From: Candidatus Sericytochromatia bacterium | GTDB taxonomy: Bacteria; Cyanobacteriota; Sericytochromatia; S15B-MN24; JAQBPE01 | Direction of reading: 5' to 3' | Length of the DNA: 64,000 nucleotides | Assembly (NCBI GenBank): GCA_035285325.1 | Contig: JAYKJB010000009.1 | Location: forward strand, 10,910-74,909 | Shown here: piece by piece, positions 1 through 64,000 of the stretch | How positions within the stretch are numbered: the first letter of the stretch is position 1 | Layout: each line of letters starts with the position of its first letter | Made by a program: the position numbers and the translations under genes | The notes under the pieces: generated by a model | What the model was told of the DNA's origin: nothing | The model's input: only the letters and a program-made list of their open reading frames with translations | The model's database searches: none

Positions 1-398
1 TCGACCGGTTCGAAGCCCCGCGTGCGGGGGGAATGGGCCAGGGGAATCGGGTCGATGCCGTAGCGAGGGGCAAAGCCGGGGAAATCAGGATCAGGGGCGT
101 GCAGGCGGGCAATGGCCGCGGCCCGCGCCACCGCGTCGCGAAGCCCTGCCGGGGACAGGTCATTCGTGCTGGCTTCCCCCAGTTTCTGCCCGAGCGCCAC
201 GCGCACGCTGACGCTGAGGTCACACTCACTGACGTTCTGATGAATCCGATTACCGGCAAAGCGGGTCAGATGGGCGGTCTCCCCGCGCAGGGTCACCTGA
301 GCCGCATCCCCGACCTGACGCGCTTGGGCGAGCACCTGTTCCGCCAGGGCGTGTAAAGACGCTTCGTCGCGAATTTCGGTTTGTACTGCCGACACGGG
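1..398 (-). CDS. pmbA: PmbA/TldE-family metalloprotease modulator, N-terminal part; gene runs off the window start
   Basis: The minus-strand frame is open from about 398 down to nt 1. It translates to VSAVQTEIRDEASLHALAEQVLAQARQVGDAAQVTLRGETAHLTRFAGNRIHQN...VSVRVALGQKLGEASTND, a typical PmbA/TldD-family N-terminus. It lies directly downstream of tldD on the same strand. Confidence 0.6.
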
Positions 399-432
399 GA
401 ATGCCTCGCGGTGGGTGGAGGGGAAACGGGAC

Positions 433-1908
433 TCAGCGAGCCAGGCCGACTTGCACCTGACGGAAGCGGGCAGGACTCGCGCCGTGGCCCACATGGGCCA
501 CTTGCATGGGTTGCCCCTTGCCGCAGTTCGGGGTTCCCCAGATCTGCCATTCCGAGGCGCCCGCAATCGCATCGCAGCCGGCCCAGAAAATCGGCGTGAT
601 ACCCGTGTAGGTCGGATTTTTCAGCATCCGCCCGAGTCGACCACGCTTGACCTCCCAGGCAATCTGCGCGCCGAACTGGAAATTGACCCGCTTGTCGTCG
701 ATGCTCCAGCTGCGGTTGGTGTGCATGTAAATGCCGTCGTCGGTGTCGGCGATGATGTCCGCCAAGGTGCCGCTGCCGGGCTCCAAGTTGACGTTGGTCA
801 TGCGCACCATGGGAATGCGATTCCAGTTGTCCGCGCGCGCCATGCCGCCGCTCGGCAGACCGAGCTGGGCTGCGGTCTCGCGACAAGAGAGAAAGCCCGT
901 GAAGCGACCGGCCTCGATGATCGGCACGCGCTGGGCCGGCACACCCTCATCGTCCCAGCCAAAGGTGCCCAGGCCGCCAGGCAGGGTGGCATCGGCCGAC
1001 ACGGTGACGATCGGCGAGGCGTACTGAAAGCTTTCCCGCATGCCCGGGTTCAGGAAGCTGGTGCCCGCGAAGGCGGCCTCGTAACCGAGCACCCGGTCGA
1101 GTTCGATGGCGTGACCGATCGACTCGTGAATCTGCAAGGCCAGCTGGGTGGGATCGAGAATCAGGGTCGTGACCGTGCTGGGGCACGGGTCCGCCCGCAG
1201 CAGCGCGGCCGCCTCTTCAGCGATGCGCGTGGCGTGGCCCGGCAGGTCGAGTTCGCGTACCATTTCGTAACCGCGGGTGGCCTGATGGCGTCCGAAAGAA
1301 TTGGGATACGAGCGCGTCTGAACTTCCGTCTCGCCGACGGCCGTGGCCTCGATGCCGCAGCCGGTCTCCGTCAGGACCTGCTCGAGGTAACTGCCTTCAC
1401 TGCTGAGAAACAGTTTGGTTTCCCGCTGACAGGTGATCACCCCACTGGTGACCCGCACCCCCGGAACGGCCCGCATGGCGCTCTCCGCCTCCATCAAGAT
1501 GGCCAGCTTGGTCTCCACGGGCACCTGGAAGGGGTCCTCCTGCAGCGGCGTTTCGTAGCGGCCTTGCACGACCAGCGGCGGGCCCAGCGAAACCGGGCGC
1601 CCGGCCACCGTGGCGCTGGCCTTGGCCGTGGCGATCGCCATCCGCGTGACCCGTTCGACTTCGGCTCGGGTCAGCTGTGACGAACTGGCGAACCCCCAGG
1701 CGCCGCCCAGCAACACCCGAACCCCAAACCCACGGCTGAGGTCCGTGGTGGTGCCTTCCGGCCTGCCATCGCGGGTGGCGACGGTGTCGACCAGCCGTTC
1801 GACGCAGCGCACGTCCGCATAGCTGGCCCCCAGCGAGCGGGCCAGGTCCAGCGCCGCTTGCGCCAAAGGCAGACAGGCGGTCGCCCATTGCGGCGTGGCA
1901 GCTAGCAT
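433..1908 (-). CDS. tldD: TldD metalloprotease
   Basis: 491-aa ORF with the HExxxGH-type motif IHESIGHAIELD and PmbA_TldD-family blocks (GFGVRVLLGGAWGFASS, SYPNSFGRH). Confidence 0.85.
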   Translation of the reverse strand: MLAATPQWATACLPLAQAALDLARSLGASYADVRCVERLVDTVATRDGRPEGTTTDLSRGFGVRVLLGGAWGFASSSQLTRAEVERVTRMAIATAKASATVAGRPVSLGPPLVVQGRYETPLQEDPFQVPVETKLAILMEAESAMRAVPGVRVTSGVITCQRETKLFLSSEGSYLEQVLTETGCGIEATAVGETEVQTRSYPNSFGRHQATRGYEMVRELDLPGHATRIAEEAAALLRADPCPSTVTTLILDPTQLALQIHESIGHAIELDRVLGYEAAFAGTSFLNPGMRESFQYASPIVTVSADATLPGGLGTFGWDDEGVPAQRVPIIEAGRFTGFLSCRETAAQLGLPSGGMARADNWNRIPMVRMTNVNLEPGSGTLADIIADTDDGIYMHTNRSWSIDDKRVNFQFGAQIAWEVKRGRLGRMLKNPTYTGITPIFWAGCDAIAGASEWQIWGTPNCGKGQPMQVAHVGHGASPARFRQVQVGLAR

Positions 1909-2065
1909 CGTCGAGGCGCCTCATCCAGCAAACGCGGCAAAAACCGCAGCGTATCCGAGCCTTCATGCTAGCACCCGCGAGAGTGAGCGTCACGGGCGCC
2001 TCAGGGCGGACGTCGAGGACCAGGGCAAGGTTGGGTATGAAACCCTGGGCGAAGGTCATCAAGGG

Positions 2066-3652
2066 ATGACGGGACCGCCCGTGCGGCAAGAGGTCGAGAG
2101 CGTGCGCGCCAGATGGCTGGTTCTGAGCTTCGCGGGAGTGGTGATGGCCGCGCAGGCCTGCCAGAGCCCCAGCACGCCAGAGACCAGCGAGCTATCAGGC
2201 ACGACGAAGAAGCCCAAAACGGCCTCCAAGAGCAGCCCAGCGGCCAATCAAAGCGATTCGCCATCTGCCAGCTTCGCCCCGGGGTCCCCCAATCCGACGG
2301 CCAGCAACACGGCGGTGACCGCCACCCCGACCGCCTCCGCGACCGCCCCCCCCTCGCCCACCCCCACCCCGATCGCGAGCACCACCCAACCCTCCACGGC
2401 CACGGGCACCCAAACGACCGTGAGCAGCGGCACGCAGCCCGTCGCGAGCCAGACGAACCCGATTCTCTACACCGGCCAGGCGTTTTCGATCGAGTTTCTG
2501 GCTGGTGGCCAGATTGACGGCAATCCCACAACCATCGTCAACCCAAAAGGCGACACGGCCTTGATCGGCAAAAGCCCGGAGGGCATCGGCATGGCCCCCA
2601 TGCCGCTGGCGGGCGCGACCAACGTGTTGGTCCACTACACCGACCCGGCCTACAAGACGCTGATGAACGTCAACCCAGCCGGCGCAGTGGGCTGGGGAGG
2701 AACGGGAGATCCCGACGCGCAGAACTCCACCTTGAACAAGCCTCGCGGGCTGGCCTACGACCCCAAGCGCGGCGCCCTCTACATCGCAGACTCCTTCCTG
2801 AAGCGCATCGTGCGGCTCACCTTTCCCAAAACGGCCACGGACACGCTCAAATTCGACGTCATCGCAGGCAACGCCAACACCCCACCAGACGCGGCCTACC
2901 TCGACGGTCCGGGTGCTTCGGCCACCCTGATGGAACCTCACGGCCTGTTGCTCATCAACGATGACCTGTACTTCGCTGACGCGGGCTATCACAGCATCCG
3001 CAAGGTCAATGTGGCCGCGGCGCCCTACAACGTGGAGTTCGTGGCAGGAGGGAAGTCAACCACCCCGGGCGTCGCCGTGGCAGGCACCGTTTCCGCCAGC
3101 GCCGCCCGGTTCAATCGCCCGACCGCCCTGTCCCTGAAATGCCAGGTGAGCCTGGCGTCCTTGCTGCTCTCTCCCACCTTGACGGGTTCCATCGTGGTCG
3201 CAGACACCAACAACCACTGCCTGCGCACCCTGCCAGGCACCGTCACGTTCTCGACCGCCCTGGTGCCGACCGCCTTCCTTCTGGAAGGCCAGGTGGGCTT
3301 GCTGGCTGGCACCCCGGGTTCGGAGGGGGCCATCGATGGCCCGGCGGGCACGGCCCGCCTGAAATCGCCGATCGCGCTGGCCGCCGACCTGGCCGGCCAT
3401 GTCTATTTTGGCGAGCGCGAAACGCCGCGCCTGCGGCGGGTCGAACCCGATGGCCGGGTCCTGACCGTGCTGGGCAGCCAGGAGGCCGCCTACACGAATG
3501 CAGCCAGCGGCAGCCTGGCCCGGGTCGGGGCGATTCTGGGGTTGGCGGAACACATCGACCGCAGCAACGGCAACATGCTGGGCCTGTTCGCGTATGACCT
3601 GGGGGTTTCGGGCAGCGCAGCCCGGCTGCGCTATGTGCGAAAGACGCCCTGA
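2066..3652 (+). CDS. secreted NHL-repeat protein with Thr/Pro/Ser-rich linker (possible lipoprotein)
   Basis: Signal-like N-terminus RARWLVLSFAGVVMAAQAC. A long low-complexity stretch (TPTASATAPPSPTPTPIASTT) follows. NHL-like repeats include LYIADSFLKRIVRL, LYFADAGYHSIRKV, IVVADTNNHCLRTL and VYFGERETPRLRRVEPDGRV. The start could be ATG 2066, GTG 2081 or GTG 2102. Confidence 0.6.
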   Translation: MTGPPVRQEVESVRARWLVLSFAGVVMAAQACQSPSTPETSELSGTTKKPKTASKSSPAANQSDSPSASFAPGSPNPTASNTAVTATPTASATAPPSPTPTPIASTTQPSTATGTQTTVSSGTQPVASQTNPILYTGQAFSIEFLAGGQIDGNPTTIVNPKGDTALIGKSPEGIGMAPMPLAGATNVLVHYTDPAYKTLMNVNPAGAVGWGGTGDPDAQNSTLNKPRGLAYDPKRGALYIADSFLKRIVRLTFPKTATDTLKFDVIAGNANTPPDAAYLDGPGASATLMEPHGLLLINDDLYFADAGYHSIRKVNVAAAPYNVEFVAGGKSTTPGVAVAGTVSASAARFNRPTALSLKCQVSLASLLLSPTLTGSIVVADTNNHCLRTLPGTVTFSTALVPTAFLLEGQVGLLAGTPGSEGAIDGPAGTARLKSPIALAADLAGHVYFGERETPRLRRVEPDGRVLTVLGSQEAAYTNAASGSLARVGAILGLAEHIDRSNGNMLGLFAYDLGVSGSAARLRYVRKTP

Positions 3653-3837
3653 GCGGACCGGACAATCACAGCTCAGGTTATCTCAAGATTAAGCCAGCTC
3701 AGCTTGGGTGAGATTTCCGCTTGAGCCGCTCAAGCTTGGGTAAGAGCCCATTAGAGCAACGGAATTCACACGTTCCGTTCGAGAACGTGTTGACCATTTG
3801 TGTGCCCCGCCCCCGTGGGATTGAAAGGAGAATCGTG

Positions 3838-6156
3838 ATGAACCGCGCCACATTGACCCGATCCAGCATCGCTATGCTGCTGCTTGCGGTGGCGGCATGT
3901 CAGGCCGCCCCGCCGACGGCTTCTGAGGACACCGGCAAGGTGACCAGCAGCGCCAAGGTCAAGGCAGACCCTCAGGCCAAAGCGGCGCAGCTGATGCGCG
4001 ATACGGGCCTCGAATCTCCCACCGTCTCCCTGGAAGCGAACCAGTTTCAGCTGCGAGACCTGGCGGGCCAACCCATCGAAGGGGCGGTCCTGCAGGTGGG
4101 CGAGGAGCGACTCACGTCAGACGCCCAAGGCATCGTGACGATGCAAACCAGCCTCCCCCAAGGCCAGGAATACCTGGTGGCCATCGCCCAGGCCACCGGT
4201 ATCGTGCCCTCGCGGATCAAGGTCGTGCCTCGCTACTCGGTGCGCTTGCATCCGGCCAACGGAGACATCCACAGCGTGACGGCAGAGAAAGGGGGCAAGT
4301 TCGCGAACGCGGACGGCACCATCGAGGTGACCTTCTCGCCCGGCGCCCTCAACAAAGACGCCCAGGTGCGCGTCACCCGCATCTATGAGGCGCAGCCGAG
4401 TTCAGTCAAGGCCGTCTCCCCGGGTTTTGACCACATCGACACGACCAAATTCGGAGACAACCTGCCGCTGGGACGCTACTCGTACGCGCTGGACCTCGGC
4501 GGGGCTGAAATCACGCCGGGCGCGTCCGTGCGCGTGAACTTCAAGGCTGAGCCGCCCCTCAAGGAGTTCGTGCAAACCTCGCTCAAGAACAACCCCACGG
4601 GCTTTTCGATGAAGGACCTGTTCTCCGTGAGCGCGAACGGAGACGTTCACTTCGCCATGATGGTGCCCGCACCGGCAGCCGAGCCCCCGCTGGCGGATCT
4701 GGCGAGCAAGGCCTTTCGCCTGATGAACGCGGTCTGTAACCAACCCAACGATCCGGAGAATTACACGGTCCAGGTTTGCACGTCTCGTCAGGTCCAGGAT
4801 TGCGTCGACCACGGCAGCCAGTTGCAAATTCATGATCCGGCTATGAACAACGGGCACTGCGTCTACATGAACACCAATCGGTCGTGCAGCGAGATCACCG
4901 TGACCTCCTGCACCAACGAAACTCGGACGCGCTACCACCAGTCGTCCACCATCAACGCCCGGGTGATGTACAGTTCCAATGACAGTCGCTATTCAGGCCA
5001 AGCTGCCTCAGGAGCTCGCGTGAGCTTCTCCCACGTCGGGACCCCGGTACGCGCGCCAGGCTCGACGGCCACTGCGGGCTCCACTGGATACTGCTGGGTT
5101 TATGGGGCGGCCAATGCCGGCGGCTCGGCGACCGCATCGATGCCCGGTGATGCCGGCTCCTATGGCACGATCGCTGGCTACAGCGTGAACTGTGGCACCG
5201 TCAACCTCTCTATCGTCAAGAACATGCCGCGGGTCACCTTTGCCTTCAGTAACAACGGCAGCCCGCTCAATGGCAGTTACTCGCGCGGCACCAGCCACGG
5301 AGACCAGGGTTTCAGCGGATTCAGCAACGTCACCCGGGACATCGCCATGAAAGCGGCCACCGCGGCCAGCGAAGGGTTCACCCTGACGGGGGCCAACTTT
5401 GCCATGGACGGCGGCCAGGTGGATATGAACGACGCGGCTGGAACCATCGGCTGGAACCAGGACAACACCATCAACCTGACGGTCTACCACAACAAGCCCG
5501 TAAGCAGCTCGGCCTCGTATGCCTCGGACGACGCCTCGGTGCCGGACGACCAGCAGCCGACGATCAAGTGGAATGGCCAGAGCGCCAGTGACCTGGCCTA
5601 CCAGTTCACGCACAACGTCTCCGCCTCCTCGAAGAAACCGGCCGGACGCGATCAGCTGTCGTTCAACAACGTCAACACGGCCAGCACCTGGGGCCTCAAT
5701 GGAGCCTCCACCAGTGTGACCGCGACCCGCACCTTCAATGGCGTGTCGCTGTCCGGGGTGGGAACCGGCACGGTCAACGGCGGCAACGTCCCGGTGCAGA
5801 TCAATGCGAACCTGCCGAAGATGACCATCAACTTCGCAGGGTCGAGCCAGGGGGCCTGGATCCTGAACTACCGCGTGACGGATTCCAGTGGCGTGGCCAA
5901 GAACAGGACCACCTCCGTGACCCCGGCTGGCGGCAAGTTGGTCTTCAGCCTGCCCGTCGAGGAGGCGGTCAACAACCCGCTCAAGCACACCATGCAACTG
6001 GACACGATCCTGTCGCAAGATGGCACCTACAGCCTGTCGTTCGAGGAAAGTGCCAACACCCTCACCTTCAACTATCCGGCCATGGGCAACTTGCAGCGTG
6101 GACAGGTATACACCTATCCCCACACCCTGAAGTCCTCGCTGATCGCACCCAAGTGA
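3838..6156 (+). CDS. large surface lipoprotein, Ser/Thr/Asn/Gly-rich with a Cys-rich module; function unknown
   Basis: ATG 3838 is preceded by a GGAG RBS. Lipoprotein signal MNRATLTRSSIAMLLLAVAAC (lipobox VAAC). An 8-Cys cluster lies around AVCNQPNDPENYTVQVCTSRQVQDCVDHG...CVYMNTNRSCSEITVTSCTNE. A long beta-rich S/T/N/G low-complexity C-terminal region follows. Confidence 0.7.
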   Translation: MNRATLTRSSIAMLLLAVAACQAAPPTASEDTGKVTSSAKVKADPQAKAAQLMRDTGLESPTVSLEANQFQLRDLAGQPIEGAVLQVGEERLTSDAQGIVTMQTSLPQGQEYLVAIAQATGIVPSRIKVVPRYSVRLHPANGDIHSVTAEKGGKFANADGTIEVTFSPGALNKDAQVRVTRIYEAQPSSVKAVSPGFDHIDTTKFGDNLPLGRYSYALDLGGAEITPGASVRVNFKAEPPLKEFVQTSLKNNPTGFSMKDLFSVSANGDVHFAMMVPAPAAEPPLADLASKAFRLMNAVCNQPNDPENYTVQVCTSRQVQDCVDHGSQLQIHDPAMNNGHCVYMNTNRSCSEITVTSCTNETRTRYHQSSTINARVMYSSNDSRYSGQAASGARVSFSHVGTPVRAPGSTATAGSTGYCWVYGAANAGGSATASMPGDAGSYGTIAGYSVNCGTVNLSIVKNMPRVTFAFSNNGSPLNGSYSRGTSHGDQGFSGFSNVTRDIAMKAATAASEGFTLTGANFAMDGGQVDMNDAAGTIGWNQDNTINLTVYHNKPVSSSASYASDDASVPDDQQPTIKWNGQSASDLAYQFTHNVSASSKKPAGRDQLSFNNVNTASTWGLNGASTSVTATRTFNGVSLSGVGTGTVNGGNVPVQINANLPKMTINFAGSSQGAWILNYRVTDSSGVAKNRTTSVTPAGGKLVFSLPVEEAVNNPLKHTMQLDTILSQDGTYSLSFEESANTLTFNYPAMGNLQRGQVYTYPHTLKSSLIAPK

Positions 6157-6251
6157 TCAGGCAGGGCGACCTGGGTTGATGCGGACGGGCTGAGCCCCTG
6201 AAGGCCTCGCCTTCAACGAGCCAGGCCCATCCCGAATCAAGGCTCTAAGAC

Positions 6252-6284
6252 GCGGCTCCCTCCTACGAGGGGGCCGCTCTTTTG
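6252..6284 (+). terminator. Rho-independent terminator after the large lipoprotein gene
   Basis: GCGGCTCCCTC-CTAC-GAGGGGGCCGC gives an 11-bp stem including one G.U pair, followed by TCTTTTGGG. It sits between the convergent lipoprotein and tatD genes. Confidence 0.55.
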
Positions 6285-6330
6285 GGTGACACTCGGATGC
6301 GCCGTTCCAAGCGCGGCGTCCGCCGGGAGG

Positions 6331-7107
6331 TCAGGCGCCGAGGCCGAACAGGCGACGGCCGTTCTCCCGCGTGCGGCGAATCATCTCGTCAGGTGCCAGC
6401 CCATGCAGGCTGGCCAGTTTTTCCGCCACGTGGACCACGTGAGCTGGCTCGTTGCGCTTGCCCCGGTGAGGGACCGGCGCCAGATAGGGCGAATCCGTCT
6501 CGACCAGCAGACGGTCCAGCGGCACTGAGGCCGCTGCCTGCTGCAGGTGATGGGCATTCTTGAAGGTCACCGGACCCGCAAACGAGATGAACATCCCGAT
6601 GGCGACACATTCCCGGGCAAACTCAGGCGAGCCTGAAAAGCAATGCATGACCCCACCCACCTCCCGATTCAAGTGGTTGGTCAGGATGGCCAGCACATCC
6701 GCGTGACTGTCACGGTCATGCACGATGATGGGTTTGCCGAGTTCCGCGGCCAGTTGCACCTGGGCGGCAAAGGCCTCACGCTGGATCTCACGGGGCGGCT
6801 CCGGATAGTAATAATCCAAGCCCATCTCGCCGATCGCCGCGACCTTGGGATGAAGCGCCAGGGCCCGCAACGCGTCGATGGCCTGCGGGGTCCAGCTGGC
6901 CGCCTCGTGCGGATGCACCCCGACGGCCGCCCAGACGTCAGGCTCCCGCTCGGCCAGGGCCAGCACGCGCGGCAGGTCAGGCAAGGAGATGCCAGGCACC
7001 AGCATCGTGCCCACGCCCCCCCGCCGGGCTCGCTGCAGCATCTCCTCCCGGTCGGCGTCGAAGGCCGGCACATCCAGGTGGCAGTGCGTGTCAAACAGCA
7101 GCTCCAC
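6331..7107 (-). CDS. tatD: TatD-family hydrolase (metal-dependent DNase)
   Basis: 258 aa. Begins MELLFDTHCHLD, with the other TatD metal-ligand blocks IGEMGLDYYY, IIVHDRDSHADV and LVETDSPYLAP. Confidence 0.85.
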   Translation of the reverse strand: MELLFDTHCHLDVPAFDADREEMLQRARRGGVGTMLVPGISLPDLPRVLALAEREPDVWAAVGVHPHEAASWTPQAIDALRALALHPKVAAIGEMGLDYYYPEPPREIQREAFAAQVQLAAELGKPIIVHDRDSHADVLAILTNHLNREVGGVMHCFSGSPEFARECVAIGMFISFAGPVTFKNAHHLQQAAASVPLDRLLVETDSPYLAPVPHRGKRNEPAHVVHVAEKLASLHGLAPDEMIRRTRENGRRLFGLGA

Positions 7108-7113
7108 GGGCGC

Positions 7114-8661
7114 TTACTTCTTCTTGGCCCCGGCCTCAGCCAGCGCATCCTCGATGCGAGGATAGACCGGCCCCGCCTTGCGCGTGCGCGTCCCGGAAGT
7201 CAGCCCTCCCCAGGCCAGATCCGACAGGCGCTGCTCGTCCAGCGGCCTATCGAGGCCCAGCTGGTCCCACATCTGGGCCGCCAGCGCAGGAATGAAGGGA
7301 CTGACGAGGATGGCCACGCCTCGCAGCGACTCGAGCACGCCATATAGCACGCCGGCCAGCTTTTCCCGCTCACCCGCCTTGGCCAACGCCCAAGGGGCCT
7401 GCACGTCGATGAATTTGTTGACCGCATCAATCAGGCGCCAGATCGTTTCCAGGGCTTCCTGAATCTCGTAGCCCGCCATGTGGGCTGCCACCTGCTGCTG
7501 CGTGTCACGGACCCGCGCGGCCAACTCCGCGGTCAACGCCGGCAAGTCGTCCGGCACGACCCCGTCAAACTGCTTCTCCAGCATGCCGAGGGTGCGGTTC
7601 AGGGCGTTGCCGAGGTTATTGGCCAGGTCGGCATTCACCCGCACCTTGAACAGGTCAAAGGTGTAAGCGCCGTCCTTGCCATAGGTGATCTCCCGCATCA
7701 GGTAGTAACGCAACGCATCGGCGCCATATTGGGTAGCCAGGGCATTGGGCTCCACCACGTTGCCAAGCGACTTGCTCATCTTCTGGTCCCCGATGCTCAC
7801 CCAGCCGTGCCCGTGAATGGTTCTGGGCAGGGGCAAATCGAGCGCCATCAGGATCGTGGGCCAGATGATGCAGTGGAACTTCATGATGTCCTTGCCGACG
7901 ATGTGAACGGCCGCCGGCCAGTAACGCTGGAAGGAGGCCTCATCCCAGCCCCAGCCGATGCCCGTGAGGTAATTCAACAAGGCATCGATCCAGACGTAGA
8001 TGACCTGCGACTCATCGCCCGGAACCGGGATTCCCCAGCGCACCTTCTGGCGCGAAACGGAGACGTCCGGGAAGCTGTCGAGCAGGTTGAGGATCTCGTT
8101 GCGACGGCTTTCCGGTTGAATGAACTCGGGATGCGTGTCGATGTGGTGGCGAATCCGGTCCCGGTAGCGCGAGATTCTGAGGACATAGTTCTCCTCGGAA
8201 AATGGCTGTGGCGCGGCGTCGTGGTTGGGGCAACGGCCGTCAATCAGGTCTCGTTCATTCTTGAACTCCTCGCACCCGGCGCAATACAGGCCCTCGTAGG
8301 TGGCCTTGTCCACGTCGCCCTGAGCCACCAGACGCGCGAAAGCCGTTTGAACGGCCTGCTCGTGGAAGGCGTCGGTGGTGCGAATGAAGCGATCGTAGCG
8401 AACCCCCAGCGTCGCCCAGGTCGACACGAACTGAGGCGAGATCCGGCCCACGAAGTCGCGGGGCGAAATGCCCTCTGCAGCGGCGGCTTTCTCGATCTTG
8501 ACGCCATGTTCGTCGACGCCCGTCAGAAAGAAGACGTCCTCTCCCAGCAGGCGATGCCAGCGGGCCAGCACGTCAGCGGCGATCTTCTCGTAAGCGTGCC
8601 CCAGATGCGGGGGGGCGTTGGTGTAGTCGATCGCAGTGGTAATGTAATAGGGCGTGGCCAC
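7114..8661 (-). CDS. metG: methionyl-tRNA synthetase (short form, no C-terminal tRNA-binding extension)
   Basis: HIGH motif PHLGHAY and KMSKS motif DQKMSKSLGNVV. The track ORF starts at 8676 (GTG), but GTG 8661 (giving M-ATPYYITT) has a GAGGAAG RBS 8 nt upstream and is the more likely start. Confidence 0.9.
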   Translation of the reverse strand: MATPYYITTAIDYTNAPPHLGHAYEKIAADVLARWHRLLGEDVFFLTGVDEHGVKIEKAAAAEGISPRDFVGRISPQFVSTWATLGVRYDRFIRTTDAFHEQAVQTAFARLVAQGDVDKATYEGLYCAGCEEFKNERDLIDGRCPNHDAAPQPFSEENYVLRISRYRDRIRHHIDTHPEFIQPESRRNEILNLLDSFPDVSVSRQKVRWGIPVPGDESQVIYVWIDALLNYLTGIGWGWDEASFQRYWPAAVHIVGKDIMKFHCIIWPTILMALDLPLPRTIHGHGWVSIGDQKMSKSLGNVVEPNALATQYGADALRYYLMREITYGKDGAYTFDLFKVRVNADLANNLGNALNRTLGMLEKQFDGVVPDDLPALTAELAARVRDTQQQVAAHMAGYEIQEALETIWRLIDAVNKFIDVQAPWALAKAGEREKLAGVLYGVLESLRGVAILVSPFIPALAAQMWDQLGLDRPLDEQRLSDLAWGGLTSGTRTRKAGPVYPRIEDALAEAGAKKK

Positions 8662-8759
8662 GTCGCGCTTCCTCACTGATTCGGTGCTAGACCGGGGGCA
8701 GAAGAGCTGCCCTGCGCGAGCCTACCAAATCGTGGGGGCCATGGCAAACCGCCCGGCGC

Positions 8760-9365
8760 GTGATCTCGCCCCCTGACCGCCCCCTCACCCCAGGGTTTTC
8801 GAGGCCCCCCTCCATGACGGCGAATTTACCTCGCTTTCGCGACAAGGCCGGACGTGTGGTGTCCGACTATCCGTTCTTTCTCGTGATCGACCCGATCCTC
8901 AACCAAGGACGCATCTATCCCGATGAGACCAGCATCGCCGAAGACCTGAACGCGCAGGAATGGCCGGAGGCGCTTCGCGCCGACACCGTACTGTCCGGTC
9001 TCACCCAGCGGGGCTGGCAGTTTCATCACCTGCGTTCCGATGCCGATTGGCTCGATGCCTTGCGACCTTATTTCCTGGTCACGGATGCCCAGCTCCAGGA
9101 GGCCCTTGCCGCCAACTGGGTTTCGGCGGATTTCACCTTTCCAGGAGCCGAACACGTCTGCTGGGAGGCCACCACGGTCCAGCTTTACACCGACGGGGCC
9201 GAGTTATTCCAGCTGGGTGAAGCGGTGGTCCTGCGCGCGGATACGCCGGACGCAGAGACGTTGAGGACCTTCGTGCTGGCCTGGCTCAACGACTTCGCTC
9301 GGCGCGTGGCCGGTGACCTCAAGCTTCCGCTGACCCGCCGGCCTTCGGCGCTCGGACCAGGCTGA
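8760..9365 (+). CDS. hypothetical protein
   Basis: 201-aa ORF in a genome-typical GC3-rich frame. No recognisable domain. The start is uncertain (8760 or ATG 8814, giving MTANLPRF...). It is divergent from metG. Confidence 0.45.
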   Translation: MISPPDRPLTPGFSRPPSMTANLPRFRDKAGRVVSDYPFFLVIDPILNQGRIYPDETSIAEDLNAQEWPEALRADTVLSGLTQRGWQFHHLRSDADWLDALRPYFLVTDAQLQEALAANWVSADFTFPGAEHVCWEATTVQLYTDGAELFQLGEAVVLRADTPDAETLRTFVLAWLNDFARRVAGDLKLPLTRRPSALGPG

Positions 9366-9376
9366 CGCCGCGCTGG

Positions 9377-10738
9377 TCAGTGAAGGGTCACGGCCGCCGG
9401 AATGCCCTGGCCCTGGAGCTGGCGGGCGGCAGCGCCGGCGGCGCTGGGGTTCCGATAGTTGCCGACATAGACCCGGCTCATCCCGGCGCTGTGGCCCGTG
9501 TAGGACTGAATGCCCTGGGAACGCAACTGGCTGACCAGCAAGGCGGCATTGTCCGGATTCGAAAAGGAGCCGACCTGGACGCCGTAGCGGCCGCCCTGCG
9601 GGCGAGCGGAGCGCTGGTGGGCACGGCGGCTGTGCGGCTGGCCTTGACCGCCACCCCACGGAATGTAGGAGGAATGCCCCGGAATCCAGGGGGTGCTGCG
9701 ATAGCCCGGCGCCGTGTACCGCGCGTGCCAATGACCCCGACCGGGGGCCTTCCGCGCGTAACGGGTCGCCTGGGCCATCCGCTTCTTGGCGTAGCGAGAG
9801 GACAGGCGGTAGGCCCGGGCCTGGCTCCTGGCATAGCGCCCTCCCGGAGCGCGCTGCATAGCCACCAGGCGAGGCTGGCCAAGGTAAACCCGGCTCATAC
9901 CGGCGTGTCGCAGCACAAAGGCGGGCCGCCCTTGGGCTCGCAATTGCTGGACCAGCCGGGAGGCGTTATCGGGATTGGCAAAGGAGCCCACCTGCAACCC
10001 ATGGCGGCTGGGTACCCCCGCGATGGCAGCAGCGGCACGTCCCCCCGTTGGCCGAGGGGCGGCCTTCGGGAGCACCCGCGTCACGGGTTCTACCGGTTCG
10101 ATGTCCTTTGGCTCTTCATCGGCCTTCGGAACAGGCGGAATCGTGAAGGTTGGCTTGGGCTTGGGGCGGGGCGCAGGCTTGGCGGGCGCCGTGTCCGCGG
10201 GGGGGGCCGCCGCAGGCGCCCCCTCCCCGGCAGGGGGCGCTTCATTGGGAGGCGGGGCTTCCCCTTCGCCGGGCGCAGGCTTGCCCGCCGTCTTGACCGG
10301 CGCACCCCCTTGTTTGGGCTCGGAAGGCGGCGGAGGGGCTGCCTCATCCGGTTTGGCGGGGTCAGCGGCAGGCTCGGAGGCTGGCGCGGGCGCCTGGGCA
10401 ACGGGGTCAGCTGGCGCCTCTTCGGGCGACGAGATGCTGTTGACGATCTCGTCCACCACCTCCGGAGCAAACACCAGCATGGCGTAGTAGCCACCGCCAC
10501 CAAGGAACAAGAGGGCCGCAATGCCAATCAGGGCACTCTTGACCCAGTTTTTCGAGCCAGAGGGCTTGGCGGAAGCGCCCTCTTCATCTTCCTCCTCGTC
10601 GTCCTCCTCCTCCTCCTCGTCGTGCTCGTCATCGCCCTCCTCGCCGTCCTCTTCTCCGTAATATTCGTCCTGGTCCTGATCGTAATCAGGCACGCTGCTG
10701 ACGAACTCAGGCGAATCGGGACGGCGATTGAAAAACAC
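9377..10738 (-). CDS. SPOR-domain cell-division/septal peptidoglycan-binding protein with acidic N-terminal tail
   Basis: GTG start at 10738 with an AGGAGG RBS 6 nt upstream. The N-terminus carries a poly-acidic run DEHDEEEEEDDEEEDEE. One TM helix (ALIGIAALLFLGGGGYYAMLVF) is followed by a long Pro/Ala-rich linker. Two SPOR-like repeats: GLQVGSFANPDNASRLVQQLRAQG and YGVQVGSFSNPDNAALLVSQLRSQG. Confidence 0.75.
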   Translation of the reverse strand: MFFNRRPDSPEFVSSVPDYDQDQDEYYGEEDGEEGDDEHDEEEEEDDEEEDEEGASAKPSGSKNWVKSALIGIAALLFLGGGGYYAMLVFAPEVVDEIVNSISSPEEAPADPVAQAPAPASEPAADPAKPDEAAPPPPSEPKQGGAPVKTAGKPAPGEGEAPPPNEAPPAGEGAPAAAPPADTAPAKPAPRPKPKPTFTIPPVPKADEEPKDIEPVEPVTRVLPKAAPRPTGGRAAAAIAGVPSRHGLQVGSFANPDNASRLVQQLRAQGRPAFVLRHAGMSRVYLGQPRLVAMQRAPGGRYARSQARAYRLSSRYAKKRMAQATRYARKAPGRGHWHARYTAPGYRSTPWIPGHSSYIPWGGGQGQPHSRRAHQRSARPQGGRYGVQVGSFSNPDNAALLVSQLRSQGIQSYTGHSAGMSRVYVGNYRNPSAAGAAARQLQGQGIPAAVTLH

Positions 10739-11018
10739 GAAGGTCCTCCTGGGAGAGCCGCCAAAACCCGTTTATCAGAGCACGGGGCGCGGGTTGAAGT
10801 TCCGTCGACGGGCCGGTCCGGCCCCCGGTGATGTGACACGCAAGCGCGACGGAAGGATTATACCCCGTCCCCACCCGCCCATGCCCGAACGACCGGACAA
10901 TTCCGGCATGAACCGTGAAGGTGTGCCTCGTACCGCACGGCGCGCCCGACGCGTGCTACCCTAATGCCACCAGCCCATCGCTGAACGACCGCCCTCGCCC
11001 AACCCCAGGAAGCCGCGC

Positions 11019-11840
11019 GTGACGTTGCCATCACCGATTGCGCTCTATGACTCCGGCCTCGGAGGGCTGTCTGTTCTGCGCGTGCTGACGGCGCGCCTGC
11101 CCGGCGAGTCGTTTCTTTATTTTGGCGATACGGCTCGCGTGCCCTATGGGCCCCGTCCCGCCGCCGAGATCGTGGCCTTCAACCTGCAGATCGCCGACTG
11201 GCTGGTTGCCGAAGGGGCCAAGTGCCTGGTGGTGGCCTGCAACACCTCCTCGGCGTTGGCCCTCACCCGGCTCGAAAATGAGGTGTCCGTCCCGATCGTG
11301 GGGCTGATCCAGGCTGGCGCGGAAGCCGTCGTCGACGCCGCCCCCGACGGTCCGATCGGCCTGATCGCCACCCAGGCGACCGTGGCCAGCGGTGCTTATC
11401 AACGGGCGATCGCCGCCCGGGCCCCCTCCGCCCCGGTGCTGGCGCAGGCGTGCCCCGCCCTGGTGCCGCTGGTGGAGTCCGGTGCCTGGGCCGGCCCCGA
11501 GGCCCACGAAGCGCTGCGTGACTGCCTCGCGCCCTTTCTTGCGACCCCGCCCCGCGCCCTGCTGCTCGGATGCACCCATTACCCTCACCTGGCGCCCCTG
11601 ATCGCATCCTGGCTACCCGGCGTGCCCCTGATCGATCCGGCGATTCGCCTGGCGGACCACGTGGAATCCGTGCTGAGCACGCGCGGGATCGGCGCCTGCC
11701 GGCCGGCCGTGCCCCCGTTGCGCGTCACGGTCAGCGGGGACGCTCAGCGATTCCGGGCCGAGGCGGAACGGCTGATTCCGGGACTGGTTTCCGAAGTGGA
11801 GCGCGTCACGCTGCCGACGCTGGCAGCTGGTCGGCCGTGA
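11019..11840 (+). CDS. murI: glutamate racemase
   Basis: GTG start with an AGGAAG RBS. Glutamate-racemase motifs DSGLGGLSV, CNTSSA and LGCTHYP. Confidence 0.9.
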   Translation: MTLPSPIALYDSGLGGLSVLRVLTARLPGESFLYFGDTARVPYGPRPAAEIVAFNLQIADWLVAEGAKCLVVACNTSSALALTRLENEVSVPIVGLIQAGAEAVVDAAPDGPIGLIATQATVASGAYQRAIAARAPSAPVLAQACPALVPLVESGAWAGPEAHEALRDCLAPFLATPPRALLLGCTHYPHLAPLIASWLPGVPLIDPAIRLADHVESVLSTRGIGACRPAVPPLRVTVSGDAQRFRAEAERLIPGLVSEVERVTLPTLAAGRP

Positions 11841-11926
11841 GCGGCTACGGGCGTCACCGCATGGGACGTGGCCGGAAGGGGTATATAGGGTTGAACCGAC
11901 CTGCCTGCTTCATCAACGGAGTTTCC

Positions 11927-13348
11927 GTGCGCGCCCCTCGTCTCGCCCTGACCGCCCTGCTGGGCGCCGCTGCCTCGCTGGCCCTGACGGCTTGTCCGAT
12001 GCAGATCGTGATCTTCCAGGTCAACCTGGAAAATCCCAACTTGCGGGTCGGCGAGCGAACCATGGTGCGCCTCGAAGCCCAGGTGGGATGGTTTCGCCAA
12101 CCGTTCTTTTACTATCGCGCGGAGCGCGGCCGGCTGGTCGGCCTGAATGGGGAAACCGCACCGCAAGGCGGCTACCTGCGCGCGGGTAACCAGGTCTGGT
12201 ACCACGCCCCCTACACGGCGAGTTATCCCTCGGCGGAGGGCATCCGACAAAACGACACGATCGAAATCATTGCGCAAGATGGCCCCTACACCACGCGCAC
12301 CCAGCGCGTCGTGACCATCACGGGCTCCACCGTGGTCTTCGCCAGCACCGACAACAACGGCCCCAACGGGACCTTGATGACGGCGATCGACAGCGGCGGC
12401 GGCCAGATGCAAAGCCAGCCGCAACCCCTGCTGGACCTGAGCAAGCAGCCCATCAAGGGCTCCTCGCCCGTGATCTCGCCGAACGGGGAGCGCATCGCCT
12501 TCGTGTACTACCCGGGCGATGGCACCAGCAAGGTGGCCATGCGCGACGCGGCCGGCCAGGTGTTGTATCTGACCAACTTCAACCGGGGCCTGGCCCTGGA
12601 CCCCTCCTGGAGCCCGAATGGCTCCTACCTGCTGTTCGCCAGTAACCACGCCGACGACTCGGCCGGCACCTATGACATTTACATGATGAACGTGGATCAG
12701 AACAGTGGCGGCGGCCGCGCCATCACGCGCTTGACCAGCAACACCTGGGATGAGCGTCATCCGGCCTGGAATCCACTGCCGACGGCCCCGGAAGACCGGA
12801 TCATCGCCGTCTCGGCCCGCGCCAATAGCATGAACACCCCGGGCGACCGGACCCAGAACTGGAACATCTTCCTGATGAACCGGCGGGGAACCTACACCCG
12901 GAGTGTCAGCGACATGCAGGGGGACGGCAGCAACTGGGCGGTGGAGCCGGCCTGGCATCCCAACGGTCAGTTGCTGGCCTATACCCGCTTTGGTCCGGTC
13001 GTGAACTACCAGAGCGGAGCGAACAAGTTCCAGCGCATCTTTGTGCAGGACCTGGCGCAAAGCACGGCCATCACGCCGCTGAACATCTCCAATACCGACC
13101 CGATGGGGCGCGAGAGCTCGCCGATCTGGTCGGTGGACCGGCTCAATACCCTTTACTTCTTGCGCACCGAGGCCAACTCGCCCAACATCTCGCGCATTTT
13201 TCAGACCCAGTACCTGCCGGGCAACGTGGGCGGAAACACCTTCCCACCGCAGCTGGTGGCGCCATTTCAGAGTTTGATGTTGCCGCTGACGCTGGTGGGG
13301 GGAACCAATCGAGACATCTCGGGGTTCCACCCGCTGGACTGGCGTTGA
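11927..13348 (+). CDS. TolB-like beta-propeller (PD40/WD40-like) lipoprotein
   Basis: GTG 11927 is preceded by GGAG. Lipoprotein signal MRAPRLALTALLGAAASLALTAC. PD40-like repeats: SPVISPNGERIAFVYYPGDGTSKVAMRD, DPSWSPNGSYLLFASNHADDSAGTYDIYMMN and EPAWHPNGQLLAYTRF. Confidence 0.75.
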   Translation: MRAPRLALTALLGAAASLALTACPMQIVIFQVNLENPNLRVGERTMVRLEAQVGWFRQPFFYYRAERGRLVGLNGETAPQGGYLRAGNQVWYHAPYTASYPSAEGIRQNDTIEIIAQDGPYTTRTQRVVTITGSTVVFASTDNNGPNGTLMTAIDSGGGQMQSQPQPLLDLSKQPIKGSSPVISPNGERIAFVYYPGDGTSKVAMRDAAGQVLYLTNFNRGLALDPSWSPNGSYLLFASNHADDSAGTYDIYMMNVDQNSGGGRAITRLTSNTWDERHPAWNPLPTAPEDRIIAVSARANSMNTPGDRTQNWNIFLMNRRGTYTRSVSDMQGDGSNWAVEPAWHPNGQLLAYTRFGPVVNYQSGANKFQRIFVQDLAQSTAITPLNISNTDPMGRESSPIWSVDRLNTLYFLRTEANSPNISRIFQTQYLPGNVGGNTFPPQLVAPFQSLMLPLTLVGGTNRDISGFHPLDWR

Positions 13349-13372
13349 CCCCTCCCCCAGAAAGGACAGGCC

Positions 13373-14881
13373 TTGTCACTCCGTCTTGCTCGCATCCTGT
13401 GCTTGTCGATGCTGTGCCTCACGCCTGCCTGGGACCAGGCCGCAGAGGCGGCTCCGGTCCCGCTGACCATCCTGCACACGAACGACACCCACGACCATCT
13501 GGAAGCCTTCGACACCCGGCACGGCAAGGGGCTCGGGGGAATCGCGCGGCGCGCCAGCTTGATCCGTCAGGTCAAGAAGGAAAACCCGGCCACCCTGGTG
13601 CTCGACGCCGGAGACGTGTTCCAGGGAACGCCCCTGTTCAATTTTTTCTCGGGGGAGCCGGACTTCATCACCATGAAGCAGGCAGGCTATGACGCCATGG
13701 CCGTGGGCAACCACGACCTCGACAACGGCATCCAGAACCTGCTCACCCAGTCACGCCATCTGGATCACCCGCCCCTGGCCATCAACCTCTATGACCCCAA
13801 AGGTCAGCGCTACTTCCCGACCCATCGCATCTTCGAGCGAGGGGGGCTGAAAATCGCCGTGGTGGGGGCACTCGGTCGCAACGCCTTCGAGGCGGTGGCC
13901 GCGCCGCGTCGCGCCGGGATCACCTTCAAAGACCCGGAGCCCGAATTGAAGCACCTCGTCCAGAGACTGCGCAGCCAGGTGGATCTGGTCGTGCTGCTGA
14001 CCCACATCGGGCACGAGGAGGAGGTCAGCCTGGCGAAGGCGATGCCTGACGTGGACCTGATCGTGGGCGGGCATAGCCACACCAAGGTTGAAAAGCCCGT
14101 GGTGGTGAAACATGCCAAGCGAGACACGCTGGTGGCCCAGGCCTTCCAGTGGGGCGAATTCATGGGTCGCATCGACCTCCAGGTGGAGGGGGGACGGATC
14201 GTGCGTCATGAGGGACGCCTGCTGACGGTCGGCACGGAAATCCCGGAGGACCCCACGGTGGCAGCCACCGTGGCTCATTACGCGAAGCAGATCGCGACCC
14301 AGATGCAGGAAGTGGTGGGACGGACGGCTATCGAGTTCAGCAACAGCCGCAAACGCGAGGGGGACACGCCGATTGGCAACCTGGTGGCGGACGCTGTCAA
14401 AGAGGAGACCGGCGCTCAGGTGGCGTTCATGAACAGTGGCGGCATTCGCGCGCCGCTGCCCCAGGGGGATATCACGCGCGGCATGGTGTTCTCGATGCTG
14501 CCTTTCGAGAACACCCTGGTGACGTTTACATGCACGGGCGTTCAGTTGCAGGCCATTCTGGACTTCGCGGCCAGTCGCAACGGCAAGAGCGGGAGCCTGC
14601 AGGTGGCTGGGCTGCAGTACGAGGTCGATGGCGAGCGCGCCAGGGCTGTTCAGGTGGAGGGCAAGGCCCTTGAACCTGGTGCCGTCTACCGCGTGGCCAC
14701 GATCGACTACGTGGCCCAGGGCAATGATGGCGCCGACGTCTTCCGGAGCGTGTCGGAGGTGGTCAATACGGGCACCCTGGTGCGGGACGCCTTCATGCGT
14801 TTCATGAAAAAGCGTGCCGGAGCCGTGGAGGCTCCCAGCGGTGGCCGGATTCGGAAACGCACGCCGGCCACGGCCTCCTGA
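13373..14881 (+). CDS. secreted bifunctional metallophosphatase / 5'-nucleotidase (UshA-like)
   Basis: TTG start with an AGGA RBS and a signal peptide. Calcineurin-like metallophosphatase motifs ILHTNDTHDHLE, DAGDVFQGT and GNHDLDNG, plus a 5'-nucleotidase C-terminal domain. Confidence 0.85.
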   Translation: MSLRLARILCLSMLCLTPAWDQAAEAAPVPLTILHTNDTHDHLEAFDTRHGKGLGGIARRASLIRQVKKENPATLVLDAGDVFQGTPLFNFFSGEPDFITMKQAGYDAMAVGNHDLDNGIQNLLTQSRHLDHPPLAINLYDPKGQRYFPTHRIFERGGLKIAVVGALGRNAFEAVAAPRRAGITFKDPEPELKHLVQRLRSQVDLVVLLTHIGHEEEVSLAKAMPDVDLIVGGHSHTKVEKPVVVKHAKRDTLVAQAFQWGEFMGRIDLQVEGGRIVRHEGRLLTVGTEIPEDPTVAATVAHYAKQIATQMQEVVGRTAIEFSNSRKREGDTPIGNLVADAVKEETGAQVAFMNSGGIRAPLPQGDITRGMVFSMLPFENTLVTFTCTGVQLQAILDFAASRNGKSGSLQVAGLQYEVDGERARAVQVEGKALEPGAVYRVATIDYVAQGNDGADVFRSVSEVVNTGTLVRDAFMRFMKKRAGAVEAPSGGRIRKRTPATAS

Positions 14882-15016
14882 ACTCGCCCACAGATAGGAG
14901 CGAGGCGCCCCCAGGCCGCCGAGGCCTTCTCGCCCGCTCGATGGACTCAGGCCGTCCACGGAAGTGGGGGGCGCAATCGGGTGTTCGGACGACCGGAGCC
15001 GGTGCCGGGGCCTCCC

Positions 15017-16507
15017 TCACGCCTGAGGGGCAGCCGTGGGATTGGCTCCCGATGCATCGAAGGGGCTGTTCGGCGCGGAACTGGATCCCTCCGTTCCCCC
15101 GCCAGGCCGCGCCACACCGGAGCTTCGCTTCCATGCCCCGGCGGACTTTCGCGCGGCTTTGCGGGCCTTGCCCTTGGCCACTTGCCGAGCGGTGGGAGCC
15201 TTCTGGCCAGACTTCTTGGCGGCCCCCTTCTTCTCCTCCGTCTTCGCCCGCCCGCCTGACGCCTCGGCCTTGCCAGGCTTCTCTTTGGACGCGCCGCGTT
15301 CGGCACGGGCCGCCGCGCGCCGGCGGGCGCGGACCTCGTCGACGGGTTCGGGCGCGCGCAACTCTCCAAAGGCGTAAACGGCCGGTTCGAATGACAAGCC
15401 GAGCGCTCGCTCGAGCACGCTGAGCAGGCGAGTTTCAGTCGGGTCCACCAGGGTGATCGCCAATCCAGCACGCCCCATGCGTCCCGTGCGTCCGACGCGA
15501 TGCACGTACTGCTCCGCCGAACGCGGCAGATCGAGGTTGAACACGAGTTCACAGCCGCCCAGGTCGAGGCCGCGGGCCGCCAGTTCCGTGGCCACCAGAA
15601 GCTGTAACTGGCCGCCACGGAAGGCCCGCATGGTTTCCGTGCGCTGGAGTTTGCGCAGTCCGGCGTGCAACCCGGCCGCCCGCACCCCATGATGAACCAG
15701 CTTCGCCACCAGCCAGTCGATGTCTGCGGCCCGGTTGAAAAAGGCGATCGCCCCCGTGGGCGCCAGGTGATGCAACAACTTCCGCAAGGTGGGGAGCTGA
15801 TCACGCTCCGGCGTCACGAGCACCTGGTGCCTCAGCGTCGCTGGCAGCGTCAGTTCGGTGGCGAGGTCGACCACGACCGGCTCCGACAACAGACCGGCCA
15901 GCCAATCACGCGAGGCCGAGCTCAGGGTGGCTGAGCAAGCCACCACCTGACGCCCCGAGGGCGCCGCATGAAACAGAGACACCACGTCGGCACGATGGGG
16001 CGCTTCAGCCAGGTGATCGGCCTCATCCAGAACGATCGCCCGAACAGCTGATAGCGTCAAAGCCTGACGACTGACAAAGTCAGCCACCCGCCCCGGTGTT
16101 CCCACCACCACTTCCGGGGCACGTTTCAGCGCTTCGCGCTGGCGCTCTGGATTGGCGCCCCCGATCAAAGCCAGAACGGCCCCTGGGCGCTCCCCCCAGA
16201 GCAAACGCACCACGTCACGCACCTGCACGCCCAGCTCTTGGGTGGGCACCAGGATCAGCAAGCGCGGCGCGGCGGGGCGACCTGGCACTGGCGGAGGAGC
16301 AGAAGGCAGGGACTCCAAGCGCTTCCAAAGCGGCAGCAAATAGGCCAGGGTCTTGCCGCTACCGGTTTGCGCGCTGAGCAAGAGGTGACGCCCCTCCACC
16401 AGCGGCGTGAAGGACTGCGCCTGCGGCTCGGAGGGGGTTTCGATGCCCTCTTGTAGCAACAGGTCGCACAGCGCGGCAGGAAGGCCCAGTTGGTGAAAGG
16501 TGGTCAT
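15017..16507 (-). CDS. DEAD-box ATP-dependent RNA helicase with basic C-terminal tail
   Basis: Q-motif region TFHQLGL. Helicase motifs AQTGSGKT (Walker A/motif I), VLDEAD, SAT and HRVGRTGRMGRAG. Lys/Arg/Ala-rich C-terminal tail. Start taken at the MTTFHQ Met. Confidence 0.9.
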   Translation of the reverse strand: MTTFHQLGLPAALCDLLLQEGIETPSEPQAQSFTPLVEGRHLLLSAQTGSGKTLAYLLPLWKRLESLPSAPPPVPGRPAAPRLLILVPTQELGVQVRDVVRLLWGERPGAVLALIGGANPERQREALKRAPEVVVGTPGRVADFVSRQALTLSAVRAIVLDEADHLAEAPHRADVVSLFHAAPSGRQVVACSATLSSASRDWLAGLLSEPVVVDLATELTLPATLRHQVLVTPERDQLPTLRKLLHHLAPTGAIAFFNRAADIDWLVAKLVHHGVRAAGLHAGLRKLQRTETMRAFRGGQLQLLVATELAARGLDLGGCELVFNLDLPRSAEQYVHRVGRTGRMGRAGLAITLVDPTETRLLSVLERALGLSFEPAVYAFGELRAPEPVDEVRARRRAAARAERGASKEKPGKAEASGGRAKTEEKKGAAKKSGQKAPTARQVAKGKARKAARKSAGAWKRSSGVARPGGGTEGSSSAPNSPFDASGANPTAAPQA

Positions 16508-16584
16508 AGCCAGGGATGGTACCACGCCGCTCCCTCGCTGCGGGAAGCGTTCCCCTGTGGCCTCCGGCTGGCTACAATGGCGGC

Positions 16585-17727
16585 ATGTTGCGTGCCCCGC
16601 TGCCCCCCTCGCCGGCCGGCCCCCCCGCGCCGGTCGAACGCCGGCTGGCCATCGACCTGTTGCGAGGCCTGGCCGTGGTGGTGATGGTGCTGGACCATCT
16701 GGTGGGACATTCCTGGTTCCACATGCTCACCCTCGGCACCCTCTACATCACCGCGGCCGAGGGCTTCGTGCTGTGCTCGGGGCTGGCGCTTGGCTGGCGC
16801 AGCCGCGAAAGATTCCTGCAAGCGGGTCACTGGGGGGCGATCTACCCGGTGCTGCGACGCACCCTCGTGGTCTGGGGTTGTGCCAGCGGAAGCCTGCTGG
16901 CCGTCGGAACCCTGGCGATGCTGGTGCCAGGAGCAGGCCGGCCGGCCTTCACGGACGCCCCACCGGCGTGGGGCGAGCTGGCCCGCGCCGCGCTGTCGCT
17001 TCAGCTGGCCCCCCCGTTGCTGGACATCCTGCCGATGTACGTGGGGCTGCTCGGGCTGACCCCACTGCTGATCGCCGGATGTGCCCGTGGCCACTGGCCT
17101 TTCCTGGTGCTGGCCAGCCTGCTGGCCTGGGGCTGGAACTGGTGCGACCCCTATGCGCTGTCCACGCCCCCCCTGGATCGAGATGGGCGAACCTATTTCA
17201 GCCTGGCATCCTGGCAGATCATCTATGTCGGTGGGTTTCTGGTGGCCTGGTACGGCGAGTCCCTGAAGCGACGCTGGGCCTGGGTCCCTCCTCACGGCTG
17301 GTGGCTGAGTTTGGCGGTGATCGGCCTGAGCCTCGCCGTGGCCTCCTTCCACGACAGCGATGTGAGAAGCTGGCCGCTCGAGGCGCCGGAACGGGCCACC
17401 TGGCTTGCGGCGACTGATCGCAGCCTGCTCGGACCGATCCGCTTGCTGGCCGTGATGACCTACTTTCCCCTGCTCTCGGCAGCCCTCTCCTGGTTGACGG
17501 GGTTTCCATCCACCCACTGGCTGCATGAGGGCTTGCTGCTGCTGGGGCGAAACGCGCTGCTGCTGTACATGCTGCACCTCCCCCTGGTGCTGTTCTGGAG
17601 TCAGGCGATCGCCCCCTGGCTGGGGGGCCGGGTCTGGTTGACCAGCCTGGGCCAAGCCGCCGCCCTGCTGCTGTTATGGGGGTTGGTGCGGCAGCGACAC
17701 CGGTATCGCGCCAGAGCCGGCGGGTGA
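16585..17727 (+). CDS. integral membrane acyltransferase-3/OpgC-like family protein
   Basis: The N-terminus RRLAIDLLRGLAVVVMVLDH resembles the acyltransferase_3 / DUF1624 signature. Several hydrophobic helices follow. It is divergent from the helicase gene across a 78-bp gap. Confidence 0.55.
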   Translation: MLRAPLPPSPAGPPAPVERRLAIDLLRGLAVVVMVLDHLVGHSWFHMLTLGTLYITAAEGFVLCSGLALGWRSRERFLQAGHWGAIYPVLRRTLVVWGCASGSLLAVGTLAMLVPGAGRPAFTDAPPAWGELARAALSLQLAPPLLDILPMYVGLLGLTPLLIAGCARGHWPFLVLASLLAWGWNWCDPYALSTPPLDRDGRTYFSLASWQIIYVGGFLVAWYGESLKRRWAWVPPHGWWLSLAVIGLSLAVASFHDSDVRSWPLEAPERATWLAATDRSLLGPIRLLAVMTYFPLLSAALSWLTGFPSTHWLHEGLLLLGRNALLLYMLHLPLVLFWSQAIAPWLGGRVWLTSLGQAAALLLLWGLVRQRHRYRARAGG

Positions 17728-17804
17728 GCGGAGCCGTTCCGGGGCAGGCGAGGCGAGTCCGAGCCCTGGTGTCGCGCCCTCCAGGCCCGCCTCACAAGCA
17801 GAAA

Positions 17805-17827
17805 GGGGCGCCCCGAAGGGCGCCCCC
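17805..17827. terminator. GC hairpin between convergent genes (terminator without U-tract)
   Basis: GGGGCGCCC-CGAA-GGGCGCCCC is a perfect 9-bp stem. It lies between the 3' ends of the membrane protein gene and the S8 protease gene. Confidence 0.4.
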
Positions 17828-17859
17828 AAGAACCATCGCGACGAATCGCGCGTGGCCGC

Positions 17860-19086
17860 TTACTGCTGGGTGATGGCGCGACCGACGTTGATCCGGCCGT
17901 GGCCGAAGTACTTGTCGAAGCCCTTATCGCCCAGGTCATCCGCGGTCTTCTCGATCCGCTCGCGGATCTGCGCCGCCGTGAAGGAAGGGTTGGCGCTCTT
18001 CACCAGAGCGGCCAGGCCGGCGGTGTGCGGGCAGGCCATCGAGGTGCCCGAGAGGGTGCGATAGCCGCCGCCAGGAACGGTCGACAGGATGTCGGAACCG
18101 GGCGCGCCCACCGAGATGTGCTTGCCGAAGTTGGAGAACGAGGAACGCACGTCGCCGCTGGTGGTGGCGCCGACGGCCATCACACCAGGCGCAGCAGCCG
18201 GGTAGCTGGGACGCTCGGAGTTGTTGTTGCCCATCGCGGCCACCACCAAGGAGCCCTTGTTGATGGCGTGCTTGACGGCTTCATCAATCACGGCCGAGCT
18301 CTGAGGACCACCCAGGCTCATCGAGATGACCTGGCAACCCTGGTCAGCAGCATAGATGATGCCGTTGGCCACACCGGCGTACGACCCGGACCCGCTCTTC
18401 GACAGGACCTTGACCGCGACCATCGAGACCGCCGGAGCCACCCCGACGACGCCACCGTTGCCCAGGCCGGCGCCGACCGAACCGGCGCAGTGGGTGCCGT
18501 GGTAGTGGTCGTCGAACGCATCGTCGTCGTTGTTGACGAAGTCCTTGCCCTTGGCGACCCGGCCACCGAAGTCGACGTGCTTGTGGTCGATGCCGGTGTC
18601 CACCACGCCCACCTTGACCTCAGGCGAACCGGTCGTGACGGCCCAAGCCTTGGCGGCGGCAATCTTTTCCATGCCCCACAGCTTGCCGAGCAGTTCGTCA
18701 TCGGCCTTCACGCCGAAGCCCATCCGCGGGGCCAGGTTGCCGTTGTCGATGATGCGGGCAATGTAGTTGGGCTCCGCGTAAGCCACGTTCGGGTCAGCCT
18801 TGAGGGCGCTGATGGTCTGAGCGGCGTTGGCGGTCTTCACCACCACGGCTTCGATCCGCTCGACCTTGGAGACGGCCTTGAGGCCCATCTTCTGGAGCAC
18901 CGACTGGCGGCCGCGGGCGTCGCGGAACTTGACGACGACCTCACCGGGCACCGCTTGCGCCATCATGTCCCCGGAGCGGGTGTTGGCGAGGTTCAAGCCG
19001 TTCGGCGAAACGCCGCAGCCGACCAGAGCGAGAGTGGTGACAGTGGCGGAAGTCATCAGGACGACTTGCTTCATGCCGTTCTTCAT
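17860..19086 (-). CDS. subtilisin-like serine protease (S8) lipoprotein with I9 propeptide
   Basis: GAGGAG RBS. Lipoprotein signal LALVGC. Catalytic D in VVDTGID, H in HGTHCAG and S in GTSMACPH. An inhibitor-I9-like N-terminal prodomain is present. Confidence 0.9.
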   Translation of the reverse strand: MKNGMKQVVLMTSATVTTLALVGCGVSPNGLNLANTRSGDMMAQAVPGEVVVKFRDARGRQSVLQKMGLKAVSKVERIEAVVVKTANAAQTISALKADPNVAYAEPNYIARIIDNGNLAPRMGFGVKADDELLGKLWGMEKIAAAKAWAVTTGSPEVKVGVVDTGIDHKHVDFGGRVAKGKDFVNNDDDAFDDHYHGTHCAGSVGAGLGNGGVVGVAPAVSMVAVKVLSKSGSGSYAGVANGIIYAADQGCQVISMSLGGPQSSAVIDEAVKHAINKGSLVVAAMGNNNSERPSYPAAAPGVMAVGATTSGDVRSSFSNFGKHISVGAPGSDILSTVPGGGYRTLSGTSMACPHTAGLAALVKSANPSFTAAQIRERIEKTADDLGDKGFDKYFGHGRINVGRAITQQ

Positions 19087-19422
19087 TGAACTTGTTTCTC
19101 CTCGTGGGCCCAGGGGCCGGGGGACAGGGTCATTGGTTAGCTTATGTTTAATTTAAGCTTAACCTTGTGGACCCACTTTAGCACCCGTCCGATTGTGATT
19201 CAAGTACCAGATCGCACATTTAACCTTTCCTTAACCCCGACACGGTAAAACCTTAGAGAAAGGGTTGATTCAAGCAGGCCTCCCACCTCCCCAAAGTCCG
19301 GTGAGACCTACTTCTTCAAGGAACCAACGTGTCCCTTGGAGCAGCGCTGACCCGCCCGCAAAAAAGAATTGAAATCGGCCCGCCGAGGCTCTGATCGCAG
19401 CCTGCTTCAACATAACGCTGCG

Positions 19423-19457
19423 TGCTATAATCCGGACCCCGCGTGTGACGGCACACG
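19423..19457 (+). promoter_or_regulatory. extended -10 promoter (TGcTATAAT) plus 5'UTR hairpin upstream of the TPR gene
   Basis: TG-n-TATAAT at 19423-19431. The hairpin CGTGTG-ACGG-CACACG lies at 19442-19457, just downstream of the predicted transcription start site. Confidence 0.35.
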
Positions 19458-19483
19458 GTCCTCCGCGCTGAGCGTGGGCTACC

Positions 19484-22400
19484 ATGGTGAACGCATCGAT
19501 GCCGAGACGCCGCTCTCTTTTCCGTCTGACTTCCCTGCTCCTGGCCGGGGCCACCTGGCTGGCCGCGCCGGCCTTGCCGGTGCTGGCGGCCTCGGGCGCC
19601 ACGCCCGCCGCAGAGGGGCGGACACCGGGCTCAGACCTGGCCTGGTGGACCAAGCTCAACCAGTTGCTCGAGCGCCGTGCCTACCCGGCGGCCGAAGCCG
19701 AATTGAGCGTGGCCTTCAATCTGCCGGGACGCGGCGGCGGCGAGGCGGATCGCCTGGCTTACTGGCTCGGCCACGCGCAGCGTCGCAATGGGAGGAATGC
19801 GGAAGCCCTGCAACACCTGGCGCTGGTTCCTGCCGATTCCCGCTGGTTTCTGCCGGCCCTGCTGGAACGGGCCTTCATTCGGCGCGACCTGGGCGAGGAC
19901 GAGACGGCCATCGGTTTGCTGGAGCAAGCGATCGCCATTCTGCCCGAAGACCTCAAGTCACCCGCCCGCGCCGCATTGGCTGACCTGTATTTCACCAGCG
20001 GACAGTATTCCAAGGCGCTGGAACTGTACCGCGTGCTCGCCAACACCTACGGTCCCGCGCAGGAAAGAGGACTGTTTGCCTGGGGCTGGTCGCTGCTGCG
20101 GCTCAAACAGGAGGAGGCGGCCACCAATGTATGGAAGCAGGCACTCGAGCGCTTTCCGACCAGCCGTTACAGCCAGGCCGTCCGACTGGCCCTGGGCAAT
20201 GTCATGCTCACGCGCGGGGAGCACCTCGCGGCCAGCACTTTCTACAATGAGGCTGCCCGCCATGGCGCAGACGACGCCCTCATGGCCCGCGCGGAGTTGC
20301 TGGCCGGCGAAGCCTACGCTGACGCGAAGGAATATGCCCTGGCCCTGAGCCACTATCGGGCGGTCCCTCCCGAAAGCCCGTTGCGGGAACCGGCCAGTTA
20401 TGGAGAGGCCTGGGCCACCTGGCAACAAGGGCGTGGACCGGAGGCGCTGAACATGTTCACCGCCTGGTTGAAACGCTATCCCCGCAGCAACTACCGCGGG
20501 GGGGTGTACTTCGCGTTGGGGGCACTGGCCCGTGACGCGGGCAACCAGGCTGAGGCCAGCAAGCATTTCGAGCAGGTGCAAAAAGTCGCCCCCCGCTCCA
20601 TCTGGGCGGAAGAAGCGCTTTACGAACTGACCCGCCAGGCGTTCGCCGCGCGCACGCACGACGACGTGCTGACGCTTTGCAAGAAAATGGAGCTTCAATT
20701 TCCGCGCAGTCGCTGGCTGGGGCCGGTCTACTGGATGCGCGGAGAGACCTACCTCGTTCAGGGAAATTTCAGCGAGGCCGTGAAGGCCTATTCGCAACTG
20801 GCGGTACTGGGTAACCAGGCTTTTTTGGTGGGTAAGGGCGAGGAGGTCGACTTCAAGATCGGGTTGGCGCAGTTCTATGCCGGGAACTACCAGGAAGCCG
20901 CGCGCGTGCTGGAGGCCGTCGATCAGGGGCCCTTGCTGGCCGATGCCGTCTTCTGGCAGGGGGAAGCCCGCTACCGGCTGGGCCAGTATGATTCCGCCCG
21001 GGCCTTGTACGGAAAACTGGTTCAGCAACATCCCGACTTCAGCCGACTCACGGAGGCTTTTTACGGACTGGGCTGGGCCTCCTACAAGCTGAAGGACCTG
21101 CCGGGCGCGCGCTCCGCATTCAGTGAAGCCGTTCGACGCTTTCCCGAGGGCCGCATGCGACAAGATGCCCTCTATCGACTCGGGCTGGTGCTGGTGGAGA
21201 TGCGCGAGTGGGAAGCCGCGCGCAAGACGTTCGAAACCCTGCTGAAAAGTCCGCTCGAACCAAACCTGGCGGCGGAGACTCGATTTCAGATCGCCTGGAG
21301 CCTGAACCGACAGGACCGTCTGGAGGAGGCGGCCGAGGCATTCGGCGCGTTGCTCAATCTGCCCGCGGCTCAGGACCTGGTCCCCCGCGCCCTGCTGTGG
21401 CGAGGACGCGCCTATTTCCGTTTGAAGCGATTTCCCGAAGCCATCACGGCCCTCAAAGCGGCCACCGAGCATCCGGAAAGTTCCCCCTCCTTGCGAGTGG
21501 AGGCCGGTCAGCAGCTGGCCGCAGCCCACTTCAACATTGGCCAATTCGTCGAATCCCGCAAGGCATACGAAGCGCTGCTCAACTCCGGCTCCCTGCCCCC
21601 TGACCACCAGCAGGAAATCAAGCAGGGCGTCGTGCAGTCCCTGCTGAAGGCCGGAGATTACAAGCAGGCACGCCTCGAGATTTCCCGGAGCGGTGCCGTG
21701 TCGGACAGCGACGTGCCCACCCTGCTGGCCATCGGCCAGGGCTTCGTCGATCAGGCCAATTGGGACGAAGTGCTGGAGACGTATCGCATCGCTGGCAAGG
21801 CCTGCCCCCCCACGCTGCGCCACTGGGCCGGGCGAGCCCTGCTGGAAAAGCGCCAATGGGCCGACGCGGCCGCGGTGCTGCAGCCGTTGCGCGAAACGAC
21901 GGACCAGGAGTTGAAACCGCTCGCGCAGTACGATCTGGCCCGCGCTCAGCGGGGCGCCGGGGACCTGGCCGCCGCCAAAGACAACCTGGTGGCCCTTTCG
22001 GAGGCCTATCCCGGCAAGGACATCGGGGCCCTGGCCCTGCGCGAAGCCGCTGAGGTGGCGCGGGAACAAAAGGACTTCCCAGCCGCCCAAAATCTGTTCC
22101 GGCGCGTGGCCGAAAACCACGGTTTCCCGCTGGAACGACGCAGACAGGCCTGGATGGACTTGGGAGACCTGCACCGCCAGGCCAAGCAATGGGGTCCCGC
22201 GCTGCTGGCCTATCGCGGCGCGCGCGGCTTGAGCTCCCCCAACAGCCTGCCGGCTGCCTTGGGCGGCTACTGGGCGGGTCACGTGCTGGTGGAGATGCGG
22301 CAGTTCAAGGAAGCCGTGCGAGAGCTCTCGGGCCTCAAATTCCCGGACAATGCCGAACCTCTGCCTTCCCTCGCGGCGCTCAAGCTGGGCGAGGCACTCG

Positions 22401-22537
22401 AGCAACTGGGGCGCTGGCGAGAGGCCGTCGAGGTGTACAACCGCCTGTCGAACTTGCCCCCGTCAACCGAGCGCACGGATGCGCGCGCCCGCCTTGACTG
22501 GATCGAAAAAAATATCCCCAAGGAGGCCCGCCAATGA
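19484..22537 (+). CDS. large secreted tetratricopeptide-repeat (TPR) protein
   Basis: 1017 aa. Signal peptide RRRSLFRLTSLLLAGATWLAAPALPVLAAS. The rest is TPR-like helical repeats with recurring Y/F/W/A/L/G patterns. Confidence 0.8.
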   Translation: MVNASMPRRRSLFRLTSLLLAGATWLAAPALPVLAASGATPAAEGRTPGSDLAWWTKLNQLLERRAYPAAEAELSVAFNLPGRGGGEADRLAYWLGHAQRRNGRNAEALQHLALVPADSRWFLPALLERAFIRRDLGEDETAIGLLEQAIAILPEDLKSPARAALADLYFTSGQYSKALELYRVLANTYGPAQERGLFAWGWSLLRLKQEEAATNVWKQALERFPTSRYSQAVRLALGNVMLTRGEHLAASTFYNEAARHGADDALMARAELLAGEAYADAKEYALALSHYRAVPPESPLREPASYGEAWATWQQGRGPEALNMFTAWLKRYPRSNYRGGVYFALGALARDAGNQAEASKHFEQVQKVAPRSIWAEEALYELTRQAFAARTHDDVLTLCKKMELQFPRSRWLGPVYWMRGETYLVQGNFSEAVKAYSQLAVLGNQAFLVGKGEEVDFKIGLAQFYAGNYQEAARVLEAVDQGPLLADAVFWQGEARYRLGQYDSARALYGKLVQQHPDFSRLTEAFYGLGWASYKLKDLPGARSAFSEAVRRFPEGRMRQDALYRLGLVLVEMREWEAARKTFETLLKSPLEPNLAAETRFQIAWSLNRQDRLEEAAEAFGALLNLPAAQDLVPRALLWRGRAYFRLKRFPEAITALKAATEHPESSPSLRVEAGQQLAAAHFNIGQFVESRKAYEALLNSGSLPPDHQQEIKQGVVQSLLKAGDYKQARLEISRSGAVSDSDVPTLLAIGQGFVDQANWDEVLETYRIAGKACPPTLRHWAGRALLEKRQWADAAAVLQPLRETTDQELKPLAQYDLARAQRGAGDLAAAKDNLVALSEAYPGKDIGALALREAAEVAREQKDFPAAQNLFRRVAENHGFPLERRRQAWMDLGDLHRQAKQWGPALLAYRGARGLSSPNSLPAALGGYWAGHVLVEMRQFKEAVRELSGLKFPDNAEPLPSLAALKLGEALEQLGRWREAVEVYNRLSNLPPSTERTDARARLDWIEKNIPKEARQ

Positions 22538-24105
22538 GGCATGCCCGGGTGCGCCTCCTCTCTTGTCTGGCCTGGTTGCCCGGGTTGCTGGTGATGGCCA
22601 CTCCTGCGCTCGCGGAGGCCGAGGGTGGCGACGAAAAGCTGCCGGCCCAGTTGCCCACCGTGACCATTCAGGGCAAGGATCTGTCGCAGCAGGAAGGGGA
22701 TGCCAACCTGCGCATCGCCCCTCAACTGGGGCAGTGGAATTCGCGCGTAACCATTCCGGAAACGCCGCAGCGTCGCGCCACGGCCGAAGACAACCGGACC
22801 TTGATGGTGGGGGTGACCCCTACGACCGTGGAGCCTCCCACCCCCTTGCCGACAGCCCAGATGCCCTACACGAGCGTGATGGGTGGCTGGGGCCCCCTGC
22901 TTCAATACCGGGCCGGCGTGTATGATGCCCGCTGGTGGGGCCCCGCCATGGGGGTCACGGAAATTGAGGGTCGCGCAGGCTGGGGCTGGTCCGGCTGGCA
23001 AGCCCGGGAATGGCTCGATTGGCCGGGTGTCGCGCGCGCGGGCGGCAACGGGGAAGGGTTTTTCTGGCAGGCGGGCGGCAAGGAGGGTCGGCAAAACGCC
23101 TATGGGCTCACGCTCGACCTGGGTCCCAAGCGTCCCTGGGGGGCGTCGCTGCGCTATGAACGAGGCGCGGCCGAGGGGGCGAGCCAGTCGCTCTACACCC
23201 AGCGTGCCGCGGCCGTCGCCAACTGGCGACCCCAGCTGGGGGGCAAGGACCATCGGTCGGAGCTGGACCTCACGCTGCAGCACCGAATCTGGGGCAAACA
23301 AGACGGCGCTGAGGGTTACGTGCGATTCTCGGACGTCTGGACTCTGTCCGATCACCTGGAACTGGAAGGCGCGCTGGGGGGAGGCTACTGGGGACGTGAG
23401 CCGATCCTGGATCCCAGCGTGCTCTTTCACCTGCGCCCCTCGGTCCTGACCCACCTGTTCGTCGGCCTCAAAGCGCGCAGTGAGTTACCCGACTTCGAGG
23501 CACTCTATCTGCGTCGACCAGCCACCGCCGCCAACGATGATCTGCAAGCCGAGCGCGTCCAGGGCTGGGCTCAGCTGGGCGGCAGCCACCGCCTGACCGA
23601 CCAGGTCTGGGCGCACATCAGTGGCGACCTGCGTCAAAGCAAGCGTCTCATTTTCTGGTCCGACAAGGATGGCGACGGCCTCTGGCAGCCGGCCAACAAC
23701 GCCGATGACCAATGGACCCAGGTGCTGGATGGCCGCCTGCAGATCAACTGGCTGCCTGGCTTGCAGCAGAACATCAAGGCCCTGGTGCGCTCGACCCAGC
23801 CGCTCGGATTCAGCGAGCTACGTCTGGCCACCAATGCGGAGGGCAGCCTGCCCGGCCCGGCGGCGCCGATCGCCTATTCCGTCTCGCTGGACCACCGCCA
23901 GGCCCAACTGTCCACCGAGCAAATTCAAGGGGGCGGACTGGCCAATGGTCTGTTCGCCGAGGCGGACCTGCGCTATCCGCTCAGTCAGGACCTGCACCTG
24001 GGACTGCGGATTGCGGATGTGCCATTGATCCTGAACCAGCCGAGCGCCCCGAACTATTTTGCCCCCACTCCCCTGCTCACGGGCCACGTCCAGTACCTGT
24101 TCTGA
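22534..24105 (+). CDS. outer-membrane beta-barrel protein
   Basis: The ATG overlaps the TGA of the upstream TPR gene (ATGA coupling). Signal peptide LLSCLAWLPGLLVMATPALA. The C-terminus ...GHVQYLF ends in an aromatic Phe, as BAM substrates do. Alternating beta-strand-like pattern. Confidence 0.65.
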   Translation: MRHARVRLLSCLAWLPGLLVMATPALAEAEGGDEKLPAQLPTVTIQGKDLSQQEGDANLRIAPQLGQWNSRVTIPETPQRRATAEDNRTLMVGVTPTTVEPPTPLPTAQMPYTSVMGGWGPLLQYRAGVYDARWWGPAMGVTEIEGRAGWGWSGWQAREWLDWPGVARAGGNGEGFFWQAGGKEGRQNAYGLTLDLGPKRPWGASLRYERGAAEGASQSLYTQRAAAVANWRPQLGGKDHRSELDLTLQHRIWGKQDGAEGYVRFSDVWTLSDHLELEGALGGGYWGREPILDPSVLFHLRPSVLTHLFVGLKARSELPDFEALYLRRPATAANDDLQAERVQGWAQLGGSHRLTDQVWAHISGDLRQSKRLIFWSDKDGDGLWQPANNADDQWTQVLDGRLQINWLPGLQQNIKALVRSTQPLGFSELRLATNAEGSLPGPAAPIAYSVSLDHRQAQLSTEQIQGGGLANGLFAEADLRYPLSQDLHLGLRIADVPLILNQPSAPNYFAPTPLLTGHVQYLF

Positions 24106-24125
24106 CCCCCTTGGCGAGTCTGCCC

Positions 24126-25064
24126 ATGTACCCACCCCCTCCCTCCCCGCGCCCATCGCCACTCGCTGCTCCCCCAGCGGGCAGGCGGCGTGCCGGTCGG
24201 AAGGCGGCCCCTCGCTGGCTGAACCGGGAGGTGCCGCCCCCCCCACTGGGCCTCACCCCGCGGCGAACGACCGCCTGGGGAGCTTCGCTGAGCCTGCACG
24301 CGTTGCTGGCAGCCCTGCTGGCCCTGGGCACCTTCGCTCCCCCCGCCGCGCAGAAGGAACCCGAGACCAGCCGGGTGATCGAGGTGGAGTTCATCGAAGC
24401 GCCGGTGGTGGTGACCCAACGCCAGGCCGCGGCACCGCAGCGCGCCGCGCCTCAACCGGACCCGGTGCAGGCCCAGGCGCCTCCCAGGCCAGCGCCCAAA
24501 CCGGCCCCTGCGACCGCCGCAGCCCCCAGGCGCGCGCCGAAACCGCTGAGCAAGCCCGTGGTCTCGCGCCCGGTGCGGGTGACTCATCAGGCGCCGGAGT
24601 TGCCGGTGAACCAGACCCCCTCCCCGGAGGAATTGATTCGCCTGGCCGCGGCGGCACGCGCCAAGCGCTCGGAGAGCGATGCGGCCACCCGCCTGGCCAA
24701 TCTGCGCGAGGAGGGTACCCCTCAGGCGGTGGCCAATGGTCAACCGGATGCGCGTCAAGGCACGGCAAGCGTCCGCCAGGCGAGGCCACAGGGCGAACTG
24801 TCGGGGCGGGGGGTGCTGAGTGCCCCCTCTCCGCAGTACCCGGAGGTGGCGCAACGGAATATCTGGGAAGGCACGGCCCAGATCCGCGTCTACGTGAATC
24901 CCGACGGCAGCGTCCGCGACGCGGAGGTCGTCGGGTCTTCGGGCTTTGCCGTGCTCGATGCGGCCGCCCGTCGCGCGGCGACCGGCTACCAGTTCACGCC
25001 CCTGGCGGGTGGGGAATCCCAGATCGAGAGCGGCGTGATCCCGTTCAGCTTCGTGATCCGCTGA
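24126..25064 (+). CDS. TonB-family C-terminal domain protein, proline-rich
   Basis: TM helix LHALLAALLALGTF, then a Pro/Ala-rich spacer. C-terminal TonB-like domain: PQYPEVAQRNIWEGTAQIRVYVNPDGSVRDAEVVGSSGFAVLDAAARRAATGYQFTP. Confidence 0.75.
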   Translation: MYPPPPSPRPSPLAAPPAGRRRAGRKAAPRWLNREVPPPPLGLTPRRTTAWGASLSLHALLAALLALGTFAPPAAQKEPETSRVIEVEFIEAPVVVTQRQAAAPQRAAPQPDPVQAQAPPRPAPKPAPATAAAPRRAPKPLSKPVVSRPVRVTHQAPELPVNQTPSPEELIRLAAAARAKRSESDAATRLANLREEGTPQAVANGQPDARQGTASVRQARPQGELSGRGVLSAPSPQYPEVAQRNIWEGTAQIRVYVNPDGSVRDAEVVGSSGFAVLDAAARRAATGYQFTPLAGGESQIESGVIPFSFVIR

Positions 25065-25118
25065 CGAACGCCTCCAGGGCCGGGCCCGTGGCCAGGAGCC
25101 CCCAAGGCCAAAGGCGCG

Positions 25119-25313
25119 CTATTCGGGTTCTTCCTCGGGCTCGGCTTTTTTCGGCTGGATGCCCAGCGTCTTCTGGGCTTCCGCCACAAACTGGTCAAAC
25201 CCCTTCGGGTCGGCCGTTCTCACAATGTGAACCGTCAGGGCGCACACCCCGATTCCAACCAGAATCGTCAGGAAAGCGGCAAACCAGGAGGGGCCTTCTT
25301 CTTCGTCCGCCAT
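25119..25313 (-). CDS. small membrane protein (64 aa), hypothetical
   Basis: Acidic N-terminus, one TM helix (WFAAFLTILVGIGVCALTVHIV) and a charged tail. It lies downstream of phnE on the same strand. Confidence 0.4.
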   Translation of the reverse strand: MADEEEGPSWFAAFLTILVGIGVCALTVHIVRTADPKGFDQFVAEAQKTLGIQPKKAEPEEEPE

Positions 25314-25383
25314 CGTTATCCCTCACCCGAGCGCGTCCGGGCGCTCGCCGCCAGGGGCCGTTCCATCCGCAGGCCGCCTGGGC

Positions 25384-26325
25384 TCACGTCACCAGCTTGC
25401 GCAACTGGGCGCTCATGTAATCCACCGCCATCACCAGGACGATCAGGACCAGCACCGTCATGGAGGCCTGCTGGTACTGGAACATGCGGAAGTCGCTCAC
25501 CATCAGGAAGCCGATGCCGCCCGCGCCGATCATGCCCAGCACCGCCGCAGCCCGGATGTTGGTCTCGAAACGGTAGAGCACGAAGGAGATGAAGGCCGGC
25601 ATGACCTGAGGCACCACCGCAAAACTCAAGACCTGACCATAGCGAGCCCCAGTGGCTCGCAACGCCTCCACGACCCCCTCGTCGATTCCCTCAATGGCCT
25701 CGGCGAACAGCTTGATCAGAACCGTGGCGGTGTGGAAGGCCAGGGCCAGGGTTCCTGCAAACGGTCCCAGGCCGATCGCCGCGACCAGCACAAGGGCCAC
25801 GGCGAAGTCCGGGATCGTGCGCAGGAAGTTGGTCACCAGTTTGATGGCGTGATACACCGTCGGGTGCGGGGTGGTGTTGCGCGCCCCCAGAAACGCCAGC
25901 GGAAAAGCCAGGATCAGGGCCAGGACCGTTCCGGCCAGGGCCATCTGGATCGTTTGCAGGGTCGCGCCCACGATCGTTTGAGGGAAAGTGTTCTGCCACC
26001 AGTAGGCCTTCAGCGAGGCCTTGCCCGACTCCAGCGGCAAGGGAGTCAGAAGTTCCAGCGTGGACAGTTCCACAGGCTTGTCGTACACCGCGGGGTCGGT
26101 CACCCGTGAGAAGTCCGGTGGCACCATCCGACCGAGCGTATCCACCATTTGCGGCGTGCCCCGGGCGAGTTCGGCCAGATTCAGCTGAACGCCGGCAAAC
26201 GACCACCAGAGGAGCCACAAGGCGAGCAGCCAGAGCGCGACTCGCCGCAGGGGCAACCAGGACGACGCCGTCACCGGCGCCACGGTTGCCTCGGTCGCCG
26301 GCGGGGGCGAGGTCAGATCAAGCAT
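25384..26325 (-). CDS. phnE: phosphonate ABC transporter permease
   Basis: ABC TMD with the PhnE-type motif EAIEGIDEGVVEALRATGA. It overlaps phnC by 8 nt. Confidence 0.85.
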   Translation of the reverse strand: MLDLTSPPPATEATVAPVTASSWLPLRRVALWLLALWLLWWSFAGVQLNLAELARGTPQMVDTLGRMVPPDFSRVTDPAVYDKPVELSTLELLTPLPLESGKASLKAYWWQNTFPQTIVGATLQTIQMALAGTVLALILAFPLAFLGARNTTPHPTVYHAIKLVTNFLRTIPDFAVALVLVAAIGLGPFAGTLALAFHTATVLIKLFAEAIEGIDEGVVEALRATGARYGQVLSFAVVPQVMPAFISFVLYRFETNIRAAAVLGMIGAGGIGFLMVSDFRMFQYQQASMTVLVLIVLVMAVDYMSAQLRKLVT

Positions 26326-27166
26326 CAGAAGCCTCGCTTTCCAGCAGCGACGGTCCGCCCGCGCGGCTGTAGATGCGCTCGACGGCTTCGTCCGTGAGCG
26401 CGTCAGGGGGACCGTCGAACACCACTCGCCCCCCCTGGAAGCCGACGATTCGATCGGCGTAGCGCCGGGCCAGTTCCAGCACGTGCAAGCTGACCAGCAC
26501 CGTGATCTGGTCCTCCTGGGCCACCCGACGCAGGGTATCCAGCACCACCACCGACAGCTTGGGATCGAGTGAGGCGACGGGCTCGTCCGCCAGGATCAAC
26601 GCCGGGCGTTGCATCAGGGCCCGGGCGATCGCCACCCGCTGCTGTTGCCCCCCCGAGAGCCGGTCAGCCCGTTGATGAGCCTGTTCCAGCAACCCCACCC
26701 GCGCCAGATTGACCAGCGCACGCTCCCGTTCCACCGCCGGAAAGAAACGCATCACGCTGGGCAGCAAAGCCATGTAGCCGAGGCTGCCGGAGAGCACATT
26801 TTGCAGCACCGTCAGGCGCTTCACCAGGTTGAACTGCTGAAAGATCATGCCCACTCGTCGACGCCAGTGGCGAAGTTCGCCCGCCGACATCAAGGCCACA
26901 TCCGCGCGAGCCGCTCCGGAATTGCCGACCAGTTCGCCCGGCACCTGAATGCGGCCCGCCGTGGGGGCGACCAGGCGATTCAAGCAGCGCAAAAAGGTGG
27001 ACTTACCGGCCCCGGACAGGCCAAGGATGACGACGAACTCACCGGGCCGAAATTGCAGGTTGATGTCCGACAGAATGGCCGGCCCCGCCCCGTAGGCTTT
27101 GTGCAGTCCCTCGATCTCCAGCAAGGACGGGGCCGCAACAGGCATGACGACCGGGGTGACAGACAC
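26318..27166 (-). CDS. phnC: phosphonate ABC transporter ATP-binding protein
   Basis: Walker [10 protein letters not shown], signature [15 protein letters not shown], and the PhnC-like N-terminus IEGLHKAYG. Confidence 0.9.
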
Positions 27167-27184
27167 GATGGGGGGCTCCGAGGG

Positions 27185-28105
27185 CTACTTGATCGGCAAT
27201 CCCACCTTGCTGAAGGCTTCGCGAACGGGTTCGAAGTCCTCAGGGGTGGAGTCGACGAAGGCATCGATACGATAGAGGTCCCACAATTGCTTGCGACCTT
27301 GTGGCGTGGCACTCATGCCGGTGAACACCTTGCGCACCTGCTGAATCAAGGGGGCTTCCATCTCCCGATGCACGGCAATCAGGTCACTGGGAATGGGCTT
27401 GCTGAAGGCGATCGCCTGGATCGCAGCGGCCTCTCCCGGCTTGGTGAGGAACTGAGTCCAGGCGGAGTCTTCCCCGCGGGTGTCGTTGGAGAAGGTGGCC
27501 GCGGCATCCACTTTCTTGTTCAGAACCGCCAGCACTGCGGCATCGTGCCCACCGGCGTAAATCACGCGCGTGAAATCCCGGTCGGGATTGAGGCCTGCAT
27601 TCAAGAACATCACCTTGGGATACACGCCGCCACTGGTGGAGGCAGGGTCGACAAACGCGAAGGTCTTGCCTTTCAGATCGGTGAGCCGCTTGATGCCACT
27701 GTCCCGATGGGTGATCACCGAGGAATAAAAGAACGACTTGCCTTTTCGCTGGGCCTTCAGAATGACCAGGGCGTTGGCCTTTTTCTCAGCCAGCACGTAG
27801 GCACCGGGCGCAAAGAAAGCCACATCAAGCTTGTTCGCCCGCATGGCCTCGATGATGCCGGTGTAATCCGTCGCGACGAAGGGCACCACCTGGAGCTTCA
27901 GCTCACGGTGCAGCGCATCGATGACGGGACGCGTCTTTTTCAAGATGTTCTGCAGATTCTCGGAGGGCACAAAGCCCACCCGCAGCACCTTCGGGGTGTA
28001 CGCCTGCGCAGGCCCGGCCCAGGCCAACACGGCGACCAAAGCCGCGCCCAGTGCCTGGGAGAGCGGGAGGGCAAGCTTGCGGGCACCCTTGTTCATGTCA
28101 GCCAT
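27185..28105 (-). CDS. phnD: phosphonate ABC transporter substrate-binding protein
   Basis: Signal peptide, then PhnD-family blocks LRVGFVPSEN, FAFVDPASTSGGVYP and AIQAIAFSKPIP. It is first in the phnDCE operon. Confidence 0.85.
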   Translation of the reverse strand: MADMNKGARKLALPLSQALGAALVAVLAWAGPAQAYTPKVLRVGFVPSENLQNILKKTRPVIDALHRELKLQVVPFVATDYTGIIEAMRANKLDVAFFAPGAYVLAEKKANALVILKAQRKGKSFFYSSVITHRDSGIKRLTDLKGKTFAFVDPASTSGGVYPKVMFLNAGLNPDRDFTRVIYAGGHDAAVLAVLNKKVDAAATFSNDTRGEDSAWTQFLTKPGEAAAIQAIAFSKPIPSDLIAVHREMEAPLIQQVRKVFTGMSATPQGRKQLWDLYRIDAFVDSTPEDFEPVREAFSKVGLPIK

Positions 28106-28210
28106 TTCGTCTCGTGAATCGCCCGACGCGCCTGGCCGGGCATTGCCCTCGGATTATACCCCGAAGCAAGGGGTTGGGGGCAGGCTTCACAAGAGGCGGG
28201 ACGGGCCCGC

Positions 28211-28660
28211 TCAGACTTCGGAGGACAGGTCGTACGCGAGGTGTTCCGCCACTGCCCGCACCAGGGAGGCGCTGCGCCCATCACGACCGGCGTATTTCAA
28301 GGCACGACGCAGGGCCCCACCCGCCGCCTCGAAGTGATCTTCGGTGTGACAGGCCAGTGCCACTTTGATCAGGGTCATCGGTTCGATCGCACTCGCCACG
28401 GCCCGACGAAAGGCCAGCAAAGCCTGCTCGGCATTTCCCTGCAAGACGTGAAAGGTGGCCTTTTCCAGGTGGCGGCAGGTTAACGTCGGCATCGGCATCC
28501 GCACCACGTAGGCAGGCAACTGATACTCCGCACGGCGGTAAAAGAGTGGAAGCAAGTCGCCCTCCACCCCGTCGAACTGAAAGCTCGTGACGCGGGAAGA
28601 GACCACCACGCTGACGGGTGCGGCTTCAACGAGCGGAGACTTCAAGCGTTTGGTGGGCAT
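28211..28660 (-). CDS. hypothetical protein
   Basis: The track ORF begins with TTG at 28720. The internal ATG 28660 (MPTKRLKSPL...) has a GAGG RBS. No recognised domain. Confidence 0.4.
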   Translation of the reverse strand: MPTKRLKSPLVEAAPVSVVVSSRVTSFQFDGVEGDLLPLFYRRAEYQLPAYVVRMPMPTLTCRHLEKATFHVLQGNAEQALLAFRRAVASAIEPMTLIKVALACHTEDHFEAAGGALRRALKYAGRDGRSASLVRAVAEHLAYDLSSEV

Positions 28661-28803
28661 GAGCGATGCTACCTCGGAATCGCGTTGGGGGCGTTCAGCG
28701 GGCCGCTGTCCAGGTTTCAATTTCCCGAACGGCCGTGGGCCACACGCACTTTATACCTTGGCGTGTCGTCGCGCCCGACGACGTTGATGCGGATTTGCCG
28801 AAC

Positions 28804-28822
28804 TATTAATCAGCCATTAATA
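28804..28822. promoter_or_regulatory. perfect inverted repeat TATTAAT-CAGCC-ATTAATA in a divergent intergenic region
   Basis: 7-bp perfect IR with a 5-bp spacer. It is AT-rich in a GC-rich background and lies between the divergent hypothetical gene and the CCA-type nucleotidyltransferase gene. Confidence 0.35.
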
Positions 28823-28883
28823 TGACCCGACACGTCGCCGGCCGGGCTGCTGCGCCCGCGAGAATGCGTGTCCTGAGGTTTCC

Positions 28884-30212
28884 ATGACCTGCCCCTCGCA
28901 GCCGTCGCTGCCCCCTGCTCCGCTCAAACGCCCCCCCGCATCGCTGCCGGTCTGGCTGGCGGAGCACCGCTTGTGGGGCGAACTTTCGCGCGTCGCGGTG
29001 CGTCTGGGGGTGCGCCTGCTGGTGGTGGGCGGCGGGGTCCGTGATTGGCTACTCGGGCGCACCCCGGGGGATTGGGACCTGGTGGTTTCCCACTCGCCTC
29101 AACGTTTCGTCGCCGCGCTGCGAGACGCCCTGCCCGTCACCGCCACCGTCCTGCTCGACGAGGCGATGCAGGTCTGGCGCCTGCAACTCGCCGATGGAAC
29201 GGTCCTGGATGTCGCCGCTATGCAAGAGGGGAACCTCATCGCGGACCTCAGCCGACGGGACCTGACCCTCAACGCGATCGCCTGGGAATTGCCCGATGGC
29301 ATCTGGCACGATCCGCTGTCCGGGATCGCCGATTTGCAAGCGGGGCTGCTGCGGGTACCGGCCCGTCAGAACCTGGAAGATGATCCCTTGCGGGTGCTGC
29401 GGGTCTACCGCTTCGCCGCCACCCTCGGCTACACCATCAGTGAACCGTTCGCTGCCTGGGCGGGCGAACTGGCGCCCCTGTTGCGACACCCGGCGGGGGA
29501 GCGGATGGGGGCCGAATGGGCCAAGATTCTGGCCAGTGGACGAGCGGCCTGCACCCTCCAGTTGATGCAGGCCCACGGCACCCTCGGCGAGGCGCTGGGC
29601 TGCCCGCAGGCCGACTGGCAGGCCGGCATCCTGACCATTGCGGCCGGCGAAAAATCCTGGAACCAGCGCCCGGGCGACGCCTGGGCCCGCACGCGCACCT
29701 GGCTGGAGGGCCCCGTGCGCGAGGACCGCCCCCGTCTCCAGGCCGTGATGCTGGCCGCTCTCCTCGCCCCGCTCGCCGAGGCGCCCCGAGCAGGCGTGAT
29801 GACCCGCCTACGTCTGAGCCGCAAGGAGGTCCAGCTGGTCCGCTGCCTCTGCGAGGAGGCGGAGGGCTTCGCACGGGCCCTGCGCGAGCGGTTTGGCAAG
29901 CGCGCACAGCATCGTCTGTTCAAACGATGCGGTGAAAATTTCCCGGGGCTGGCCTGGCTTCAGGCCGCGACGGCCACCCCGCCTGATCGGGAGCTCATCG
30001 GCGCATGCCTGGCGGATTACTGGCAGCGGGTCGACCACCCCCTGCCGCGCCACGTCAATGGACACGACCTGCTGGGGCTGCCGGGGCTCGGGCCCGGGCC
30101 GGCGATCGCCGATTGGCTCACGGCAGTCGAGGAGGAGACCGCGGTCGGCGCGCTGCACTCACGCGAGGAAGCCCTCGCGTGGGTGGCGGCGAGGCTCGGG
30201 GACGCGGTATAG
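28884..30212 (+). CDS. tRNA nucleotidyltransferase / poly(A) polymerase family (CCA-adding-type) protein
   Basis: Pol-beta NTase head motifs VVGGGVRD and RRDLTLNA. 442 aa. Confidence 0.8.
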   Translation: MTCPSQPSLPPAPLKRPPASLPVWLAEHRLWGELSRVAVRLGVRLLVVGGGVRDWLLGRTPGDWDLVVSHSPQRFVAALRDALPVTATVLLDEAMQVWRLQLADGTVLDVAAMQEGNLIADLSRRDLTLNAIAWELPDGIWHDPLSGIADLQAGLLRVPARQNLEDDPLRVLRVYRFAATLGYTISEPFAAWAGELAPLLRHPAGERMGAEWAKILASGRAACTLQLMQAHGTLGEALGCPQADWQAGILTIAAGEKSWNQRPGDAWARTRTWLEGPVREDRPRLQAVMLAALLAPLAEAPRAGVMTRLRLSRKEVQLVRCLCEEAEGFARALRERFGKRAQHRLFKRCGENFPGLAWLQAATATPPDRELIGACLADYWQRVDHPLPRHVNGHDLLGLPGLGPGPAIADWLTAVEEETAVGALHSREEALAWVAARLGDAV

Positions 30213-30231
30213 AAATCCTGACTGGCCCTGC

Positions 30232-30269
30232 CCCGTCTTCCCCGCCGTGCGATCGCGCGGGAACGGGGT
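30232..30269 (+). terminator. GC hairpin after the nucleotidyltransferase gene (no U-tract)
   Basis: CCCCG-TCTT-CCCGC ... GCGGG-AA-CGGGG forms nested inverted repeats. Confidence 0.35.
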
Positions 30270-30327
30270 GGTCCAAGGGCACGCCGAGCGATGCACCGAG
30301 GGACGCTCCGGGAGGTGAGCGGAGGCC

Positions 30328-31584
30328 GTGGCCGACGAAGACAAGCGACACGATCCGACGCCTCACAAATTGGATGAGGAGCGCAAAAAGGGCAACGTCC
30401 TGAAGGTGCAGGACCTGCTCGCCGCCGCCATCATCTTCGTCTCGGCTTACGCCCTGGCGTGGTCGGCAGAATTCGCCTACCAGTACGTCTATGCCTTTAT
30501 CGTCGAGATCCTGCGCAGCATTCCGGAGTATCAGGGGCTGAGTGTGGCCCAGGCCCGCTGGTTGCTCTGGCGGGTGGTCCTGGTGGTCGTCATCAGCACC
30601 ACGCCCTTCGTGGTCCTGATCCTGCTGACGGTGCTGGTGGTCCTGTATGCCCAGGTGGGCTTCCTGATCACGTTCAAACCGCTGGAGCCGAAATACGAAA
30701 AAATCGACCCGGTCAACGGCTTCAAAAACAAGGTCAATCCGTTCAAGGTCAAGCAGCTGTTCAACCTGGTCAAAACCCTGCTGGTTTGCCTCGTGATCGG
30801 TTACTTGGTGTTCGACGTGGTCCGGGACAACCTGGCCACGATTCTGCAGAGCGCCACCCTCTCGGTCACCGGCGCGCTGGGCCTGATTGGCTTCCTGATA
30901 CTGGAGGTGGCCAAAAAAGTCGCCCTGTTCATGCTCGTGGTCGCCTTCGTCTCGTACCTGTTCGAGCGCTGGCAATGGTGGAAAGGCCTGAAGATGTCCG
31001 ACAAGGAGATCAAGGATGAGTACAAGAAGCTGGAAGGCGACCCCCATATCAAGGGCAAGCAACGCCAGAAGATGATGGAAATTTCTTCCGGCGCCATGCG
31101 TGAGGTGGTCCCCAATGCCGACGTGGTGGTCACCAACCCGACCCACTTTGCCGTGGCGCTGGAATACAAGCCCAAGCGCGGAATGAAGGCGCCCAAGGTG
31201 CTGGCCAAGGGCAAGGGGCGCCAGGCGCTGCTGATCCGACAAATTGCAGAGGAAAACTTCATCCCCACGGTCGAAGACCCCCCGACGGCACGCGCCCTCT
31301 ATGACCAGGTCAAGGTGGGGCAAAGCATTCCCCCCGAACTGTTCGTGGCGGTGGCCAAGATCATCGCCACCATCATGCGCAAACGGCAAAGGCCGGCCGC
31401 CCTGCCGGTCGTTCCCTCTCTGACCGGTTACGTCCCTGCCCTGATCGAGCCGGCTCCGCCACCAGCCCGCACCCAAGCGGGGTCCCCGCCGTCAGCCGCA
31501 GCGAGCGAACCGGCCGCGGAAACGAGGCCCGAAATCGATGCGGCCGAAGCCATCCCCCCCGCCCCCCCCTCAGCCCCCACCTGA
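30328..31584 (+). CDS. flhB: FlhB/YscU-family type III export-gate protein homolog (orphan)
   Basis: GTG start with a GGAGG RBS. Four N-terminal TM segments. The conserved NPTH autocleavage site (VTNPTHFAVAL) and a PKVLAKGKG block are present. A ~70-aa Pro/Ala-rich C-terminal extension follows. Confidence 0.8.
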   Translation: MADEDKRHDPTPHKLDEERKKGNVLKVQDLLAAAIIFVSAYALAWSAEFAYQYVYAFIVEILRSIPEYQGLSVAQARWLLWRVVLVVVISTTPFVVLILLTVLVVLYAQVGFLITFKPLEPKYEKIDPVNGFKNKVNPFKVKQLFNLVKTLLVCLVIGYLVFDVVRDNLATILQSATLSVTGALGLIGFLILEVAKKVALFMLVVAFVSYLFERWQWWKGLKMSDKEIKDEYKKLEGDPHIKGKQRQKMMEISSGAMREVVPNADVVVTNPTHFAVALEYKPKRGMKAPKVLAKGKGRQALLIRQIAEENFIPTVEDPPTARALYDQVKVGQSIPPELFVAVAKIIATIMRKRQRPAALPVVPSLTGYVPALIEPAPPPARTQAGSPPSAAASEPAAETRPEIDAAEAIPPAPPSAPT

Positions 31585-31623
31585 CAGCGACGGCGATGAA
31601 AGGGTTTCGACCGGGAACCCGTT

Positions 31624-31652
31624 TTGACGCTCGCATACCCCCGTGCTATCTT
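31624..31652 (+). promoter_or_regulatory. strong sigma70-type promoter for the SLH-porin gene
   Basis: TTGACG, a 17-nt spacer, then TATCTT. The ORF starts at TTG 31713, with a GGAGG RBS upstream. Confidence 0.5.
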
Positions 31653-31712
31653 GCCTGGGCGCGTCCTGAGCCCAACCCGGCAGACGTCGCCGTCGATTGG
31701 AGGGTCCCCGTC

Positions 31713-33467
31713 TTGAACGCACGTCTTCGCTTGATCACCTGCCTGACGGCTGGCCTCGCGCCGTGGTTCGCAACGCCCGTTCTGGCGTACACGCCGGTCA
31801 GTGAGCTGAAGGACGTGGGGTCGGACCACTGGGCCCGGGAAGCCATCGTGGCCTTGGTCGAGAAATATGAAGTCATGGATGGCTTCAGCGACAAGACCTT
31901 CCGGGGCTCGCGGACCCTCACGCGCTATGAACTGGCTGCGGCCCTCGCCAAGGTGATGGCCAAGGTCGAGGAACAAATTGCCAGTGCGACGGGCAATCCG
32001 ATCAGCCTCGACCCCAGCGTCAACACCGACGATCTTCGGACGATTGCGCGCCTGCAGCGGGAATTCCGGGACGAACTGGAGGTGCTCAAGGGCCGCACGG
32101 ACAGCCTCGACTCGCGGCTTTCCACCGTCGAGAAGCGCGCTCGCCTCAGCGGCGAGATTCGCAACGAATACCGCTCGTATCTGGGCGCGATGCCGGCCGC
32201 CCAGTGGCCGACAGATGACACCCGCGTTCGCAGCCGGCTCAACCTGGATGCCGCCCTCGCCGACGACGTGGCGGCTCACAGCAGCCTGTTCTGGGACGTT
32301 TACGGGCCGGTGGGAGCCGGGGCTGCCTTCGCGACGCCCGGTCGCCCGGACACGCCCTTCACCGAAGCGTACCTTTCGCGCGCCTACGTGAGCTACACCC
32401 CCGGGACCTGGGCCCTGCACACGGGCGTGATGAACGCCAGCGACGTGCTGACCCTCGGCTCGAGTTTCAAGAACCCCTTCACCCAGAATGTCTGGCGCGA
32501 TGGCCTGGGCGGCTATGGGTTCGTGGGTACGCCCGGCCTGGCCCTGGGCAGCGGTGACCTGGTGGCCCGGCTCAAGCTGAATGGGGAGGCCCGCCCGGCC
32601 AACCCGGCCTGGTGGCTGCCGGGCACGGATGTGGCCCTGCAGGCGCTGGACCCCAACGCCACGCAGCCACTGGCCCCTCGCGGGAATTACATGGCAGCCG
32701 CAGGCACCCAGATGGGCCCCTTCCAGCTGGGCCTGGCCTATTACCAGGGCGGACTTTCCGGACGAGACGTGGAACGCCTGAACACGCTGGGCTACGCGGA
32801 CAGTCTGCCTCAACTGGAAGGCACGCTGCCTGGCGGACGGATGCTGGCCACCGTGGGAGGAGACTTCGGCGTCGTGCGTGCTCAGCTAGCGGCCAAGACG
32901 GTGGGATTGCCGACCGATGCGCCGGATGCGGCCAACAAGACCCTGACGAGCACACTGGATGTCGGCAGCGAGGCCTTGGGTCTCAGTCTTCAAACCGTTT
33001 CCCGGACTGCCTTTACGGGCAATTTCAACCCTTCGCAAGCCAGCCTCACGCTGGCCAGCAATGACCTGTTTGGCACGGGGTTCGGCCTGGGTCTGGGCCT
33101 GAATGCCGGCAGTGTGGTCGGTACCCGTCTCAGCAACGGTCAGCCGTTTCAGTTCAGTGGCCGGAATCTGATGCAAGGCCTGGCAGGAGCCGATTATGCC
33201 AGCTACGGAGCGACGCTGCGGATCCCTGGCTTCTCGATCTTCCCTCACCTGACGCTGGCGGCCCAGCAGACAGGCGGCCCCAATCTCGAACGCACGCTGG
33301 GCTCGGGGCTGACGCTGCAAACCGAAATCCAGATCGCCCAGTTGCCGCGTATCCAGGTGGAGTATTCCTCCGGCAAGTTCGACCCCGGCACTGACAACGG
33401 CCTGCTCAACAACGCCGCCCTCGTGTCCCACGAACTGCTCGCCGCCCAGATGCTCGTGCCCTTCTGA
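31713..33467 (+). CDS. SLH-domain outer-membrane porin (SlpA/OmpM-type): SLH, coiled coil, C-terminal beta-barrel
   Basis: Signal peptide MNARLRLITCLTAGLAPWFATPVLA. SLH motif: ELKDVGSDHWAREAIVALVEKYEVMDGFSDKTFRGSRTLTRYELAAALAKV. A heptad coiled coil is followed by a beta-rich C-terminal half ending ...MLVPF, with a terminal Phe. Confidence 0.85.
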   Translation: MNARLRLITCLTAGLAPWFATPVLAYTPVSELKDVGSDHWAREAIVALVEKYEVMDGFSDKTFRGSRTLTRYELAAALAKVMAKVEEQIASATGNPISLDPSVNTDDLRTIARLQREFRDELEVLKGRTDSLDSRLSTVEKRARLSGEIRNEYRSYLGAMPAAQWPTDDTRVRSRLNLDAALADDVAAHSSLFWDVYGPVGAGAAFATPGRPDTPFTEAYLSRAYVSYTPGTWALHTGVMNASDVLTLGSSFKNPFTQNVWRDGLGGYGFVGTPGLALGSGDLVARLKLNGEARPANPAWWLPGTDVALQALDPNATQPLAPRGNYMAAAGTQMGPFQLGLAYYQGGLSGRDVERLNTLGYADSLPQLEGTLPGGRMLATVGGDFGVVRAQLAAKTVGLPTDAPDAANKTLTSTLDVGSEALGLSLQTVSRTAFTGNFNPSQASLTLASNDLFGTGFGLGLGLNAGSVVGTRLSNGQPFQFSGRNLMQGLAGADYASYGATLRIPGFSIFPHLTLAAQQTGGPNLERTLGSGLTLQTEIQIAQLPRIQVEYSSGKFDPGTDNGLLNNAALVSHELLAAQMLVPF

Positions 33468-33479
33468 GCTGCGCCCCCC

Positions 33480-33516
33480 TGCCGGCGCGCCAGCCTTCGG
33501 GTGACAGGCGCCGGCA
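33480..33516 (+). terminator. hairpin after the SLH-porin gene
   Basis: TGCCGGCGC ... GCGCCGGCA is a perfect 9-bp stem with a 19-nt loop. No U-tract. Confidence 0.4.
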
Positions 33517-33534
33517 CATTCAAGGAGACTGCCC

Positions 33535-34722
33535 GTGAGTCGCGCCCTGTACCTGGTCGACGGTGCCCGAACCCCTTTCGGGACCTACATGGGAGAACTT
33601 CGCCACCTGTCCGCCGCGGATCTGGCGATCGCCGCGACCCGCGAGGCCCTGTCCCGGGCCCGCGTCGCGCCCGATGCGTTCGACGCGGTGGTGCTCGGCA
33701 ATGTCATGCAAGCCGAACGGGAAAGTTACTACCTGGCCAAGTACGTGGGCCTGCAAGTGGGCATGGCGGAGACCATCACCGGCCTGACCGTCAATCGGCT
33801 ATGCGGCTCCGGCATGCAGGCGGTCGTGAGCGCGTGTCAGGCGATGCGTCTGGAGGAAAGTGAACTGGCTCTGGTGGGCGGCACCGAGTGTATGAGCCGG
33901 GCCCCCTTTATCCTGCGAGGGGCCCGCGAAGGCCTGCGCGGCGACCAGACCCTGGAAGACCCCCTGCTCGGGCCCCACTCCGTGTTCGTCGACCCCGCCT
34001 GTGGGCTGATCATGGGAGAAACGGCCGAGGTGCTGGGCGACGAGTACGGAATTTCCCGCGAGGCCATGGACACCTTTGCGTTGCGCTCGCAGGAAGCTGC
34101 GCGGCAGGCCATCGAACGGGGGCGTCTGGCCCGAGAGATCGTGCCGGTCGAGATTCCCGGCAAGGGAGGCCCCAAGCTCGTGTCCCGTGACGAGCATCCG
34201 CGAGAGACCTCGCTCGAGAAACTGGCAACCCTCAAACCGGCCTTTCGCAAGGGGGGACATGTCACCCCGGGCAACGCCTCCGGCATCAACGACGGGGCCT
34301 GTTCCCTGGTCCTGGCCACGGAAGAACGCGTCGCGGCCCTCAACCTCACCCCCAAGGCGCGCGTCGTGTCCTGGTCCGTGGCCGGGGTTTCGGGTCGCCG
34401 TATGGGCATCGGGCCCGCGCCCGCCATCCAGGTGGCCCTGCAGCGCGCTGGCTTGACCCTGGCCGACATGAGCGTGATCGAGGTCAACGAGGCCTTCGCG
34501 GCCCAGTATCTGGCAGTGGAGAAGGAACTCGGTCTCGACCGGGACAAGGTCAACCCGAACGGCGGGGCGATCGCCTTGGGGCACCCGATCGGCGCCTCGG
34601 GCGCCCGCATCCTGCTCTCCCTGATGTATGAGCTCGAGGAACGGCAAGCCCGCTATGGCGTGGCTTCCGCCTGCATCGGCGGCGGCCAGGGCATCGCCAT
34701 GGTGCTGGAACGCGTCTCCTAG
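33535..34722 (+). CDS. acetyl-CoA C-acetyltransferase (thiolase)
   Basis: GTG start with an AAGGAG RBS. Thiolase blocks NRLCGSGMQAV, NEAFAAQ, GGAIALGHPIGASGARI and CIGGGQGIAMV. Confidence 0.9.
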   Translation: MSRALYLVDGARTPFGTYMGELRHLSAADLAIAATREALSRARVAPDAFDAVVLGNVMQAERESYYLAKYVGLQVGMAETITGLTVNRLCGSGMQAVVSACQAMRLEESELALVGGTECMSRAPFILRGAREGLRGDQTLEDPLLGPHSVFVDPACGLIMGETAEVLGDEYGISREAMDTFALRSQEAARQAIERGRLAREIVPVEIPGKGGPKLVSRDEHPRETSLEKLATLKPAFRKGGHVTPGNASGINDGACSLVLATEERVAALNLTPKARVVSWSVAGVSGRRMGIGPAPAIQVALQRAGLTLADMSVIEVNEAFAAQYLAVEKELGLDRDKVNPNGGAIALGHPIGASGARILLSLMYELEERQARYGVASACIGGGQGIAMVLERVS

Positions 34723-34836
34723 GACACCATCACCGGACAGGCGGGAAGCGCCTGCGCCGGCCCCTCGGTGCATCGCGCCCCCCTCGCGTTCTGCGGTGGG
34801 CCGAACCTGGACACGGCCGGCTGGCCGAGCCCCGTG

Positions 34837-34845
34837 TGTTATAAT
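34837..34845 (+). promoter_or_regulatory. extended -10 promoter TGtTATAAT upstream of accD
   Basis: Perfect TATAAT at 34840-34845 with TG at 34837-34838. It lies about 45 nt upstream of the accD ATG. Confidence 0.4.
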
Positions 34846-34888
34846 CCTTCGGTTCAGTGGCAGCCTCGCCTGCCTGTTCGAGTGAGCG

Positions 34889-35785
34889 ATGACCCTCAAA
34901 GACTGGTTCGCCAATCGCAGCGCCCGCACCGAAGTCAAGGGCGCCACCTTTCGCCGGGACATTCCGGACGGCCTGTGGGTCAAGTGCACCGCCTGTGAAG
35001 AGGCACTCTTCACCAAGGAACTGCAAAGCAACCTGCAGGTGTGCCCTCGCTGCGGCTTTCACTTCCGTCTGAACGCGCGGGAACGCATCGAACAGCTGGT
35101 CGATGAGGGCTCCTTCGAAACGATGGACGCCCACCTGCGCTCCACGGACCCGCTGGCCTTTGTTGATACGAAGCGTTACAGCGAGCGATTGAAAGACGCC
35201 TACGCCAAACATGGGCCCGAAGAAGGGGTCATCACGGGCATCGCCACGATCGATGGCCAGCGCGTGGCGCTCGGCGTCATGAACTTCTATTTCTTGGGCG
35301 GCTCGATGGGCTCGGTCGTGGGTGAGAAAATCACCCGCCTGATCGAGCGAGCCGGCGACGAACAACTCCCGTTAATCACCGTCACCGCCAGCGGCGGCGC
35401 CCGCATGCAAGAGGGCGCCCTGTCGCTCATGCAAATGGCCAAAACGACGGCGGCGCTGCAACACTTCCACCGGGCGCGCAAGGTCTATATTGCCGTGATG
35501 GCGGACCCCACCACCGGCGGCGTGACCGCCAGCTTCCCCTCCCTGGCCGACATTCTGGTGTCCGAACCGGGCGCCTTGATCGGATTCGCCGGGCGTCGGG
35601 TGATCGAGCAGACAATCCGCCAGAAGCCCCCCGCGGACTTCCAGATGGCCGAGTCGTTGCTGCGCCACGGTCTGATCGACATGATCATCCCGCGTCCGAA
35701 ACTGAAGGGGGAACTGTCCCGGCTGCTCAAGTTACATCGGTTGGTCGACGTGACCTCGAATGAGGGGGCGGTCTCGCATGGCTAA
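34889..35785 (+). CDS. accD: acetyl-CoA carboxylase carboxyltransferase beta subunit
   Basis: N-terminal zinc ribbon CTACEEALFTKELQSNLQVCPRCGFH, then the carboxyltransferase domain. Confidence 0.9.
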   Translation: MTLKDWFANRSARTEVKGATFRRDIPDGLWVKCTACEEALFTKELQSNLQVCPRCGFHFRLNARERIEQLVDEGSFETMDAHLRSTDPLAFVDTKRYSERLKDAYAKHGPEEGVITGIATIDGQRVALGVMNFYFLGGSMGSVVGEKITRLIERAGDEQLPLITVTASGGARMQEGALSLMQMAKTTAALQHFHRARKVYIAVMADPTTGGVTASFPSLADILVSEPGALIGFAGRRVIEQTIRQKPPADFQMAESLLRHGLIDMIIPRPKLKGELSRLLKLHRLVDVTSNEGAVSHG

Positions 35786-36740
35786 GCGTTTCGAGCTGGA
35801 GTTCGAACGCCCGCTGGTCGAACTCGAAGACAAGATCGCGCAGTTCAAGCGCATGGCCGAGGAAAACGGCATCAACCTGGACGGCGAGGTGGCGCGGCTA
35901 CAGGAACGGGCCAGCGAACTTCGGCGGGGCATCTTCGACAACCTGACGCCCGCCCAACGCATTCAGATCGCCCGTCATCCGCGACGCCCCACCACCCTCG
36001 ATTACATCGGCGCGATCGCCGAGGACTTCGTGGAATTGCGTGGCGATCGGCAAGGCGTCGATGACATGGCCCTGGTCGGGGGGATTGGACGCTTCATGGG
36101 GCGCTCGGTGGTGTTCGTCGGCCATCAGAAGGGCCGCGACACCAAGGACAACATCGCCCGCAACTTCGGCATGCCTCAGCCTGAGGGGTACCGCAAGGCG
36201 ATCCGGTTGATGCGTCACGCGGCGCGCTTCCGGATGCCGCTGATTGCCTTCATCGACACCCCCGGCGCCTATCCCGGGATTGCCGCGGAGGAACACAACC
36301 AGGGCGGGGCGATCGCCCATTCGATCTACGAAATGGCCCAACTGCCGGTGCCGTGCGTCGCGGTGGTGCTGGGCGAGGGGGGCAGCGGGGGCGCTTTGGC
36401 GCTGGGCGTGGCCGACCGGGTCCTGATCATGGAGCACGCGTACTACTCGGTGATCAGCCCCGAGGGCTGCGCTGCGATTCTCTGGAAAGACGCCGCCAAG
36501 GCCTCCGAGGCGGCCAGTGCCATGAAGATCTCGGCGCAGGACCTCAAGCGACTATCAATCGTCGACGAAGTCATTACGGAGCCCGTCGGCGGGGCCCACC
36601 AAGACTCGGTCGAAGCGGCGCGACGGCTGGGTGAGGCCATCCGGCGCCACCTGAGCACGATTGTCGACCAGCCGGAAGATGTGCTGCTGGCGTCGCGCTA
36701 CGCGCGTTTCAGGGCCCTGGGTCGGTTTCAAGAGGGTTGA
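35778..36740 (+). CDS. accA: acetyl-CoA carboxylase carboxyltransferase alpha subunit
   Basis: MAKRFELEFERPLVELE... and the AccA block AFIDTPGAYPGIAAEE. It overlaps the accD 3' end. Confidence 0.9.
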   Translation: MAKRFELEFERPLVELEDKIAQFKRMAEENGINLDGEVARLQERASELRRGIFDNLTPAQRIQIARHPRRPTTLDYIGAIAEDFVELRGDRQGVDDMALVGGIGRFMGRSVVFVGHQKGRDTKDNIARNFGMPQPEGYRKAIRLMRHAARFRMPLIAFIDTPGAYPGIAAEEHNQGGAIAHSIYEMAQLPVPCVAVVLGEGGSGGALALGVADRVLIMEHAYYSVISPEGCAAILWKDAAKASEAASAMKISAQDLKRLSIVDEVITEPVGGAHQDSVEAARRLGEAIRRHLSTIVDQPEDVLLASRYARFRALGRFQEG

Positions 36741-36741
36741 G

Positions 36742-37716
36742 ATGAAACGCCTTGCGGTCCTGACAAGCGGTGGGGATGCCCCCGGCATGAATGCGGCCAT
36801 CCGATCGGTGGTTCGCAAGGCGCTGCACGCCGGTTGCGAAGTGTGGGGCATCGAATATGGCTACAACGGGCTCCTGAAAGGCCAGATGCGACTGATGGAG
36901 TATCACGATGTAGGCAACATCCTGCAGCGTGGGGGCACCATGCTGAAGACCGCACGGTCCACCCAATTTCCCACCCCCGAAGGTCAGGAGATGGCCATCC
37001 GCGAGTTGGAGCGTCGGAGTATCGAAGGGCTCGTCGTCATTGGTGGCGACGGTTCTTTCCGAGGCGCCCAGTTGCTGGGTAAGAAAGGTATCGCCATCGT
37101 GGGCGTGCCGGGCACCATCGACAACGACATCTACGGCACGGACTACACGATTGGCTTCGATACGGCTGTCAACACCGTGCTTGACGCCATCAACAAGATT
37201 CGCGACACCGCCAGCAGTCACAAGCGCATCGTCATCATCGAGGTGATGGGGCGTGACAGCGGCTGGATTGCGCTGTCCAGCGGGCTGGCCGGTGGTGCCG
37301 AGTTCGTGATCGTGCCGGAAATTCCGCATGATCTGGACTTCGTCTCCGACAAGATCATTCGCGGCATGAACCAGGGCAAGGAGCACTCCATCGTGATCGT
37401 GGCCGAGGGCGCTGCCCACGGCTTCGACGTGGGCGAACGCCTGCGCATCAGCACGGGATACGACACCCGCGTCACGGTCTTGGGACACATTCAGCGCGGC
37501 GGCAGCCCGTCGGCCTTCGACCGTCTGCTGGCCACGCGCCTGGGGGCTGCGGCCGTGGACGTGCTGCTCGGTGGCACCTCCAACGTGATGGTTGGCCTCT
37601 CGGGGAATGAGGTGTCCGTTCAGAACCTGGATGACGTGATCGGTCAGAAACGGGGGTTGGACGTGGGGCTCTACGAACTGGAGGCCATCCTCGCCAGCCG
37701 CGCCACGGGCGGCTGA
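36742..37716 (+). CDS. pfkA: ATP-dependent 6-phosphofructokinase
   Basis: MKRLAVLTSGGDAPGMNAAIR, GGDGS and MGRDSGWIA. The start codon sits 1 nt after the accA stop. Confidence 0.9.
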   Translation: MKRLAVLTSGGDAPGMNAAIRSVVRKALHAGCEVWGIEYGYNGLLKGQMRLMEYHDVGNILQRGGTMLKTARSTQFPTPEGQEMAIRELERRSIEGLVVIGGDGSFRGAQLLGKKGIAIVGVPGTIDNDIYGTDYTIGFDTAVNTVLDAINKIRDTASSHKRIVIIEVMGRDSGWIALSSGLAGGAEFVIVPEIPHDLDFVSDKIIRGMNQGKEHSIVIVAEGAAHGFDVGERLRISTGYDTRVTVLGHIQRGGSPSAFDRLLATRLGAAAVDVLLGGTSNVMVGLSGNEVSVQNLDDVIGQKRGLDVGLYELEAILASRATGG

Positions 37717-37740
37717 GCCGAACGCAACTGAACCAGGCGC

Positions 37741-38874
37741 TCAGGAGGCCTGCTCCCCGGCCTGGCTCCGGGCCAGAGCTACCTGAGTGGGCGCTTCGCC
37801 ACTGGCCCAGCTCTCCGCACGCTGAGCCACACGCAGAATATGGCCCAGTGCGGCGGCCAGCGACAGCATGATCCACAGGCGGGGCCCGAGGCGTTCATCA
37901 ATCTCCTCCGGGGCCGCGATGCGCGCGTCGAGTTCGCGCAGTCGGCGAACCTCCGCGCGCGCCAGTTCCCCGCCCTGGGCCGATCGCCCGGACGCCACTT
38001 CCGCCAGCGCGGTCGCGCCCGCCCGCAGCGTCTCCACACAGGTTCCGAGCAGCAAGAAATCCTCGGGGGGGCTTGCGGCTTCCAAACCCGCGATCACGGA
38101 GCGCGCAGCGCCCGTGGCGTCTTGCAGGTGATGCACGACCTGCTCGAGTTCGAAGGCCACCTGCACGACCTCTGCGGCGGAAGCCGCCGTCGCCCCAGGC
38201 AGCAAAGGCGCCACTCGCACATCCCGGCTCAGGTCGGCCAGTTCGCCACGCAACTCCACCAGCAGCGCATATTCCCGGTCGAACAGAGTGGCGGTCCGCC
38301 CCAGCGTGCTCGGATTGGCCTGCTGCAGATCCGTCGCGAGGGTCTCCATGAAACGCTGCACGCGCTGCATGCCCTCGGCAAGGCGAACGCGCAGGTTGAG
38401 GGGGCCCAGCCAGGGAGCCGCCAGCACGTTGACCGCCAGCGCCACGGCCACACCGAGCAGCAGGGAGGTTTCCCGCAGAAGGATCCGCTCCGTCCAGGGG
38501 GCGTCACTGGGGTAGCCCAGGTAGGCCACCGACAGCAACATGATCACAAAGGCATTGAACCCCCAGCCCAAGCGGGCCTCGAGCGCCCAGACCAGGGCAG
38601 CGGCCAGGGCCACGCCTGGGGGACCGTGGCCGATCGCCGCAAAGACGAGCACCGCCACGGCACACCCCAGAAGGCTGGCCAGAACCTGCTCCCTGGCGTC
38701 TCGCAGCGCAGAGGAGACGGCCGGCCTCGTGCAGATCAGGGCGATAAAGATGACGGACAGGACATCCCCCGGCACCCAGCGCGCCCCGGCGGCTGCGGCA
38801 AGGCCGCCCGAGCAGGCGAACTTGGCTACCACCAGCAGGCGGTGGCCCCAGACCGCCCGAGGGGCGATGATCAA
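37741..38874 (-). CDS. FUSC/aromatic-acid-exporter-like integral membrane protein
   Basis: An N-terminal block of TM helices is followed by a long helical cytoplasmic region. There is FUSC-like spacing of small and charged residues. The family assignment is tentative. Confidence 0.5.
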   Translation of the reverse strand: MIIAPRAVWGHRLLVVAKFACSGGLAAAAGARWVPGDVLSVIFIALICTRPAVSSALRDAREQVLASLLGCAVAVLVFAAIGHGPPGVALAAALVWALEARLGWGFNAFVIMLLSVAYLGYPSDAPWTERILLRETSLLLGVAVALAVNVLAAPWLGPLNLRVRLAEGMQRVQRFMETLATDLQQANPSTLGRTATLFDREYALLVELRGELADLSRDVRVAPLLPGATAASAAEVVQVAFELEQVVHHLQDATGAARSVIAGLEAASPPEDFLLLGTCVETLRAGATALAEVASGRSAQGGELARAEVRRLRELDARIAAPEEIDERLGPRLWIMLSLAAALGHILRVAQRAESWASGEAPTQVALARSQAGEQAS

Positions 38875-39185
38875 TGCCCGTGGTCCTCGTCGCCGTGACT
38901 GTGGCCGCCCGGGAACATGTGCAGCGCCTGGTGAAAGGCCTGCTCCAGATCGATCAGTTCCAGCACGGCCTGGGCATCGGACTTCGCGCCCATCGCTTTG
39001 ACCAGGTCAGCCTCATCGAACATCTGGGGCATCTTGTCGAGCACGCCAGGGAAACGCAATTCGCGGAGGCTGGCACACGCCTCCATCAAGGTTTCGCATT
39101 CCTGGCGGTTGAGGGTGTAGCGCACCTGCGTCTCGTCGGTGCCCAGGTTCAGAACGTCCATGCGCATGGGGTGGGGTCTCCTCAA
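38871..39185 (-). CDS. small hypothetical protein with His-rich C-terminus
   Basis: GAGGAG RBS. Its TGA stop overlaps the start of the downstream membrane-protein gene (ATGA, 38871-38874). The protein ends ...HMFPGGHSHGDEDHGH. Confidence 0.45.
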   Translation of the reverse strand: MRRPHPMRMDVLNLGTDETQVRYTLNRQECETLMEACASLRELRFPGVLDKMPQMFDEADLVKAMGAKSDAQAVLELIDLEQAFHQALHMFPGGHSHGDEDHGH

Positions 39186-39280
39186 GGGTCTTGCCCGGAT
39201 CAGGGGCGGCGTTGACCTGTTCGAAAAAAAATGACCGCCTGCCTGTCTCCATCAGGAGTGCGAGGCAAAGGCGGCCAAGA

Positions 39281-39351
39281 GAGCCGGTGATGGGAATCGA
39301 ACCCACGCCCCAAGCTTGGGAAGCTCGTTTGCTACCATTACAACACACCGG
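39281..39351 (-). tRNA. tRNA-Gly (anticodon CCC)
   Basis: The reverse complement folds as a cloverleaf: acceptor stem GCCGGTG/CACCGGC, D-arm TTGT-AATGGTA-GCAA, anticodon stem-loop CGAGC-TTCCCAA-GCTTG, and a T-arm GTGGG-TTCGATT-CCCAT. No CCA is encoded. Confidence 0.85.
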
Positions 39352-39394
39352 CAGCGCGTGTTGGCGGTATTGTAGGCCGCCAGCCATCGTGGCG

Positions 39395-39922
39395 TCAAGG
39401 GAGCGCAGGAGCGGGGGTGGCAAGCGCCACCAGCGCCGCACGCAAACTGAGATAGGGGGTGACACCCTCGAATCGGGCGCGAACCTGCCCCTGAGGGGTA
39501 ACCAGGACATAGGTGGGCGTCCGTTCGAGCGCCAGCGCCTCGGCCCAAGCAAATCCCTGCAGGTGCTCGGGCGTCCCGGGCTTGAGACGGTCCAACACGA
39601 TGCGCCGCACGCGCACCTGGCCGGCGAATTCGGATTCGAGGCGGGAGACCACGGGACCCATGGTCAGGCAGGCCGGTCAACGGGAGCCGTCGAAGACCAG
39701 CAGGGTCGGCGCGGATTGCGGCCCGAAGCGCAAGGCCTGCAGGCGCGGCGGTAATGGCTCGGGCGCGGTGGGCAGCACACATCGCACCAGCAGCACCGCC
39801 AGCACGGCGCCCCAGAGCAACCGGTCGAGCCAGCGACTCCAGGCCACCCGAACGTTGGCACTTGGCCAGGTCAGCGGTGTCACGCGATGGCCCCTCCTGA
39901 GCGGGCAGGCCGGGCGGCTCAA
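39395..39922 (-). CDS. membrane-anchored thioredoxin-fold protein interrupted by a single in-frame TGA (candidate selenocysteine; otherwise a pseudogene or two ORFs)
   Basis: Track ORFs 39677..39922 and 39395..39661 are in the same frame. They are separated only by TGA (39677-39679) plus five sense codons. The read-through gives ...PTLLVFDGSR-U-PACLTMGPVVSRLESEFAGQVRVRRIV...TPTYVLVTPQGQVRARFEGV. This resembles the thioredoxin pattern ...[21 protein letters not shown]...PTLLLF.NG. The TGA sits where the first Cys of CXXC is expected. Confidence 0.45.
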
Positions 39923-39945
39923 CGACAGCGCAGCCTGGCCTCGGA

Positions 39946-39984
39946 AAGAAAAACGCGGCGCTCTTTGGAAGAACGCCGCGTTTT
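39946..39984. terminator. bidirectional Rho-independent terminator at the tRNA-fMet 3' side
   Basis: AAAAACGCGGCG-CTCTTTGGAAGAA-CGCCGCGTTTT. Perfect 7-bp G+C stem (CGCGGCG/CGCCGCG) extended by A-U pairs, flanked by an A-run and a T-run. Confidence 0.6.
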
Positions 39985-39988
39985 GCAG

Positions 39989-40062
<74 letters not shown>

Positions 40063-40209
40063 AAGCTATCGTAACAGCATGCGCCGCGGGTGTCAAAGCA
40101 CCGGATCACGAACCAGTTGGTGGGAATCGGACAACCGCGCCTCGCCCCGTTGGCTTGGGCCCCGCCGGAGCGGTGCCTGTCACGTGTGGCAGCGACGCGT
40201 TGGCTTACA

Positions 40210-40557
40210 ATGGAGCCCATGAAATACATGCTGGCTTCCTGGACCGCCGCGACCCTGGCCTTTTTCATCGCCGCTTACCTGGTCCCTGGCTTTACCGTCA
40301 GTGGCCTGGTGCCCGCGATGATCGGCGCGCTCGTGCTGGGCTTCGCCAATGCCGTGATCCGACCGATCATCGTGCTCTTCTCGATTCCCCTGACGTTCCT
40401 GACGCTGGGCCTGTTCCTGTTCGTGATCAACGGGGCCATGCTCTGGCTGGTGACCCTGGTGGTGCCCGGCGTCGCGGTCGCCCATTTCGGCTGGGCCATC
40501 CTGGCCGCCGCGGTGATCGCGGTCGTCAACTCGTTTTTCGGCCTGTTCCTGGGCTAG
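40210..40557 (+). CDS. DUF360 / phage-holin-4_2 superfamily membrane protein
   Basis: Four predicted TM helices. Family-like blocks YLVPGFTVSG and LGFANAVIRPIIVLFSIPLTFLTLGLFLFVINGAML. Confidence 0.55.
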   Translation: MEPMKYMLASWTAATLAFFIAAYLVPGFTVSGLVPAMIGALVLGFANAVIRPIIVLFSIPLTFLTLGLFLFVINGAMLWLVTLVVPGVAVAHFGWAILAAAVIAVVNSFFGLFLG

Positions 40558-40656
40558 CGCACCGTTCAAGTCCCAAGCCCGCGTGGATGGAGCCGGGCGG
40601 GGGTCGCCAACGGCCAGAGACTTCGTGACGCACCAGCGCGCCAAGCTGGTCTCGAC

Positions 40657-42093
40657 TTATCGGTAAATCGAGACCGGCAGGCCCTGGCCCCCGCCCAACC
40701 AGGGCTTTGGCAGGTCGAGCTGCCGCGGCGGCGCGTAGCGCATGGCGATCGCCTCGTTCACGCCCCGCGCGCGAATCACCTCTTCGTAGGCGTAGGCGCC
40801 TTCCGTGCGCACCCGCCGGAAGTTCTGGTTGCGGCAATCGACACTGAACAAACCGAAGCGAGGGGAGAACGATCCCCACTCGTAATTATCGGTGATCGAC
40901 CAGTGCACGTAACCCAGCACCGGGATCCCCTCTGCCGCCGCCCGCTGGACCTGTTGCACGTGGGAGACCAGGTAAGCACCGCGCGTCCAACGGTCCTTGC
41001 GAGGCGCCAGATCGTAGGTCGCCAGACCGTTCTCGGCCACCAGGACGGGCAGCTTGTAGCGCGCATGATAGCGTTTGATGGCGTTGTAGAGGCCCTCAGG
41101 ATAAACCTCCCAGGTGTCCGAACGCGGAAACACGAACGGCAGGTAGAGGTAAAACTTGCAGTAGTAGTCGAGCGCCGCGTAGTCGAGCGTCTTGCCCCGC
41201 TTCTGCAGTTCATCGAGGAAGGCCGTGTCGGAACACACCTCGTGCTCCGCGAATTTCTCGACGTCCGAGGCATCTTTGGCCGAGAGGGGCGCCGTGGGAG
41301 CCCCCAGGGCCCACTGGGCGGTGTACATATTGAAGCCCACCTGGGCATCGGCGTCGTTGGCATGCAGCGCCTCGTAGGCAGCGGCGTGACCCTGGATCAT
41401 GCGGCGCATGGCCCTCAAGCCAGCCACGGGGTCGACCTTGCCAGGCGGGGTCATCGGCGTGAGCCAACCTCCCATGAGGAAGATGTTGGGCTCATTGAAG
41501 GTCATGTACCATTTGATCTGGCTGCCGAACTCCTTCGCGACAAACGCCGCAAAGCGAGCAAACGCCTTGGGGGCCTCGGGGCTCTCCCAGCCGCCGTAGC
41601 GGTCGAGCCAGGCGGGATAGGAAAAGTGCATCAAGGTGACCATCGGCTCGAGGCCGCGCGCGCGCATCGCGTCGAGCAGGCGATGGTAGTGGGCGATCGC
41701 CTGAGGGTCATAGCGGCCCTCCTGGGGTTCCAGGCGCGCCCACTCCAGGCTCGTGCGAAAGGCGTTGCAGCCCATTCCTTTGGTGAGGTCCAGGTCTTCG
41801 GCGTAGCGATTGAGCCCGTCGGCCCCGTACAGGTTGCGTTCAGCGGTCTTGCCGGCCGCGTCGAAGGCGGCCCACTGCGAGGACTTGTCGTACCCCTCCC
41901 ACTGGTAACCGGCGGTGGAAACGCCCCACAGGAAGCCCTTCGGCAGAGAGGCCGTCGACGACATGCCTCGGGCCTGCACGGGCTTGGAGCCAGAGTTGCC
42001 CGGCAGGCTTCCCAGCGTCCCCGGGGTCCGGGCGCACGCGGTCGCCAACAACAAGGCCAGCAAGGCCATCCACGACTTGGATTTCACTCGCAT
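40657..42093 (-). CDS. glycoside hydrolase family 1 beta-glucosidase with secretion/lipoprotein-type signal
   Basis: GH1 motifs YMTFNEPNI (acid/base NEP), VLVAENG (nucleophile ENG) and WSITDNYEW. N-terminus MRVKSKSWMALLALLLATAC. The track ORF extends to TTG 42147. Confidence 0.85.
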   Translation of the reverse strand: MRVKSKSWMALLALLLATACARTPGTLGSLPGNSGSKPVQARGMSSTASLPKGFLWGVSTAGYQWEGYDKSSQWAAFDAAGKTAERNLYGADGLNRYAEDLDLTKGMGCNAFRTSLEWARLEPQEGRYDPQAIAHYHRLLDAMRARGLEPMVTLMHFSYPAWLDRYGGWESPEAPKAFARFAAFVAKEFGSQIKWYMTFNEPNIFLMGGWLTPMTPPGKVDPVAGLRAMRRMIQGHAAAYEALHANDADAQVGFNMYTAQWALGAPTAPLSAKDASDVEKFAEHEVCSDTAFLDELQKRGKTLDYAALDYYCKFYLYLPFVFPRSDTWEVYPEGLYNAIKRYHARYKLPVLVAENGLATYDLAPRKDRWTRGAYLVSHVQQVQRAAAEGIPVLGYVHWSITDNYEWGSFSPRFGLFSVDCRNQNFRRVRTEGAYAYEEVIRARGVNEAIAMRYAPPRQLDLPKPWLGGGQGLPVSIYR

Positions 42094-42319
42094 GAGGGGT
42101 TCGCTCACGTCTCGTTGCTCGGTCAGGGCGCCTCGGGGGTATGCCAAAAGGTTAAGCGACTTAATTTTATTTTAACCAAAGCCCAGTGTAGCACGGCCGC
42201 CAACCCGGTGCAATGACAGCCAGGGGGGCCATGTGTTATCTAAAGAACGCGTTTTCCAGCCCCACGGCGGTCCGACCGGTGCCTGAACCACGCGGACGCC
42301 CCCTCGGAGATATGTCGCC

Positions 42320-44026
42320 ATGACCATCGCGCGCGAGCAAAATCCAGTCGACGTCCTGTTCGTCGGCGCCGGTCCGGCCAGCCTGGCCGGGGCGATCCAC
42401 CTGGCGCGTCTGGTCAAGGCCCACAACGCCAAGAATCCTGCCGCAAAGCTGGACGATCCCATGATCGCGGTGCTCGAAAAGAGCGCCGAGGTGGGGTATC
42501 ACGGATTCTCCGGCGCGGTCATGGACCCCAAGAGCCTGCGCAAGCTCTTCCCGGATTTCGACGCCGCCGGCGTGCCGGTCGAGAGCCCCGTCACCGAGGA
42601 CGAAGTCTGGTTCATGACGGCCAGCCGCAAGCTCAAGCTGCCGATCACGCCGCCACCACTGCAAAACCACGGAAACTTCGTCGTTTCGCTGCAGAAACTG
42701 GTGGCCTGGCTGGCGCAGAAAGCGGAAGAAGAAGGCGTGACGGTCGCACCTGGTTACCCGGCCGCTGAGCTGCTTTACGATGACCAGGACCGCGTGACCG
42801 GGGTGCGCACGACGGACCAGGGGCTCGACCACCACGGTCAACCCAAAGGAAACTTCCAGCCGGGCATGGACTTCCTGGCCCGCTGCGTGGTGCTGGGCGA
42901 GGGCACGCGCGGCACGCTGACCAAGGCGCTGATTCAGAAGAAGCAACTCGACGCCGGCAAGAACCCCCAGGTCTGGGCTTGCGGCGTCAAGGAACTCTGG
43001 AAGGTCAAGCCCGAGAAGTTCAAGAAGGGTCGCGTGATCCACACCATGGGCTTCCCCCTGAAAGCCGATGAATTCGGCGGCGGCTTCATCTACCACCTCG
43101 ACCACAACCTGGTTTACGTGGGACAGGTCGGCGGGCTCGATACCCACGATCCGACCTTTGACCCACACCTGCAGCTGCAGCGCTTGAAAACCCACCCGGC
43201 GATCGCCGAACTGCTCGACGGCGCCGAACTGGTGCGATATGGCGCCAAGACCATCCCGGAGGGCGGCTACTGGTCGATTCCGAGACTGTATGACGACGGC
43301 GTGGTGCTGGTGGGTGATTCGGGCAGCCTGCTCAACCCGATGCGCCTGAAAGGCATTCACACGGCGATCGAATCCGGGATCCAAGCTGCTGAGACCATTT
43401 TCGAAGGCCTGCTGGCCCAAGCCGGGCAGGACCCTGCTCCCATGCCCGCCAGCCTGCTGGCCGGTTACGAGCAGCGCATCCTCAATGGCGAGGTCGGCAA
43501 GGAACTCTACGCCGCCCGCAACTTCCACCAATCGTTCGAAGACGGCCTCTACCCGGCCATGTTCTTCCATATTCCCCTGCAGATGGTGACCGGTGGGCGT
43601 GGCTTGCACGATCGCTACGCCGCGGTGCCTGGCTACCGCCGCATGCGCAAGCTGAAGGACAAGTTTCCTGATGGCCGCAAGCCCCAGAGTGACTTCAAGC
43701 CCGACGGCAAGCTGACCTTCTCGAAACTGGATGATGTCTACCGCAGCGGCACCAAGCACGAGGAAAACCAGCCCCCTCACCTGCGCATCGCCGATTGGAA
43801 CATCTGCAACACCCGCTGCAAAGAGGAATACGGCAATCCCTGCCAGCACTTCTGCCCCGCCGCCGTCTACGAGATGGTCGACCTCAAGGGTAACGGGCAG
43901 ACCGAGTTGAAACTCAACCCGAGCAACTGTGTCCACTGCAAGACCTGCGACATCGCAGACCCCTACCAGCTGATCACCTGGGTCGCGCCGGAAGGGGGCG
44001 GTGGCCCGGTCTACGTGGGCATGTAG
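42320..44026 (+). CDS. electron-transfer flavoprotein:ubiquinone oxidoreductase (ETF-QO)
   Basis: FAD-binding N-terminus VLFVGAGPASLAGAIHLA and a C-terminal 4Fe-4S block CNTRCKEEYGNPCQHFCPAAVYEM. 568 aa. Confidence 0.9.
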   Translation: MTIAREQNPVDVLFVGAGPASLAGAIHLARLVKAHNAKNPAAKLDDPMIAVLEKSAEVGYHGFSGAVMDPKSLRKLFPDFDAAGVPVESPVTEDEVWFMTASRKLKLPITPPPLQNHGNFVVSLQKLVAWLAQKAEEEGVTVAPGYPAAELLYDDQDRVTGVRTTDQGLDHHGQPKGNFQPGMDFLARCVVLGEGTRGTLTKALIQKKQLDAGKNPQVWACGVKELWKVKPEKFKKGRVIHTMGFPLKADEFGGGFIYHLDHNLVYVGQVGGLDTHDPTFDPHLQLQRLKTHPAIAELLDGAELVRYGAKTIPEGGYWSIPRLYDDGVVLVGDSGSLLNPMRLKGIHTAIESGIQAAETIFEGLLAQAGQDPAPMPASLLAGYEQRILNGEVGKELYAARNFHQSFEDGLYPAMFFHIPLQMVTGGRGLHDRYAAVPGYRRMRKLKDKFPDGRKPQSDFKPDGKLTFSKLDDVYRSGTKHEENQPPHLRIADWNICNTRCKEEYGNPCQHFCPAAVYEMVDLKGNGQTELKLNPSNCVHCKTCDIADPYQLITWVAPEGGGGPVYVGM

Positions 44027-44069
44027 GGCACGCCACCGACGCCTCGGGGCGAGGCCAAACAGAGGGGCT

Positions 44070-44087
44070 GAGGCCCTTTCGGGCCTC
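44070..44087. terminator. hairpin between convergent ETF-QO and small-ORF genes
   Basis: GAGGCCC-TTTC-GGGCCTC is a perfect 7-bp stem. A second small inverted repeat, GCCTC-GGGGC-GAGGC, lies at 44041-44055. Confidence 0.4.
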
Positions 44088-44092
44088 GCGTC

Positions 44093-44311
44093 TCACATCC
44101 CGAAGTAACGTGTCAGAATGCTCTCGGCATGCCCGATCATCAACTGGGCCTCCAGCACCTGATCGTCGCTGAGGTGTTCACCCCAGGTATCGAGCTGGTC
44201 ATAAACCGCATCCACTGCTTCCATCAGGGGGATCTGGGCCCTAGGAGCCGAGGCGATGGCCGATTTGAGGGCCGCGACCGCTTCCTGCAGCGCGTCAGCC
44301 GCTGCGCTCAC
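44093..44311 (-). CDS. small hypothetical protein (72 aa)
   Basis: The GTG start overlaps the TGA of the upstream small lipoprotein ORF (GTGA), suggesting translational coupling. Acidic, helical, no recognised domain. Confidence 0.35.
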   Translation of the reverse strand: MSAAADALQEAVAALKSAIASAPRAQIPLMEAVDAVYDQLDTWGEHLSDDQVLEAQLMIGHAESILTRYFGM

Positions 44312-44547
44312 GGGGATTTCCGCTCTGGCACGGGGACACTCACGCGGCTCTGTTCCGGCCCGTCCGATTCCTGGTCGCGCCGTTGCTGGTCCTGATGCCT
44401 GGCGTCAGCGATCGCATGGCGCGCTGGCGTCCTGACGAGCACCGAGTCGATTGGCGGAATGCCGGCCTCCAGGTTCGCCACACGCCCACAGGCGGAGAGC
44501 AGCAGACTGGCCAGCAGGGATAGGGGGATCAAAAACGGGGCGCGCAA
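44308..44547 (-). CDS. small putative lipoprotein (79 aa), low confidence
   Basis: TTG start with a GGGAGAG RBS. Lipobox signal LIPLSLLASLLLSAC. The C-terminal half is low-complexity and charged. Confidence 0.3.
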   Translation of the reverse strand: MRAPFLIPLSLLASLLLSACGRVANLEAGIPPIDSVLVRTPARHAIADARHQDQQRRDQESDGPEQSRVSVPVPERKSP

Positions 44548-44934
44548 GCCATCTCTCCCGCGGCGGGTCGAAGGGGATCCTGCGCATACTATCGGCCATG
44601 TTCGGCCTCAGGTGGCGTCAAAAAGGGAGAATCGGGGTTAAAGTTGGTTAAAACTTCTCGCTTTCAGCCTGCATCTCACCCGCGGGAGGCTCCTCACCGT
44701 CGTCCTTGACGAAGCGTATGGCGCACCACGCCGCTTGGAATGGACTCCTGGCAACTGTCCACTCTCACGTTTGTCGCCTCCAAGCCCCGGGTAAGTCGAC
44801 AACAGGGGATCCTTGTGGCAGTGCAGTCCGTCCATCTGTCTCAACGAAGAACGTCACGGTTCGTCGATGCGGCTCGCTCGCAAGGCGCCGTGACGCGCGC
44901 AGTTCCACGCAAGCTCAGCAAGCGAGGAAAACGG

Positions 44935-45324
44935 ATGATCCGCCGGGCCAGACGTCTGATGGGGGCAACCATCCTGGGGGCACTCCTGGTGGGTTGCTCC
45001 TGGTTCGGTTCCCACGCCTCTGGAGGCGGCAGTCAGGCCAGCGGCGCATCCAAAATGTTGCGCCCCGGCCTCGGGCCCGTCGTGGTGGAGCCTGGCCGTC
45101 CCCAAACGGCCCGGATCTCCTGGTATTCACCCTGGCAGGGGCAGAGCGTGATTCGGGTGTCACGCCAGGCGAGCCTGGAACAGCCCATCCTGACCAGTCC
45201 GACCGACGCCCAGCGCACGACCCTGAAAAACCTTGATTCTGGTGTCCGCTACTACTTTCGCGTGGAAACCCGAACCGATATGGGGATGGCGCATTCCTCG
45301 GTTTGCTCCTTCGTGGCAAAGTAG
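44935..45324 (+). CDS. small lipoprotein with fibronectin-III-like fold
   Basis: Lipoprotein signal MIRRARRLMGATILGALLVGC. Beta-sandwich-like ISWYSPWQGQSVIRV...YYFRVETRTDMG. The track ORF starts upstream at 44740. Confidence 0.5.
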   Translation: MIRRARRLMGATILGALLVGCSWFGSHASGGGSQASGASKMLRPGLGPVVVEPGRPQTARISWYSPWQGQSVIRVSRQASLEQPILTSPTDAQRTTLKNLDSGVRYYFRVETRTDMGMAHSSVCSFVAK

Positions 45325-45369
45325 GCCCCGTCACCGTCATCCGCGACGGTCATCGGGTAGCATAGCCTC

Positions 45370-46824
45370 ATGCGACTTCTGATTGCCGCCGTGGCACTTA
45401 CCCTTCTCGCGGCCCCAGCGCTCGGCGCCTCGATCGCGCCTGCCCAGGTCCGCAAGCTGGAGCAGGCACGCGAATCGTACCTGGCCAGCCTGCCGCGTCC
45501 GATCAGCGCTCAGGACTGGGAGGCCCGCTATCGCGCCCCGCGCTGGTTCTGGGAAGCCCCCCCGCAAGGGCCGCTGGCCGACTATGAGACGCTGGTAAAG
45601 GAAACGGCCCAGACCGCGCAGGTGGGGGACCCGGGCGACCCCTATTTCAGGCGGAAAGCCATCTGGGTTCGTCCCTACGCAGCGGATGCGATCGACCTGC
45701 GGGTGCTGGAGGTCCTGGACCGCGCGCAAGCGATGGGCATCACCGAGATCTACCTCGAGACCTTCTATCACGGCCGCGTGTCCTACCTCGGCAGCCAGGT
45801 GTTCCCAGCGCGCTGGCCCAAGCTGAATGTGGCTCGGGTCTATGCGCGCGAAGCTCACCACCGCGGCATGAAAATTTACGCGTGGCTGCACGCCTTGCGT
45901 TGGGGCGAAGACCAGATTCAGAGCGGCTGGGTCGAGGGCGTGACCAACGGTTATGGGGACACCCCTCTGGCCGCCGAAGGGCCCGGTTCTGCCTTCGTCT
46001 CGCCCTCGTCCCCGCAGGTGGGGGAGCGGCTGGGGGCGCTGCTGGAGGAAGTGGGACAGCTGGGCTATTTTGATGGGGTCTGGCTGGATTATATGCGCTA
46101 TCCGGTGGCAGCCAAATCCCGCACCGGTCATCCGGATCCGAGAGACTTCTGGGGGTACTCGCCAGCCACGGTGACGGCGTTACGCAGCAAGCGCAAGGAC
46201 CTTGACACGGCTGAGTTCCGACACTTCCTGACCGATGGTGATGCCCCGAGCGAACAGACCCGCCAGCGCTGGCTGACGGCCTGGCGAGGCTTTTTGAGTG
46301 ACGAACTGCGGGACCTGATCGCCAACTTGCGGACCCGCCTACCGGCGTCGGTGAAGTACGGCCTGGTGTTTCATCCCAGCAGCTACATGCGCGGTCACGA
46401 CGTTCGCGCCCAGGACGCCCTGGCCTGGACGCCGCTGTTCGATGAACTCGCACCGATGTGCTATGCGTTCGATCCAGAACTGGATCCGGTCGACGCGAGC
46501 CAGCTTCGCTCCACCATCGACAAGGAACTGGCCTCGGTCGATGACCATCTGGCTGCCCTGCCAGGGCGACGTCCGGCCCTGGTTGTGGCCCTGGCAGCCG
46601 AACCGCAGCCCGGTACCCCGCGCGTCCAACCACCGCGTCGCCACTGGCCGGTCAGCGCGCAGGTAGCCTACCTGAAGGGGCGCCGGGTCGAAGGGGCATT
46701 CCACCACGTGGAAGGCGTGGCACTGTTCAATTATGGCTGGCTCTGGCCGGCCTCGGACGCCTCGCGCCGGGCCAGCGACGACCCGTGGACCGGTGCTGGT
46801 CGAGGCGGGCGTCCCCCGCTATAA
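45370..46824 (+). CDS. glycoside-hydrolase-like family 10 (YngK/YddW-type) secreted protein
   Basis: Signal peptide MRLLIAAVALTLLAAPALGA. A TIM-barrel-like domain follows, with ITEIYLETFYHGRVSY, KIYAWLHALRWG and GVWLDYMRYP blocks. Confidence 0.7.
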   Translation: MRLLIAAVALTLLAAPALGASIAPAQVRKLEQARESYLASLPRPISAQDWEARYRAPRWFWEAPPQGPLADYETLVKETAQTAQVGDPGDPYFRRKAIWVRPYAADAIDLRVLEVLDRAQAMGITEIYLETFYHGRVSYLGSQVFPARWPKLNVARVYAREAHHRGMKIYAWLHALRWGEDQIQSGWVEGVTNGYGDTPLAAEGPGSAFVSPSSPQVGERLGALLEEVGQLGYFDGVWLDYMRYPVAAKSRTGHPDPRDFWGYSPATVTALRSKRKDLDTAEFRHFLTDGDAPSEQTRQRWLTAWRGFLSDELRDLIANLRTRLPASVKYGLVFHPSSYMRGHDVRAQDALAWTPLFDELAPMCYAFDPELDPVDASQLRSTIDKELASVDDHLAALPGRRPALVVALAAEPQPGTPRVQPPRRHWPVSAQVAYLKGRRVEGAFHHVEGVALFNYGWLWPASDASRRASDDPWTGAGRGGRPPL

Positions 46825-46852
46825 TTGACACTTTCAAGGAGTCGTCGTTTTC

Positions 46853-48115
46853 ATGGCGGGCGAAGTCCACGTCAATTGCACGATGTGCCATGCCCTGGCA
46901 GGGGACCAGTGCAGTCTGCACGGCGTCGAGATCGAAAATCCGGCCTACACGGTCTGCGCCCAGTTCCGCGCCCCTGATGAGGCAGCGGATTCACCGCCTC
47001 ATCGCTTGCCGGGTCTGGCTGATCTCAGTCCGGACTGGATCTACGAAATCGACACGACCGGGGAGCCGACCCCCTTGGTGCAGGTGGCGCGCCGTCGCCG
47101 CAACCGTCCCTCCACGGGCAAGCTCCCTCCCGCCTCCGACCTCAGGGCTGCGCAGCCTGAGCGCGGGCAAACGGATCTGGTGGACCGCTTTCGAGGGGCG
47201 CTGCTGGGGCTGGCCGCCGGGGAGGCGCTCGGATTTCCTGCGGAGGGTCGCTCACCGCAAGACATCGAGATGATCTACGGCGGTCCGCTAGCCGGCATGA
47301 CCGCACGCATCGGCCGACGCCACACCTGGCCCGTGGGCCAGGGCGCCAAAGATACCCAGCTGGTGCAGCTTGTGGGCCAGTCCCTGCTCGAAGCACACGG
47401 CGCCCTCGATGCCGATGACCTGGCCGAACGACTGGTGCGCTGGCTGCCTGCCGCCCTGAAACCAGGCAAATCGACCATCGCCGCCATCGAGTCTCTGGCA
47501 GAGGGTCATCATTGGTGCGTCAGCGGGGTCGACTCGAACGGGGCAGGCGGCACGACCCGGGTGGTCCCGCTGGCCCTGCTACGACACCGACAACTCGGGC
47601 GCCTGCGTCAGGAAGCCGTGTTGCAATGTCTGCTCACCCACACCGGGGCGAAATCCCTGGCCGGCACCGTGCTGTTTGCCACGGCGATCGCCTCGCTGGT
47701 CGAGACCCCGCCCGGCCGCTTGCATCGTGCCGCCTGGATGTCCCTGCTGGAACGAGCCATTCGCGGCATCGACTTGGAAGCATCCGCCCGGCTGCACGAG
47801 GTGACGCTGGCGCTCGATGATGGGCAAGCCCCACACGCCGTGCTGGGCCGGTTCAAGACCGGCGGCTTCGTGCTCGAGTGCCTGCCCTCCGCGCTGTACT
47901 GTTTTCTACGCTGGCCTCAGGATCCCGTCCGGGCGGTGCTCACTGCCGTCAACGCTGGTTTCGACGCCTGTGCCACGGGCGCGATGACCGGTGCGCTCGC
48001 CGGAGCCTACCTGGGACTCAGCGGGCTGCCGGAGGCCTGGTCCCGCGCCCTTCCGGTGACCGACCCGTTGCTCCGCCTGGCCGATCAGCTGCACGCGCTG
48101 GCTGAGGAGACCTGA
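46853..48115 (+). CDS. ADP-ribosylglycohydrolase (DraG/ARH family) with N-terminal Cys4 zinc-ribbon-like extension
   Basis: The ARH domain begins DLVDRFRGALLGLAAGEALGFP and includes GAGGTTRVVPLAL and ACATGAMTGALAGAYLG. About 120 aa precede it, including CTMCHALAGDQCSLHGVEIENPAYTVC. Confidence 0.8.
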   Translation: MAGEVHVNCTMCHALAGDQCSLHGVEIENPAYTVCAQFRAPDEAADSPPHRLPGLADLSPDWIYEIDTTGEPTPLVQVARRRRNRPSTGKLPPASDLRAAQPERGQTDLVDRFRGALLGLAAGEALGFPAEGRSPQDIEMIYGGPLAGMTARIGRRHTWPVGQGAKDTQLVQLVGQSLLEAHGALDADDLAERLVRWLPAALKPGKSTIAAIESLAEGHHWCVSGVDSNGAGGTTRVVPLALLRHRQLGRLRQEAVLQCLLTHTGAKSLAGTVLFATAIASLVETPPGRLHRAAWMSLLERAIRGIDLEASARLHEVTLALDDGQAPHAVLGRFKTGGFVLECLPSALYCFLRWPQDPVRAVLTAVNAGFDACATGAMTGALAGAYLGLSGLPEAWSRALPVTDPLLRLADQLHALAEET

Positions 48116-48219
48116 CCGACGTCGATGCTGCCGGAAGCCTCTGCTGGCTCCTGACTCTCCGTCCCGCCCCCCTTATGCTGGAGGCGGGTCGCGTGCAGGC
48201 CGGTGCACAAGGGGGGCAG

Positions 48220-48822
48220 ATGGAACACGACATTCTCGGCGCCAGGGTCCATACCCACGATGGCGAGGCGGGACGGGTCACGCGAATCGTGGTGAGCGCC
48301 GCCAAGCCCTGCGTCAGCCAGCTGGTCGTGCGCCGCCCCCCACCCGGCGAGCGGGAAGTGCTGGTGCCCACCTCCCTGATCGCCCTGACATGCGAGCAGA
48401 CGCTGTGGTTGGATTGCAGCCTGGCAGACCTCGCCAGCATGCCTGATTACGACGCCGACCGGTTTGAAGAAGCCAACCCCGCCTGGCCCGTGCCCGTGGC
48501 CTTGCCCTTCGGGGGAATCTGGTGGGCCCCTCATCTGGAAGCGCCCCACGCGGACGCGGGGGAGCAGCGCGGCCCCAAGGGACTGGAGGTGAGCCTCGTC
48601 CGGGGCACGCCCGTTACCTGCACGGATGGTGGCTGCGGCCGGATGGAGAACGTGCTGCTGGATGATGACAGTCACGCCCTGACCGCCCTCGTGATCCGGC
48701 AGGGGCTATTCTTTCCCCGCGACCTGGCAGCCCCGAGTGACTGGATCGATCACATGGACAACAGCGGAATCCACCTGAAGCTGAGCTGCCAGCAACTCGA
48801 TGAGCGTGCCGAATACTACTGA
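48220..48822 (+). CDS. PRC-barrel domain protein (two tandem PRC barrels)
   Basis: Two PRC-like blocks: ILGARVHTHDGEAGRVTRIVV and RGTPVTCTDGGCGRMENVLLDDDSHALTALVIRQG. The track ORF starts at 48175. Confidence 0.65.
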   Translation: MEHDILGARVHTHDGEAGRVTRIVVSAAKPCVSQLVVRRPPPGEREVLVPTSLIALTCEQTLWLDCSLADLASMPDYDADRFEEANPAWPVPVALPFGGIWWAPHLEAPHADAGEQRGPKGLEVSLVRGTPVTCTDGGCGRMENVLLDDDSHALTALVIRQGLFFPRDLAAPSDWIDHMDNSGIHLKLSCQQLDERAEYY

Positions 48823-48843
48823 GCCACCCGGTCATCCGCCCCT

Positions 48844-49695
48844 TCAGGCGCGATAGTTGCGGACGAGTACCTCGTTGACCGGCCCCCGCTTGCTCGCGTC
48901 ACGGTTGACCAGGCGAGGGGCCGCCACGATCTCCACCAAGTAATCCCGATACAACTCCTGAATGTAAGGGGTGTCGGAGTTGCTCAACATCACCTTGCAG
49001 CCTCGCAAGGAGAGCGTGCGGAATACCTCGGCCAGCTGGCGCTGATCCCGCGCATCGAAGGCCCCCGCCGTGTAGCCGGTGAAATTCGCCGTGCTGGAAA
49101 CCGGGTGATAGGGGGGATCGAAATAGATGAAGTCCCCGCGGCGGGCCCTCAACAGAACTTGCTCGTAACCCTGGTGTGCCAGCCCCGTGCCGCGCAAGGC
49201 CGCCGAGGCAGCCCGCAAGCCCACCTCGTTGCAGATCTGTGGATTCTTGTAGCGACCGAAGGGAACGTTGAAGGCGCCTCGCGAATTGACACGATACAGG
49301 CCGTTGAAGCAGGTCCGGTTGAGAAAGATCAGGCGCGAGGCGCGCTCGATGCCATCTAGCTGGCGCACATCGAGGGCGCGAATGGCGTAATAGTAATCCT
49401 CGTCCGCACGATGGCCCCGCAAATGGCGAATCAACCGCTCCACATCATCGCGAATGACCTGATAGGTGTGAACCAATTCCGCGTTTTCATCGGAAAGATG
49501 AGCCCGCACCGGTTGCAGCGCAAAAAACACCGCGCCGCCGCCAACGAATGGCTCGTGATAAGAATTAAAACGAGCTGGAAGACGCCCCGTAATCTGAGGC
49601 AATAATGATCGCTTCCCTCCAACCCATTTTACAAATGGTGCGGCATCAGGAATTCGAACTTGAATTGCTGAATTTTTGATTGCGGCTTGTGGCAT
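48844..49695 (-). CDS. Dam-family DNA N6-adenine methyltransferase (D12 class), orphan
   Basis: Motifs FVKWVGGKRSLL, EPFVGGGAVFF and FIYFDPPYHP (DPPY). The 5' ~250 nt of the gene is conspicuously AT-rich compared with the rest. Confidence 0.85.
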   Translation of the reverse strand: MPQAAIKNSAIQVRIPDAAPFVKWVGGKRSLLPQITGRLPARFNSYHEPFVGGGAVFFALQPVRAHLSDENAELVHTYQVIRDDVERLIRHLRGHRADEDYYYAIRALDVRQLDGIERASRLIFLNRTCFNGLYRVNSRGAFNVPFGRYKNPQICNEVGLRAASAALRGTGLAHQGYEQVLLRARRGDFIYFDPPYHPVSSTANFTGYTAGAFDARDQRQLAEVFRTLSLRGCKVMLSNSDTPYIQELYRDYLVEIVAAPRLVNRDASKRGPVNEVLVRNYRA

Positions 49696-49986
49696 AACGC
49701 CACTTTAATTACATAAGCCACCGGACTGCTGTACCTATTGTCACAAGGGCTTTCACATTTTTGACGAATGAATCACTGTGACCATTGCACAGATAAATAC
49801 AGTCAGTGATAGATTCACCAATGACTGATTTCGCCCCCCAGAAGCATCGATAACAAACATTATCTGGCAAGCAGAACACGAAGCGACCTTCCCGCCCATG
49901 CAGACCAGGTAATCATTGTTATATGGCCAAATCACCCGAGCGCGACGGCTTGGGCGTACAATGATGGCCCCGAAGGGAGGTTCCCC
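49696..49986. promoter_or_regulatory. AT-rich divergent control region (Dam MTase on one side, VOC/photolyase on the other) with palindromic operators
   Basis: By eye the region is close to 45% G+C. It contains the palindrome GATAAC-AAAC-ATTATC (49849-49864), the inverted repeat TGTCACA ... TGTGAC (49739-49782) and a TACAAT -10-like hexamer near 49957. Confidence 0.4.
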
Positions 49987-50355
49987 ATGTTTCTTCACGT
50001 GCGGCTCAAGGTTCGCGATATGGCGCGTGCGATCCAGTTTTACACGTCCCACCTGGGTTTCAGCCTGCGCGACAATGCCACGTCGCCCCGCGGTTCGCAA
50101 CTCGCTTTCCTGACCCACCCGGACAGCCCGACCGAACTGGAACTGGCCTACCTGCCCTGGGATCCCGACTTTCAGCTGCCGGAGGACATCTTTCATCTGG
50201 CGTTTTCGGTCCCACGGATGGACGAGGCGCTGGCCGCCTTGCGTGCGGCCGGTGTGAAGGTCACGGAGGAAGCCAGTCCCCGCCGGCACGGCGGTTTCAT
50301 GGCGTTCATCGAGGATCCGGACGGCTACGAGATCGAGCTGCTTTCGGAGGCCTGA
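49987..50355 (+). CDS. VOC-family (glyoxalase/bleomycin-resistance/dioxygenase fold) protein
   Basis: GGGAGG RBS. 122 aa, with the glyoxalase-like blocks MFLHVRLKVRDMARAIQFYTSHLGF...HLAFSV...GYEIELL. Confidence 0.8.
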   Translation: MFLHVRLKVRDMARAIQFYTSHLGFSLRDNATSPRGSQLAFLTHPDSPTELELAYLPWDPDFQLPEDIFHLAFSVPRMDEALAALRAAGVKVTEEASPRRHGGFMAFIEDPDGYEIELLSEA

Positions 50356-50357
50356 AC

Positions 50358-51839
50358 GTGATGTCCGTCCCCGTCTTGGCCGAGCGCCTGCGCCCCCTGA
50401 ATGCCGCCCCCCCTTGTCCGGAGCGTGCTTACGTCCTCTACTGGATGGTCGCCTACCGCCGCCTCGGCTGGAACCTGGCGCTGCAGCGAGCGGTGGAACT
50501 GGCCAACCAGTTTCAAGTGCCACTGGTGATCCTGGAAACCATGCGGGTGGGGCACCACCTGATGAACGATCGGATGCACCGCTTCGTGCTGGATGGCATG
50601 GCGGACCAGGCCGCCGCCCTCGCGGGGCGCCCAGGGGTGGTATACCGGGCCCACGTGGAGTTGCGACCTGGGGAGCAGGACGGCTTGCTCGAGTGCCTGG
50701 CCCAGGACGCCTGCGCGGTGGTGACGGATGATTGGCCGGGGTTCTTCGTGCCCGCCTTGCAGGCGGCCGCCGCCCAGCGCCTGCCGGTGCGGGTGGAAGC
50801 CGTGGATGGGAATGGCTTGATGCCGCTGTCCGCCTCACCGTCGCCCTTCCCCACCGCCCACGGCTTCCGTCGCCACCTGCACAAGACCCTACCGGGCCTG
50901 TTGCCGCGCGATCGTTTTCCGAGCGCCGCCCCGCTGGAGGCGTTGCGGGCCACCGTGCGTCCTGACCTGCAGGCTCGGCTGGAGGCCTGGCCCGAACCCT
51001 CCCCGGCCCTGCTGGAAGGCACGCCCGGCTGGGCCGAAGCCATCGCGATCGACCATACCGTCGGGCCCGTGCCGGGGGTTCGAGGGGGAGAACAGGCCGG
51101 GCGCCTGCTGTTGCGTCGGTTCGTGAGTGAACGACTGGCTCGCTATCAGGAGGATCGGAACGAACCAGGGCTGGCAGGAAGTAGCGGGCTATCACCCTAT
51201 CTCCACTTCGGCCATATCGGCGCCCACGAGGCGATCGCCGAAGTCTGGCAGTCGGAGGCCTGGACGCCTGAGCGCCTGGCTCCCAAGCCCACGGGGGCCA
51301 AGGCTGGCTGGTGGGGGCTGTCTGAGCCGGCAGAGGCTTTTCTGGATGAACTCATCACCTGGCGAGAAGTCGGCCTGAACGTGGCTCACACCCTACCGAG
51401 CCACGATCGCTATGAGAGCTTGCCGGCCTGGGCCCGCGCCACCCTCGCGAAACACGCGGGGGACCCCCGCCCCCACTGTTACAACCGCGCCAGGCTCGAA
51501 GCGGCCGCGACCCACGATCCCATCTGGAACGCCGCGCAGCGACAACTGTTGCGTGAAGGACGGATCCATAACTACATGCGCATGCTATGGGGCAAGAAGG
51601 TGCTGGAATGGTCGGCCAGCCCGCAGGAAGCCCTGGAGACCTTGCTGGAATTGAACGACCGCTGGGCCCTCGACGGTCGGGACCCCAACAGCGTCAGTGG
51701 CGTTTTCTGGTGCCTGGGGCGCTTCGACCGCGCCTGGGGACCGGAGCGCCCCATTTTCGGTACGATCCGCTACATGAGCTCTGACAACACCGCCCGCAAG
51801 TTGGACCTGAAGCCCTATCTGGCCCGCTACGGACGTTGA
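50358..51839 (+). CDS. deoxyribodipyrimidine photolyase, class II-like
   Basis: The start codon sits 2 nt after the VOC stop. N-terminus YVLYWMVAYRRLGWNLALQRAVELA. Class-II-like GLSPYLHFGHIG and C-terminal FAD-binding helical domain blocks. Confidence 0.75.
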   Translation: MMSVPVLAERLRPLNAAPPCPERAYVLYWMVAYRRLGWNLALQRAVELANQFQVPLVILETMRVGHHLMNDRMHRFVLDGMADQAAALAGRPGVVYRAHVELRPGEQDGLLECLAQDACAVVTDDWPGFFVPALQAAAAQRLPVRVEAVDGNGLMPLSASPSPFPTAHGFRRHLHKTLPGLLPRDRFPSAAPLEALRATVRPDLQARLEAWPEPSPALLEGTPGWAEAIAIDHTVGPVPGVRGGEQAGRLLLRRFVSERLARYQEDRNEPGLAGSSGLSPYLHFGHIGAHEAIAEVWQSEAWTPERLAPKPTGAKAGWWGLSEPAEAFLDELITWREVGLNVAHTLPSHDRYESLPAWARATLAKHAGDPRPHCYNRARLEAAATHDPIWNAAQRQLLREGRIHNYMRMLWGKKVLEWSASPQEALETLLELNDRWALDGRDPNSVSGVFWCLGRFDRAWGPERPIFGTIRYMSSDNTARKLDLKPYLARYGR

Positions 51840-51906
51840 AACCGGCCCGGCCACTCGGTGGCCTGCCGCACCTTTCCTCGTTACGCCCCGTTTTGCCAGG
51901 AACGCT

Positions 51907-53544
51907 GTGTTCCCCCAAGACCAGGTTGATACCATGAGCCGCTCACCTGCTCCTTCCCTGCCTGAGGCCACCACCCGCCTGCTCTCCGTGCGCAGCTTTC
52001 AGTGGTACGCGACCTTGGTCGCAAGCGCCCTGCTCCTCTGGCTCTACGCCATCATGGTCGGTAAGACCGGAGGCCGGCTGATTTACACCCTGGATGACCC
52101 TTACATCCATCTGGCCCTGGCTGAGAACATTTTGAGAGGCAGCTACGGCGTGAACCTCGGGGAACTGTGTGCCCCCTCCTCCTCCATTCTCTTTCCGTTT
52201 TTGCTGACCTTGCCCCTGGCGATGGGCTGGGGAGACCAGGCCCCCCTGCTCTACATCGTGCCTGCCACGCTCGGCACCGTCTGGCTCATGGCCGGCCTGG
52301 TCTGGCAAAACGCAGGCCCGGGCTTCGGACGCCTGGCCCCTCTGGCGTTTCTGGTCATTCCACCGGCCCTGATTCTGGCCCTCAACAGCCTGGCCCTGAT
52401 GTTCACTGGCATGGAACACCCTCTCCACGTGCTCGGCATGACCATGTTCCTGACAGGTCTGTATCAAGCCTTTCAGCCTGGCGGTCGGCCAACGTTGGCT
52501 GCCTGCGGCATCGCGCTGTGTGCGCTGATTCGTTTCGAGGGCCTGGCGATCGCCCCTTTCGGCCTGGTCGCCCTGTACCTCGCGGGGCACAGAAAGACGG
52601 CTTGGATACTGGGAGGGGGCCTGGCAGGGGTGCTCGGAGCCTACGCCAGTGCCATGTGGGCCTGGAATCTGCCCCTCCTCCCCAGTTCCGTGCTGACCAA
52701 ATCCCTCGCGGCCACGTCGCTCAGCGAGGGGCACGCCCTGGTGGGCCTGAAAACCGCCATCTGGGGCGTCTACTCCTCACTCGAGACCCGAACCGGGGCC
52801 TTGCTTGCGCTGGCCGCCTTGCTGTTCACGGCAGGACTCTTCCAGCGCGAAGGCCACGCCCGGCCGGCTCAGGTGATCCAGGGCCTGGCGCTCCTGACGA
52901 TCGGGGCGCACCTGTGTGCCGGCCACTTTGGCTTCTTCGCCCGCTATGAGGCTTACGTGGTGGCAACCGCGCTGTGTGCCGTGTTTCTGATTCCGCGAGA
53001 TTTCGGCCTCGGCCGGGGCGCCCTGGTGTCACTGACCAGCGTGCTCGGGATCTTGCTTGTGACCGGGCTGCCGTACTTCGCCCTGATCCTGCACACCCCG
53101 CCCGGCTCGCTGAATATCTATCAGCAGCAGTACCAGATGCATCGGTTTGCGACCGAGTACTTTCCGGAACCAGTCGCCATCAACGACCTGGGCTGGGTGG
53201 CATTTCAAAATGATCAGTACGTGCTCGACTTCATTGGGCTAGGCTCCGAACGGGCCCGACTGCTGACCCGTGCCGAGGGCCGCACGGTGGAGACCCTGCA
53301 ACGTCTTGTGCGCGAACACCACATCGCCTACGCCATGATCTACGACAGCTGGTTCCCGAATCGGCCCCCCTCCTGGCGCCACGTCGCGACCCTGCAGACG
53401 ATCCGGGTGCTGGCCGCCTCAGACAAGGTGGCTTTTTACCTGATCGCCCATGACCAGGAGGCGCGCATGCGGGCAGCCCTGCAGGCGTTTGCCAAGACCC
53501 TGCCGCCGGGGGCCAGCTTGACACTGACGGCTCCGACCCCGTAA
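51907..53544 (+). CDS. polytopic membrane protein, GT-C-like (putative membrane glycosyltransferase)
   Basis: About 11 TM helices. An early extracytoplasmic-loop motif YTLDDPYIHLALAENI resembles the GT-C DD/DE catalytic-loop signature. A soluble C-terminal domain follows. Confidence 0.5.
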   Translation: MFPQDQVDTMSRSPAPSLPEATTRLLSVRSFQWYATLVASALLLWLYAIMVGKTGGRLIYTLDDPYIHLALAENILRGSYGVNLGELCAPSSSILFPFLLTLPLAMGWGDQAPLLYIVPATLGTVWLMAGLVWQNAGPGFGRLAPLAFLVIPPALILALNSLALMFTGMEHPLHVLGMTMFLTGLYQAFQPGGRPTLAACGIALCALIRFEGLAIAPFGLVALYLAGHRKTAWILGGGLAGVLGAYASAMWAWNLPLLPSSVLTKSLAATSLSEGHALVGLKTAIWGVYSSLETRTGALLALAALLFTAGLFQREGHARPAQVIQGLALLTIGAHLCAGHFGFFARYEAYVVATALCAVFLIPRDFGLGRGALVSLTSVLGILLVTGLPYFALILHTPPGSLNIYQQQYQMHRFATEYFPEPVAINDLGWVAFQNDQYVLDFIGLGSERARLLTRAEGRTVETLQRLVREHHIAYAMIYDSWFPNRPPSWRHVATLQTIRVLAASDKVAFYLIAHDQEARMRAALQAFAKTLPPGASLTLTAPTP

Positions 53545-53632
53545 GGCCACGGAAGCAAGGTGCGGCGGGCGTCACGGAGTCAGAGAGGAATCAAGCCGCC
53601 ATCGGTGCCCAGGGCGCTCCGGACCGCCCGAC

Positions 53633-53667
53633 TTGAATTGTGCCCGCTGAGGAACTAAACTTAAGTT
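53633..53667 (+). promoter_or_regulatory. sigma70-like promoter with a perfect palindrome overlapping the -10
   Basis: TTGAAT, a 17-nt spacer, then TAAACT. The palindrome AACTTAAGTT (53658-53667) overlaps the -10 and the transcription start site. A GGGAGGAG RBS precedes ATG 53705. Confidence 0.45.
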
Positions 53668-53704
53668 AGGCTGAATCTTTCGTTAAGGTAGGGAGGAGCA
53701 TCCG

Positions 53705-54946
53705 ATGCGTACCCGTTGGCTTCCCCTGGCCATGTGCTTGCTTCCCCTGACGGCCTGTGGCCTCGAGCCCGGCTCCTCGCGCGCAACCTTGCGAACCACC
53801 CAAGCGTCCCGTCCCGCCGGCGCCCCAGCGATCCAAGCGGCCACTCAGCCGGCCGCGGCCGGGCCGGGGCTGGACGCCGGGGCCCGTGTCCTCCCAGGCG
53901 TCAGGAGGGAGACGCCCTTTGTGGAGCCCGAAACGCCCGCCGAGCCGGACGAGAACAGCGCGGAAACCAGCGCAGGGGTAGACCCCGAAGCGGCCGGAGG
54001 AATTCAAGCGGAAGCCCCCGCGGCCCCCCGCGCCTACGCCGAGGTCGAGCGGACGGATGCCGCAGGGCGCGCCCTGACGGACCCGTTCACCGATTTGCAA
54101 GCTCCGGTCTACCTGACGCCGCGCCACTACCCCCTCATCCTGCCCGGTAGCCCGGCCCCCCTTCCCGCCTTCTCGCCCCGCCCGGTGGACGTGTCGAAAC
54201 TGCCCACGGACGCCATCGTGGAACTGGCCCGCTTGGGCCGCCTGCGACAACGTAGGCGCGGTGCCTTGGCCTGGCTGGTGGGTTACAGTTTTCCGAAGCT
54301 GACGGCGGAGGCGACGCGAGCCCGATTGGCTGCCGGCGGCTCCATCTGGCTGGCACCGAGCGGCAGTCACTGGCATCGTGACCGTGCTTACTCGGAGGTG
54401 AAGTCCGCGGCGGTGCTGGACGCCATGCTGGAGGACTTGCGTCGCGCGGCGCTGGATGCCGCCGCCCGCGTCGCCCGCGAAGCCAACATCGAGGGACGCA
54501 TGCTGCTGCTGCCGGCCTTCAACAACACCTTCGACGTCTACAAGTTGTGGCTGCTGGAGCGGGTCATCGACGGCTATTCCTTTGGTGGCGAACCGGTGCG
54601 GCGCGGGGTTGTCACGGCTGCCAGCCTGCATGAGCAACGCGAGGTGAGACGTCGCGTCGCCACCTACTGGGAGGACCACCCGGGTTGCACCGCCGGGGAG
54701 TTGCGCACGGTCACGACCAGTGCCCTCGTGTCACGCTTCGCTGACCTCGAGCGCAGTGCCGCCACGTATGCGGCCAATCCGGCGGCCTATCTCGACGTCC
54801 AATGCATTCCCGGCTTGCGCGACCCGCGGCCCGTGCTCAACGGCGATCGCCGCTGGTACGACACCGACGTGCGATACAACGAGGAGGCCATCCGCACCAT
54901 GTGTCAGTCCATGCCCCAGGTGCTGCGGAGCGCGGTCTACCCCTGA
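53705..54946 (+). CDS. hypothetical lipoprotein
   Basis: Lipoprotein signal MRTRWLPLAMCLLPLTAC. Ala/Pro/Glu-rich linker, then a globular domain with no recognised family. Confidence 0.6.
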   Translation: MRTRWLPLAMCLLPLTACGLEPGSSRATLRTTQASRPAGAPAIQAATQPAAAGPGLDAGARVLPGVRRETPFVEPETPAEPDENSAETSAGVDPEAAGGIQAEAPAAPRAYAEVERTDAAGRALTDPFTDLQAPVYLTPRHYPLILPGSPAPLPAFSPRPVDVSKLPTDAIVELARLGRLRQRRRGALAWLVGYSFPKLTAEATRARLAAGGSIWLAPSGSHWHRDRAYSEVKSAAVLDAMLEDLRRAALDAAARVAREANIEGRMLLLPAFNNTFDVYKLWLLERVIDGYSFGGEPVRRGVVTAASLHEQREVRRRVATYWEDHPGCTAGELRTVTTSALVSRFADLERSAATYAANPAAYLDVQCIPGLRDPRPVLNGDRRWYDTDVRYNEEAIRTMCQSMPQVLRSAVYP

Positions 54947-55008
54947 CGCCTCCCCGGGCGGTCTGGCTGAACGGCCCTGCCCCGTGCAGGGCACCCGAGC
55001 ATTTTCAC

Positions 55009-55170
55009 GATAATAGGTATTATCCAGCCGGGCGCAACCTCTCAACGGTAGATTGCGGGTTTCCAGCCTTTCACCCCAGATAATGCGAGCACACCTCGCC
55101 CGCCCAGGGGGCCACCCTCCAGATAATGGAAGGCCCGTCGCGGGCTGGCCTGGTTTTGATTCAGATAATC
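55009..55170. promoter_or_regulatory. Fur-box-like GATAAT repeat array in a convergent intergenic region
   Basis: Palindrome GATAAT-AGGT-ATTATC at 55009-55024. Three direct CAGATAAT(G/C) copies start at 55077, 55120 and 55162, spaced 43 and 42 nt apart. A GC hairpin followed by TTTTCTTTC lies near 55184-55250. Confidence 0.45.
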
Positions 55171-55270
55171 GGGCCTGCCAAAGGAGGGCGAACAGGGGCA
55201 GGTCGATGATGGCGCCGAAGCCCTCACCCTCCTGAACGGTTTTCTTTCATAACGCCAGGATCTGTCGCGT

Positions 55271-55915
55271 TCAGCGCCGCACGATGTCATTGGCGGAATA
55301 CTGCCCGGCCTCCTCGACCCGCAGGACCACCGCCTCCATGGCCTCTTTGGCGCCGCGCGTCCGCGCACAGGCGATGCTCTCCTCGATCGGGCAGGTGAAC
55401 CCCACGAACAGACGCGTGGGAGCGCCCTTGGCGCGTGGCCGGAAGGGCCGGACCGTGTGCAAGCAGTCCGGATTCGCACAGGCGATCTCGACGGCCATCA
55501 GCCGCTCGGCCTCCGCCAGCGAGGCCACGCGCGCCTCCAAACGCCGCCGGGTGCCGCCCCGCACGAGGCGATCGCCCTCGTAGGCATTCACGTAGAGGTT
55601 GGGCAGGATCCCCTGCTCGAAGTCTGGATGCACCAGCAGGTTGCGTGGCACGCGGCGATCGCCGATCAGGCTATCCATCCGTCGCTGCTGGTGGCCCAGA
55701 AAGGCCACCAGCGACTCCCACGACGCCCGCCCGACCATCTGACCGTCCCGGACGAGCTGAACGCCCTGAGGTCCTACGCGCAGGGTAAAGGTCTCACCAT
55801 TGGCGTGAACCCACATGGCCCCCTCACCCAGTCGCTCGAGCAAGGCAGACTGCACCAGTGGTCGGGTCGAATCCAACATCATGGACTCCTCTCGAAAAAC
55901 GTCAGGGGCACCCAC
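55271..55915 (-). CDS. hypothetical protein with C-terminal 4-Cys zinc-ribbon-like motif
   Basis: 214-aa ORF with CANPDC ... CPIEESIAC near the C-terminus. No recognised family. The start may be at the internal MMLDSTRP. Confidence 0.45.
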   Translation of the reverse strand: MGAPDVFREESMMLDSTRPLVQSALLERLGEGAMWVHANGETFTLRVGPQGVQLVRDGQMVGRASWESLVAFLGHQQRRMDSLIGDRRVPRNLLVHPDFEQGILPNLYVNAYEGDRLVRGGTRRRLEARVASLAEAERLMAVEIACANPDCLHTVRPFRPRAKGAPTRLFVGFTCPIEESIACARTRGAKEAMEAVVLRVEEAGQYSANDIVRR

Positions 55916-56151
55916 GCACGCGTGGCGCGGAGGGGAGGGGGAGATGAAGACCGGTCCTCACTATACCCCAGCCGGATCCGGGGGTCGATCCCCAGTGTCC
56001 GCGCCCGGCCAATGGTCCAGCTCAGGCCAGCGCCTCGATGCTTGAAAAACCCGCCCCGGTTCGAGGGTTCCGGACATCCCCACAGCGGGTGTGGAACCCG
56101 CACTTCTGAGGAATATGGAACTTGTGGCCTCGCCCCTGAGGGAGATTCCGG

Positions 56152-57576
56152 TTGGCCTCCGAGATTCAGCCCAATCGCCCCACGGGGAAGGTGCCCGGCG
56201 GCTTGCCGAGCTCCGACTCCGTTCATATGAACACCCGAGGCGGTAACGGCCGGGGTGGCGGACGCCGTCGCCAAAACCCGGACGACGAGCCGGAGGAGGG
56301 CCCCGCCTCCAGTGAGGAGGAAGGCAAGCTCGAGGCGGATTCCTTTCTGGGGGCCAGTGCCTCGTCCCAGATGGCCCAGCTGTTCTCCGAAGCCCTGCCG
56401 TGGGAAGGGGCGCAGGCCGAGCCCGCTCCCCACCCGCCGCAAGGGCGCACGCCAGGCCCACGCCTGAAGGGTGCGACGCCCTTGCCCCCCAGGACGACCA
56501 AGCTCTCGAACCCGGGAGCTCAGGGCTCGAGCGCGGGCCAGGGCGACACGGACCTGGCACACATCCGGATTCCGGAGGCCCCCACCGCCAGAAGGACGCC
56601 CCTCGCTCCGCTGGTTCCTCCCGGCAGCGGACGCCGCGTCGATGCCCACTTCGATCCCACGGCGGCGCTCAACCAGACCATCCTGGCGCAGCAGGAGCTG
56701 CAAAATCGAAAGCAGGAAGCGCCGCCTCCCTCCGTCACTCCGGTCCTGCCATCCCAGCAAGGGGCAACGGAAATCTCGCGTTTGCTGCGACAGCCCACCC
56801 CCTCCGTGGCGCCGGTCGTGCCGCCACTGGAGGCCGAACCGTTCGTGGGACCGGTGCTGCCCACCGAAGTTCCAGACCAGAGCGAGGTCGGGGCGGGAGC
56901 CGCCACAGTTCCGGAGGCGAACCGCTCCCCCATTCCCCCGCCGCCTGCCCCCTCGGGGGGCCCCGCCCGTTCTCCCCTGCCCTCGCGTCCCGTGCCTCCC
57001 CCGGCGGCGGACCCGCGCCGCCCTGCCCCCGTCGCGCCCCCGCCGCCGGCAAACCACGCGCCCGGCGAAGGCCTCTCCGCGGCGCACGCCACGCCCGGCG
57101 GGGCACCTGAACGCCCACGCGCCCCCACGTTGCCGAATGCCCCAGAGGCCAAGGGAATCGCCGCGCGCTCCCCGGAGCGACCCCGCCTTTCCGCGCTCTC
57201 GGATGCGATCGAGGCACTCCCCGTGCTGACGGCCGCTCCCCCCCAGGCGGCCCCCCCTCATTCGGAACCACAAGCTCCGGCCAAGGCCGGAGGTCCGGCG
57301 TCGAGCGGACGCGCCGCCTGCATGTACCGGGTGGTGGACCTGCTGACGGACATCCCCGTTGCGCGGGCCCGGATCGAGATTGAGCCCCTGCACGATGACC
57401 TGCTGCCTGTCATCAACGGTCAGACCGACAGCGATGGATGGTTCAGGCAGTCGGACATTCCCCCCGGGGAGTATCGCGTGGCGGTTCGGGCAGCGGGCTA
57501 TGTCCCCGTCTACAAGGAACGTGGCCTGGCACCATCGAGCATCGATGACCTGGCGATATTTCTCGCAAAGCCGTGA
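56152..57576 (+). CDS. proline-rich protein with C-terminal carboxypeptidase-regulatory-like (transthyretin-like) domain
   Basis: TTG start with a GAGGGAG RBS. About 380 aa of Pro/Ala-rich low complexity are followed by ACMYRVVDLLTDIPVARARIEIEPL...GQTDSDGWFRQSDIPPGEYRVAVRAAGYVPV. No signal peptide. Confidence 0.5.
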   Translation: MASEIQPNRPTGKVPGGLPSSDSVHMNTRGGNGRGGGRRRQNPDDEPEEGPASSEEEGKLEADSFLGASASSQMAQLFSEALPWEGAQAEPAPHPPQGRTPGPRLKGATPLPPRTTKLSNPGAQGSSAGQGDTDLAHIRIPEAPTARRTPLAPLVPPGSGRRVDAHFDPTAALNQTILAQQELQNRKQEAPPPSVTPVLPSQQGATEISRLLRQPTPSVAPVVPPLEAEPFVGPVLPTEVPDQSEVGAGAATVPEANRSPIPPPPAPSGGPARSPLPSRPVPPPAADPRRPAPVAPPPPANHAPGEGLSAAHATPGGAPERPRAPTLPNAPEAKGIAARSPERPRLSALSDAIEALPVLTAAPPQAAPPHSEPQAPAKAGGPASSGRAACMYRVVDLLTDIPVARARIEIEPLHDDLLPVINGQTDSDGWFRQSDIPPGEYRVAVRAAGYVPVYKERGLAPSSIDDLAIFLAKP

Positions 57577-57989
57577 GGCGTTCGCAGACAGCGCGGCTCG
57601 GGAGCGTTTCAGACGAACCATGACTCTCTGGCAAGGCGCAGGGGGACGCCCTGCTCGACGTCCCTCTGCGACGAGCGGCGTTGCCATCCACGCGCAGCGT
57701 CCGCGATGTTGGCCGTGCTCATCGCCACCCCGCGATGAGGCCTTGATCACAACATAAGCTTTTCCTGATCTGAAGTTTGTATCTCGCAGCAGGTCCTGCG
57801 GAATATTCCGTTCGAGCCTGCAAAGTCGCGTGATGCTTGCACAATGTGAAACTGACGGCCCTTCCGCTTCACAATACATTACAATAATTACCACTGCTTC
57901 ACAAAAGTTGACTGGAAGTGATTTTCGCGATCCGATACGATCATCCTTGGCTTGGAAACCAACCTCCCAAACTCACGAAGGAGACCTGA

Positions 57990-58727
57990 ATGAACAAGGT
58001 GTACGCCGGCGCGAGTCCGAAGGAGAAGGAAAAACTCGTCAACGAGTATCTGCCTCTCGTCCACAAGATCGCGCGGGGCCTTGCTCGTCGTAGCACCGAC
58101 CCGGTGGATGACCTGATTCAGGTGGGTTCGATCGGGTTGCTCGAAGCGATCAATCGCTATGAGACCGGTCACAACACGGAATTCAAGACCTACGCGGTCC
58201 ATTTCATCACGGGCCACATCCGGCACTATCTGCGGGACAGGCAGACCCTGGTGCGGGGCCCGCGCGCCCTCCAGGAACTCTCCTACCGCTTGCGGCAAGT
58301 CACCCAGGAACTGGGTCACCGCTTGGGACGCGAAGCGACGAACCAGGAACTGGCCGACACGCTCAACGTTTCGACGGACCTGATTGACCAGGCCCGCGTG
58401 TACGACCGCCGCGTCACCGTGATGTGGCTCGACCAGGAGACCGGCGACGGCGAGGAAGACGAACAACGCTCGTTGCTCAACACCCTGGCTGATCCGACCA
58501 CCAGCAACGCGCATCAAAACGAGCGAGATGAACGCTTGGTGCTGACGGAAGCCATGAAGCACCTGCCCGACCACCAGCGCGAGTTGCTTCAGATGCGTTA
58601 CTTCGACGACCTGACCCAAGCGGAACTCAGCCGTCGTCTGGGCATCAGCCAGATGGAAGTCTGTCGGCGGCTGAAGAAGGCCGAAAAAGGACTGCGGCTG
58701 ATCGTCTCCAACGCGCCGGCGCGCTGA
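57990..58727 (+). CDS. RNA polymerase sigma factor, sigma-70 family group 3 (SigB/SigF-like)
   Basis: GAAGGAG RBS. Region 2 DLIQVGSIGLLEAINRYETGHNTEFKTYAVHFITGHIRHYLRD and region 4 LTQAELSRRLGISQMEVCRRLKKA. 245 aa. Confidence 0.85.
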   Translation: MNKVYAGASPKEKEKLVNEYLPLVHKIARGLARRSTDPVDDLIQVGSIGLLEAINRYETGHNTEFKTYAVHFITGHIRHYLRDRQTLVRGPRALQELSYRLRQVTQELGHRLGREATNQELADTLNVSTDLIDQARVYDRRVTVMWLDQETGDGEEDEQRSLLNTLADPTTSNAHQNERDERLVLTEAMKHLPDHQRELLQMRYFDDLTQAELSRRLGISQMEVCRRLKKAEKGLRLIVSNAPAR

Positions 58728-58746
58728 GCGCGGGAACTGAACCAAT

Positions 58747-58790
58747 GGCGAGGACGGTGCCCCGACAGGCGCCGTCCTCGCCGTTTGGGG
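58747..58790 (+). terminator. terminator after the sigma factor gene
   Basis: GGCGAGGACGG ... CCGTCCTCGCC is a perfect 11-bp stem, followed by GTTTGGGGG. Confidence 0.5.
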
Positions 58791-58890
58791 GAGCCCCTCT
58801 CAGGGGGCCCGGTTGTGGTAGGATTGGAGCCGTCTCGGGCCCCTTGCCGGTGGACCCCGATGGAACTGGATTTCTCGCAGAGGGAAACTC

Positions 58891-59415
58891 GTGGTCGATT
58901 CCAGCAAGCAAGGCCCCAAGCTAGCCAGCATGTTCGTCTACGCGACGGTGGCGTTGGTCCTGGACCAGTTGCTCAAGGCTTGGGTCGTGACCCACATGAC
59001 CTTGCATTACCCCTCGATTCCACTGATTCCCGGCTACTTTGCCCTGACCTACACGCAAAACTTCGGGTCCGCCTGGAGCATGTTCTGGGGGCAGACCTTG
59101 CTGCTGATTGGCATCGCAGGCTCGGTGGCCCTCGGGATCGTGTTCTATGCCATTCAGCTGAGGGAACGTACCTGGCTGCAGATGGCTGGTCTTGGTTTCC
59201 TGCTCGGAGGCGCCCTGGGCAACCTCTACGACCGGGCTCGACTCGGATACGTCATCGACATGTTCGACCTGCAGCGGCACGGGCAGAATATCTTCCCCAT
59301 CTTCAATGTGGCAGACATGTGCATCGACGTCGGCGTCGGTTTGATGCTGCTATGCACCTACCTGGTGAGCAAGCAGGACGCCCTGAACGAGGCGCTGGGT
59401 AAGGGAGAGGGATAA
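58891..59415 (+). CDS. lspA: lipoprotein signal peptidase (signal peptidase II)
   Basis: LspA blocks NFGSAWS, FNVADMCI and GALGNLYDR. The start may be the internal ATG 58930. Confidence 0.85.
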   Translation: MVDSSKQGPKLASMFVYATVALVLDQLLKAWVVTHMTLHYPSIPLIPGYFALTYTQNFGSAWSMFWGQTLLLIGIAGSVALGIVFYAIQLRERTWLQMAGLGFLLGGALGNLYDRARLGYVIDMFDLQRHGQNIFPIFNVADMCIDVGVGLMLLCTYLVSKQDALNEALGKGEG

Positions 59416-59422
59416 AGGCGTC

Positions 59423-60118
59423 ATGCGAGTCACCACGCGCCGTTTTTTCGTGACCGTGACCTGTCTGGGCGTGCTGACACAGACGGCGGGATGCGCCTGG
59501 CTCTTCCAAGGTTCTCCGGAGGCTCCCAGCAAACAAGCCGAGCAATTGAAGCTGGCAGGGCCGACCCTCGAAGAACTGCAGCGGGAGACGCACCGTCGGT
59601 TTCGCCCCAATCCCCTCTGGGTGAAGGAAACCGGGGCCCGCGGTTTGCCGCTTGGTGCCAACAAGGAAACAGTCCGGCTGCGCTGGGGCAAGCCAGAACG
59701 GGTGGCCGCGAGCAACCGAGGAGAGTGGTGGGAGTACGAGGAAGTGTCGGCGACGCTGCCCGGAGCTCGCGCCAAAGAGGAGGGATTGGGAGGCGACGTT
59801 CCGCAGACCGGCCTTCACGTCAAACTCTTCTTCGCGGACGCCGCGGAGCCGGTGGTCAATCACATCCAGGTGTGGGCGCCTTCCCGCCTGCAAACCCGAA
59901 CCTTCCTGCGGCCGCTTGACCCCGCGACGCGCGTCATCCGCAAGTATGGCCCGCCGGCAGCGAGCCTGCGCTGGGGTTTCGGCGGCGGTGAGGTCTGGAT
60001 CTATCCTGCGGCCGACGTGGCCTACGTGGTCACGCCCGAGCATCCTCAGCAACCCCGGGCCATCGCGGCCATCTTGATGGGGCTTCAGCCCCCAGTTCAG
60101 GAGCGTCCTTCGCCATGA
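59423..60118 (+). CDS. hypothetical lipoprotein
   Basis: Signal MRVTTRRFFVTVTCLGVLTQTAGC, immediately after lspA. Its 3' end overlaps the enoyl-CoA hydratase start (ATGA). Confidence 0.55.
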   Translation: MRVTTRRFFVTVTCLGVLTQTAGCAWLFQGSPEAPSKQAEQLKLAGPTLEELQRETHRRFRPNPLWVKETGARGLPLGANKETVRLRWGKPERVAASNRGEWWEYEEVSATLPGARAKEEGLGGDVPQTGLHVKLFFADAAEPVVNHIQVWAPSRLQTRTFLRPLDPATRVIRKYGPPAASLRWGFGGGEVWIYPAADVAYVVTPEHPQQPRAIAAILMGLQPPVQERPSP

Positions 60119-60906
60119 CATCCCCGGTCGACAGCGTGATGGTATCGCGCGAGGGTGCTATTGCCACTCTGACGCTTCATCGCCCCGAACGGATGAATGC
60201 CCTCGACCGGGCCACCCTGCGAGGGCTTCGCGAGGCCGTCGACGCGATCTGGGGAGACCGCGACGTGCGCGCCGTGATCGTGACAGGCGCCGGCGACAAG
60301 GCCTTTTGCGCCGGGGCAGACCTGAAAGAACGCGCCGGAATGTCGCCGGATGAGGTCAGGCGCTTTCTCAAGCATATCCGGGAACTGATGAACGAAATCG
60401 AACATCTTCCCAAGCCAGTCATCGCGGCGGTCAATGGCTTGGCCCTCGGCGGTGGAACGGAACTCGCGCTGGCTTGCGACATCCGGATCGCCGCGGAACA
60501 AGCCTTGATGGGGCTGACCGAGACCACCTTGGCCATCATTCCGGGGGCGGGCGGGACGCAACGCCTTCCTCGCCTGGTGGGCAAGGGGCGCGCCAAGGAG
60601 CTAATCTTCACCGGACGCCGGGTGGCGGCGCCTGAGGCGCTGTCGCTGGGCCTGGTGGAACGGGTGGTACCGGCGGACCGTCTGCTGGAGGAGGCCCGCG
60701 CGCTCGCCACGCAGATCATCGAACAGACGGGGCCCGTGGCGATCGCCCAGGCCAAGTTCGCGATCAACCGCGGCCTGGAGGTCGACCTGGAGACGGGCCT
60801 GGCACTGGAAGCGAAGGCCTATGAGGTGACCATCCCGACCTGGGATCGCCAGGAAGCCTTGCGGGCTTTCAGCGAGAAGCGCAAACCCGAATTTCGCGGC
60901 GAGTGA
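60115..60906 (+). CDS. enoyl-CoA hydratase/isomerase (crotonase family)
   Basis: Crotonase blocks TLHRPERMNAL, AFCAGADLKE and the oxyanion-hole region GLALGGGTELALACD. Confidence 0.9.
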   Translation: MTSPVDSVMVSREGAIATLTLHRPERMNALDRATLRGLREAVDAIWGDRDVRAVIVTGAGDKAFCAGADLKERAGMSPDEVRRFLKHIRELMNEIEHLPKPVIAAVNGLALGGGTELALACDIRIAAEQALMGLTETTLAIIPGAGGTQRLPRLVGKGRAKELIFTGRRVAAPEALSLGLVERVVPADRLLEEARALATQIIEQTGPVAIAQAKFAINRGLEVDLETGLALEAKAYEVTIPTWDRQEALRAFSEKRKPEFRGE

Positions 60907-60985
60907 GGTCAAGGGCGTCCTTGATCCCGCCTGAAAATGGCCGTAAAATCAAGCTTCCCAGCATTGTGAATCGAAGGAGCTTCCG

Positions 60986-62533
60986 ATGACCGCCCCCACT
61001 GTGTCCCCCACGACGGACGAACTGCACAGCCGCATCCAGGCCATTCAATCGGGCGGTGCGCCCAAGTACCACGAGAGCGCCAAGGCCGCCGGGAAGCTGT
61101 TCGCCCGCGATCGCATTGCCTTGCTGGTCGATGAAGGTTCCTTCCAGGAAGACGGTCTCTTCGCCAACTGCAACGCCAAGGATCTGCCTGCGGATGGCGT
61201 GGTGACCGGCATCGGAATGATTGACGGTCGCCCCGTTGCGATCATGGCCAACGATTCCACCGTCAAGGCGGGTTCCTGGGGGCAGCGGACGGTCGAAAAA
61301 ATCATCCGCATCCAGGAAACCGCGCAGAAACTGCGCATCCCGCTTTTTTACCTGGTCGACTCGGCCGGCGCGCGCATCACCGACCAGGTGGAGATGTTCC
61401 CGGGCCGCCGCGGAGCGGGGCGTATCTTCTTCAATCAGGTTCGCCTGTCCGGCGTGATCCCGCAGGTCTGCGTGCTTTTCGGGCCATCGGCTGCCGGAGG
61501 CGCCTACATTCCGGCCTTTTGCGACGTCGTGATCATGGTAGAAGCCAATGCCAGCATGTACCTGGGCTCGCCTCGTATGGCGGAGATGGTGATCGGCGAA
61601 AAGGTCTCGCTGGAAGAGATGGGCGGCGCGCGCATGCACTGCACCACCAGCGGTTGTGGTGACTTCCTGGCGAAGACCGAGGAAGAGGCCATTGAAACGG
61701 CCAAACGCTACATTTCCTATTTCCCCTCGAACTGCACGGAACCTGCGCCCATGGTCGAAGGCAAGGCCATCGTGGCCGGTGGCAAGCCGATCGAAGAGGT
61801 GGTGCCCCCCAACCAGAACACCCCCTTCGACATGATGAACGTCATCACCCAGCTGGTGGACGAGGGCAGCTTCCTGCCGGTCAAGAAGTTGTTCGCCCAG
61901 GAAATGCTGACCGGGCTCGGCCGGATTGACGGACGCGTGGTGGGCATCCTGGCCAATCAACCCAAGGTCAAGGGCGGCGTGCTGTTTGTCGACTCGGCGG
62001 ATAAGGCCGCGCGCTTCATGTGGCTGTGTGACGCGTTCAACATTCCTTTGCTGTTCCTCTCCGACGTGCCGGGCTTCATGATTGGCTCGAAGGTGGAAAA
62101 GGAAGGCATCATCCGCCACGGCGCCAAGATGATTTCCGCGATGTCGGACGCCACCGTCCCGAAGATCTGTGTGGTGGTGCGAAAGGCGTACGGGGCTGGC
62201 CTTTACGCGATGAGCGGCCCCGCTTTCGAGCCTGAATGTACGATCGCCCTGCCCACTGCCTCGATCGCGGTGATGGGGCCGGAAGCGGCCATCAACGCGG
62301 TCTATGCCAACAAAATTGCGGAGCTCGAGGGAGAGGCCAAACAAGCCTTCATTGAAGAGAAACGGCGCGAATATCAAGCGGATATCGACATTTACCGCCT
62401 CGCCTCCGAACTCGTGATCGACGACATCGTGCCAGGTAACGCCCTGCGGGAGGAACTGATTCGCCGCTTTGCGCGCGCCGAATCGAAGGAGGTCGAGACG
62501 CCCCTGCGCAAGCATGGCGTCTACCCGGTCTGA
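60986..62533 (+). CDS. acyl-CoA carboxylase carboxyltransferase subunit (methylcrotonoyl-/propionyl-CoA carboxylase beta-type)
   Basis: Carboxyl-transferase domain blocks VTGIGMIDGRPVAIMANDSTVKAGSWG and ADKAARFMWLCDAFNIPLLFLSDVPGFMIG. 515 aa. Confidence 0.9.
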   Translation: MTAPTVSPTTDELHSRIQAIQSGGAPKYHESAKAAGKLFARDRIALLVDEGSFQEDGLFANCNAKDLPADGVVTGIGMIDGRPVAIMANDSTVKAGSWGQRTVEKIIRIQETAQKLRIPLFYLVDSAGARITDQVEMFPGRRGAGRIFFNQVRLSGVIPQVCVLFGPSAAGGAYIPAFCDVVIMVEANASMYLGSPRMAEMVIGEKVSLEEMGGARMHCTTSGCGDFLAKTEEEAIETAKRYISYFPSNCTEPAPMVEGKAIVAGGKPIEEVVPPNQNTPFDMMNVITQLVDEGSFLPVKKLFAQEMLTGLGRIDGRVVGILANQPKVKGGVLFVDSADKAARFMWLCDAFNIPLLFLSDVPGFMIGSKVEKEGIIRHGAKMISAMSDATVPKICVVVRKAYGAGLYAMSGPAFEPECTIALPTASIAVMGPEAAINAVYANKIAELEGEAKQAFIEEKRREYQADIDIYRLASELVIDDIVPGNALREELIRRFARAESKEVETPLRKHGVYPV

Positions 62534-62563
62534 ACGCGGCCGCACGCCCTCATCAGCAGGTTT

Positions 62564-62601
62564 CCGCACGTCCCTATGACGCAGGACGTGCGGTTTTTTT
62601 T
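62564..62601 (+). terminator. classical Rho-independent terminator
   Basis: CCGCACGTCC-CTATGACGCA-GGACGTGCGG is a perfect 10-bp stem, followed by TTTTTTTT. Confidence 0.8.
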
Positions 62602-62603
62602 GC

Positions 62604-62632
62604 TTGTCACATGGGCATGGAAGGGGTAACAT
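62604..62632 (+). promoter_or_regulatory. sigma70-like promoter for the GAF/HD-GYP gene
   Basis: TTGTCA, a 17-nt spacer, then TAACAT. An AGGAG RBS precedes ATG 62669. Confidence 0.4.
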
Positions 62633-62668
62633 AATCCATTGTTTTGCTTCCGGGGACAGGAGATCGCG

Positions 62669-64000: not shown

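Follow-up and report, generated by a model that had tools for sequence, protein, structure and literature searches.

Which envelope machine is encoded by three genes that join a giant secreted TPR protein to an outer-membrane beta-barrel and a TonB-type protein? This question is raised by a Candidatus Sericytochromatia MAG, of which a stretch of 64,000 nucleotides (hereafter the window) was analysed. An initial annotation, made from the sequence alone, compared the trio with the Agl-Glt gliding complexes of myxobacteria and stated that it does not match a standard TonB-dependent uptake locus. The latter statement holds, with a barrel that is predicted to lack a plug and is linked to a giant TPR protein. 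Here, we argue that the trio is probably a Ton-type envelope module, specific to the Sericytochromatia lineage and with a plug-less barrel, which would make it a hitherto undescribed version of a familiar envelope machine and not a gliding-motility complex.

A conserved three-gene operon

The TPR gene (19484-22537, 1017 aa), the barrel gene (22534-24105, 523 aa) and the TonB gene (24126-25064, 312 aa from ATG) lie closely linked on the + strand, at the positions first annotated. In NCBI's annotation of this MAG, the three genes start further downstream (19499, GTG 22549 and GTG 24231, respectively), so the exact overlap and gap between the genes depend on the choice of start. At the coupling junction (22522-22537, +), GGAGG is followed after 7 nt by the barrel ATG, which overlaps the TPR TGA (ATGA, 22534-22537); this overlap, reported before, can be read directly in the sequence, and the 20-nt gap described between the barrel stop and the TonB gene is correct with ATG 24126. 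A GGAG with a 4-nt or 1-nt overlap recurs at the TPR/barrel junction in most of 12 related loci, and this conserved Shine-Dalgarno sequence and overlap therefore favour start 22534 for the barrel gene. Across these loci, neighbouring genes of the trio either share 1 or 4 nt at their ends or are separated by a few nt. A weak terminator-like stem with a T-run (25123-25144, +) lies 59 nt past the TonB stop; it is the sole such site in 19000-25400, where shuffles average 4.8.

The order TPR (~1000 aa), barrel, TonB was found in all 12 related loci with junctions read, at barrel identities down to 24%, and complete trios are present in the window, L001-L004, L006-L009, L012, L014, L015 and L022-L025. 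The flanking genes vary, and include phosphonate ABC genes, DUF1385/M50, GAF-HD/MarR, rplJL/FtsEX, and a PIN toxin with succinate dehydrogenase. Every related locus with sufficient flanking sequence holds the complete trio, an arrangement that goes beyond chance. The synteny check suggested by the initial annotation thus shows a trio kept as a unit among differing flanks: a tightly coupled three-gene operon. The barrel family is small, with only 21 representatives among 1.84 billion, and a single scan found one locus per genome in six of six genomes. The operon is lineage-specific, having turned up only in relatives of cyanobacteria that are not photosynthetic.

The TonB protein

The third protein matches TonB_C (PF03544, E = 2.5e-16, 60 bits) and TIGR01352 (62 bits), and is named 'energy transducer TonB' by NCBI. 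Its predicted membrane helix AWGASLSLHALLAALLALGTF (24273-24335, +) carries S54-x3-H58, with L at +11 and T at +15 (an SHLS-type motif), and the S-x3-H does not vary among the TonB proteins from 9 loci. Contact with the motor depends on the SHLS motif and its His (PMC12204202). A linker with 23% Pro leads to the C-terminal domain (24828-25055, +), which begins at a PQYP motif (residue 236). The membrane anchor, Pro-rich linker and TonB-C domain described initially are all present, and by these sequence features the protein is a typical, genuine TonB, showing every hallmark tested. The initial annotation had envisaged that this protein might prove to be the canonical TonB, with exbBD encoded elsewhere in a standard arrangement; the first part of this scenario fits the hallmarks found.

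These features bear on a second, rather unlikely reading, in which the trio is a Tol-Pal-like machine for envelope tethering or outer-membrane homeostasis and the barrel serves as an anchor, not a channel. TolA is known to pull on the N-terminus of TolB; likewise, a TonB/TolA-like protein would pull on an N-terminal 'box' of the barrel, drawing or stabilising the outer membrane, while a CpoB-like TPR protein would couple the process to the cell wall. The C-terminal domain argues against this, being TonB_C (60 bits) and not TolA-type TonB_2 (22 bits), as does the TonB PQYP motif. However, Pro-rich TolA proteins cannot be separated from TonB by architecture, and further outer-membrane-stabilising systems are expected (PMC12204202).

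A barrel of the TonB-dependent transporter type

The outer-membrane protein (22534-24105, +) consists of a signal peptide, an N-terminal extension and a predicted 22-strand beta-barrel (residues 112-523; 22867-24102, +) with very short loops and the aromatic end ...YLF. The signal peptide (cleavage ALA|E) and the C-terminus ...VQYLF agree with what was first described. The protein has no Pfam or NCBIfam match of its own. Strand number, which the initial annotation had proposed to predict, was addressed with AF2: a model built from a 33-sequence alignment (pLDDT 82, pTM 0.75; mostly above 90 in the barrel) shows an outer-membrane beta-barrel of exactly 22 strands over residues 112-522, with surface loops of 2-12 residues except one of 22. 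The top 50 Foldseek matches in the PDB are all TonB-dependent transporters (TBDTs), BtuB coming first (E = 3e-13, TMq 0.57), followed by Cir, PirA, PfeA, OprC and ChuA. PF00593 is matched by 5 of 19 family members, colinearly over the barrel and twice above the gathering cutoff of 27 bits (P0034 at 35.9 and P0026 at 27.5 bits). Furthermore, a loop motif, SELPDFEALYLRR...NDDLQAER (23479-23562, +), is equivalent to the TBDT motif (F/A)P(S/T)(L/F)xxLY...GNPxLxxE; P319, R328 and L337 are invariant, conservation reaches 90% or more at F321, L324, Y325 and R341, and a profile of distant members aligns the motif weakly to Bacteroides BtuB3 (8p97_A, E = 0.019). The TBDT ancestry of the window barrel thus rests on family members, predicted structure and one weak PDB profile match, and the modelled protein is a 22-strand barrel of the TBDT superfamily. 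The initial view that it is too short to be a plugged 22-strand receptor was right about the plug, but not about the barrel.

The N-terminal extension (22615-22866, +; residues 28-111, ~80 residues) has no Plug fold in the models. Residues 21-106 have a pLDDT below 50 in both AF2 models, in which the Pro-rich extension (13%) is predicted to be unstructured, and PF07715 (Plug) was not matched by any family member in 29 scans at E <= 1. About 65 residues separate its N-terminal motif from strand 1, against roughly 130-150 residues in known plugs. A canonical plug is therefore absent from the predicted structure, whereas a recent survey describes the plug as conserved in all known TBDTs (bioRxiv 10.64898/2026.07.15.738633).

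Near the mature N-terminus, the extension starts with KLPAQLPTVTIQG (22636-22674, +; residues 35-47), whose pattern KLPxxLPxVxVxG is present in all 33 aligned members, with L40, P41 and G47 invariant. No other segment is as strongly conserved (0.77-0.85, versus 0.54-0.69 for the barrel), and in sequence this putative strand-forming motif resembles a TonB box. Classical TonB boxes have D/E/N/F at the position held here by P, a misfit that counts against our preferred reading.

Alternatively, the protein could be an ordinary nutrient TBDT with a plug too divergent for detection or modelling, so that an accessory TPR protein would accompany a standard TBDT-TonB pair at the locus. The homology of the barrel to TBDTs is in keeping with this idea, the AF2 alignment is shallow, and conservation over residues 72-111 exceeds the barrel average (0.78 versus 0.69), which suggests a constrained structure. 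We nevertheless consider it improbable, given the short, Pro-rich and seemingly unstructured extension, the lack of any PF07715 signal, and loops unlike those of ligand-binding TBDTs. Such tiny loops leave no obvious ligand-binding site, and the barrel would therefore be ill-suited to high-affinity uptake. In addition, no Fur-box-like or riboswitch control was found. A plug-less, almost loop-less barrel fits an anchor, as in a Tol-Pal-like machine, better than a receptor, although 22 strands make for an expensive anchor. Left unplugged, the barrel would open a huge pore in the outer membrane that something must close, which, like the tiny loops, weighs against our preferred reading.

The TPR protein

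The first protein was described as a secreted TPR protein with a Sec signal, in line with its signal peptide and its matches to many Pfam TPR families (E down to 1e-48), among them YbgF/CpoB-type TPR_6/TPR_16 repeats. Colinear orthologues with 28-67% identity occupy the same position in 7 loci. The YbgF/CpoB model TIGR02795 matches the protein in 7 stretches, a point in favour of a Tol-Pal-like machine. Unrelated ~1000-aa TPR genes directly precede ExbB/TolQ-like (MotA/ExbB) genes in 5 outgroup loci (L026, L029-L032), where the similarity is at the repeat level only (out-of-register alignments); the same arrangement has been noted before (PMC12204202). TPR proteins thus seem to be recurrent partners of Ton/Tol machinery, which we count in favour of a Ton-type module.

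The Agl-Glt analogy fares worse. The Myxococcus Glt complex includes proteins of the same three kinds (TPR, outer-membrane barrel and TonB-C), and this parts list is all that the trio has in common with it. In the NCBIfam search, GltE was the one Glt model touched (24 bits against a cutoff of 225), amounting to generic TPR similarity; the barrel had no NCBIfam match and is TBDT-type by Foldseek, and the TonB-C protein matched generic TonB models only. Neither AglRQS- nor MotAB-type genes occur in the window or flanks, and the trio forms an isolated locus, not part of any cluster of 10 or more glt genes. We therefore disfavour a Glt/Agl-type gliding complex, or another motility-linked trans-envelope complex, as highly improbable.

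Neighbourhood and control region

No match to MotA/ExbB or ExbD emerged from the scan of 36 window ORFs (Pfam for 34; two phosphonate-transporter genes were inferred from synteny only), in agreement with the initial remark that no exbB/exbD or tolQ/tolR adjoins the trio; nor was ExbB/ExbD found in any fetched flank. Housekeeping genes surround the trio in the fetched loci (accA/D, pfk and flhB in the window; rplJL and FtsEX in L025), which, like the single locus in each of the six genomes, would suit a Tol-Pal-like machine. However, no TolB or Pal was found nearby: the PD40 protein at 11570-13348 scores 53 bits as TolB, against a cutoff of 343.

In the window and in L001, L004, L007, L022, L023 and L024, the trio has a divergent neighbour, an S8 protease with a lipobox, which was initially taken as sharing the control region of the operon. 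Its presence bears on outer-membrane export, either of polysaccharide (as by AlgK/AlgE, BcsC, PgaA or PelB) or, Oar-like, of the protease itself. TPR plus barrel is indeed the architecture of synthase-dependent polysaccharide exporters, and the Myxococcus TBDT Oar, which exports the subtilisin-like protease PopC, is a precedent for a TonB-dependent export route. We find export unlikely nonetheless: AlgE, BcsC and PgaA are absent from the Foldseek top 50, no glycosyltransferase or synthase lies beside the trio in any locus examined, and the S8 gene is missing beside the trio in L006, L012 and L025, while L014 has a different S8 (545 aa) 2.4 kb away on the other strand. The protease is thus a lineage-restricted neighbour, not a constant partner of the operon.

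Of the control elements initially proposed, the extended -10 stands out. TGCTATAAT (19423-19431) occurs only once in the window (expected 0.03) and lies within a 25-nt promoter block, ACATAACGCTGCGTGCTATAATCCG (19410-19434, +), which is conserved in loci at 47-56% barrel identity (L007 and L006; partly L004 and L001). It has no recognisable -35, and a promoter scan needing both consensus hexamers gave no match. With its extended -10, the promoter looks constitutive, which, like the absence of a riboswitch, also suits a Tol-Pal-like machine. The palindrome AGCTTA-N9-TAAGCT (19139-19159) is present and unique (expected 0.01), but only partly conserved, and the 5'UTR hairpin did not stand up, being no better than shuffles (z = -0.5) and not conserved.

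Proposed mechanism of a Ton-type module

How might a Ton-type module with a plug-less barrel operate? The inner-membrane helix of the TonB, with its S-x3-H, would dock onto a proton motor of the ExbBD/TolQR type. Because neither the window nor the fetched flanks yielded ExbB/ExbD, a point against this reading, the energy source is assumed to be encoded elsewhere. The Pro/Ala-rich linker would span the periplasm and present the TonB_C domain to the barrel, its presumed cognate outer-membrane partner. The barrel may be a TBDT descendant that lost its globular plug and long surface loops, and kept its invariant motif on a flexible extension. There, TonB_C would grip the motif by beta-strand pairing, in the fashion of a TonB box, and the motor would pull on the extension. 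This pull could draw an irregular occluding segment out of the barrel lumen, thereby gating the channel, or transmit force to the outer membrane. The TPR superhelix, possibly kept in fixed proportion to the barrel by translational coupling, would most likely act as a periplasmic scaffold or adaptor of the complex.

Comparison with known systems

TPR-plus-barrel systems (AlgK/AlgE, BcsC, PgaA, PelB and Slam) also join a periplasmic TPR module, genetically or physically, to an outer-membrane barrel. However, their barrels have 14-18 strands and no TonB involvement, none is among the structural matches, TPR_Slam reaches 18 bits where the cutoff is 35, and the trio has no synthase genes. The Myxococcus Agl-Glt system has TPR proteins, outer-membrane barrels and TonB-C-domain proteins, but is a large cluster, whereas the trio comprises three genes with a TBDT-type barrel and neither an Agl motor nor detected specific Glt homology. 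The TPR-tolQ-tolR-vWA clusters of Planctomycetota/PVC (PMC12204202) similarly couple a large TPR gene to a Ton/Tol-type force apparatus; they differ in having the motor and a vWA transducer in the cluster, in having no TBDT-type barrel or TonB_C protein, and in TPR similarity at the repeat level only.

Tol-Pal (TolA, TolB with its 'TolA box', CpoB/YbgF) resembles the trio in having a transducer of the TonB/TolA family, a partner whose N-terminus offers a short disordered strand, an operon that also encodes a YbgF/CpoB-type TPR protein, and a housekeeping gene neighbourhood. The trio differs in lacking the TolB beta-propeller, Pal and adjacent tolQR, in its partner (an integral 22-strand barrel), in its TonB_C rather than TolA-type C-terminal domain, and in a TPR protein ~4x the length of CpoB. 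The TBDTs (BtuB, Cir, PirA, FepA/PfeA; PF00593 and PF07715) with their TonB share several features with the trio: a 22-strand barrel, predicted in the trio, where its best structural matches are TBDTs throughout, the barrel motif (F/A)PxFxxLY...GNxxLxxE and C-terminal aromatic, a short strand motif conserved near the start of the mature protein, and a TonB with an S-x3-H helix, Pro-rich spacer and TonB_C, which in the trio is encoded alongside. In contrast to their folded plug of 130-150 residues and acidic or amide TonB boxes, the trio barrel has ~65 unstructured residues, a Pro in its N-terminal motif and almost no surface loops; it is too divergent in the window for PF00593 detection, and is obligatorily linked to a secreted ~1000-aa TPR protein.

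Operon structure and conservation

Three forward-strand genes encode a TPR protein of 1017 aa (19484–22537), a barrel protein of 523 aa (22534–24105) and a TonB protein of 312 aa (24126–25064). The first two have an ATGA at 22534–22537 in common, which forms the stop of the TPR gene and the start of the barrel gene. GGAGG lies 7 nt before the barrel ATG, and the TonB ATG follows the barrel stop after 20 nt. In the NCBI annotation of the same MAG, later starts are given for all three genes (19499 for the TPR gene, GTG at 22549 for the barrel gene and GTG at 24231 for the TonB gene). We nevertheless accept the barrel start at 22534, and with it the translational coupling proposed in the initial annotation, because a GGAG-type site together with a 4-nt or 1-nt overlap recurs at the TPR/barrel junction in 12 related loci.

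The trio is also kept as a unit. Every related locus with enough flank (L001–L004, L006–L009, L012, L014, L015 and L022–L025) has the order TPR (941–1066 aa), barrel and TonB_C, with gene ends that overlap or nearly abut, and the TPR proteins of the trio loci are colinear orthologues (28–67% identity over about 970–1000 residues). Close relatives resemble the window on both sides of the trio, with a DEAD helicase, OpgC and the S8 protease upstream and a small membrane ORF, phosphonate ABC genes, a CCA/poly(A)-polymerase-family gene, FlhB and the SLH porin downstream. Elsewhere the surroundings vary: in L006 the helicase immediately precedes the trio and DUF1385/M50 follows it, GAF-HD and MarR follow it in L012 and L015, a PIN toxin and succinate dehydrogenase follow it in L024, and in L025 the trio lies between rplJ-rplL and ftsEX. 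That the trio is a conserved, translationally coupled operon can be regarded as established.

A barrel of TBDT ancestry

The window's barrel protein has no Pfam or NCBIfam match of its own, and searches of PDB sequences with this single sequence or with the family profile gave nothing useful. A first AlphaFold2 (AF2) model, built from 21 close sequences, reached only a mediocre pLDDT of 69, yet its structural matches were already TonB-dependent transporters (TBDTs) only. The second model (ma76aa723630a), made from 33 sequences with distant members included, reaches a pLDDT of 82 and a pTM of 0.75, with high confidence for residues 107–523 (block means of about 86–98). In agreement with the initial reading of the middle protein as a barrel, exactly 22 strands are predicted over residues 112–522 (the first at 112–119, the last at 514–522), mostly with pLDDT above 90. 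The best 50 Foldseek matches in the PDB are all TBDTs, headed by BtuB (E = 3e-13; TM 0.57 when normalised on the full 523 residues, about 100 of which are unmodelled) and followed by Cir, PirA, PfeA, OprC and ChuA.

Sequence comparisons within the family point to the same ancestry. PF00593 is matched by 5 of 19 family members, colinearly over the barrel, and two of these exceed the gathering cutoff of 27 (P0034, 35.9 bits; P0026, 27.5 bits), while the window protein itself gives no match. The ten members that diverge most were combined into a profile, which yielded a weak TBDT match among PDB sequences, Bacteroides BtuB3, in which the profile motif elPsFeeLYlsR...gNgaLlpqr is aligned to FPTLNDLY..GGNPALNNE. 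The equivalent in the window protein is a conserved loop motif, SELPDFEALYLRR...NDDLQAER (residues 316–343). The protein ends in ...VQYLF, with the terminal F conserved in at least 90% of members.

Such a fold would suit an ordinary TBDT receptor whose plug has gone undetected, a reading that we consider very unlikely. No family member scanned matches the Plug family (PF07715) at E ≤ 1, and only about 65 residues lie between the conserved N-terminal motif and strand 1. Classical receptors have long ligand-binding surface loops, whereas the strand connections in the second model are 2–12 residues long, with one exception of 22. The initial annotation had held the protein too short for a plugged 22-strand receptor. 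This was right about the plug, which is absent, but not about the fold, as shown by the 22 predicted strands, the TBDT matches and PF00593 in other members. Sequence and model thus establish the middle protein, as far as prediction goes, as a TBDT-derived 22-strand barrel that lacks a canonical plug.

A conserved motif on the N-terminal extension

Residues 21–106 have a pLDDT below 50 in both AF2 models. This region contains the best-conserved segment of the family, KLPxxLPxVxVxG, which directly follows the signal peptide in 33 of 33 aligned members (window residues 35–47). Its mean conservation is 0.85 among close members and 0.77 among all, compared with 0.69 and 0.54 for the barrel, and it holds three (L40, P41 and G47) of only twelve invariant columns in the alignment. 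The alternating hydrophobic pattern and the position are as in a TonB box. The classical TonB-box pattern has an acidic or amide residue where this motif has Pro, so the PROSITE-type core is mismatched at its first position and we call the motif TonB-box-like only. We take an invariant N-terminal strand motif on a flexible extension as established, and its role as a TonB box as putative.

The TonB protein and the search for a motor

The third protein scores 60.3 bits with TonB_C (PF03544; cutoff 24.6) and 62 bits with TIGR01352 (cutoff 27.1), much above the 22 bits of the TolA-type TonB_2 model, and NCBI names it 'energy transducer TonB'. Its single membrane helix carries an S-x3-H that is invariant in the TonB proteins of 9 aligned loci (S54/H58 in the window, then L at +11 and T at +15). 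The spacer at residues 71–170 consists of 23% Pro and 19% Ala and is followed by a short helical stretch and then by PQYP...EG, which leads into TonB_C. We take it as established that this is a complete TonB. A search with the protein returned orthologues only and no TonB paralogues. It is through the SHLS motif and its histidine that the ExbBD/TolQR motor is contacted (PMC12204202).

The absence of adjacent exbB/exbD or tolQ/tolR genes, observed at first sight, is borne out: among 34 window ORFs compared with Pfam, none matches MotA/ExbB or ExbD, and the fetched flanks hold no motor gene. A tblastn search of all Sericytochromatia loci with two ExbB-like queries was likewise negative.

The TPR protein

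The first protein consists almost entirely of TPR repeats (TPR_6, TPR_2 and TPR_16 at E of about 1e-43 to 1e-48). Seven stretches match the YbgF/CpoB repeat model TIGR02795, with 197 bits summed. CpoB/YbgF is about 260 aa long, compared with 1017 aa here, so the match is taken to indicate repeat type and not orthology. Outside the orthologues, the best matches are TPR proteins of ~1000 aa, some of which carry the name 'TolA-binding protein', from Planctomycetota and other phyla. We rejected these as orthologues, as the alignments are out of register and the similarity is at the level of repeats only.

In five outgroup metagenome loci (L026, 7965–12115; L030, 7887–11927; L029, L031 and L032), a MotA/TolQ/ExbB-family gene directly follows a TPR gene of ~1000 aa and is itself followed by a gene for a squalene-hopene-cyclase-like repeat protein. 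This arrangement resembles the TPR-tolQ-tolR clusters of PVC bacteria, where the TPR gene directly precedes the motor gene (PMC12204202). Because the similarity to the trio's TPR protein is again repeat-level rather than orthologous, the adjacency serves as a parallel only. The parallel is that large TPR proteins of the YbgF type recur as genetic partners of Ton/Tol-type systems for force transduction.

Distribution of the barrel family

A hypothetical protein from a Candidatus Sericytochromatia MAG has the same sequence as the barrel protein (100% identity). A word-indexed search found 21 relatives at 47–62% identity. When 1.84 billion cluster representatives were searched exhaustively with a profile, 21 barrel-family matches were obtained in all, reaching down to 19–27% identity, with no sequence link to other barrels. 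In the close-alignment scan of the genome collection, six loci were found, all in Sericytochromatia or 'Cyanobacteria bacterium' MAGs, one of the latter from groundwater. Named sources of the family are these two kinds of MAG and one 'Oscillatoriaceae cyanobacterium', with further members in metagenome contigs. Given these sources and the few matches among so many representatives, the family is rare, lineage-restricted, unannotated and uncurated.

Control region and neighbouring genes

Divergent from the trio lies a gene for an S8 protease with a fervidolysin-type propeptide (17860–19086, reverse strand; Pfam). Its lipobox (LVGC, ATGC or AAC before Gly/Ser) is conserved in all six homologues, and on account of lipobox and propeptide the protein is probably a lipoprotein subtilase. 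It remains the trio's divergent neighbour down to 35% barrel identity. As it is absent beside the trio in L006, L012 and L025, we rejected it as a member of the unit, and the variable flanks mark it as a lineage-restricted neighbour rather than a constant partner.

The initial annotation had described three elements between the two genes, which fared differently. The extended −10 TGCTATAAT (19423–19431) is present, unique in the window and part of a 25-nt block whose conservation extends as far as L006. No usable −35 was found for the trio promoter, nor any riboswitch or other Rfam element in the trio leader. The 5′ UTR hairpin (19442–19457) is no better than shuffled sequence (z = −0.5) and is not conserved, and was discarded as a regulatory element. 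The palindrome AGCTTA-N9-TAAGCT (19139–19159) is unique in the window but only partly conserved. It belongs to an AT-rich block (19139–19230) that adjoins the S8 start codon, also contains TTAA-N8-9-GTTAACCTT and ATTTAACC..CTTAA, and is conserved in L001, L004 and L007. The block is likely to act in the regulation of the S8 gene, or of both genes.

Further along the window, a 64-aa single-pass membrane ORF (MADEEEGPSWFAAFLTILVGIGVCALTVH...; 25119–25313, reverse strand) converges with tonB and is conserved in L001 and L004; L006 and L007 have a different small single-TM ORF in its place. The FlhB flagellar export gene (30328–31584, forward) is followed by that of an SLH-domain porin of the cyanobacterial 'por_somb' type (31596–33467, forward; 103 bits, cutoff 100). 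Five long forward-strand ORFs (3721–6156, 45370–46824, 50358–51839, 51907–53544 and 62639–63793) have coding-like GC3 and no Pfam family at E ≤ 1e-5. Two reverse-strand tRNA genes (39282–39352 and 39989–40062) are the window's only Rfam matches.

A possible mechanism and comparison with known systems

In the accepted TBDT mechanism, TonB unfolds or extracts the plug, and to our knowledge every characterised TBDT has one. A plug-less barrel raises the questions of how TonB force is used without a plug and how so wide a barrel is closed. Following what is established for Ton systems, TonB_C would pair with the N-terminal motif of the barrel, and a remote ExbBD-type motor, presumably encoded elsewhere, would pull on the N-terminal extension. 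This pull may gate the barrel, in which case the extension, the conserved 318–339 loop or the TPR protein would close it. We think it probable that the trio is a Ton-type barrel/TonB/TPR module of this kind, with gating as its default output.

Alternatively, the pull may pass force on to the outer membrane, much as in Tol-Pal. This variant, in which the module acts as a tether or in outer-membrane homeostasis, we judge rather unlikely. The YbgF/CpoB repeat type of the TPR protein would fit it. TolB or Pal accompanies the trio in no locus, and the nearest PD40 protein, a beta-propeller protein encoded at 11570–13348 (forward strand), scores 52.8 bits against a TolB cutoff of 343 and is not TolB. 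More broadly, and only tentatively, the plug-free TBDT-superfamily barrel, with a flexible N-terminal tether as its only TonB-responsive element, could form with its dedicated TonB and giant CpoB-like TPR protein a housekeeping connection that transmits force from the inner to the outer membrane in Sericytochromatia. Its function would then be to stand in for Tol-Pal, or to act as a new kind of TonB-gated pore that a partner protein closes, and not as a nutrient receptor. The trio is a concrete candidate for stabilising or energising the outer membrane in diderm lineages outside Proteobacteria, with its impact limited by the fact that all of this is prediction, made from MAGs of a group without cultured members.

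A barrel next to a TPR protein could also serve export, which seems improbable here. The barrels of synthase-dependent exopolysaccharide exporters and of Slam (AlgE/BcsC/PgaA/DUF560 type) have 14–18 strands and are accompanied by synthase or lipoprotein-cargo genes, whereas 22 strands are predicted for this barrel and its structural matches are TBDTs only; the TPR protein scores 18 bits with TPR_Slam (cutoff 35), and the trio flanks contain no synthase genes. The co-occurrence of TPR, barrel and TonB-C proteins had at first been likened to the Agl-Glt gliding complexes. The NCBIfam results speak against this analogy, which we now consider highly improbable, as they show no specific homology to Glt components (the GltA/B/H/K barrels, the TPR proteins GltD/E, and GltG/J): GltE reaches 24 bits (cutoff 225), the barrel matches none of the NCBIfam models, the third protein matches generic TonB models only, and no MotA/ExbB-family match that could represent an AglRQS (TolQR-type) motor occurs among the window ORFs scanned. 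Agl-Glt systems are moreover encoded in a large glt cluster, while in every locus examined the trio is on its own.

A plug-free 22-strand barrel has also been predicted for chloroplast OEP37 (bioRxiv 10.64898/2026.07.15.738633). The barrel described here, from a sister lineage of Cyanobacteria, shares these two features, with no sequence link found between them. Our literature searches found no work joining Sericytochromatia and TonB, and no natural family of TBDTs that lacks the plug and has a TonB dedicated to it. As a kind, TonB with a TBDT-fold barrel is known; the present variant is absent from the curated libraries and the literature searched. It is distinguished by the missing plug, the near absence of loops, the obligate giant TPR partner, the dedicated in-operon TonB and the restriction to Sericytochromatia. 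A conserved plug-less family that combines a 22-strand barrel, a TonB-contact-like strand, a dedicated TonB and almost no loops may be an exception to the plug rule, and would be a natural minimal machine.

Follow-up and report, generated by a model that had tools for sequence, protein, structure and literature searches.

A stand-alone flhB gene of Candidatus Sericytochromatia: a probable flagellar FlhB at a dispersed locus

The window analyzed here, a 64-kb stretch of DNA from a Candidatus Sericytochromatia bacterium, carries on its forward strand an intact open reading frame for a 418-aa protein of the FlhB family (30328..31584; GTG start, TGA stop at 31582-31584). In a Pfam profile search, residues 4-349 span the entire Bac_export_2 model (PF01312, positions 1-335/335) and score 356.7 bits, where the cutoff is 24.4. 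With E = 1.7e-106 this match is far above chance, and the full-length family membership proposed in an earlier note on this DNA stands. So does its reading of the translation start: a purine-rich ribosome-binding region, GGGAGG...GGAGG, can be read from the sequence at 30307..30325 (+ strand), with GGAGG-type motifs 2-14 nt 5′ of the GTG. The flhB orthologs of the tier-1 genomes, that is, those with the synteny of the window, share a GGAGG/GAAGGAGG-like motif and the M-A-D-E-D start; the remaining upstream region is not conserved among them. Neither this upstream comparison nor a promoter scan revealed a conserved promoter, flagellar-type promoters included.

Directly upstream of flhB lies a PolyA_pol/CCA-type nucleotidyltransferase gene (28884..30212, +; Pfam PolyA_pol), and downstream follows a gene for an SLH-domain porin (31596..33467, +; Pfam SLH, and NCBIfam por_somb at 103 bits with a cutoff of 100), so that both flanking genes had been named correctly from the sequence. 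The nucleotidyltransferase-flhB adjacency is kept in all tier-1 genomes, with a gap of 115 bp in the window and about 30 bp in its relatives. This gap contains no terminator and no conserved promoter, and flhB is probably transcribed by read-through from the nucleotidyltransferase gene. The porin gene likely has its true start near 31713: in an identical Logan contig the gene call begins at the equivalent of this position, and a sigma-70-like promoter of the porin gene is predicted at 31624-31652.

The earlier statement that the 64 kb hold no other flagellar or type III secretion (T3SS) gene was confirmed by Pfam and NCBIfam scans of about 48 ORFs and by tblastn searches of the whole window. 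The tblastn searches returned FlhB only, whether with panels of FliM/N/O/P/Q/R, FlhA, FliE/F/W, CsrA and FlhF/G, with panels of FlgA/C/F/G/H/I/K/L/M/N, or with every ORF of Firmicutes fla/che operons. A sigma factor encoded at 57990-58727 was considered as a candidate FliA, a role that looks doubtful: its best matches are SigB/F/G or cyanobacterial SigF, it scores below the FliA/WhiG cutoff, and it shares only 28% identity with a sigma factor from a flagellar cluster. The large genes without assigned function that flank the flagellar cluster of the tier-1 genome RYN_339 have no homologs in the window.

The protein begins with a cytoplasmic N-terminus (residues 1-28; 30328..30411, +), which bears a PTPHK...RKKGNV motif, aligns with the N-terminus of Salmonella FlhB and is conserved, 8 of its 28 columns being invariant across 28 Sericytochromatia FlhBs. 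Hydropathy predicts a first helical hairpin (30412..30651, +; TM1 at ~29-49, TM2 at ~78-108) and a second one (30754..30966, +; TM3 at ~143-166, TM4 at ~182-213), to which the AlphaFold2 helices at residues 28-63 and 73-109, and at 140-167 and 180-221, correspond. The FlhB_L loop between TM2 and TM3 (residues 109-142, KPLEPKYEKIDPVNGFKNK...; 30652..30753, +) was delimited by alignment and conservation; it aligns with the Salmonella FlhB loop ...KSLQPKFSKLNPLPGIKRMF, 7 of its 34 columns are invariant in the class, and its pLDDT is low in the AlphaFold2 model of FlhB alone. The solved structure of the FliPQR-FlhB complex shows the loop wrapped around the entrance of the gate and inserted between FliQ subunits (10.1101/686782). 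The window protein has the arrangement expected of the family, four hydrophobic helices in two hairpins joined by FlhB_L.

The linker and FlhB_CN (residues 214-269; 30967..31134, +), recognized from conservation and from alignment to the PDB CN fragments of YscU/EscU/FlhB, show the highest conservation in the protein (mean 0.74, 13 of 56 columns invariant). They are followed by the predicted autocleavage motif NPTH, which was read from the sequence at residues 270-273 (31135..31146, +) and is invariant in 28/28 Sericytochromatia FlhBs. The globular cytoplasmic domain FlhB_CC (residues 274-349; 31147..31374, +) is well defined in the AlphaFold2 model, where pLDDT exceeds 90 over residues ~260-350. 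In Foldseek, the cytoplasmic domain matches crystal structures of FlhB_C/YscU_C/EscU_C (6z0w, 3b0z, 3b1s, 3bzs and 2jli) with a probability of 1.00, target-normalised TM scores of 0.72-0.93 and an rmsd of mostly 1-2 A. The membrane domain gave no match to 6s3l, and the C-domain alone was matched, because the helices of the isolated model are packed unlike those of the complex. The last segment is a Pro/Ala-rich tail (residues 350-418; 31375..31581, +; 25% Pro, 23% Ala), predicted to be disordered from its composition and its pLDDT of ~44-54, and without any invariant column. Every Sericytochromatia FlhB examined ends in a tail of 17-76 aa, and the tier-1 tails have a short motif in common, LTG[YF]xP..[IV]EP. 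The four TM helices, the NPTH site, the FlhB/YscU cytoplasmic domain and the tail of about 70 aa had all been described before, and hydropathy, the motif position, Pfam and composition bear out that description.

Across the class, conservation is highest in the N-terminus, the FlhB_L loop, the linker and NPTH, and the tail varies freely; the earlier suggestion to check the NPTH loop and the FliPQR-contacting region thus led to a positive answer for both. The gene is under purifying selection, with dN/dS of 0.06-0.29, similar to thiolase and AccD, and the amino-acid identity of FlhB among relatives is well above that of the flanking nucleotidyltransferase and porin.

In NCBI, the product is named 'EscU/YscU/HrcU family type III secretion system export apparatus switch protein'. 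This generic name is explained by a score of 332.7 bits with NCBIfam TIGR00328 (flhB), narrowly under the equivalog cutoff of 349.25, which is a curated naming threshold and not a structural feature. Taken literally, the name would make the gene an injectisome (non-flagellar T3SS) SctU, and the family HMM indeed spans FlhB and SctU alike. However, the SctU model TIGR01404 scores lower than the flhB model (286.2 bits), and PDB chains of flagellar FlhB, including 6s3l_K from the FliPQR-FlhB complex, score 170-199 bits versus 92.6 for the injectisome protein SpaS. Moreover, the outgroups closest in sequence are flagellar FlhBs encoded within operons of Marinamargulisbacteria and Firmicutes (34-43% identity), the co-occurring genes are flagellar, and none of the genes seen in these genomes was sctV, sctC or sctN. 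Judged by its sequence, the protein is much closer to flagellar FlhB than to injectisome SctU, and we regard the SctU assignment as extremely improbable. A YlqH-like protein reduced to the C-terminal domain, the other case that the earlier note had set apart from its reading, is not what the window encodes either. YlqH/FlhX proteins (TIGR00789 flhB_rel) have the C-terminal domain in common with it (residues 273-351, 49.8 bits) but lack the TM hairpins and FlhB_L, and the window protein has both in a complete N-terminal membrane region.

Flagellar FlhB of Salmonella and Vibrio (6s3l_K, 3b0z) has the same domain order: N-terminus, hairpins with FlhB_L, linker, NPTH and C-domain. The alignment covers residues 2-355 (E = 1e-57) at ~30% identity over the full length, and the C-domain has the same fold. 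The window protein differs by its additional Pro/Ala-rich tail of ~70 aa, and its gene by being encoded apart from fliPQR and flhA. The Marinamargulisbacteria and Firmicutes outgroups, encoded in fliPQR-flhB-flhA order, belong to related Cyanobacteria-sibling or Terrabacteria-type flagellar systems; their FlhBs are 352-364 aa long and without the long tail, and several of those from Marinamargulisbacteria have NPIH or NPVH in place of NPTH. [quoted passage not shown] Both the PRR and the Sericytochromatia tail are proline-rich and C-terminal, but the latter is longer, predicted to be disordered and without sequence similarity to the PRR. Given that the PRR was described from another phylum, the Sericytochromatia tail represents an independent case.

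The absence of flagellar neighbours is not peculiar to the window. Among the Sericytochromatia-type flhB loci with adequate flanks, 0/27 have fliR or flhA adjacent, whereas fliR and/or flhA adjoin flhB in 96/96 loci of other lineages, so the earlier claim that a stand-alone placement is unusual in general holds. FliP, FliQ, FliR and FlhA were all absent from the +-10 kb around every Sericytochromatia flhB examined. The Sericytochromatia FlhBs form a single monophyletic clade, and the stand-alone flhB is a fixed, vertically inherited, class-wide trait. In other words, the window gene looks orphaned because the class Sericytochromatia keeps flhB apart from other flagellar genes. The class-wide dispersal and the single FlhB clade speak against the earlier view of the gene as an orphan paralog, as a relic of a flagellum since lost or as a recruited component.

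The genes next to flhB differ by tier: a CCA-type nucleotidyltransferase and a porin in the first, xerC/D and ATP synthase in another, and yajQ in a third. Those neighbours that are genuinely conserved encode a YajQ-like protein, a UvrD-like helicase, an M48 peptidase, XerC/D and ATP synthase. Small conserved 'ORFs' beside or overlapping flhB were considered as hidden partners and discarded as antisense artefacts. Since the neighbours change between tiers while FlhB stays conserved, no neighbour is a constant partner. These data bear on the possibility that FlhB works without any type III apparatus, for instance as a self-cleaving regulator that is anchored in the membrane and linked to the nucleotidyltransferase or the porin. 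The conserved tier-1 synteny with its very short gaps, and the lack of any flagellar gene besides flhB in the 64 kb, would fit such a true orphan. However, the neighbours are wholly different between tiers, the FliPQR-contacting regions are among the most conserved parts of the protein, and flagellar genes are present in the same assemblies and in one case on the same contig, which makes a true orphan very improbable.

The latter genes were found in several related genomes. In UBA8530, a single contig carries csrA-fliW-flgL-flgK-flgN-flgM-x-rod-binding-flgG-flgF, then xerD, then flhB. In JAYKHR01 (GCA_035285125.1), flhB lies on contig 155, in the exact synteny of the window, and its product is 78% identical to the window FlhB; contig 71 carries SLT-flgF-flgG-...-fliW-csrA-flhF-flhG. 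In RYN_339 (GCA_028287685.1), flhB again has the exact synteny of the window (60% identity at the protein level), and the late-gene cluster and flhF-flhG lie on another contig. The order and sequence of the late-gene cluster are conserved across the Sericytochromatia tiers. Such same-assembly co-occurrence is drawn from MAGs, in which binning errors are possible, but the single-contig linkage in UBA8530 speaks against mis-binning, as does the concordance of three MAGs.

The genome of the window very probably carries this late-gene cluster as well. An FlgG labelled Ca. Sericytochromatia (MEB3196715.1) has an accession 870 numbers from that of the window FlhB (MEB3195845.1), comes from the same run (SRR19514065), and is encoded on a contig with flgG, flgM, flgN, flgK, flgL and fliW. 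It is 86% identical to the FlgG of JAYKHR01 and 76% identical to that of RYN_339, distances that mirror those of FlhB. This contig and that of the window FlhB are separate; they are tied to one genome by their neighbouring accession numbers, their common run, and their agreement in composition and distances, although composition is also similar among close relatives. The presence of flgF, flgG, flgM, flgN, flgK, flgL, fliW, csrA, flhF and flhG in the same assemblies speaks against a remnant or recruited component. The earlier note had allowed that a complete flagellar or T3SS cluster elsewhere in the genome would overturn its reading. This was largely borne out: a late-gene cluster and flhF-flhG are there, and FlhA and FliPQR were not directly located among the matches listed or in the flanks covered.

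In an FlhA search with a Marinamargulisbacteria query, all 120 matches listed were of Marinamargulisbacteria type, with at least 72% identity. Among representatives at 50% identity, the best ten outside this group bear no Sericytochromatia label; they are unnamed or come from Nitrospinota, Elusimicrobiota, Wallbacteria or a compost metagenome. The best of them was considered as a Sericytochromatia FlhA and rejected, as its cluster, flgFG-flgAHI...fliE-fliF-flhA, belongs to another lineage. Filtering these representatives by composition was set aside because composition does not discriminate among them. The P- and L-ring genes flgH, flgI and flgA do not appear in the Sericytochromatia late-gene clusters; the cluster of the neighbouring lineage has them. 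In the searchable literature, we found no relevant statement on flagella in Sericytochromatia, Blackallbacteria or Tanganyikabacteria.

The missing ring genes, the core gate partners FlhA/FliPQR not being among the matches listed, and the position of flhB in housekeeping operons without a flagellar-type promoter may suggest that FlhB serves a reduced flagellum-derived export apparatus, with no motile flagellum and a role in secretion or in modulating another kind of motility. There is a precedent: the non-flagellated Lysobacter enzymogenes keeps a core resembling a flagellar T3SS (fT3SS), with export-gate homologs that include FlhB (PMC7277350), and, as in the window, this relic FlhB homolog stands in a context that does not look flagellar. 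However, L. enzymogenes is without flagella and flagellin, whereas Sericytochromatia keep FlgK/L/M/N, FliW, CsrA, FlhF and FlhG, and their retention points to a real filament. FlgK and FlgL form the hook-filament junction, FlgN is a chaperone and FlgM an anti-sigma factor; FliW-CsrA regulate flagellin, and FlhF-FlhG control flagellar number and placement. The set of genes present is precisely the one required solely for an external filament and its control, and these genes keep their order and sequence across tiers, while the absence of core genes from the matches listed reflects the scope of the search and is not a negative result. We therefore consider a reduced apparatus quite unlikely. It is also unlikely that the class has taken its export-gate genes apart altogether, with FlhA/FliPQR either missing or present as single dispersed genes under non-flagellar control, and, as part of the same reading, doubtful that flhB has been locked in housekeeping operons throughout the existence of the class. 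If FlhA/FliPQR were indeed missing or dispersed, the result would be either a reduced flagellum-derived secretion device or a gate assembled without operon-level co-expression.

Overall, the window gene is best explained, with a probability of roughly 85%, as an ordinary flagellar FlhB at a dispersed locus of this Candidatus Sericytochromatia bacterium. In the flagellar type III export gate, FlhB serves as the substrate-specificity-switch subunit. By analogy with characterized FlhB proteins, its two helical hairpins would pack on the FliP5-FliQ4-FliR1 gate, and the conserved TM2-TM3 loop would wrap the cytoplasmic entrance of FliPQR. The cytoplasmic domain would cleave itself at N270/P271 of NPTH, dock rod- and hook-type substrates and then switch to filament-type substrates. 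Interaction with FliPQR and FlhA, and autocleavage, are thus predicted from homology, and the organism presumably builds a flagellum. What sets this flhB apart from others is genome organisation, not function: class-wide, it appears to have been split from fliPQR and flhA and placed among housekeeping genes, in the clade of the window between the CCA-type nucleotidyltransferase and the SLH porin, with the other flagellar genes apparently in separate loci.

Dispersed flagellar genes are compatible with functional flagella. In Campylobacterota (Helicobacter, Campylobacter), more than 50 flagellar genes are distributed over ~30 loci and the flagella are functional (PMC9321776). Their export-gate genes lie apart from one another, as with flhB in Sericytochromatia, where dispersal has so far been seen for flhB and one conserved late-gene cluster. 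Campylobacterota are an unrelated phylum and therefore the dispersal arose independently, which makes Sericytochromatia a second example showing that the genes for export-gate subunits can be located apart. The split of 0/27 versus 96/96 loci also means that the placement of flhB can serve as a simple marker, based on synteny, of the class. At the same time a false lead is removed, as the window flhB is not an orphan or a repurposed type III component. Sericytochromatia, which are non-photosynthetic, form a sister class to the oxygenic Cyanobacteria. We found no statement in the searchable literature on a flagellated ancestor of Cyanobacteria and their siblings; the late-gene cluster and FlhB of Sericytochromatia bear on whether this common ancestor was flagellated.

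The flhB ORF (30328-31584, + strand) is intact and encodes 418 aa from a GTG start preceded by GGAGG-type purine runs. The protein matches Pfam PF01312 (FlhB/HrpN/YscU/SpaS) with 356.7 bits over residues 4-349, covering the entire model, and hydropathy places four transmembrane (TM) segments at approximately residues 29-49, 78-108, 143-166 and 182-213. The NPTH motif is read at residues 270-273 (nt 31135-31146, + strand), and the tail, residues 350-418, is 25% Pro and 23% Ala. Its neighbors are a PolyA_pol/CCA-type nucleotidyltransferase (NTase) gene upstream (28884-30212, + strand) and an SLH porin gene downstream. No other flagellar or type III secretion (T3SS) gene was detected in the 64-kb window, either among its approximately 48 ORFs by Pfam and NCBIfam or by tblastn with broad flagellar panels. 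In all these details the earlier note was accurate. The exact protein is present in NCBI (MEB3195845.1, from a MAG) and on a Logan contig of run SRR19514065. The AlphaFold2 model has a mean pLDDT of 76, rising above 90 in the C-domain. It shows four long helices, together with a loop of low confidence and a tail predicted to be disordered, and the modelled C-domain superposes on the crystal structures of FlhB_C, YscU_C and EscU_C with target-normalised TM scores of 0.72-0.93.

The generic NCBI name, "EscU/YscU/HrcU family", is due to a near miss: the NCBIfam flhB model scores 332.7 bits, just below its equivalog cutoff of 349.25. That the protein is in fact SctU, the injectisome counterpart of flagellar FlhB, is scarcely credible, since all scores point the other way: the SctU model yields 286.2 bits against 332.7, and in the PDB the score is 170-199 bits for flagellar FlhB chains of full length and 93 for SpaS.

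When one genome per GTDB species was scanned, the carriers of related FlhBs proved to be Candidatus Sericytochromatia bacteria, among them Ca. Blackallbacteria, RYN_339 and UBA8530. The identities of these FlhBs to the window FlhB fall into three tiers (60-82%, 46-49% and 36-43%), and in every tier flhB stands alone within a conserved gene order specific to that tier. The tier-1 order is phosphonate ABC transporter, small TPR protein, CCA-NTase, flhB, SLH porin, thiolase, accD, accA and pfk; in tier 2 flhB lies between xerC/D and the ATP synthase operon; in tier 3 it follows a yajQ-like gene and precedes a UvrD-like helicase, M48 peptidase and others. In the neighbor-joining tree all 28 Sericytochromatia FlhBs form one clade, with Marinamargulisbacteria and Firmicutes as outgroups, and all 28 carry both NPTH and a C-terminal extension. 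The nearest outgroup flhB genes reside in the textbook fliM-fliN-fliO-fliP-fliQ-fliR-flhB-flhA operon.

Adjacency was scored across the pooled genome and metagenome scans, only where a locus offered 1.5 kb or more upstream and 2.5 kb or more downstream. Clade membership of the metagenome loci was decided without reference to synteny, from FlhB identity alone: 61-100% to labelled Sericytochromatia sequences against 38-44% to others. Neither fliR nor flhA adjoins flhB at any of 27 Sericytochromatia-type loci, whereas one or both do so at 96 of 96 loci from other lineages; some loci nearly duplicate others, and the sample from other lineages is Paenibacillus-rich. The context is thus as unusual as the earlier note held, and the stand-alone flhB is fixed throughout the class rather than peculiar to this genome. 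As for the motif itself, Sericytochromatia and Firmicutes FlhBs keep NPTH throughout, and several Marinamargulisbacteria-type FlhBs have NPIH or NPVH (loci L010, L035, L036, L038, L039, L043 and L057; flhB at ~10001-11074 in those with full flanks). Flagellar operons or FlhA 73-79% identical to those of Marinamargulisbacteria also occur under unrelated taxonomic names, in L039 (Rickettsiales bacterium MED721), L057 (Actinomycetota SP4294) and the FlhA representative P0161 (Thermoproteota archaeon), probably through mis-binning or mislabelling of MAG contigs.

Against six tier-1 orthologs, flhB has a dN/dS of 0.06-0.29, rough values because dS is saturated. The amino acid identity (60-82%) resembles that of thiolase and AccD and far exceeds that of the NTase (38-45%) and porin (49-70%). 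Among the 28 sequences, conservation peaks in four parts, where invariant columns number 8/28 (N-terminus), 7/34 (TM2-TM3 loop), 13/56 (linker/CN region) and 4/4 (NPTH); the tail, with 0/69, is the least conserved. In the solved FliPQR-FlhB complex, this loop wraps the gate entrance, with conserved residues between FliQ subunits, and their mutation abolishes motility (10.1101/686782). Both NPTH and this FliPQR-contacting loop are conserved, and constraint on precisely such parts is the pattern expected of a working gate subunit. An orphan with a T3SS-independent function is very improbable, since the neighbors differ from tier to tier whereas the FliPQR-contacting regions are conserved. The Pro/Ala-rich tail characterises this lineage; beta- and gamma-proteobacterial FlhBs have a comparable but unrelated proline-rich region (PMC7771051). 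Tier-1 tails have a common motif, LTG[YF]xP..[IV]EP; four low-GC tier-3 tails (L026, L029, L030, L034; 3' end of flhB) are Gln/Asn/Gly-rich instead and end in ...GPSSIFD. Such short motifs in otherwise freely varying tails may be docking sites.

Flagellar genes do occur elsewhere in the class. A local probe set from Firmicutes fla/che operons matched a tier-2 UBA8530 contig, on which Pfam and BLAST identify csrA, fliW, flgL, flgK, flgN, flgM, an unknown gene, a rod-binding (FlgJ-N-like) gene, flgG and flgF (- strand), followed by xerD and an intact flhB (+ strand). In UBA8530, flhB and a flagellar late-gene cluster are thus physically linked. A search with its FlgG retrieved FlgGs under the names Ca. 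Sericytochromatia, Ca. Tanganyikabacteria and RYN_339. In GCA_035285125.1, JAYKHR010000071.1 carries SLT-flgF-flgG-rod-binding-x-flgM-flgN-flgK-flgL-fliW-csrA-flhF-flhG, and contig 155 a tier-1 flhB with the synteny of the window. RYN_339 (GCA_028287685.1) likewise has both loci, and the contigs bearing EUL_180-type FlgG and flhB are each 204,821 bp long. FlgG MEB3196715.1 has the organism label of the window FlhB and an accession 870 numbers away. Run SRR19514065, in which the window FlhB occurs, contains this FlgG too, and its contig there carries flgG, rod-binding, flgM, flgN, flgK, flgL and fliW. This contig resembles the window in G+C (63% vs 65%) and tetranucleotide usage (correlation 0.95), and its FlgG is 86% identical to that of JAYKHR and 76% to that of RYN_339, paralleling FlhB (78% and 60%). 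On this evidence, contig and window very likely come from one genome.

Between the rod-binding gene and flgM of the Sericytochromatia cluster there is always a gene of 116-143 aa without Pfam family (1536-1922 in L091, the contig very likely from the window genome; 11225-11575 in L095; 11096-11527 in L092; 6581-6997, - strand, in L037). Its product shows 36-50% identity between tier-1 genomes and is possibly a flagellar protein peculiar to this lineage. In tier 1 (L093 and L095, ~4.9-9.1 kb), an actin-like ALP_N/MreB-like gene, a ~500-aa coiled-coil protein and an SLT lytic transglycosylase lie 5' of flgF; the P-ring/L-ring genes flgA, flgH and flgI are absent from this cluster, in contrast to that of a neighboring lineage (L096).

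A group-3 sigma factor of 245 aa that contains regions 2, 3 and 4 (57990-58727, + strand) is also encoded in the window (G+C 65.4%). Among NCBIfam models it scores highest against SigB/F/G (192 bits) and cyanobacterial SigF (176); FliA/WhiG, at 124, is below cutoff. It could be the cognate partner of the anti-sigma-28 factor FlgM, a gene for which is very probably present in this genome. The NTase evolves fast (38-45% identity between genomes whose neighboring genes are 75-90% identical; dN/dS up to 0.58) and scores far under every NCBIfam CCA or PcnB cutoff, and despite this divergence such a gene always precedes flhB in tier 1. A D12-class N6-adenine DNA methyltransferase (48844-49695, - strand), with third-position G+C of 0.67 vs ~0.8 in its neighbors, may be horizontally acquired. 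Five long ORFs of 413-811 aa (3721-6156, 22534-24105, 45370-46824, 51907-53544 and 53705-54946, all + strand) have coding-like G+C periodicity but match neither Pfam nor NCBIfam; in JAYKIL01 (GCA_035284745.1), a 528-aa syntenic counterpart of the 523-aa ORF follows the large TPR protein. A 155-aa match to Phage_holin_4_2, a four-TM holin-like family (40090-40557, + strand), lies amid metabolic genes with no phage genes nearby.

FlgK and FlgL form the hook-filament junction and FlgN is their chaperone; FlgM is a secreted anti-sigma factor, FliW-CsrA controls flagellin, and FlhF-FlhG govern flagellar placement and number. From established family knowledge, such a set is sensible only with working flagellar type III export and a filament. 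The genes that the searches recovered from the class do not include FlhA, FliPQR, FliI, FliF, FliG, hook or flagellin, so that a system like that of Lysobacter (PMC7277350), reduced and derived from a flagellum, keeps a small probability. The most economical reading is that the window FlhB is an ordinary flagellar gate subunit, at a dispersed locus, of a flagellated or flagellum-capable Sericytochromatia bacterium. FlgK-FlgL-type genes elsewhere in the class and the class-wide dispersal argue against the earlier proposal of an orphan, remnant or recruited component. The short intergenic gaps, with no terminator and no conserved promoter, suggest that flhB would be transcribed by read-through from the NTase gene. 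Dispersal has a precedent in Campylobacterota, whose flagellar regulons distribute >50 genes over ~30 loci (PMC9321776).

Follow-up and report, generated by a model that had tools for sequence, protein, structure and literature searches.

A predicted membrane-anchored thioredoxin-fold selenoprotein with a U-P-A-C redox motif in Sericytochromatia

A single reading frame across an in-frame TGA

We analyzed a 64-kb stretch of DNA (64,000 nucleotides, hereafter the window) from a Candidatus Sericytochromatia bacterium. The Sericytochromatia are the sister class, and non-photosynthetic relatives, of the oxygenic cyanobacteria. The gene, its sequence elements and the two flanking tRNA genes described below lie on the minus strand. 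The ORF listing and translation identified two ORFs in one frame, at 39677..39922 (81 aa) and 39395..39661 (88 aa). Translation of positions 39395-39922 contains a single internal stop (...APTLLVFDGSR-stop-PACLTMGPVVSRLESEF...), and five sense codons, CCG GCC TGC CTG ACC, lie between this TGA and the ATG at 39661. A sequence-only reading of the window had proposed that the two ORFs are split only by the TGA at 39677-39679 and five sense codons, and that this TGA encodes selenocysteine (Sec); the translation bore out the first of these proposals. GC3 of the two gene halves is 0.85 and 0.76.

The full read-through coding sequence of the proposed selenoprotein occupies 39395..39883 and consists of 162 codons followed by a TGA stop (39395-39397), with Sec predicted at codon 69. 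The GTG at 39883 is the likely start codon, rather than the TTG at 39922, as judged from a Shine-Dalgarno-like AGGAGG read from the sequence 9 nt before it (39893..39898) and from orthologue starts that align at this position. Orthologues carry SD-like motifs (AGGGAG, GGGAGG or GAGGA) at the equivalent place. The proposed Sec codon U69 (39677..39679) occupies the first position of a U-P-A-C redox motif, and translation together with the codon alignment of homologues places the resolving Cys of this U-x-x-C motif, Cys72, at the TGC codon 39668..39670.

As the earlier reading had stated, the gene lies between genes for tRNA-Gly (CCC, 39281..39352) and initiator tRNA-fMet (CAT, 39988..40062), both detected by ARAGORN and Rfam. 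The tRNA-Met sequence has a C1xA72 mismatch and GGG/CCC beside the anticodon loop; as these are hallmarks of initiators, we assigned this CAT tRNA as the initiator. The two tRNA genes have no functional part in the gene and serve as synteny markers: the tRNA-fMet flank is also found at loci L002-L005, L011 and L019, and the tRNA-Gly(CCC) flank at L001-L005, L008, L013, L019 and L020.

TGA prevails among the stop codons of the window and ends 34 of the 47 GC3-called ORFs (the own stop of the selenoprotein gene included), so the codon is not reassigned. When the window and loci L002-L005 and L009 were searched for other same-frame ORF pairs split by a TGA and having coding-like GC3, none was found besides this gene; the rest were ordinary adjacent or antisense ORFs. 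Within the window, the gene has no redox partner or client gene in its vicinity, and Pfam, run on the ORF at 56152-57576 and on 43 of the 47 GC3-called ORFs, yielded no Sel, Sco, Cox, CcdA or DsbD domain.

The read-through product (hereafter the window protein) had been described as a membrane-anchored thioredoxin-fold protein, a description upheld by family alignments, a PDB profile search and the model of a Cys homologue. In the family alignments an N-terminal transmembrane (TM) anchor, WLDRLLWGAVLAVLLV, spans about residues 18-33 (39785..39832) and is followed by a conserved R-C-V-L-P; the family signature at the anchor is W..R...YR[CF]VLP, and the active-site motif is U-P-A-C. The PDB profile search, Pfam and the homologue model place a thioredoxin-fold domain at about residues 55-155 (39419..39721), and within it the cis-Pro loop T122-P123-T124 (39512-39520) is invariant in the alignment. 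Thioredoxins matched in the PDB profile search at E 1e-5, with the window TGA column aligned to the first Cys of the thioredoxin WCGPC. The window protein itself scores below the Pfam gathering thresholds of PF00085 (13.7 vs 23.5 bits) and PF13098 (19.6 vs 27 bits), and its sole nominal Pfam pass is TraF (PF13728, 24.8 vs 23). Cys homologues match PF00085 at 1e-8 and PF13098 at 3e-9, and the closest of them, P0009, passes PF00085 (26.6 vs 23.5).

An AlphaFold model was obtained for P0009 rather than for the window protein (pLDDT 88). In this model, one long helix spanning residues 8-30 precedes the thioredoxin domain, which is arranged beta-alpha-beta-alpha-beta-beta-alpha, with Cys64 preceding helix 1 (residues 65-80) and the TPT preceding strand 3. 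The top Foldseek matches of this model were thioredoxins, with TM-scores of about 0.75-0.83 to target. Thus, with the fold taken from the Cys homologue, the features of the thioredoxin-fold superfamily are present: the beta-alpha-beta-alpha-beta-beta-alpha order, the CxxC column at the N terminus of helix 1 and the cis-Pro loop.

Conservation of the TGA codon and the downstream hairpin

The TGA occupies one and the same column in 14 distinct genes: that of the window, those at L001-L005, L008, L009 and L011-L014, and two paralogues at L019. The 13 genes outside the window come from Sericytochromatia MAGs and from soil or compost metagenomes, all independent assemblies; Sericytochromatia assemblies with this gene include JAYKIL01, JAYKHR01, JAYKHL01 and JAKFEW01. 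Identity of the Sec-form proteins to the window protein extends down to about 45%. Inspection of the residue at the TGA column showed that Sec-form homologues keep the TGA and that more distant homologues have Cys. Eight full-length homologues carry Cys there, in a C-P-[SAG]-C or C-L-A-C motif and with the same TM anchor, and hhalign aligned the Sec forms with the Cys forms at a probability of 99.95% (E 1e-38), U being matched with the first Cys. Together with the PDB profile alignment, the Cys of these eight homologues substantiates the earlier placement of the TGA at the first redox Cys of a UXXC motif. No consistent indication of function emerged from the genes surrounding two Cys forms, P0006 and P0013.

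The coding sequence on either side of the TGA evolves under purifying selection in one and the same frame. Among the closer orthologue pairs, dN/dS was about 0.1-0.2 on both sides, with ranges of 0.09-0.17 upstream of the TGA and 0.12-0.46 downstream. The coding sequence is kept on both sides, contradicting a TGA stop with no conservation beyond it. Among homologues, changes in the five codons that link the TGA to the ATG are synonymous or conservative (GCC/GCG, TGC/TGT, Leu/Val/Ile), and the synonymous alternation of TGC and TGT at Cys72 indicates that the codons between TGA and ATG are translated.

Folding of the RNA downstream of the UGA revealed a hairpin, GACCAUGG-GUC-CCGUGGUC, at 39647..39665, which corresponds to positions 15-33 with the U of UGA as position 1. 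This upper hairpin of a SECIS-type element has an 8-bp stem and a loop at 39655-39657; it begins 11 nt past the UGA, presents G22-G23-U24-C25 at its apex and is the dominant element in both the MFE and the centroid folds. The sequence-only reading had found no convincing SECIS hairpin in the 40 nt after the UGA, a statement overturned by the 39665-39647 hairpin. This omission was an error against that reading's own Sec hypothesis. It had also pointed to a small stem, CGAAU-CCGA-AUUCG, which is real in the window; as a SECIS element this stem was ruled out, as it is kept in no orthologue.

Every one of the 14 Sec-form genes has the hairpin, the dG of which is -8.8 to -10.7 kcal/mol in 12 loci. 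In the alignment of 12 loci, 97.9% of cells pair, and the closing pair is G-C in six and C-G in four; U-G to U-A changes were also observed. Covariation is limited, with five of the eight pairs never varying and the shuffle control reached in 19 of 500 shuffles. Codons +5 to +9 have a third-position entropy of 0, their synonymous sites being invariant. The Gly codon that supplies U24 is GGT in 14 of 14 Sec-form genes, a codon that accounts for 12.7% of the Gly codons in window genes. The Cys homologue P0009 encodes the same AMGPVV peptide by means of GGG CCG, without the GGUC hairpin. The whole SECIS region (39637..39676) includes a possible weak lower stem in the RNAalifold consensus, tentatively formed by C5-G6-G7 with U41-C42-G43 (39675-39673 with 39639-39637); of its pairs, the outer three persist in 6-7 of 7 sequences and the inner ones are poorly conserved.

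The published bSECIS model specifies a loop of 3-9 nt, a stem of 4-16 bp, a G in the first two loop positions, a distance of 16-37 nt from the UGA and a dG <= -7.5 kcal/mol (PMC13188914). The hairpin lies within all of these limits, with a 3-nt GUC loop (5-nt GGUCC if the innermost G-C pair opens), an 8-bp stem, G followed by U, 19-nt spacing and a dG of about -10 kcal/mol. In this GC-rich DNA, 224 of the 1741 window TGAs (13%) pass the generic criteria, which by themselves are therefore not discriminating; the real weight lies in conservation. The arrangement exceeds what chance would give: G23 and U24 within a stem of at least 8 bp follow only 2 of the 1741 TGAs, and the TGA itself recurs in the 13 other homologous genes. 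A GGUC loop occurs in just one further look-alike, at 57771, which was dismissed as a chance match because it is intergenic. Rfam searches, covering the window at gathering thresholds and 39550-39750 at E <= 10, returned the two tRNAs and noise but no match to the hairpin; to our knowledge, bacterial SECIS elements are not captured in Rfam.

The element resembles the E. coli fdhF SECIS (taken from NC_000913) in that its spacer is likewise 11 nt long and GGUC likewise occupies positions 22-25 in the numbering that starts at the U of UGA. It differs in that its stem is longer and perfect (8 bp vs 3+3 bp, with no bulged U17), its loop may comprise 3 nt (GUC) or 5 nt (GGUCC) where that of fdhF has 4 nt, and its lower stem is weak.

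Alternative readings of the TGA

The Sec hypothesis of the earlier reading is supported by the conserved TGA, the coding conservation on both sides, the Cys homologues, the thioredoxin alignment and the conserved SECIS-type hairpin. These findings strongly support the prediction that the TGA at 39677-39679 encodes Sec at the active site. We considered three other explanations. If the gene were a thioredoxin-like pseudogene with a nonsense mutation, or if the TGA were an assembly error, the internal stop codon would be the trace of it, and nothing further points that way. The same TGA in 14 distinct genes from independent assemblies effectively refutes this explanation, as do the purifying selection on both sides and the lack of other lesions or frameshifts, and we give it practically no credence. 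A division into two small genes, with a membrane peptide of 68-81 aa ending at the TGA and an 88-aa protein starting at ATG 39661, possibly coupled by termination-reinitiation, would make the sequence around the ATG an initiation signal. Gene callers and NCBI do annotate the region in this way, with ORFs of 81-97 aa starting MGP[VM]V, and the ATG is kept in 14 of 14 Sec-form genes, always 15 nt past the TGA. However, the five intervening codons are kept as P-A-C-[LVI]-[AT] with synonymous changes, and the ATG has no SD-like motif upstream and is buried in the 8-bp stem, which would hinder initiation. A split would also separate strand 1 of the thioredoxin fold from helix 1, with loss of the redox motif, whereas the Cys homologues are single uninterrupted ORFs across the same alignment. 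We regard two genes as very improbable.

A somewhat less remote explanation, although still an improbable one, is that the UGA is read through without selenium, either because the hairpin stimulates its decoding by a near-cognate tRNA for Trp, Cys or Arg or because the lineage, as a group without Sec machinery, decodes some UGAs differently. We found none of selA, selB, selC and selD in ~207 kb of window-related DNA, a result that is uninformative for the whole genome. Within the 64-kb window, Pfam (43 of the 47 GC3-called ORFs and one further ORF), ARAGORN and Rfam revealed no selA, selB, selD or tRNA-Sec, and tblastn with approximate E. coli SelA, SelB and SelD queries gave nothing significant in the window and all loci. 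According to a review, Sec use appeared to be lacking in Cyanobacteria (PMC9312934), which fits such a group; our literature search on Sericytochromatia or Cyanobacteriota together with selenocysteine returned nothing relevant. Against readthrough without selenium, the UGA falls exactly at the column of the nucleophilic Cys, where Trp or Arg would abolish activity, and TGY would supply Cys more cheaply, as it does in the Cys homologues. Moreover, the hairpin has the same spacing and GGUC loop as the fdhF element, to which SelB binds, and TGA ends most window genes.

We therefore favor, with high confidence, a single gene rather than two, encoding a 162-residue single-pass membrane-anchored thioredoxin-fold oxidoreductase with Sec as the attacking residue of U69-P-A-C72. 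Actual Sec insertion is inferred from the cis elements, which suggest that the UGA (39679-39677) would be recoded by the standard bacterial route. The mRNA hairpin within the coding sequence, 11 nt after the UGA, would present its GGUC apical loop to SelB, and this predicted binding would recruit SelB.GTP.Sec-tRNASec to the ribosome such that Sec is inserted instead of termination taking place. By analogy to thioredoxins, the selenolate would then attack a substrate disulfide and Cys72 would resolve the mixed selenenylsulfide.

The topology and the physiological role are the weakest steps of this scheme. Charges flanking the TM segment of the window protein are nearly balanced, making the topology of this protein itself ambiguous. 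Two Cys forms, P0012 and P0014, have long N-terminal extensions of cytoplasmic type, which lack a signal peptide and finish with a positively charged cluster ahead of the TM helix. A distant relative, L021, carries a lipoprotein signal and adjoins SCO1/SenC and CtaG/Cox11. From these relatives, the catalytic domain is probably extracytoplasmic with the N terminus inside. In terms of physiological substrate, the protein may act as a TlpA/ResA/CcmG-like reductant that keeps reduced the Cys residues of clients in respiratory-chain maturation, namely Sco, Cox or cytochrome c.

Relation to known thioredoxin-like proteins and significance

UxxC thioredoxin-fold selenoproteins are the commonest known kind, so the mechanism itself is unsurprising. 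The window protein is a new, unannotated member of this class. Known representatives include Sec-containing thioredoxin and the 'thiol:disulfide interchange' and 'thiol-disulfide isomerase-like' proteins (PF00085, PF13098, cd02966; PMC13188914 Table 1, PMC1088965 Table 3). The shared features are the thioredoxin fold, Sec in place of the N-terminal Cys of CxxC, the existence of Cys homologues and a SECIS within the coding sequence just after the UGA. In contrast to the known proteins, the window protein falls below the Pfam thresholds and has its own TM anchor, W..R...YR[CF]VLP signature and U-P-A-C motif, and its identified hosts are Sericytochromatia; from the representatives in the review it is set apart by description only. 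None of the curated NCBIfam selenoprotein models matched. The best were SaoT (NF040730), HUIPC (NF047660) and Trx7/PDZ (NF041199), at E 0.08-0.26 and about 12 bits, the cut-off for HUIPC being 105.

An N-terminal membrane anchor joined to a thioredoxin-like domain with a C-P-x-C-type motif is also characteristic of TlpA/ResA/CcmG (DsbE), and one shortened orthologue was named 'TlpA family protein disulfide reductase' by NCBI. The distant relative L021 is encoded next to SCO1/SenC and Cox11, and clients of this kind are served by TlpA. The modeled domain of the Cys homologue, however, adopts a minimal thioredoxin fold, with classical thioredoxins, not TlpA or ResA, as the closest solved structures, and the Redoxin/AhpC-TSA models are essentially unmatched (Redoxin in only one of eight Cys forms, at no better than E 0.004). 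Among the window ORFs examined with Pfam, none next to the gene is a ccdA, dsbD, sco or cytochrome-maturation gene. Slr1796, a cyanobacterial thylakoid thioredoxin-like factor (NF038096), is likewise small, thioredoxin-like and from the cyanobacterial phylum, and it gave a weak full-domain match (E 0.055) in three of six members. Membership of this family was rejected at 13 bits vs a cut-off of 140, and Sericytochromatia are non-photosynthetic.

This finding corrects a systematic annotation error, as public records hold only the C-terminal 81-97 residues, under the names 'hypothetical protein' or 'TlpA family protein disulfide reductase', and it adds to the prokaryotic selenoproteome a Sec/Cys family that has no curated model. 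Because the SECIS is very clean and closely matches its E. coli counterpart, E. coli may be able to express the gene as a selenoprotein, and its biochemistry would then be easy to test. The host lineage is moderately noteworthy. The gene implies Sec decoding in Sericytochromatia even though the phylum Cyanobacteria has been cited as Sec-less (PMC9312934), and it bears on whether Sec use was lost in the oxygenic branch alone. More tentatively, and with less than even confidence in the proposal as a whole, Sericytochromatia may possess working Sec decoding together with a lineage-restricted, so far unannotated family of membrane-anchored thioredoxin-like selenoproteins. Such a family would have expanded to include U-A-P-C and U-P-A-C paralogues in tandem as well as a distant lipoprotein with U-P-Q-U, encoded beside Sco and Cox11, and might provide a selenium-based reductant for the maturation of respiratory copper or haem centers.

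An in-frame TGA in a gene between two tRNAs

The sequence-only reading described two minus-strand ORFs, 39677..39922 and 39395..39661, as halves of one gene. ORF finding and translation of 39395-39922 confirmed that they share one frame; reading through gave a single internal stop (...APTLLVFDGSR*PACLTMGPVVSRLESEF...), the TGA at 39679-39677 on the minus strand. The five sense codons said to separate this TGA from the ATG at 39661 are present as CCG GCC TGC CTG ACC, and both gene halves have coding-type composition (GC3 of 0.85 and 0.76). Judged from the sequence, GTG 39883 is the most likely start because the starts of orthologues align there; an AGGAGG lies 9 nt upstream, and translation from here would give a 162-residue product in which codon 69 is the TGA. 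The flanking tRNAs were also detected, both on the minus strand: tRNA-Gly(CCC) at 39281-39352 and tRNA-Met(CAT) at 39988-40062, the latter with the C1xA72 mismatch and GGG/CCC anticodon-stem pairs of an initiator. Besides these tRNAs, the neighbours encode an ArAE-type transporter, a GH1 glycosidase, ETF-QO and PFK.

Promoter-like sites were seen ahead of both tRNAs. One, TTGACG-18-TACAAT (39369-39398, minus strand), lies upstream of tRNA-Gly, and its -35 hexamer includes the TGA that ends the interrupted gene (39395-39397); the other, TTGACA-17-TACGAT (40096-40068), precedes tRNA-fMet. No such site was found for the interrupted gene itself. Directly after tRNA-fMet and before this gene, a minus-strand hairpin at about 39943-39985 (AACGCGGCG, a 13-nt loop and CGCCGCGTT, then TTTTTCTTT) looks like a terminator; it was missing from the terminator scan because its loop exceeds 8 nt.

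Homologues with a TGA or a cysteine codon at the same column

Among 5.8 billion proteins, the read-through sequence matched one, an 89-residue ORF corresponding to the C-terminal half. Its contig is syntenic with the window (tRNA-Met, the gene and tRNA-Gly, with the same small gene further downstream) and has its in-frame TGA at the corresponding position. Scanning one genome per GTDB species identified four loci, every one in a MAG labelled Candidatus Sericytochromatia, lying between tRNA-fMet and tRNA-Gly(CCC) and reading FDGSR-TGA-PAC; a metagenome scan supplied a seventh locus (L008). With the C-terminal half as query, an exhaustive HMMER search yielded 21 proteins, which fall into two classes: short ORFs beginning MGP[VM]V, at the ATG just after the TGA, and proteins of full length (144-157 residues or more). 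Contigs were inspected for six of the short ORFs (P0003, P0004, P0005, P0007, P0008 and P0017); each had an upstream ORF whose TGA stop precedes the ATG by exactly 15 nt, and read-through produced the architecture of the window protein.

Contig L019 (JGI Ga0558720_03135; also L020) is syntenic with the window over ETF-QO, a sigma factor, DUF1232, a holin-like protein, tRNA-fMet, tRNA-Gly, PFK and ACCase. It contains a tandem duplication (9632-10800) in which both paralogues have the in-frame TGA and the same downstream hairpin; their motifs are U-A-P-C (TGA at 9983) and U-P-A-C (TGA at 10498). As a separate observation, window positions 56152-57576 (plus strand) hold a 474-aa low-complexity Pro/Ala/Arg-rich ORF whose sole domain is a C-terminal CarboxypepD_reg; GC3-based calling placed no gene in this stretch, and the equivalent place in L019 encodes a 413-aa CarboxypepD_reg protein.

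In total, the TGA at this column is kept in 14 distinct genes from independent assemblies, with identity to the window protein down to about 45% and coding sequence conserved on both sides. Eight full-length relatives (P0006, P0009-P0014 and P0018) instead have C-P-[SAG]-C or C-L-A-C there, and share the N-terminal anchor and a YRFVLP-type motif with the selenocysteine (Sec) forms. Profile-profile comparison aligned the Sec and Cys forms over their full length (probability 99.95%, E 1e-38), pairing R-U-P-A-C with H-C-P-S-C. In the stretch L016:1642-8438 one of these Cys forms, P0006, adjoins a lanthipeptide cluster with genes for a LanB-type dehydratase, a LanC-like protein and an ABC transporter, and a 43-aa ORF.

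The window protein alone gave weak thioredoxin-clan Pfam matches; the Cys forms matched Thioredoxin (1e-8) and Thioredoxin_2 (3e-9). Against solved structures, the Sec-form profile found thioredoxins (6zom, E 1e-5), with U falling on the first Cys of WCGPC. We modelled P0009, the closest Cys form, as a stand-in for the read-through protein. The model (mean pLDDT 88) has one long N-terminal helix (residues 8-30), followed by a strand, a CxxC opening helix 65-80, a strand, a helix, a TPT cis-Pro loop, two strands and a last helix; its top Foldseek matches in the PDB were classical thioredoxins (target-normalised TM about 0.75-0.83). Thus the assignments of a thioredoxin fold and of the TGA to the nucleophilic Cys are correct.

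An in-frame TGA might also reflect a reassigned genetic code, a pseudogene or a boundary between two separate genes at TGA/ATG. TGA terminates 34 of the 47 window ORFs picked by GC3, including the gene under study, and reassignment is therefore excluded. Among closer pairs, dN/dS was 0.09-0.17 in the 20 codons preceding the TGA and 0.12-0.46 over codons +11 to +44, in the same frame, and the five codons from TGA to ATG vary solely synonymously or conservatively (GCC/GCG, TGC/TGT, Leu/Val/Ile, Ala/Thr). No Shine-Dalgarno motif precedes ATG 39661. These results rule out a pseudogene, which had already been considered unlikely from the sequence, and make two separate genes very unlikely.

A probable SECIS hairpin downstream of the UGA

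No convincing hairpin had been recognized within 40 nt of the UGA in the sequence-only reading. Folding contradicted this: the dominant element of the MFE and centroid predictions alike is a hairpin, GACCAUGG-GUC-CCGUGGUC, at 39665-39647 (minus strand), separated from the UGA by 11 nt. In E. coli (NC_000913), the fdhF element consists of UGA, 11 nt and then GGUUGCAGGUCUGCACC, with G22-G23-U24-C25 at its apex. The window hairpin has the same 11-nt spacer and the same four bases at identical positions. G23 and U24 are key SelB contacts. The window hairpin agrees with all four constraints of the published bSECIS model (PMC13188914 Fig. 2 legend): a 3-5 nt loop, an 8-bp stem, G then U from the first loop base and 19-nt spacing, with dG of -8.8 to -10.7 kcal/mol across 12 loci. 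By themselves these criteria carry little weight in such GC-rich DNA, since 224 of the window's 1741 TGAs agree with them; only two have the more stringent fdhF-like geometry in which the stem reaches at least 8 bp. One look-alike, a TGA plus GCAGCAGGUCCUGCGG at 57771-57805 (plus strand), has a GGUC loop and fdhF spacing; we attribute it to chance since it lies outside any ORF, in an AT-rich intergenic spacer upstream of a sigma-70 gene (57990-58727).

Comparison of homologues provided what we regard as decisive evolutionary evidence for the predicted hairpin. When 12 sequences were aligned, 97.9% of the cells were paired; six sequences have G-C as the closing pair and four have C-G, and elsewhere in the stem U-A replaces U-G in four and A-U replaces G-U in two. 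Covariation is modest, as five of eight pairs are invariant and the observed score was reached in 19 of 500 shuffles. Third-codon-position entropy falls to zero at codons +5 to +9, against 0.8-1.9 in most flanking codons. U24 is supplied by a Gly codon that reads GGT in every one of the 14 Sec-form genes (GGT share among Gly codons of window genes, 12.7%). P0009 serves as a natural control, encoding the same peptide, AMGPVV, via GGG CCG without a GGUC hairpin. A possible lower stem beneath the hairpin was weakly supported. Taken together, the conserved TGA, the Cys homologues and the conserved hairpin indicate that the window gene is very probably a genuine selenoprotein gene.

Predicted function, annotation and lineage

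In the standard bacterial model, the in-frame hairpin would recruit SelB with Sec-tRNASec at the UGA. Neither tRNA-Sec nor Sel-domain proteins were found in the 64-kb window or in about 207 kb of related DNA. By analogy with thioredoxins, the selenolate of U69 would attack the substrate and Cys72 would resolve the selenenylsulfide. Sequence features point to a probable N-in, C-out orientation, because the N-terminal flanks are more positive in several members, two Cys forms (P0012 and P0014) are extended well beyond the anchor at the N terminus without a signal peptide (the extension of P0014, 312 aa, includes a DUF547 domain), and a distant relative, P0020 (E 2e-4; L021:2195-2614 and L022:1441-1860), bears a lipoprotein-type signal. 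This relative reads FSDP-TGA-CCG-CAG-TGA (U-P-Q-U), with in-frame UGAs at both CxxC positions and a CCCAU-CGUGA-AUGGG hairpin downstream. Its gene directly follows SCO1/SenC and CtaG/Cox11 genes, a neighbourhood suggestive of a TlpA-like function in the maturation of respiratory copper centres. The same role is a hypothesis for the window gene, and we propose an extracytoplasmic TlpA-like function only tentatively; the modelled P0009 domain appears to resemble plain thioredoxin rather than TlpA/ResA.

UxxC thioredoxin-fold selenoproteins are long established, among them thioredoxin, thiol:disulfide interchange, thiol-disulfide isomerase-like and DsbA-/DsbG-like kinds (PMC1088965; PMC13188914 Table 1). 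The window gene's family matched none of the curated NCBIfam selenoprotein models, and its NCBI entries are solely truncated 'hypothetical protein' or 'TlpA family protein disulfide reductase' records from Candidatus Sericytochromatia. For P0023 (MEB3285624.1) and P0025 (MFN3429182.1), and for L002 and the L009 family, the entries comprise the C-terminal 85-91 residues only. Annotation systematically mistakes the selenoprotein for a truncated ORF. Cyanobacteria appeared to lack Sec according to a review (PMC9312934), and our literature search found no paper linking Sericytochromatia with selenocysteine. The mechanism would be ordinary for selenoproteins; the family is unannotated, its SECIS is unusually clean, and its host lineage would take Sec use into the cyanobacterial phylum.
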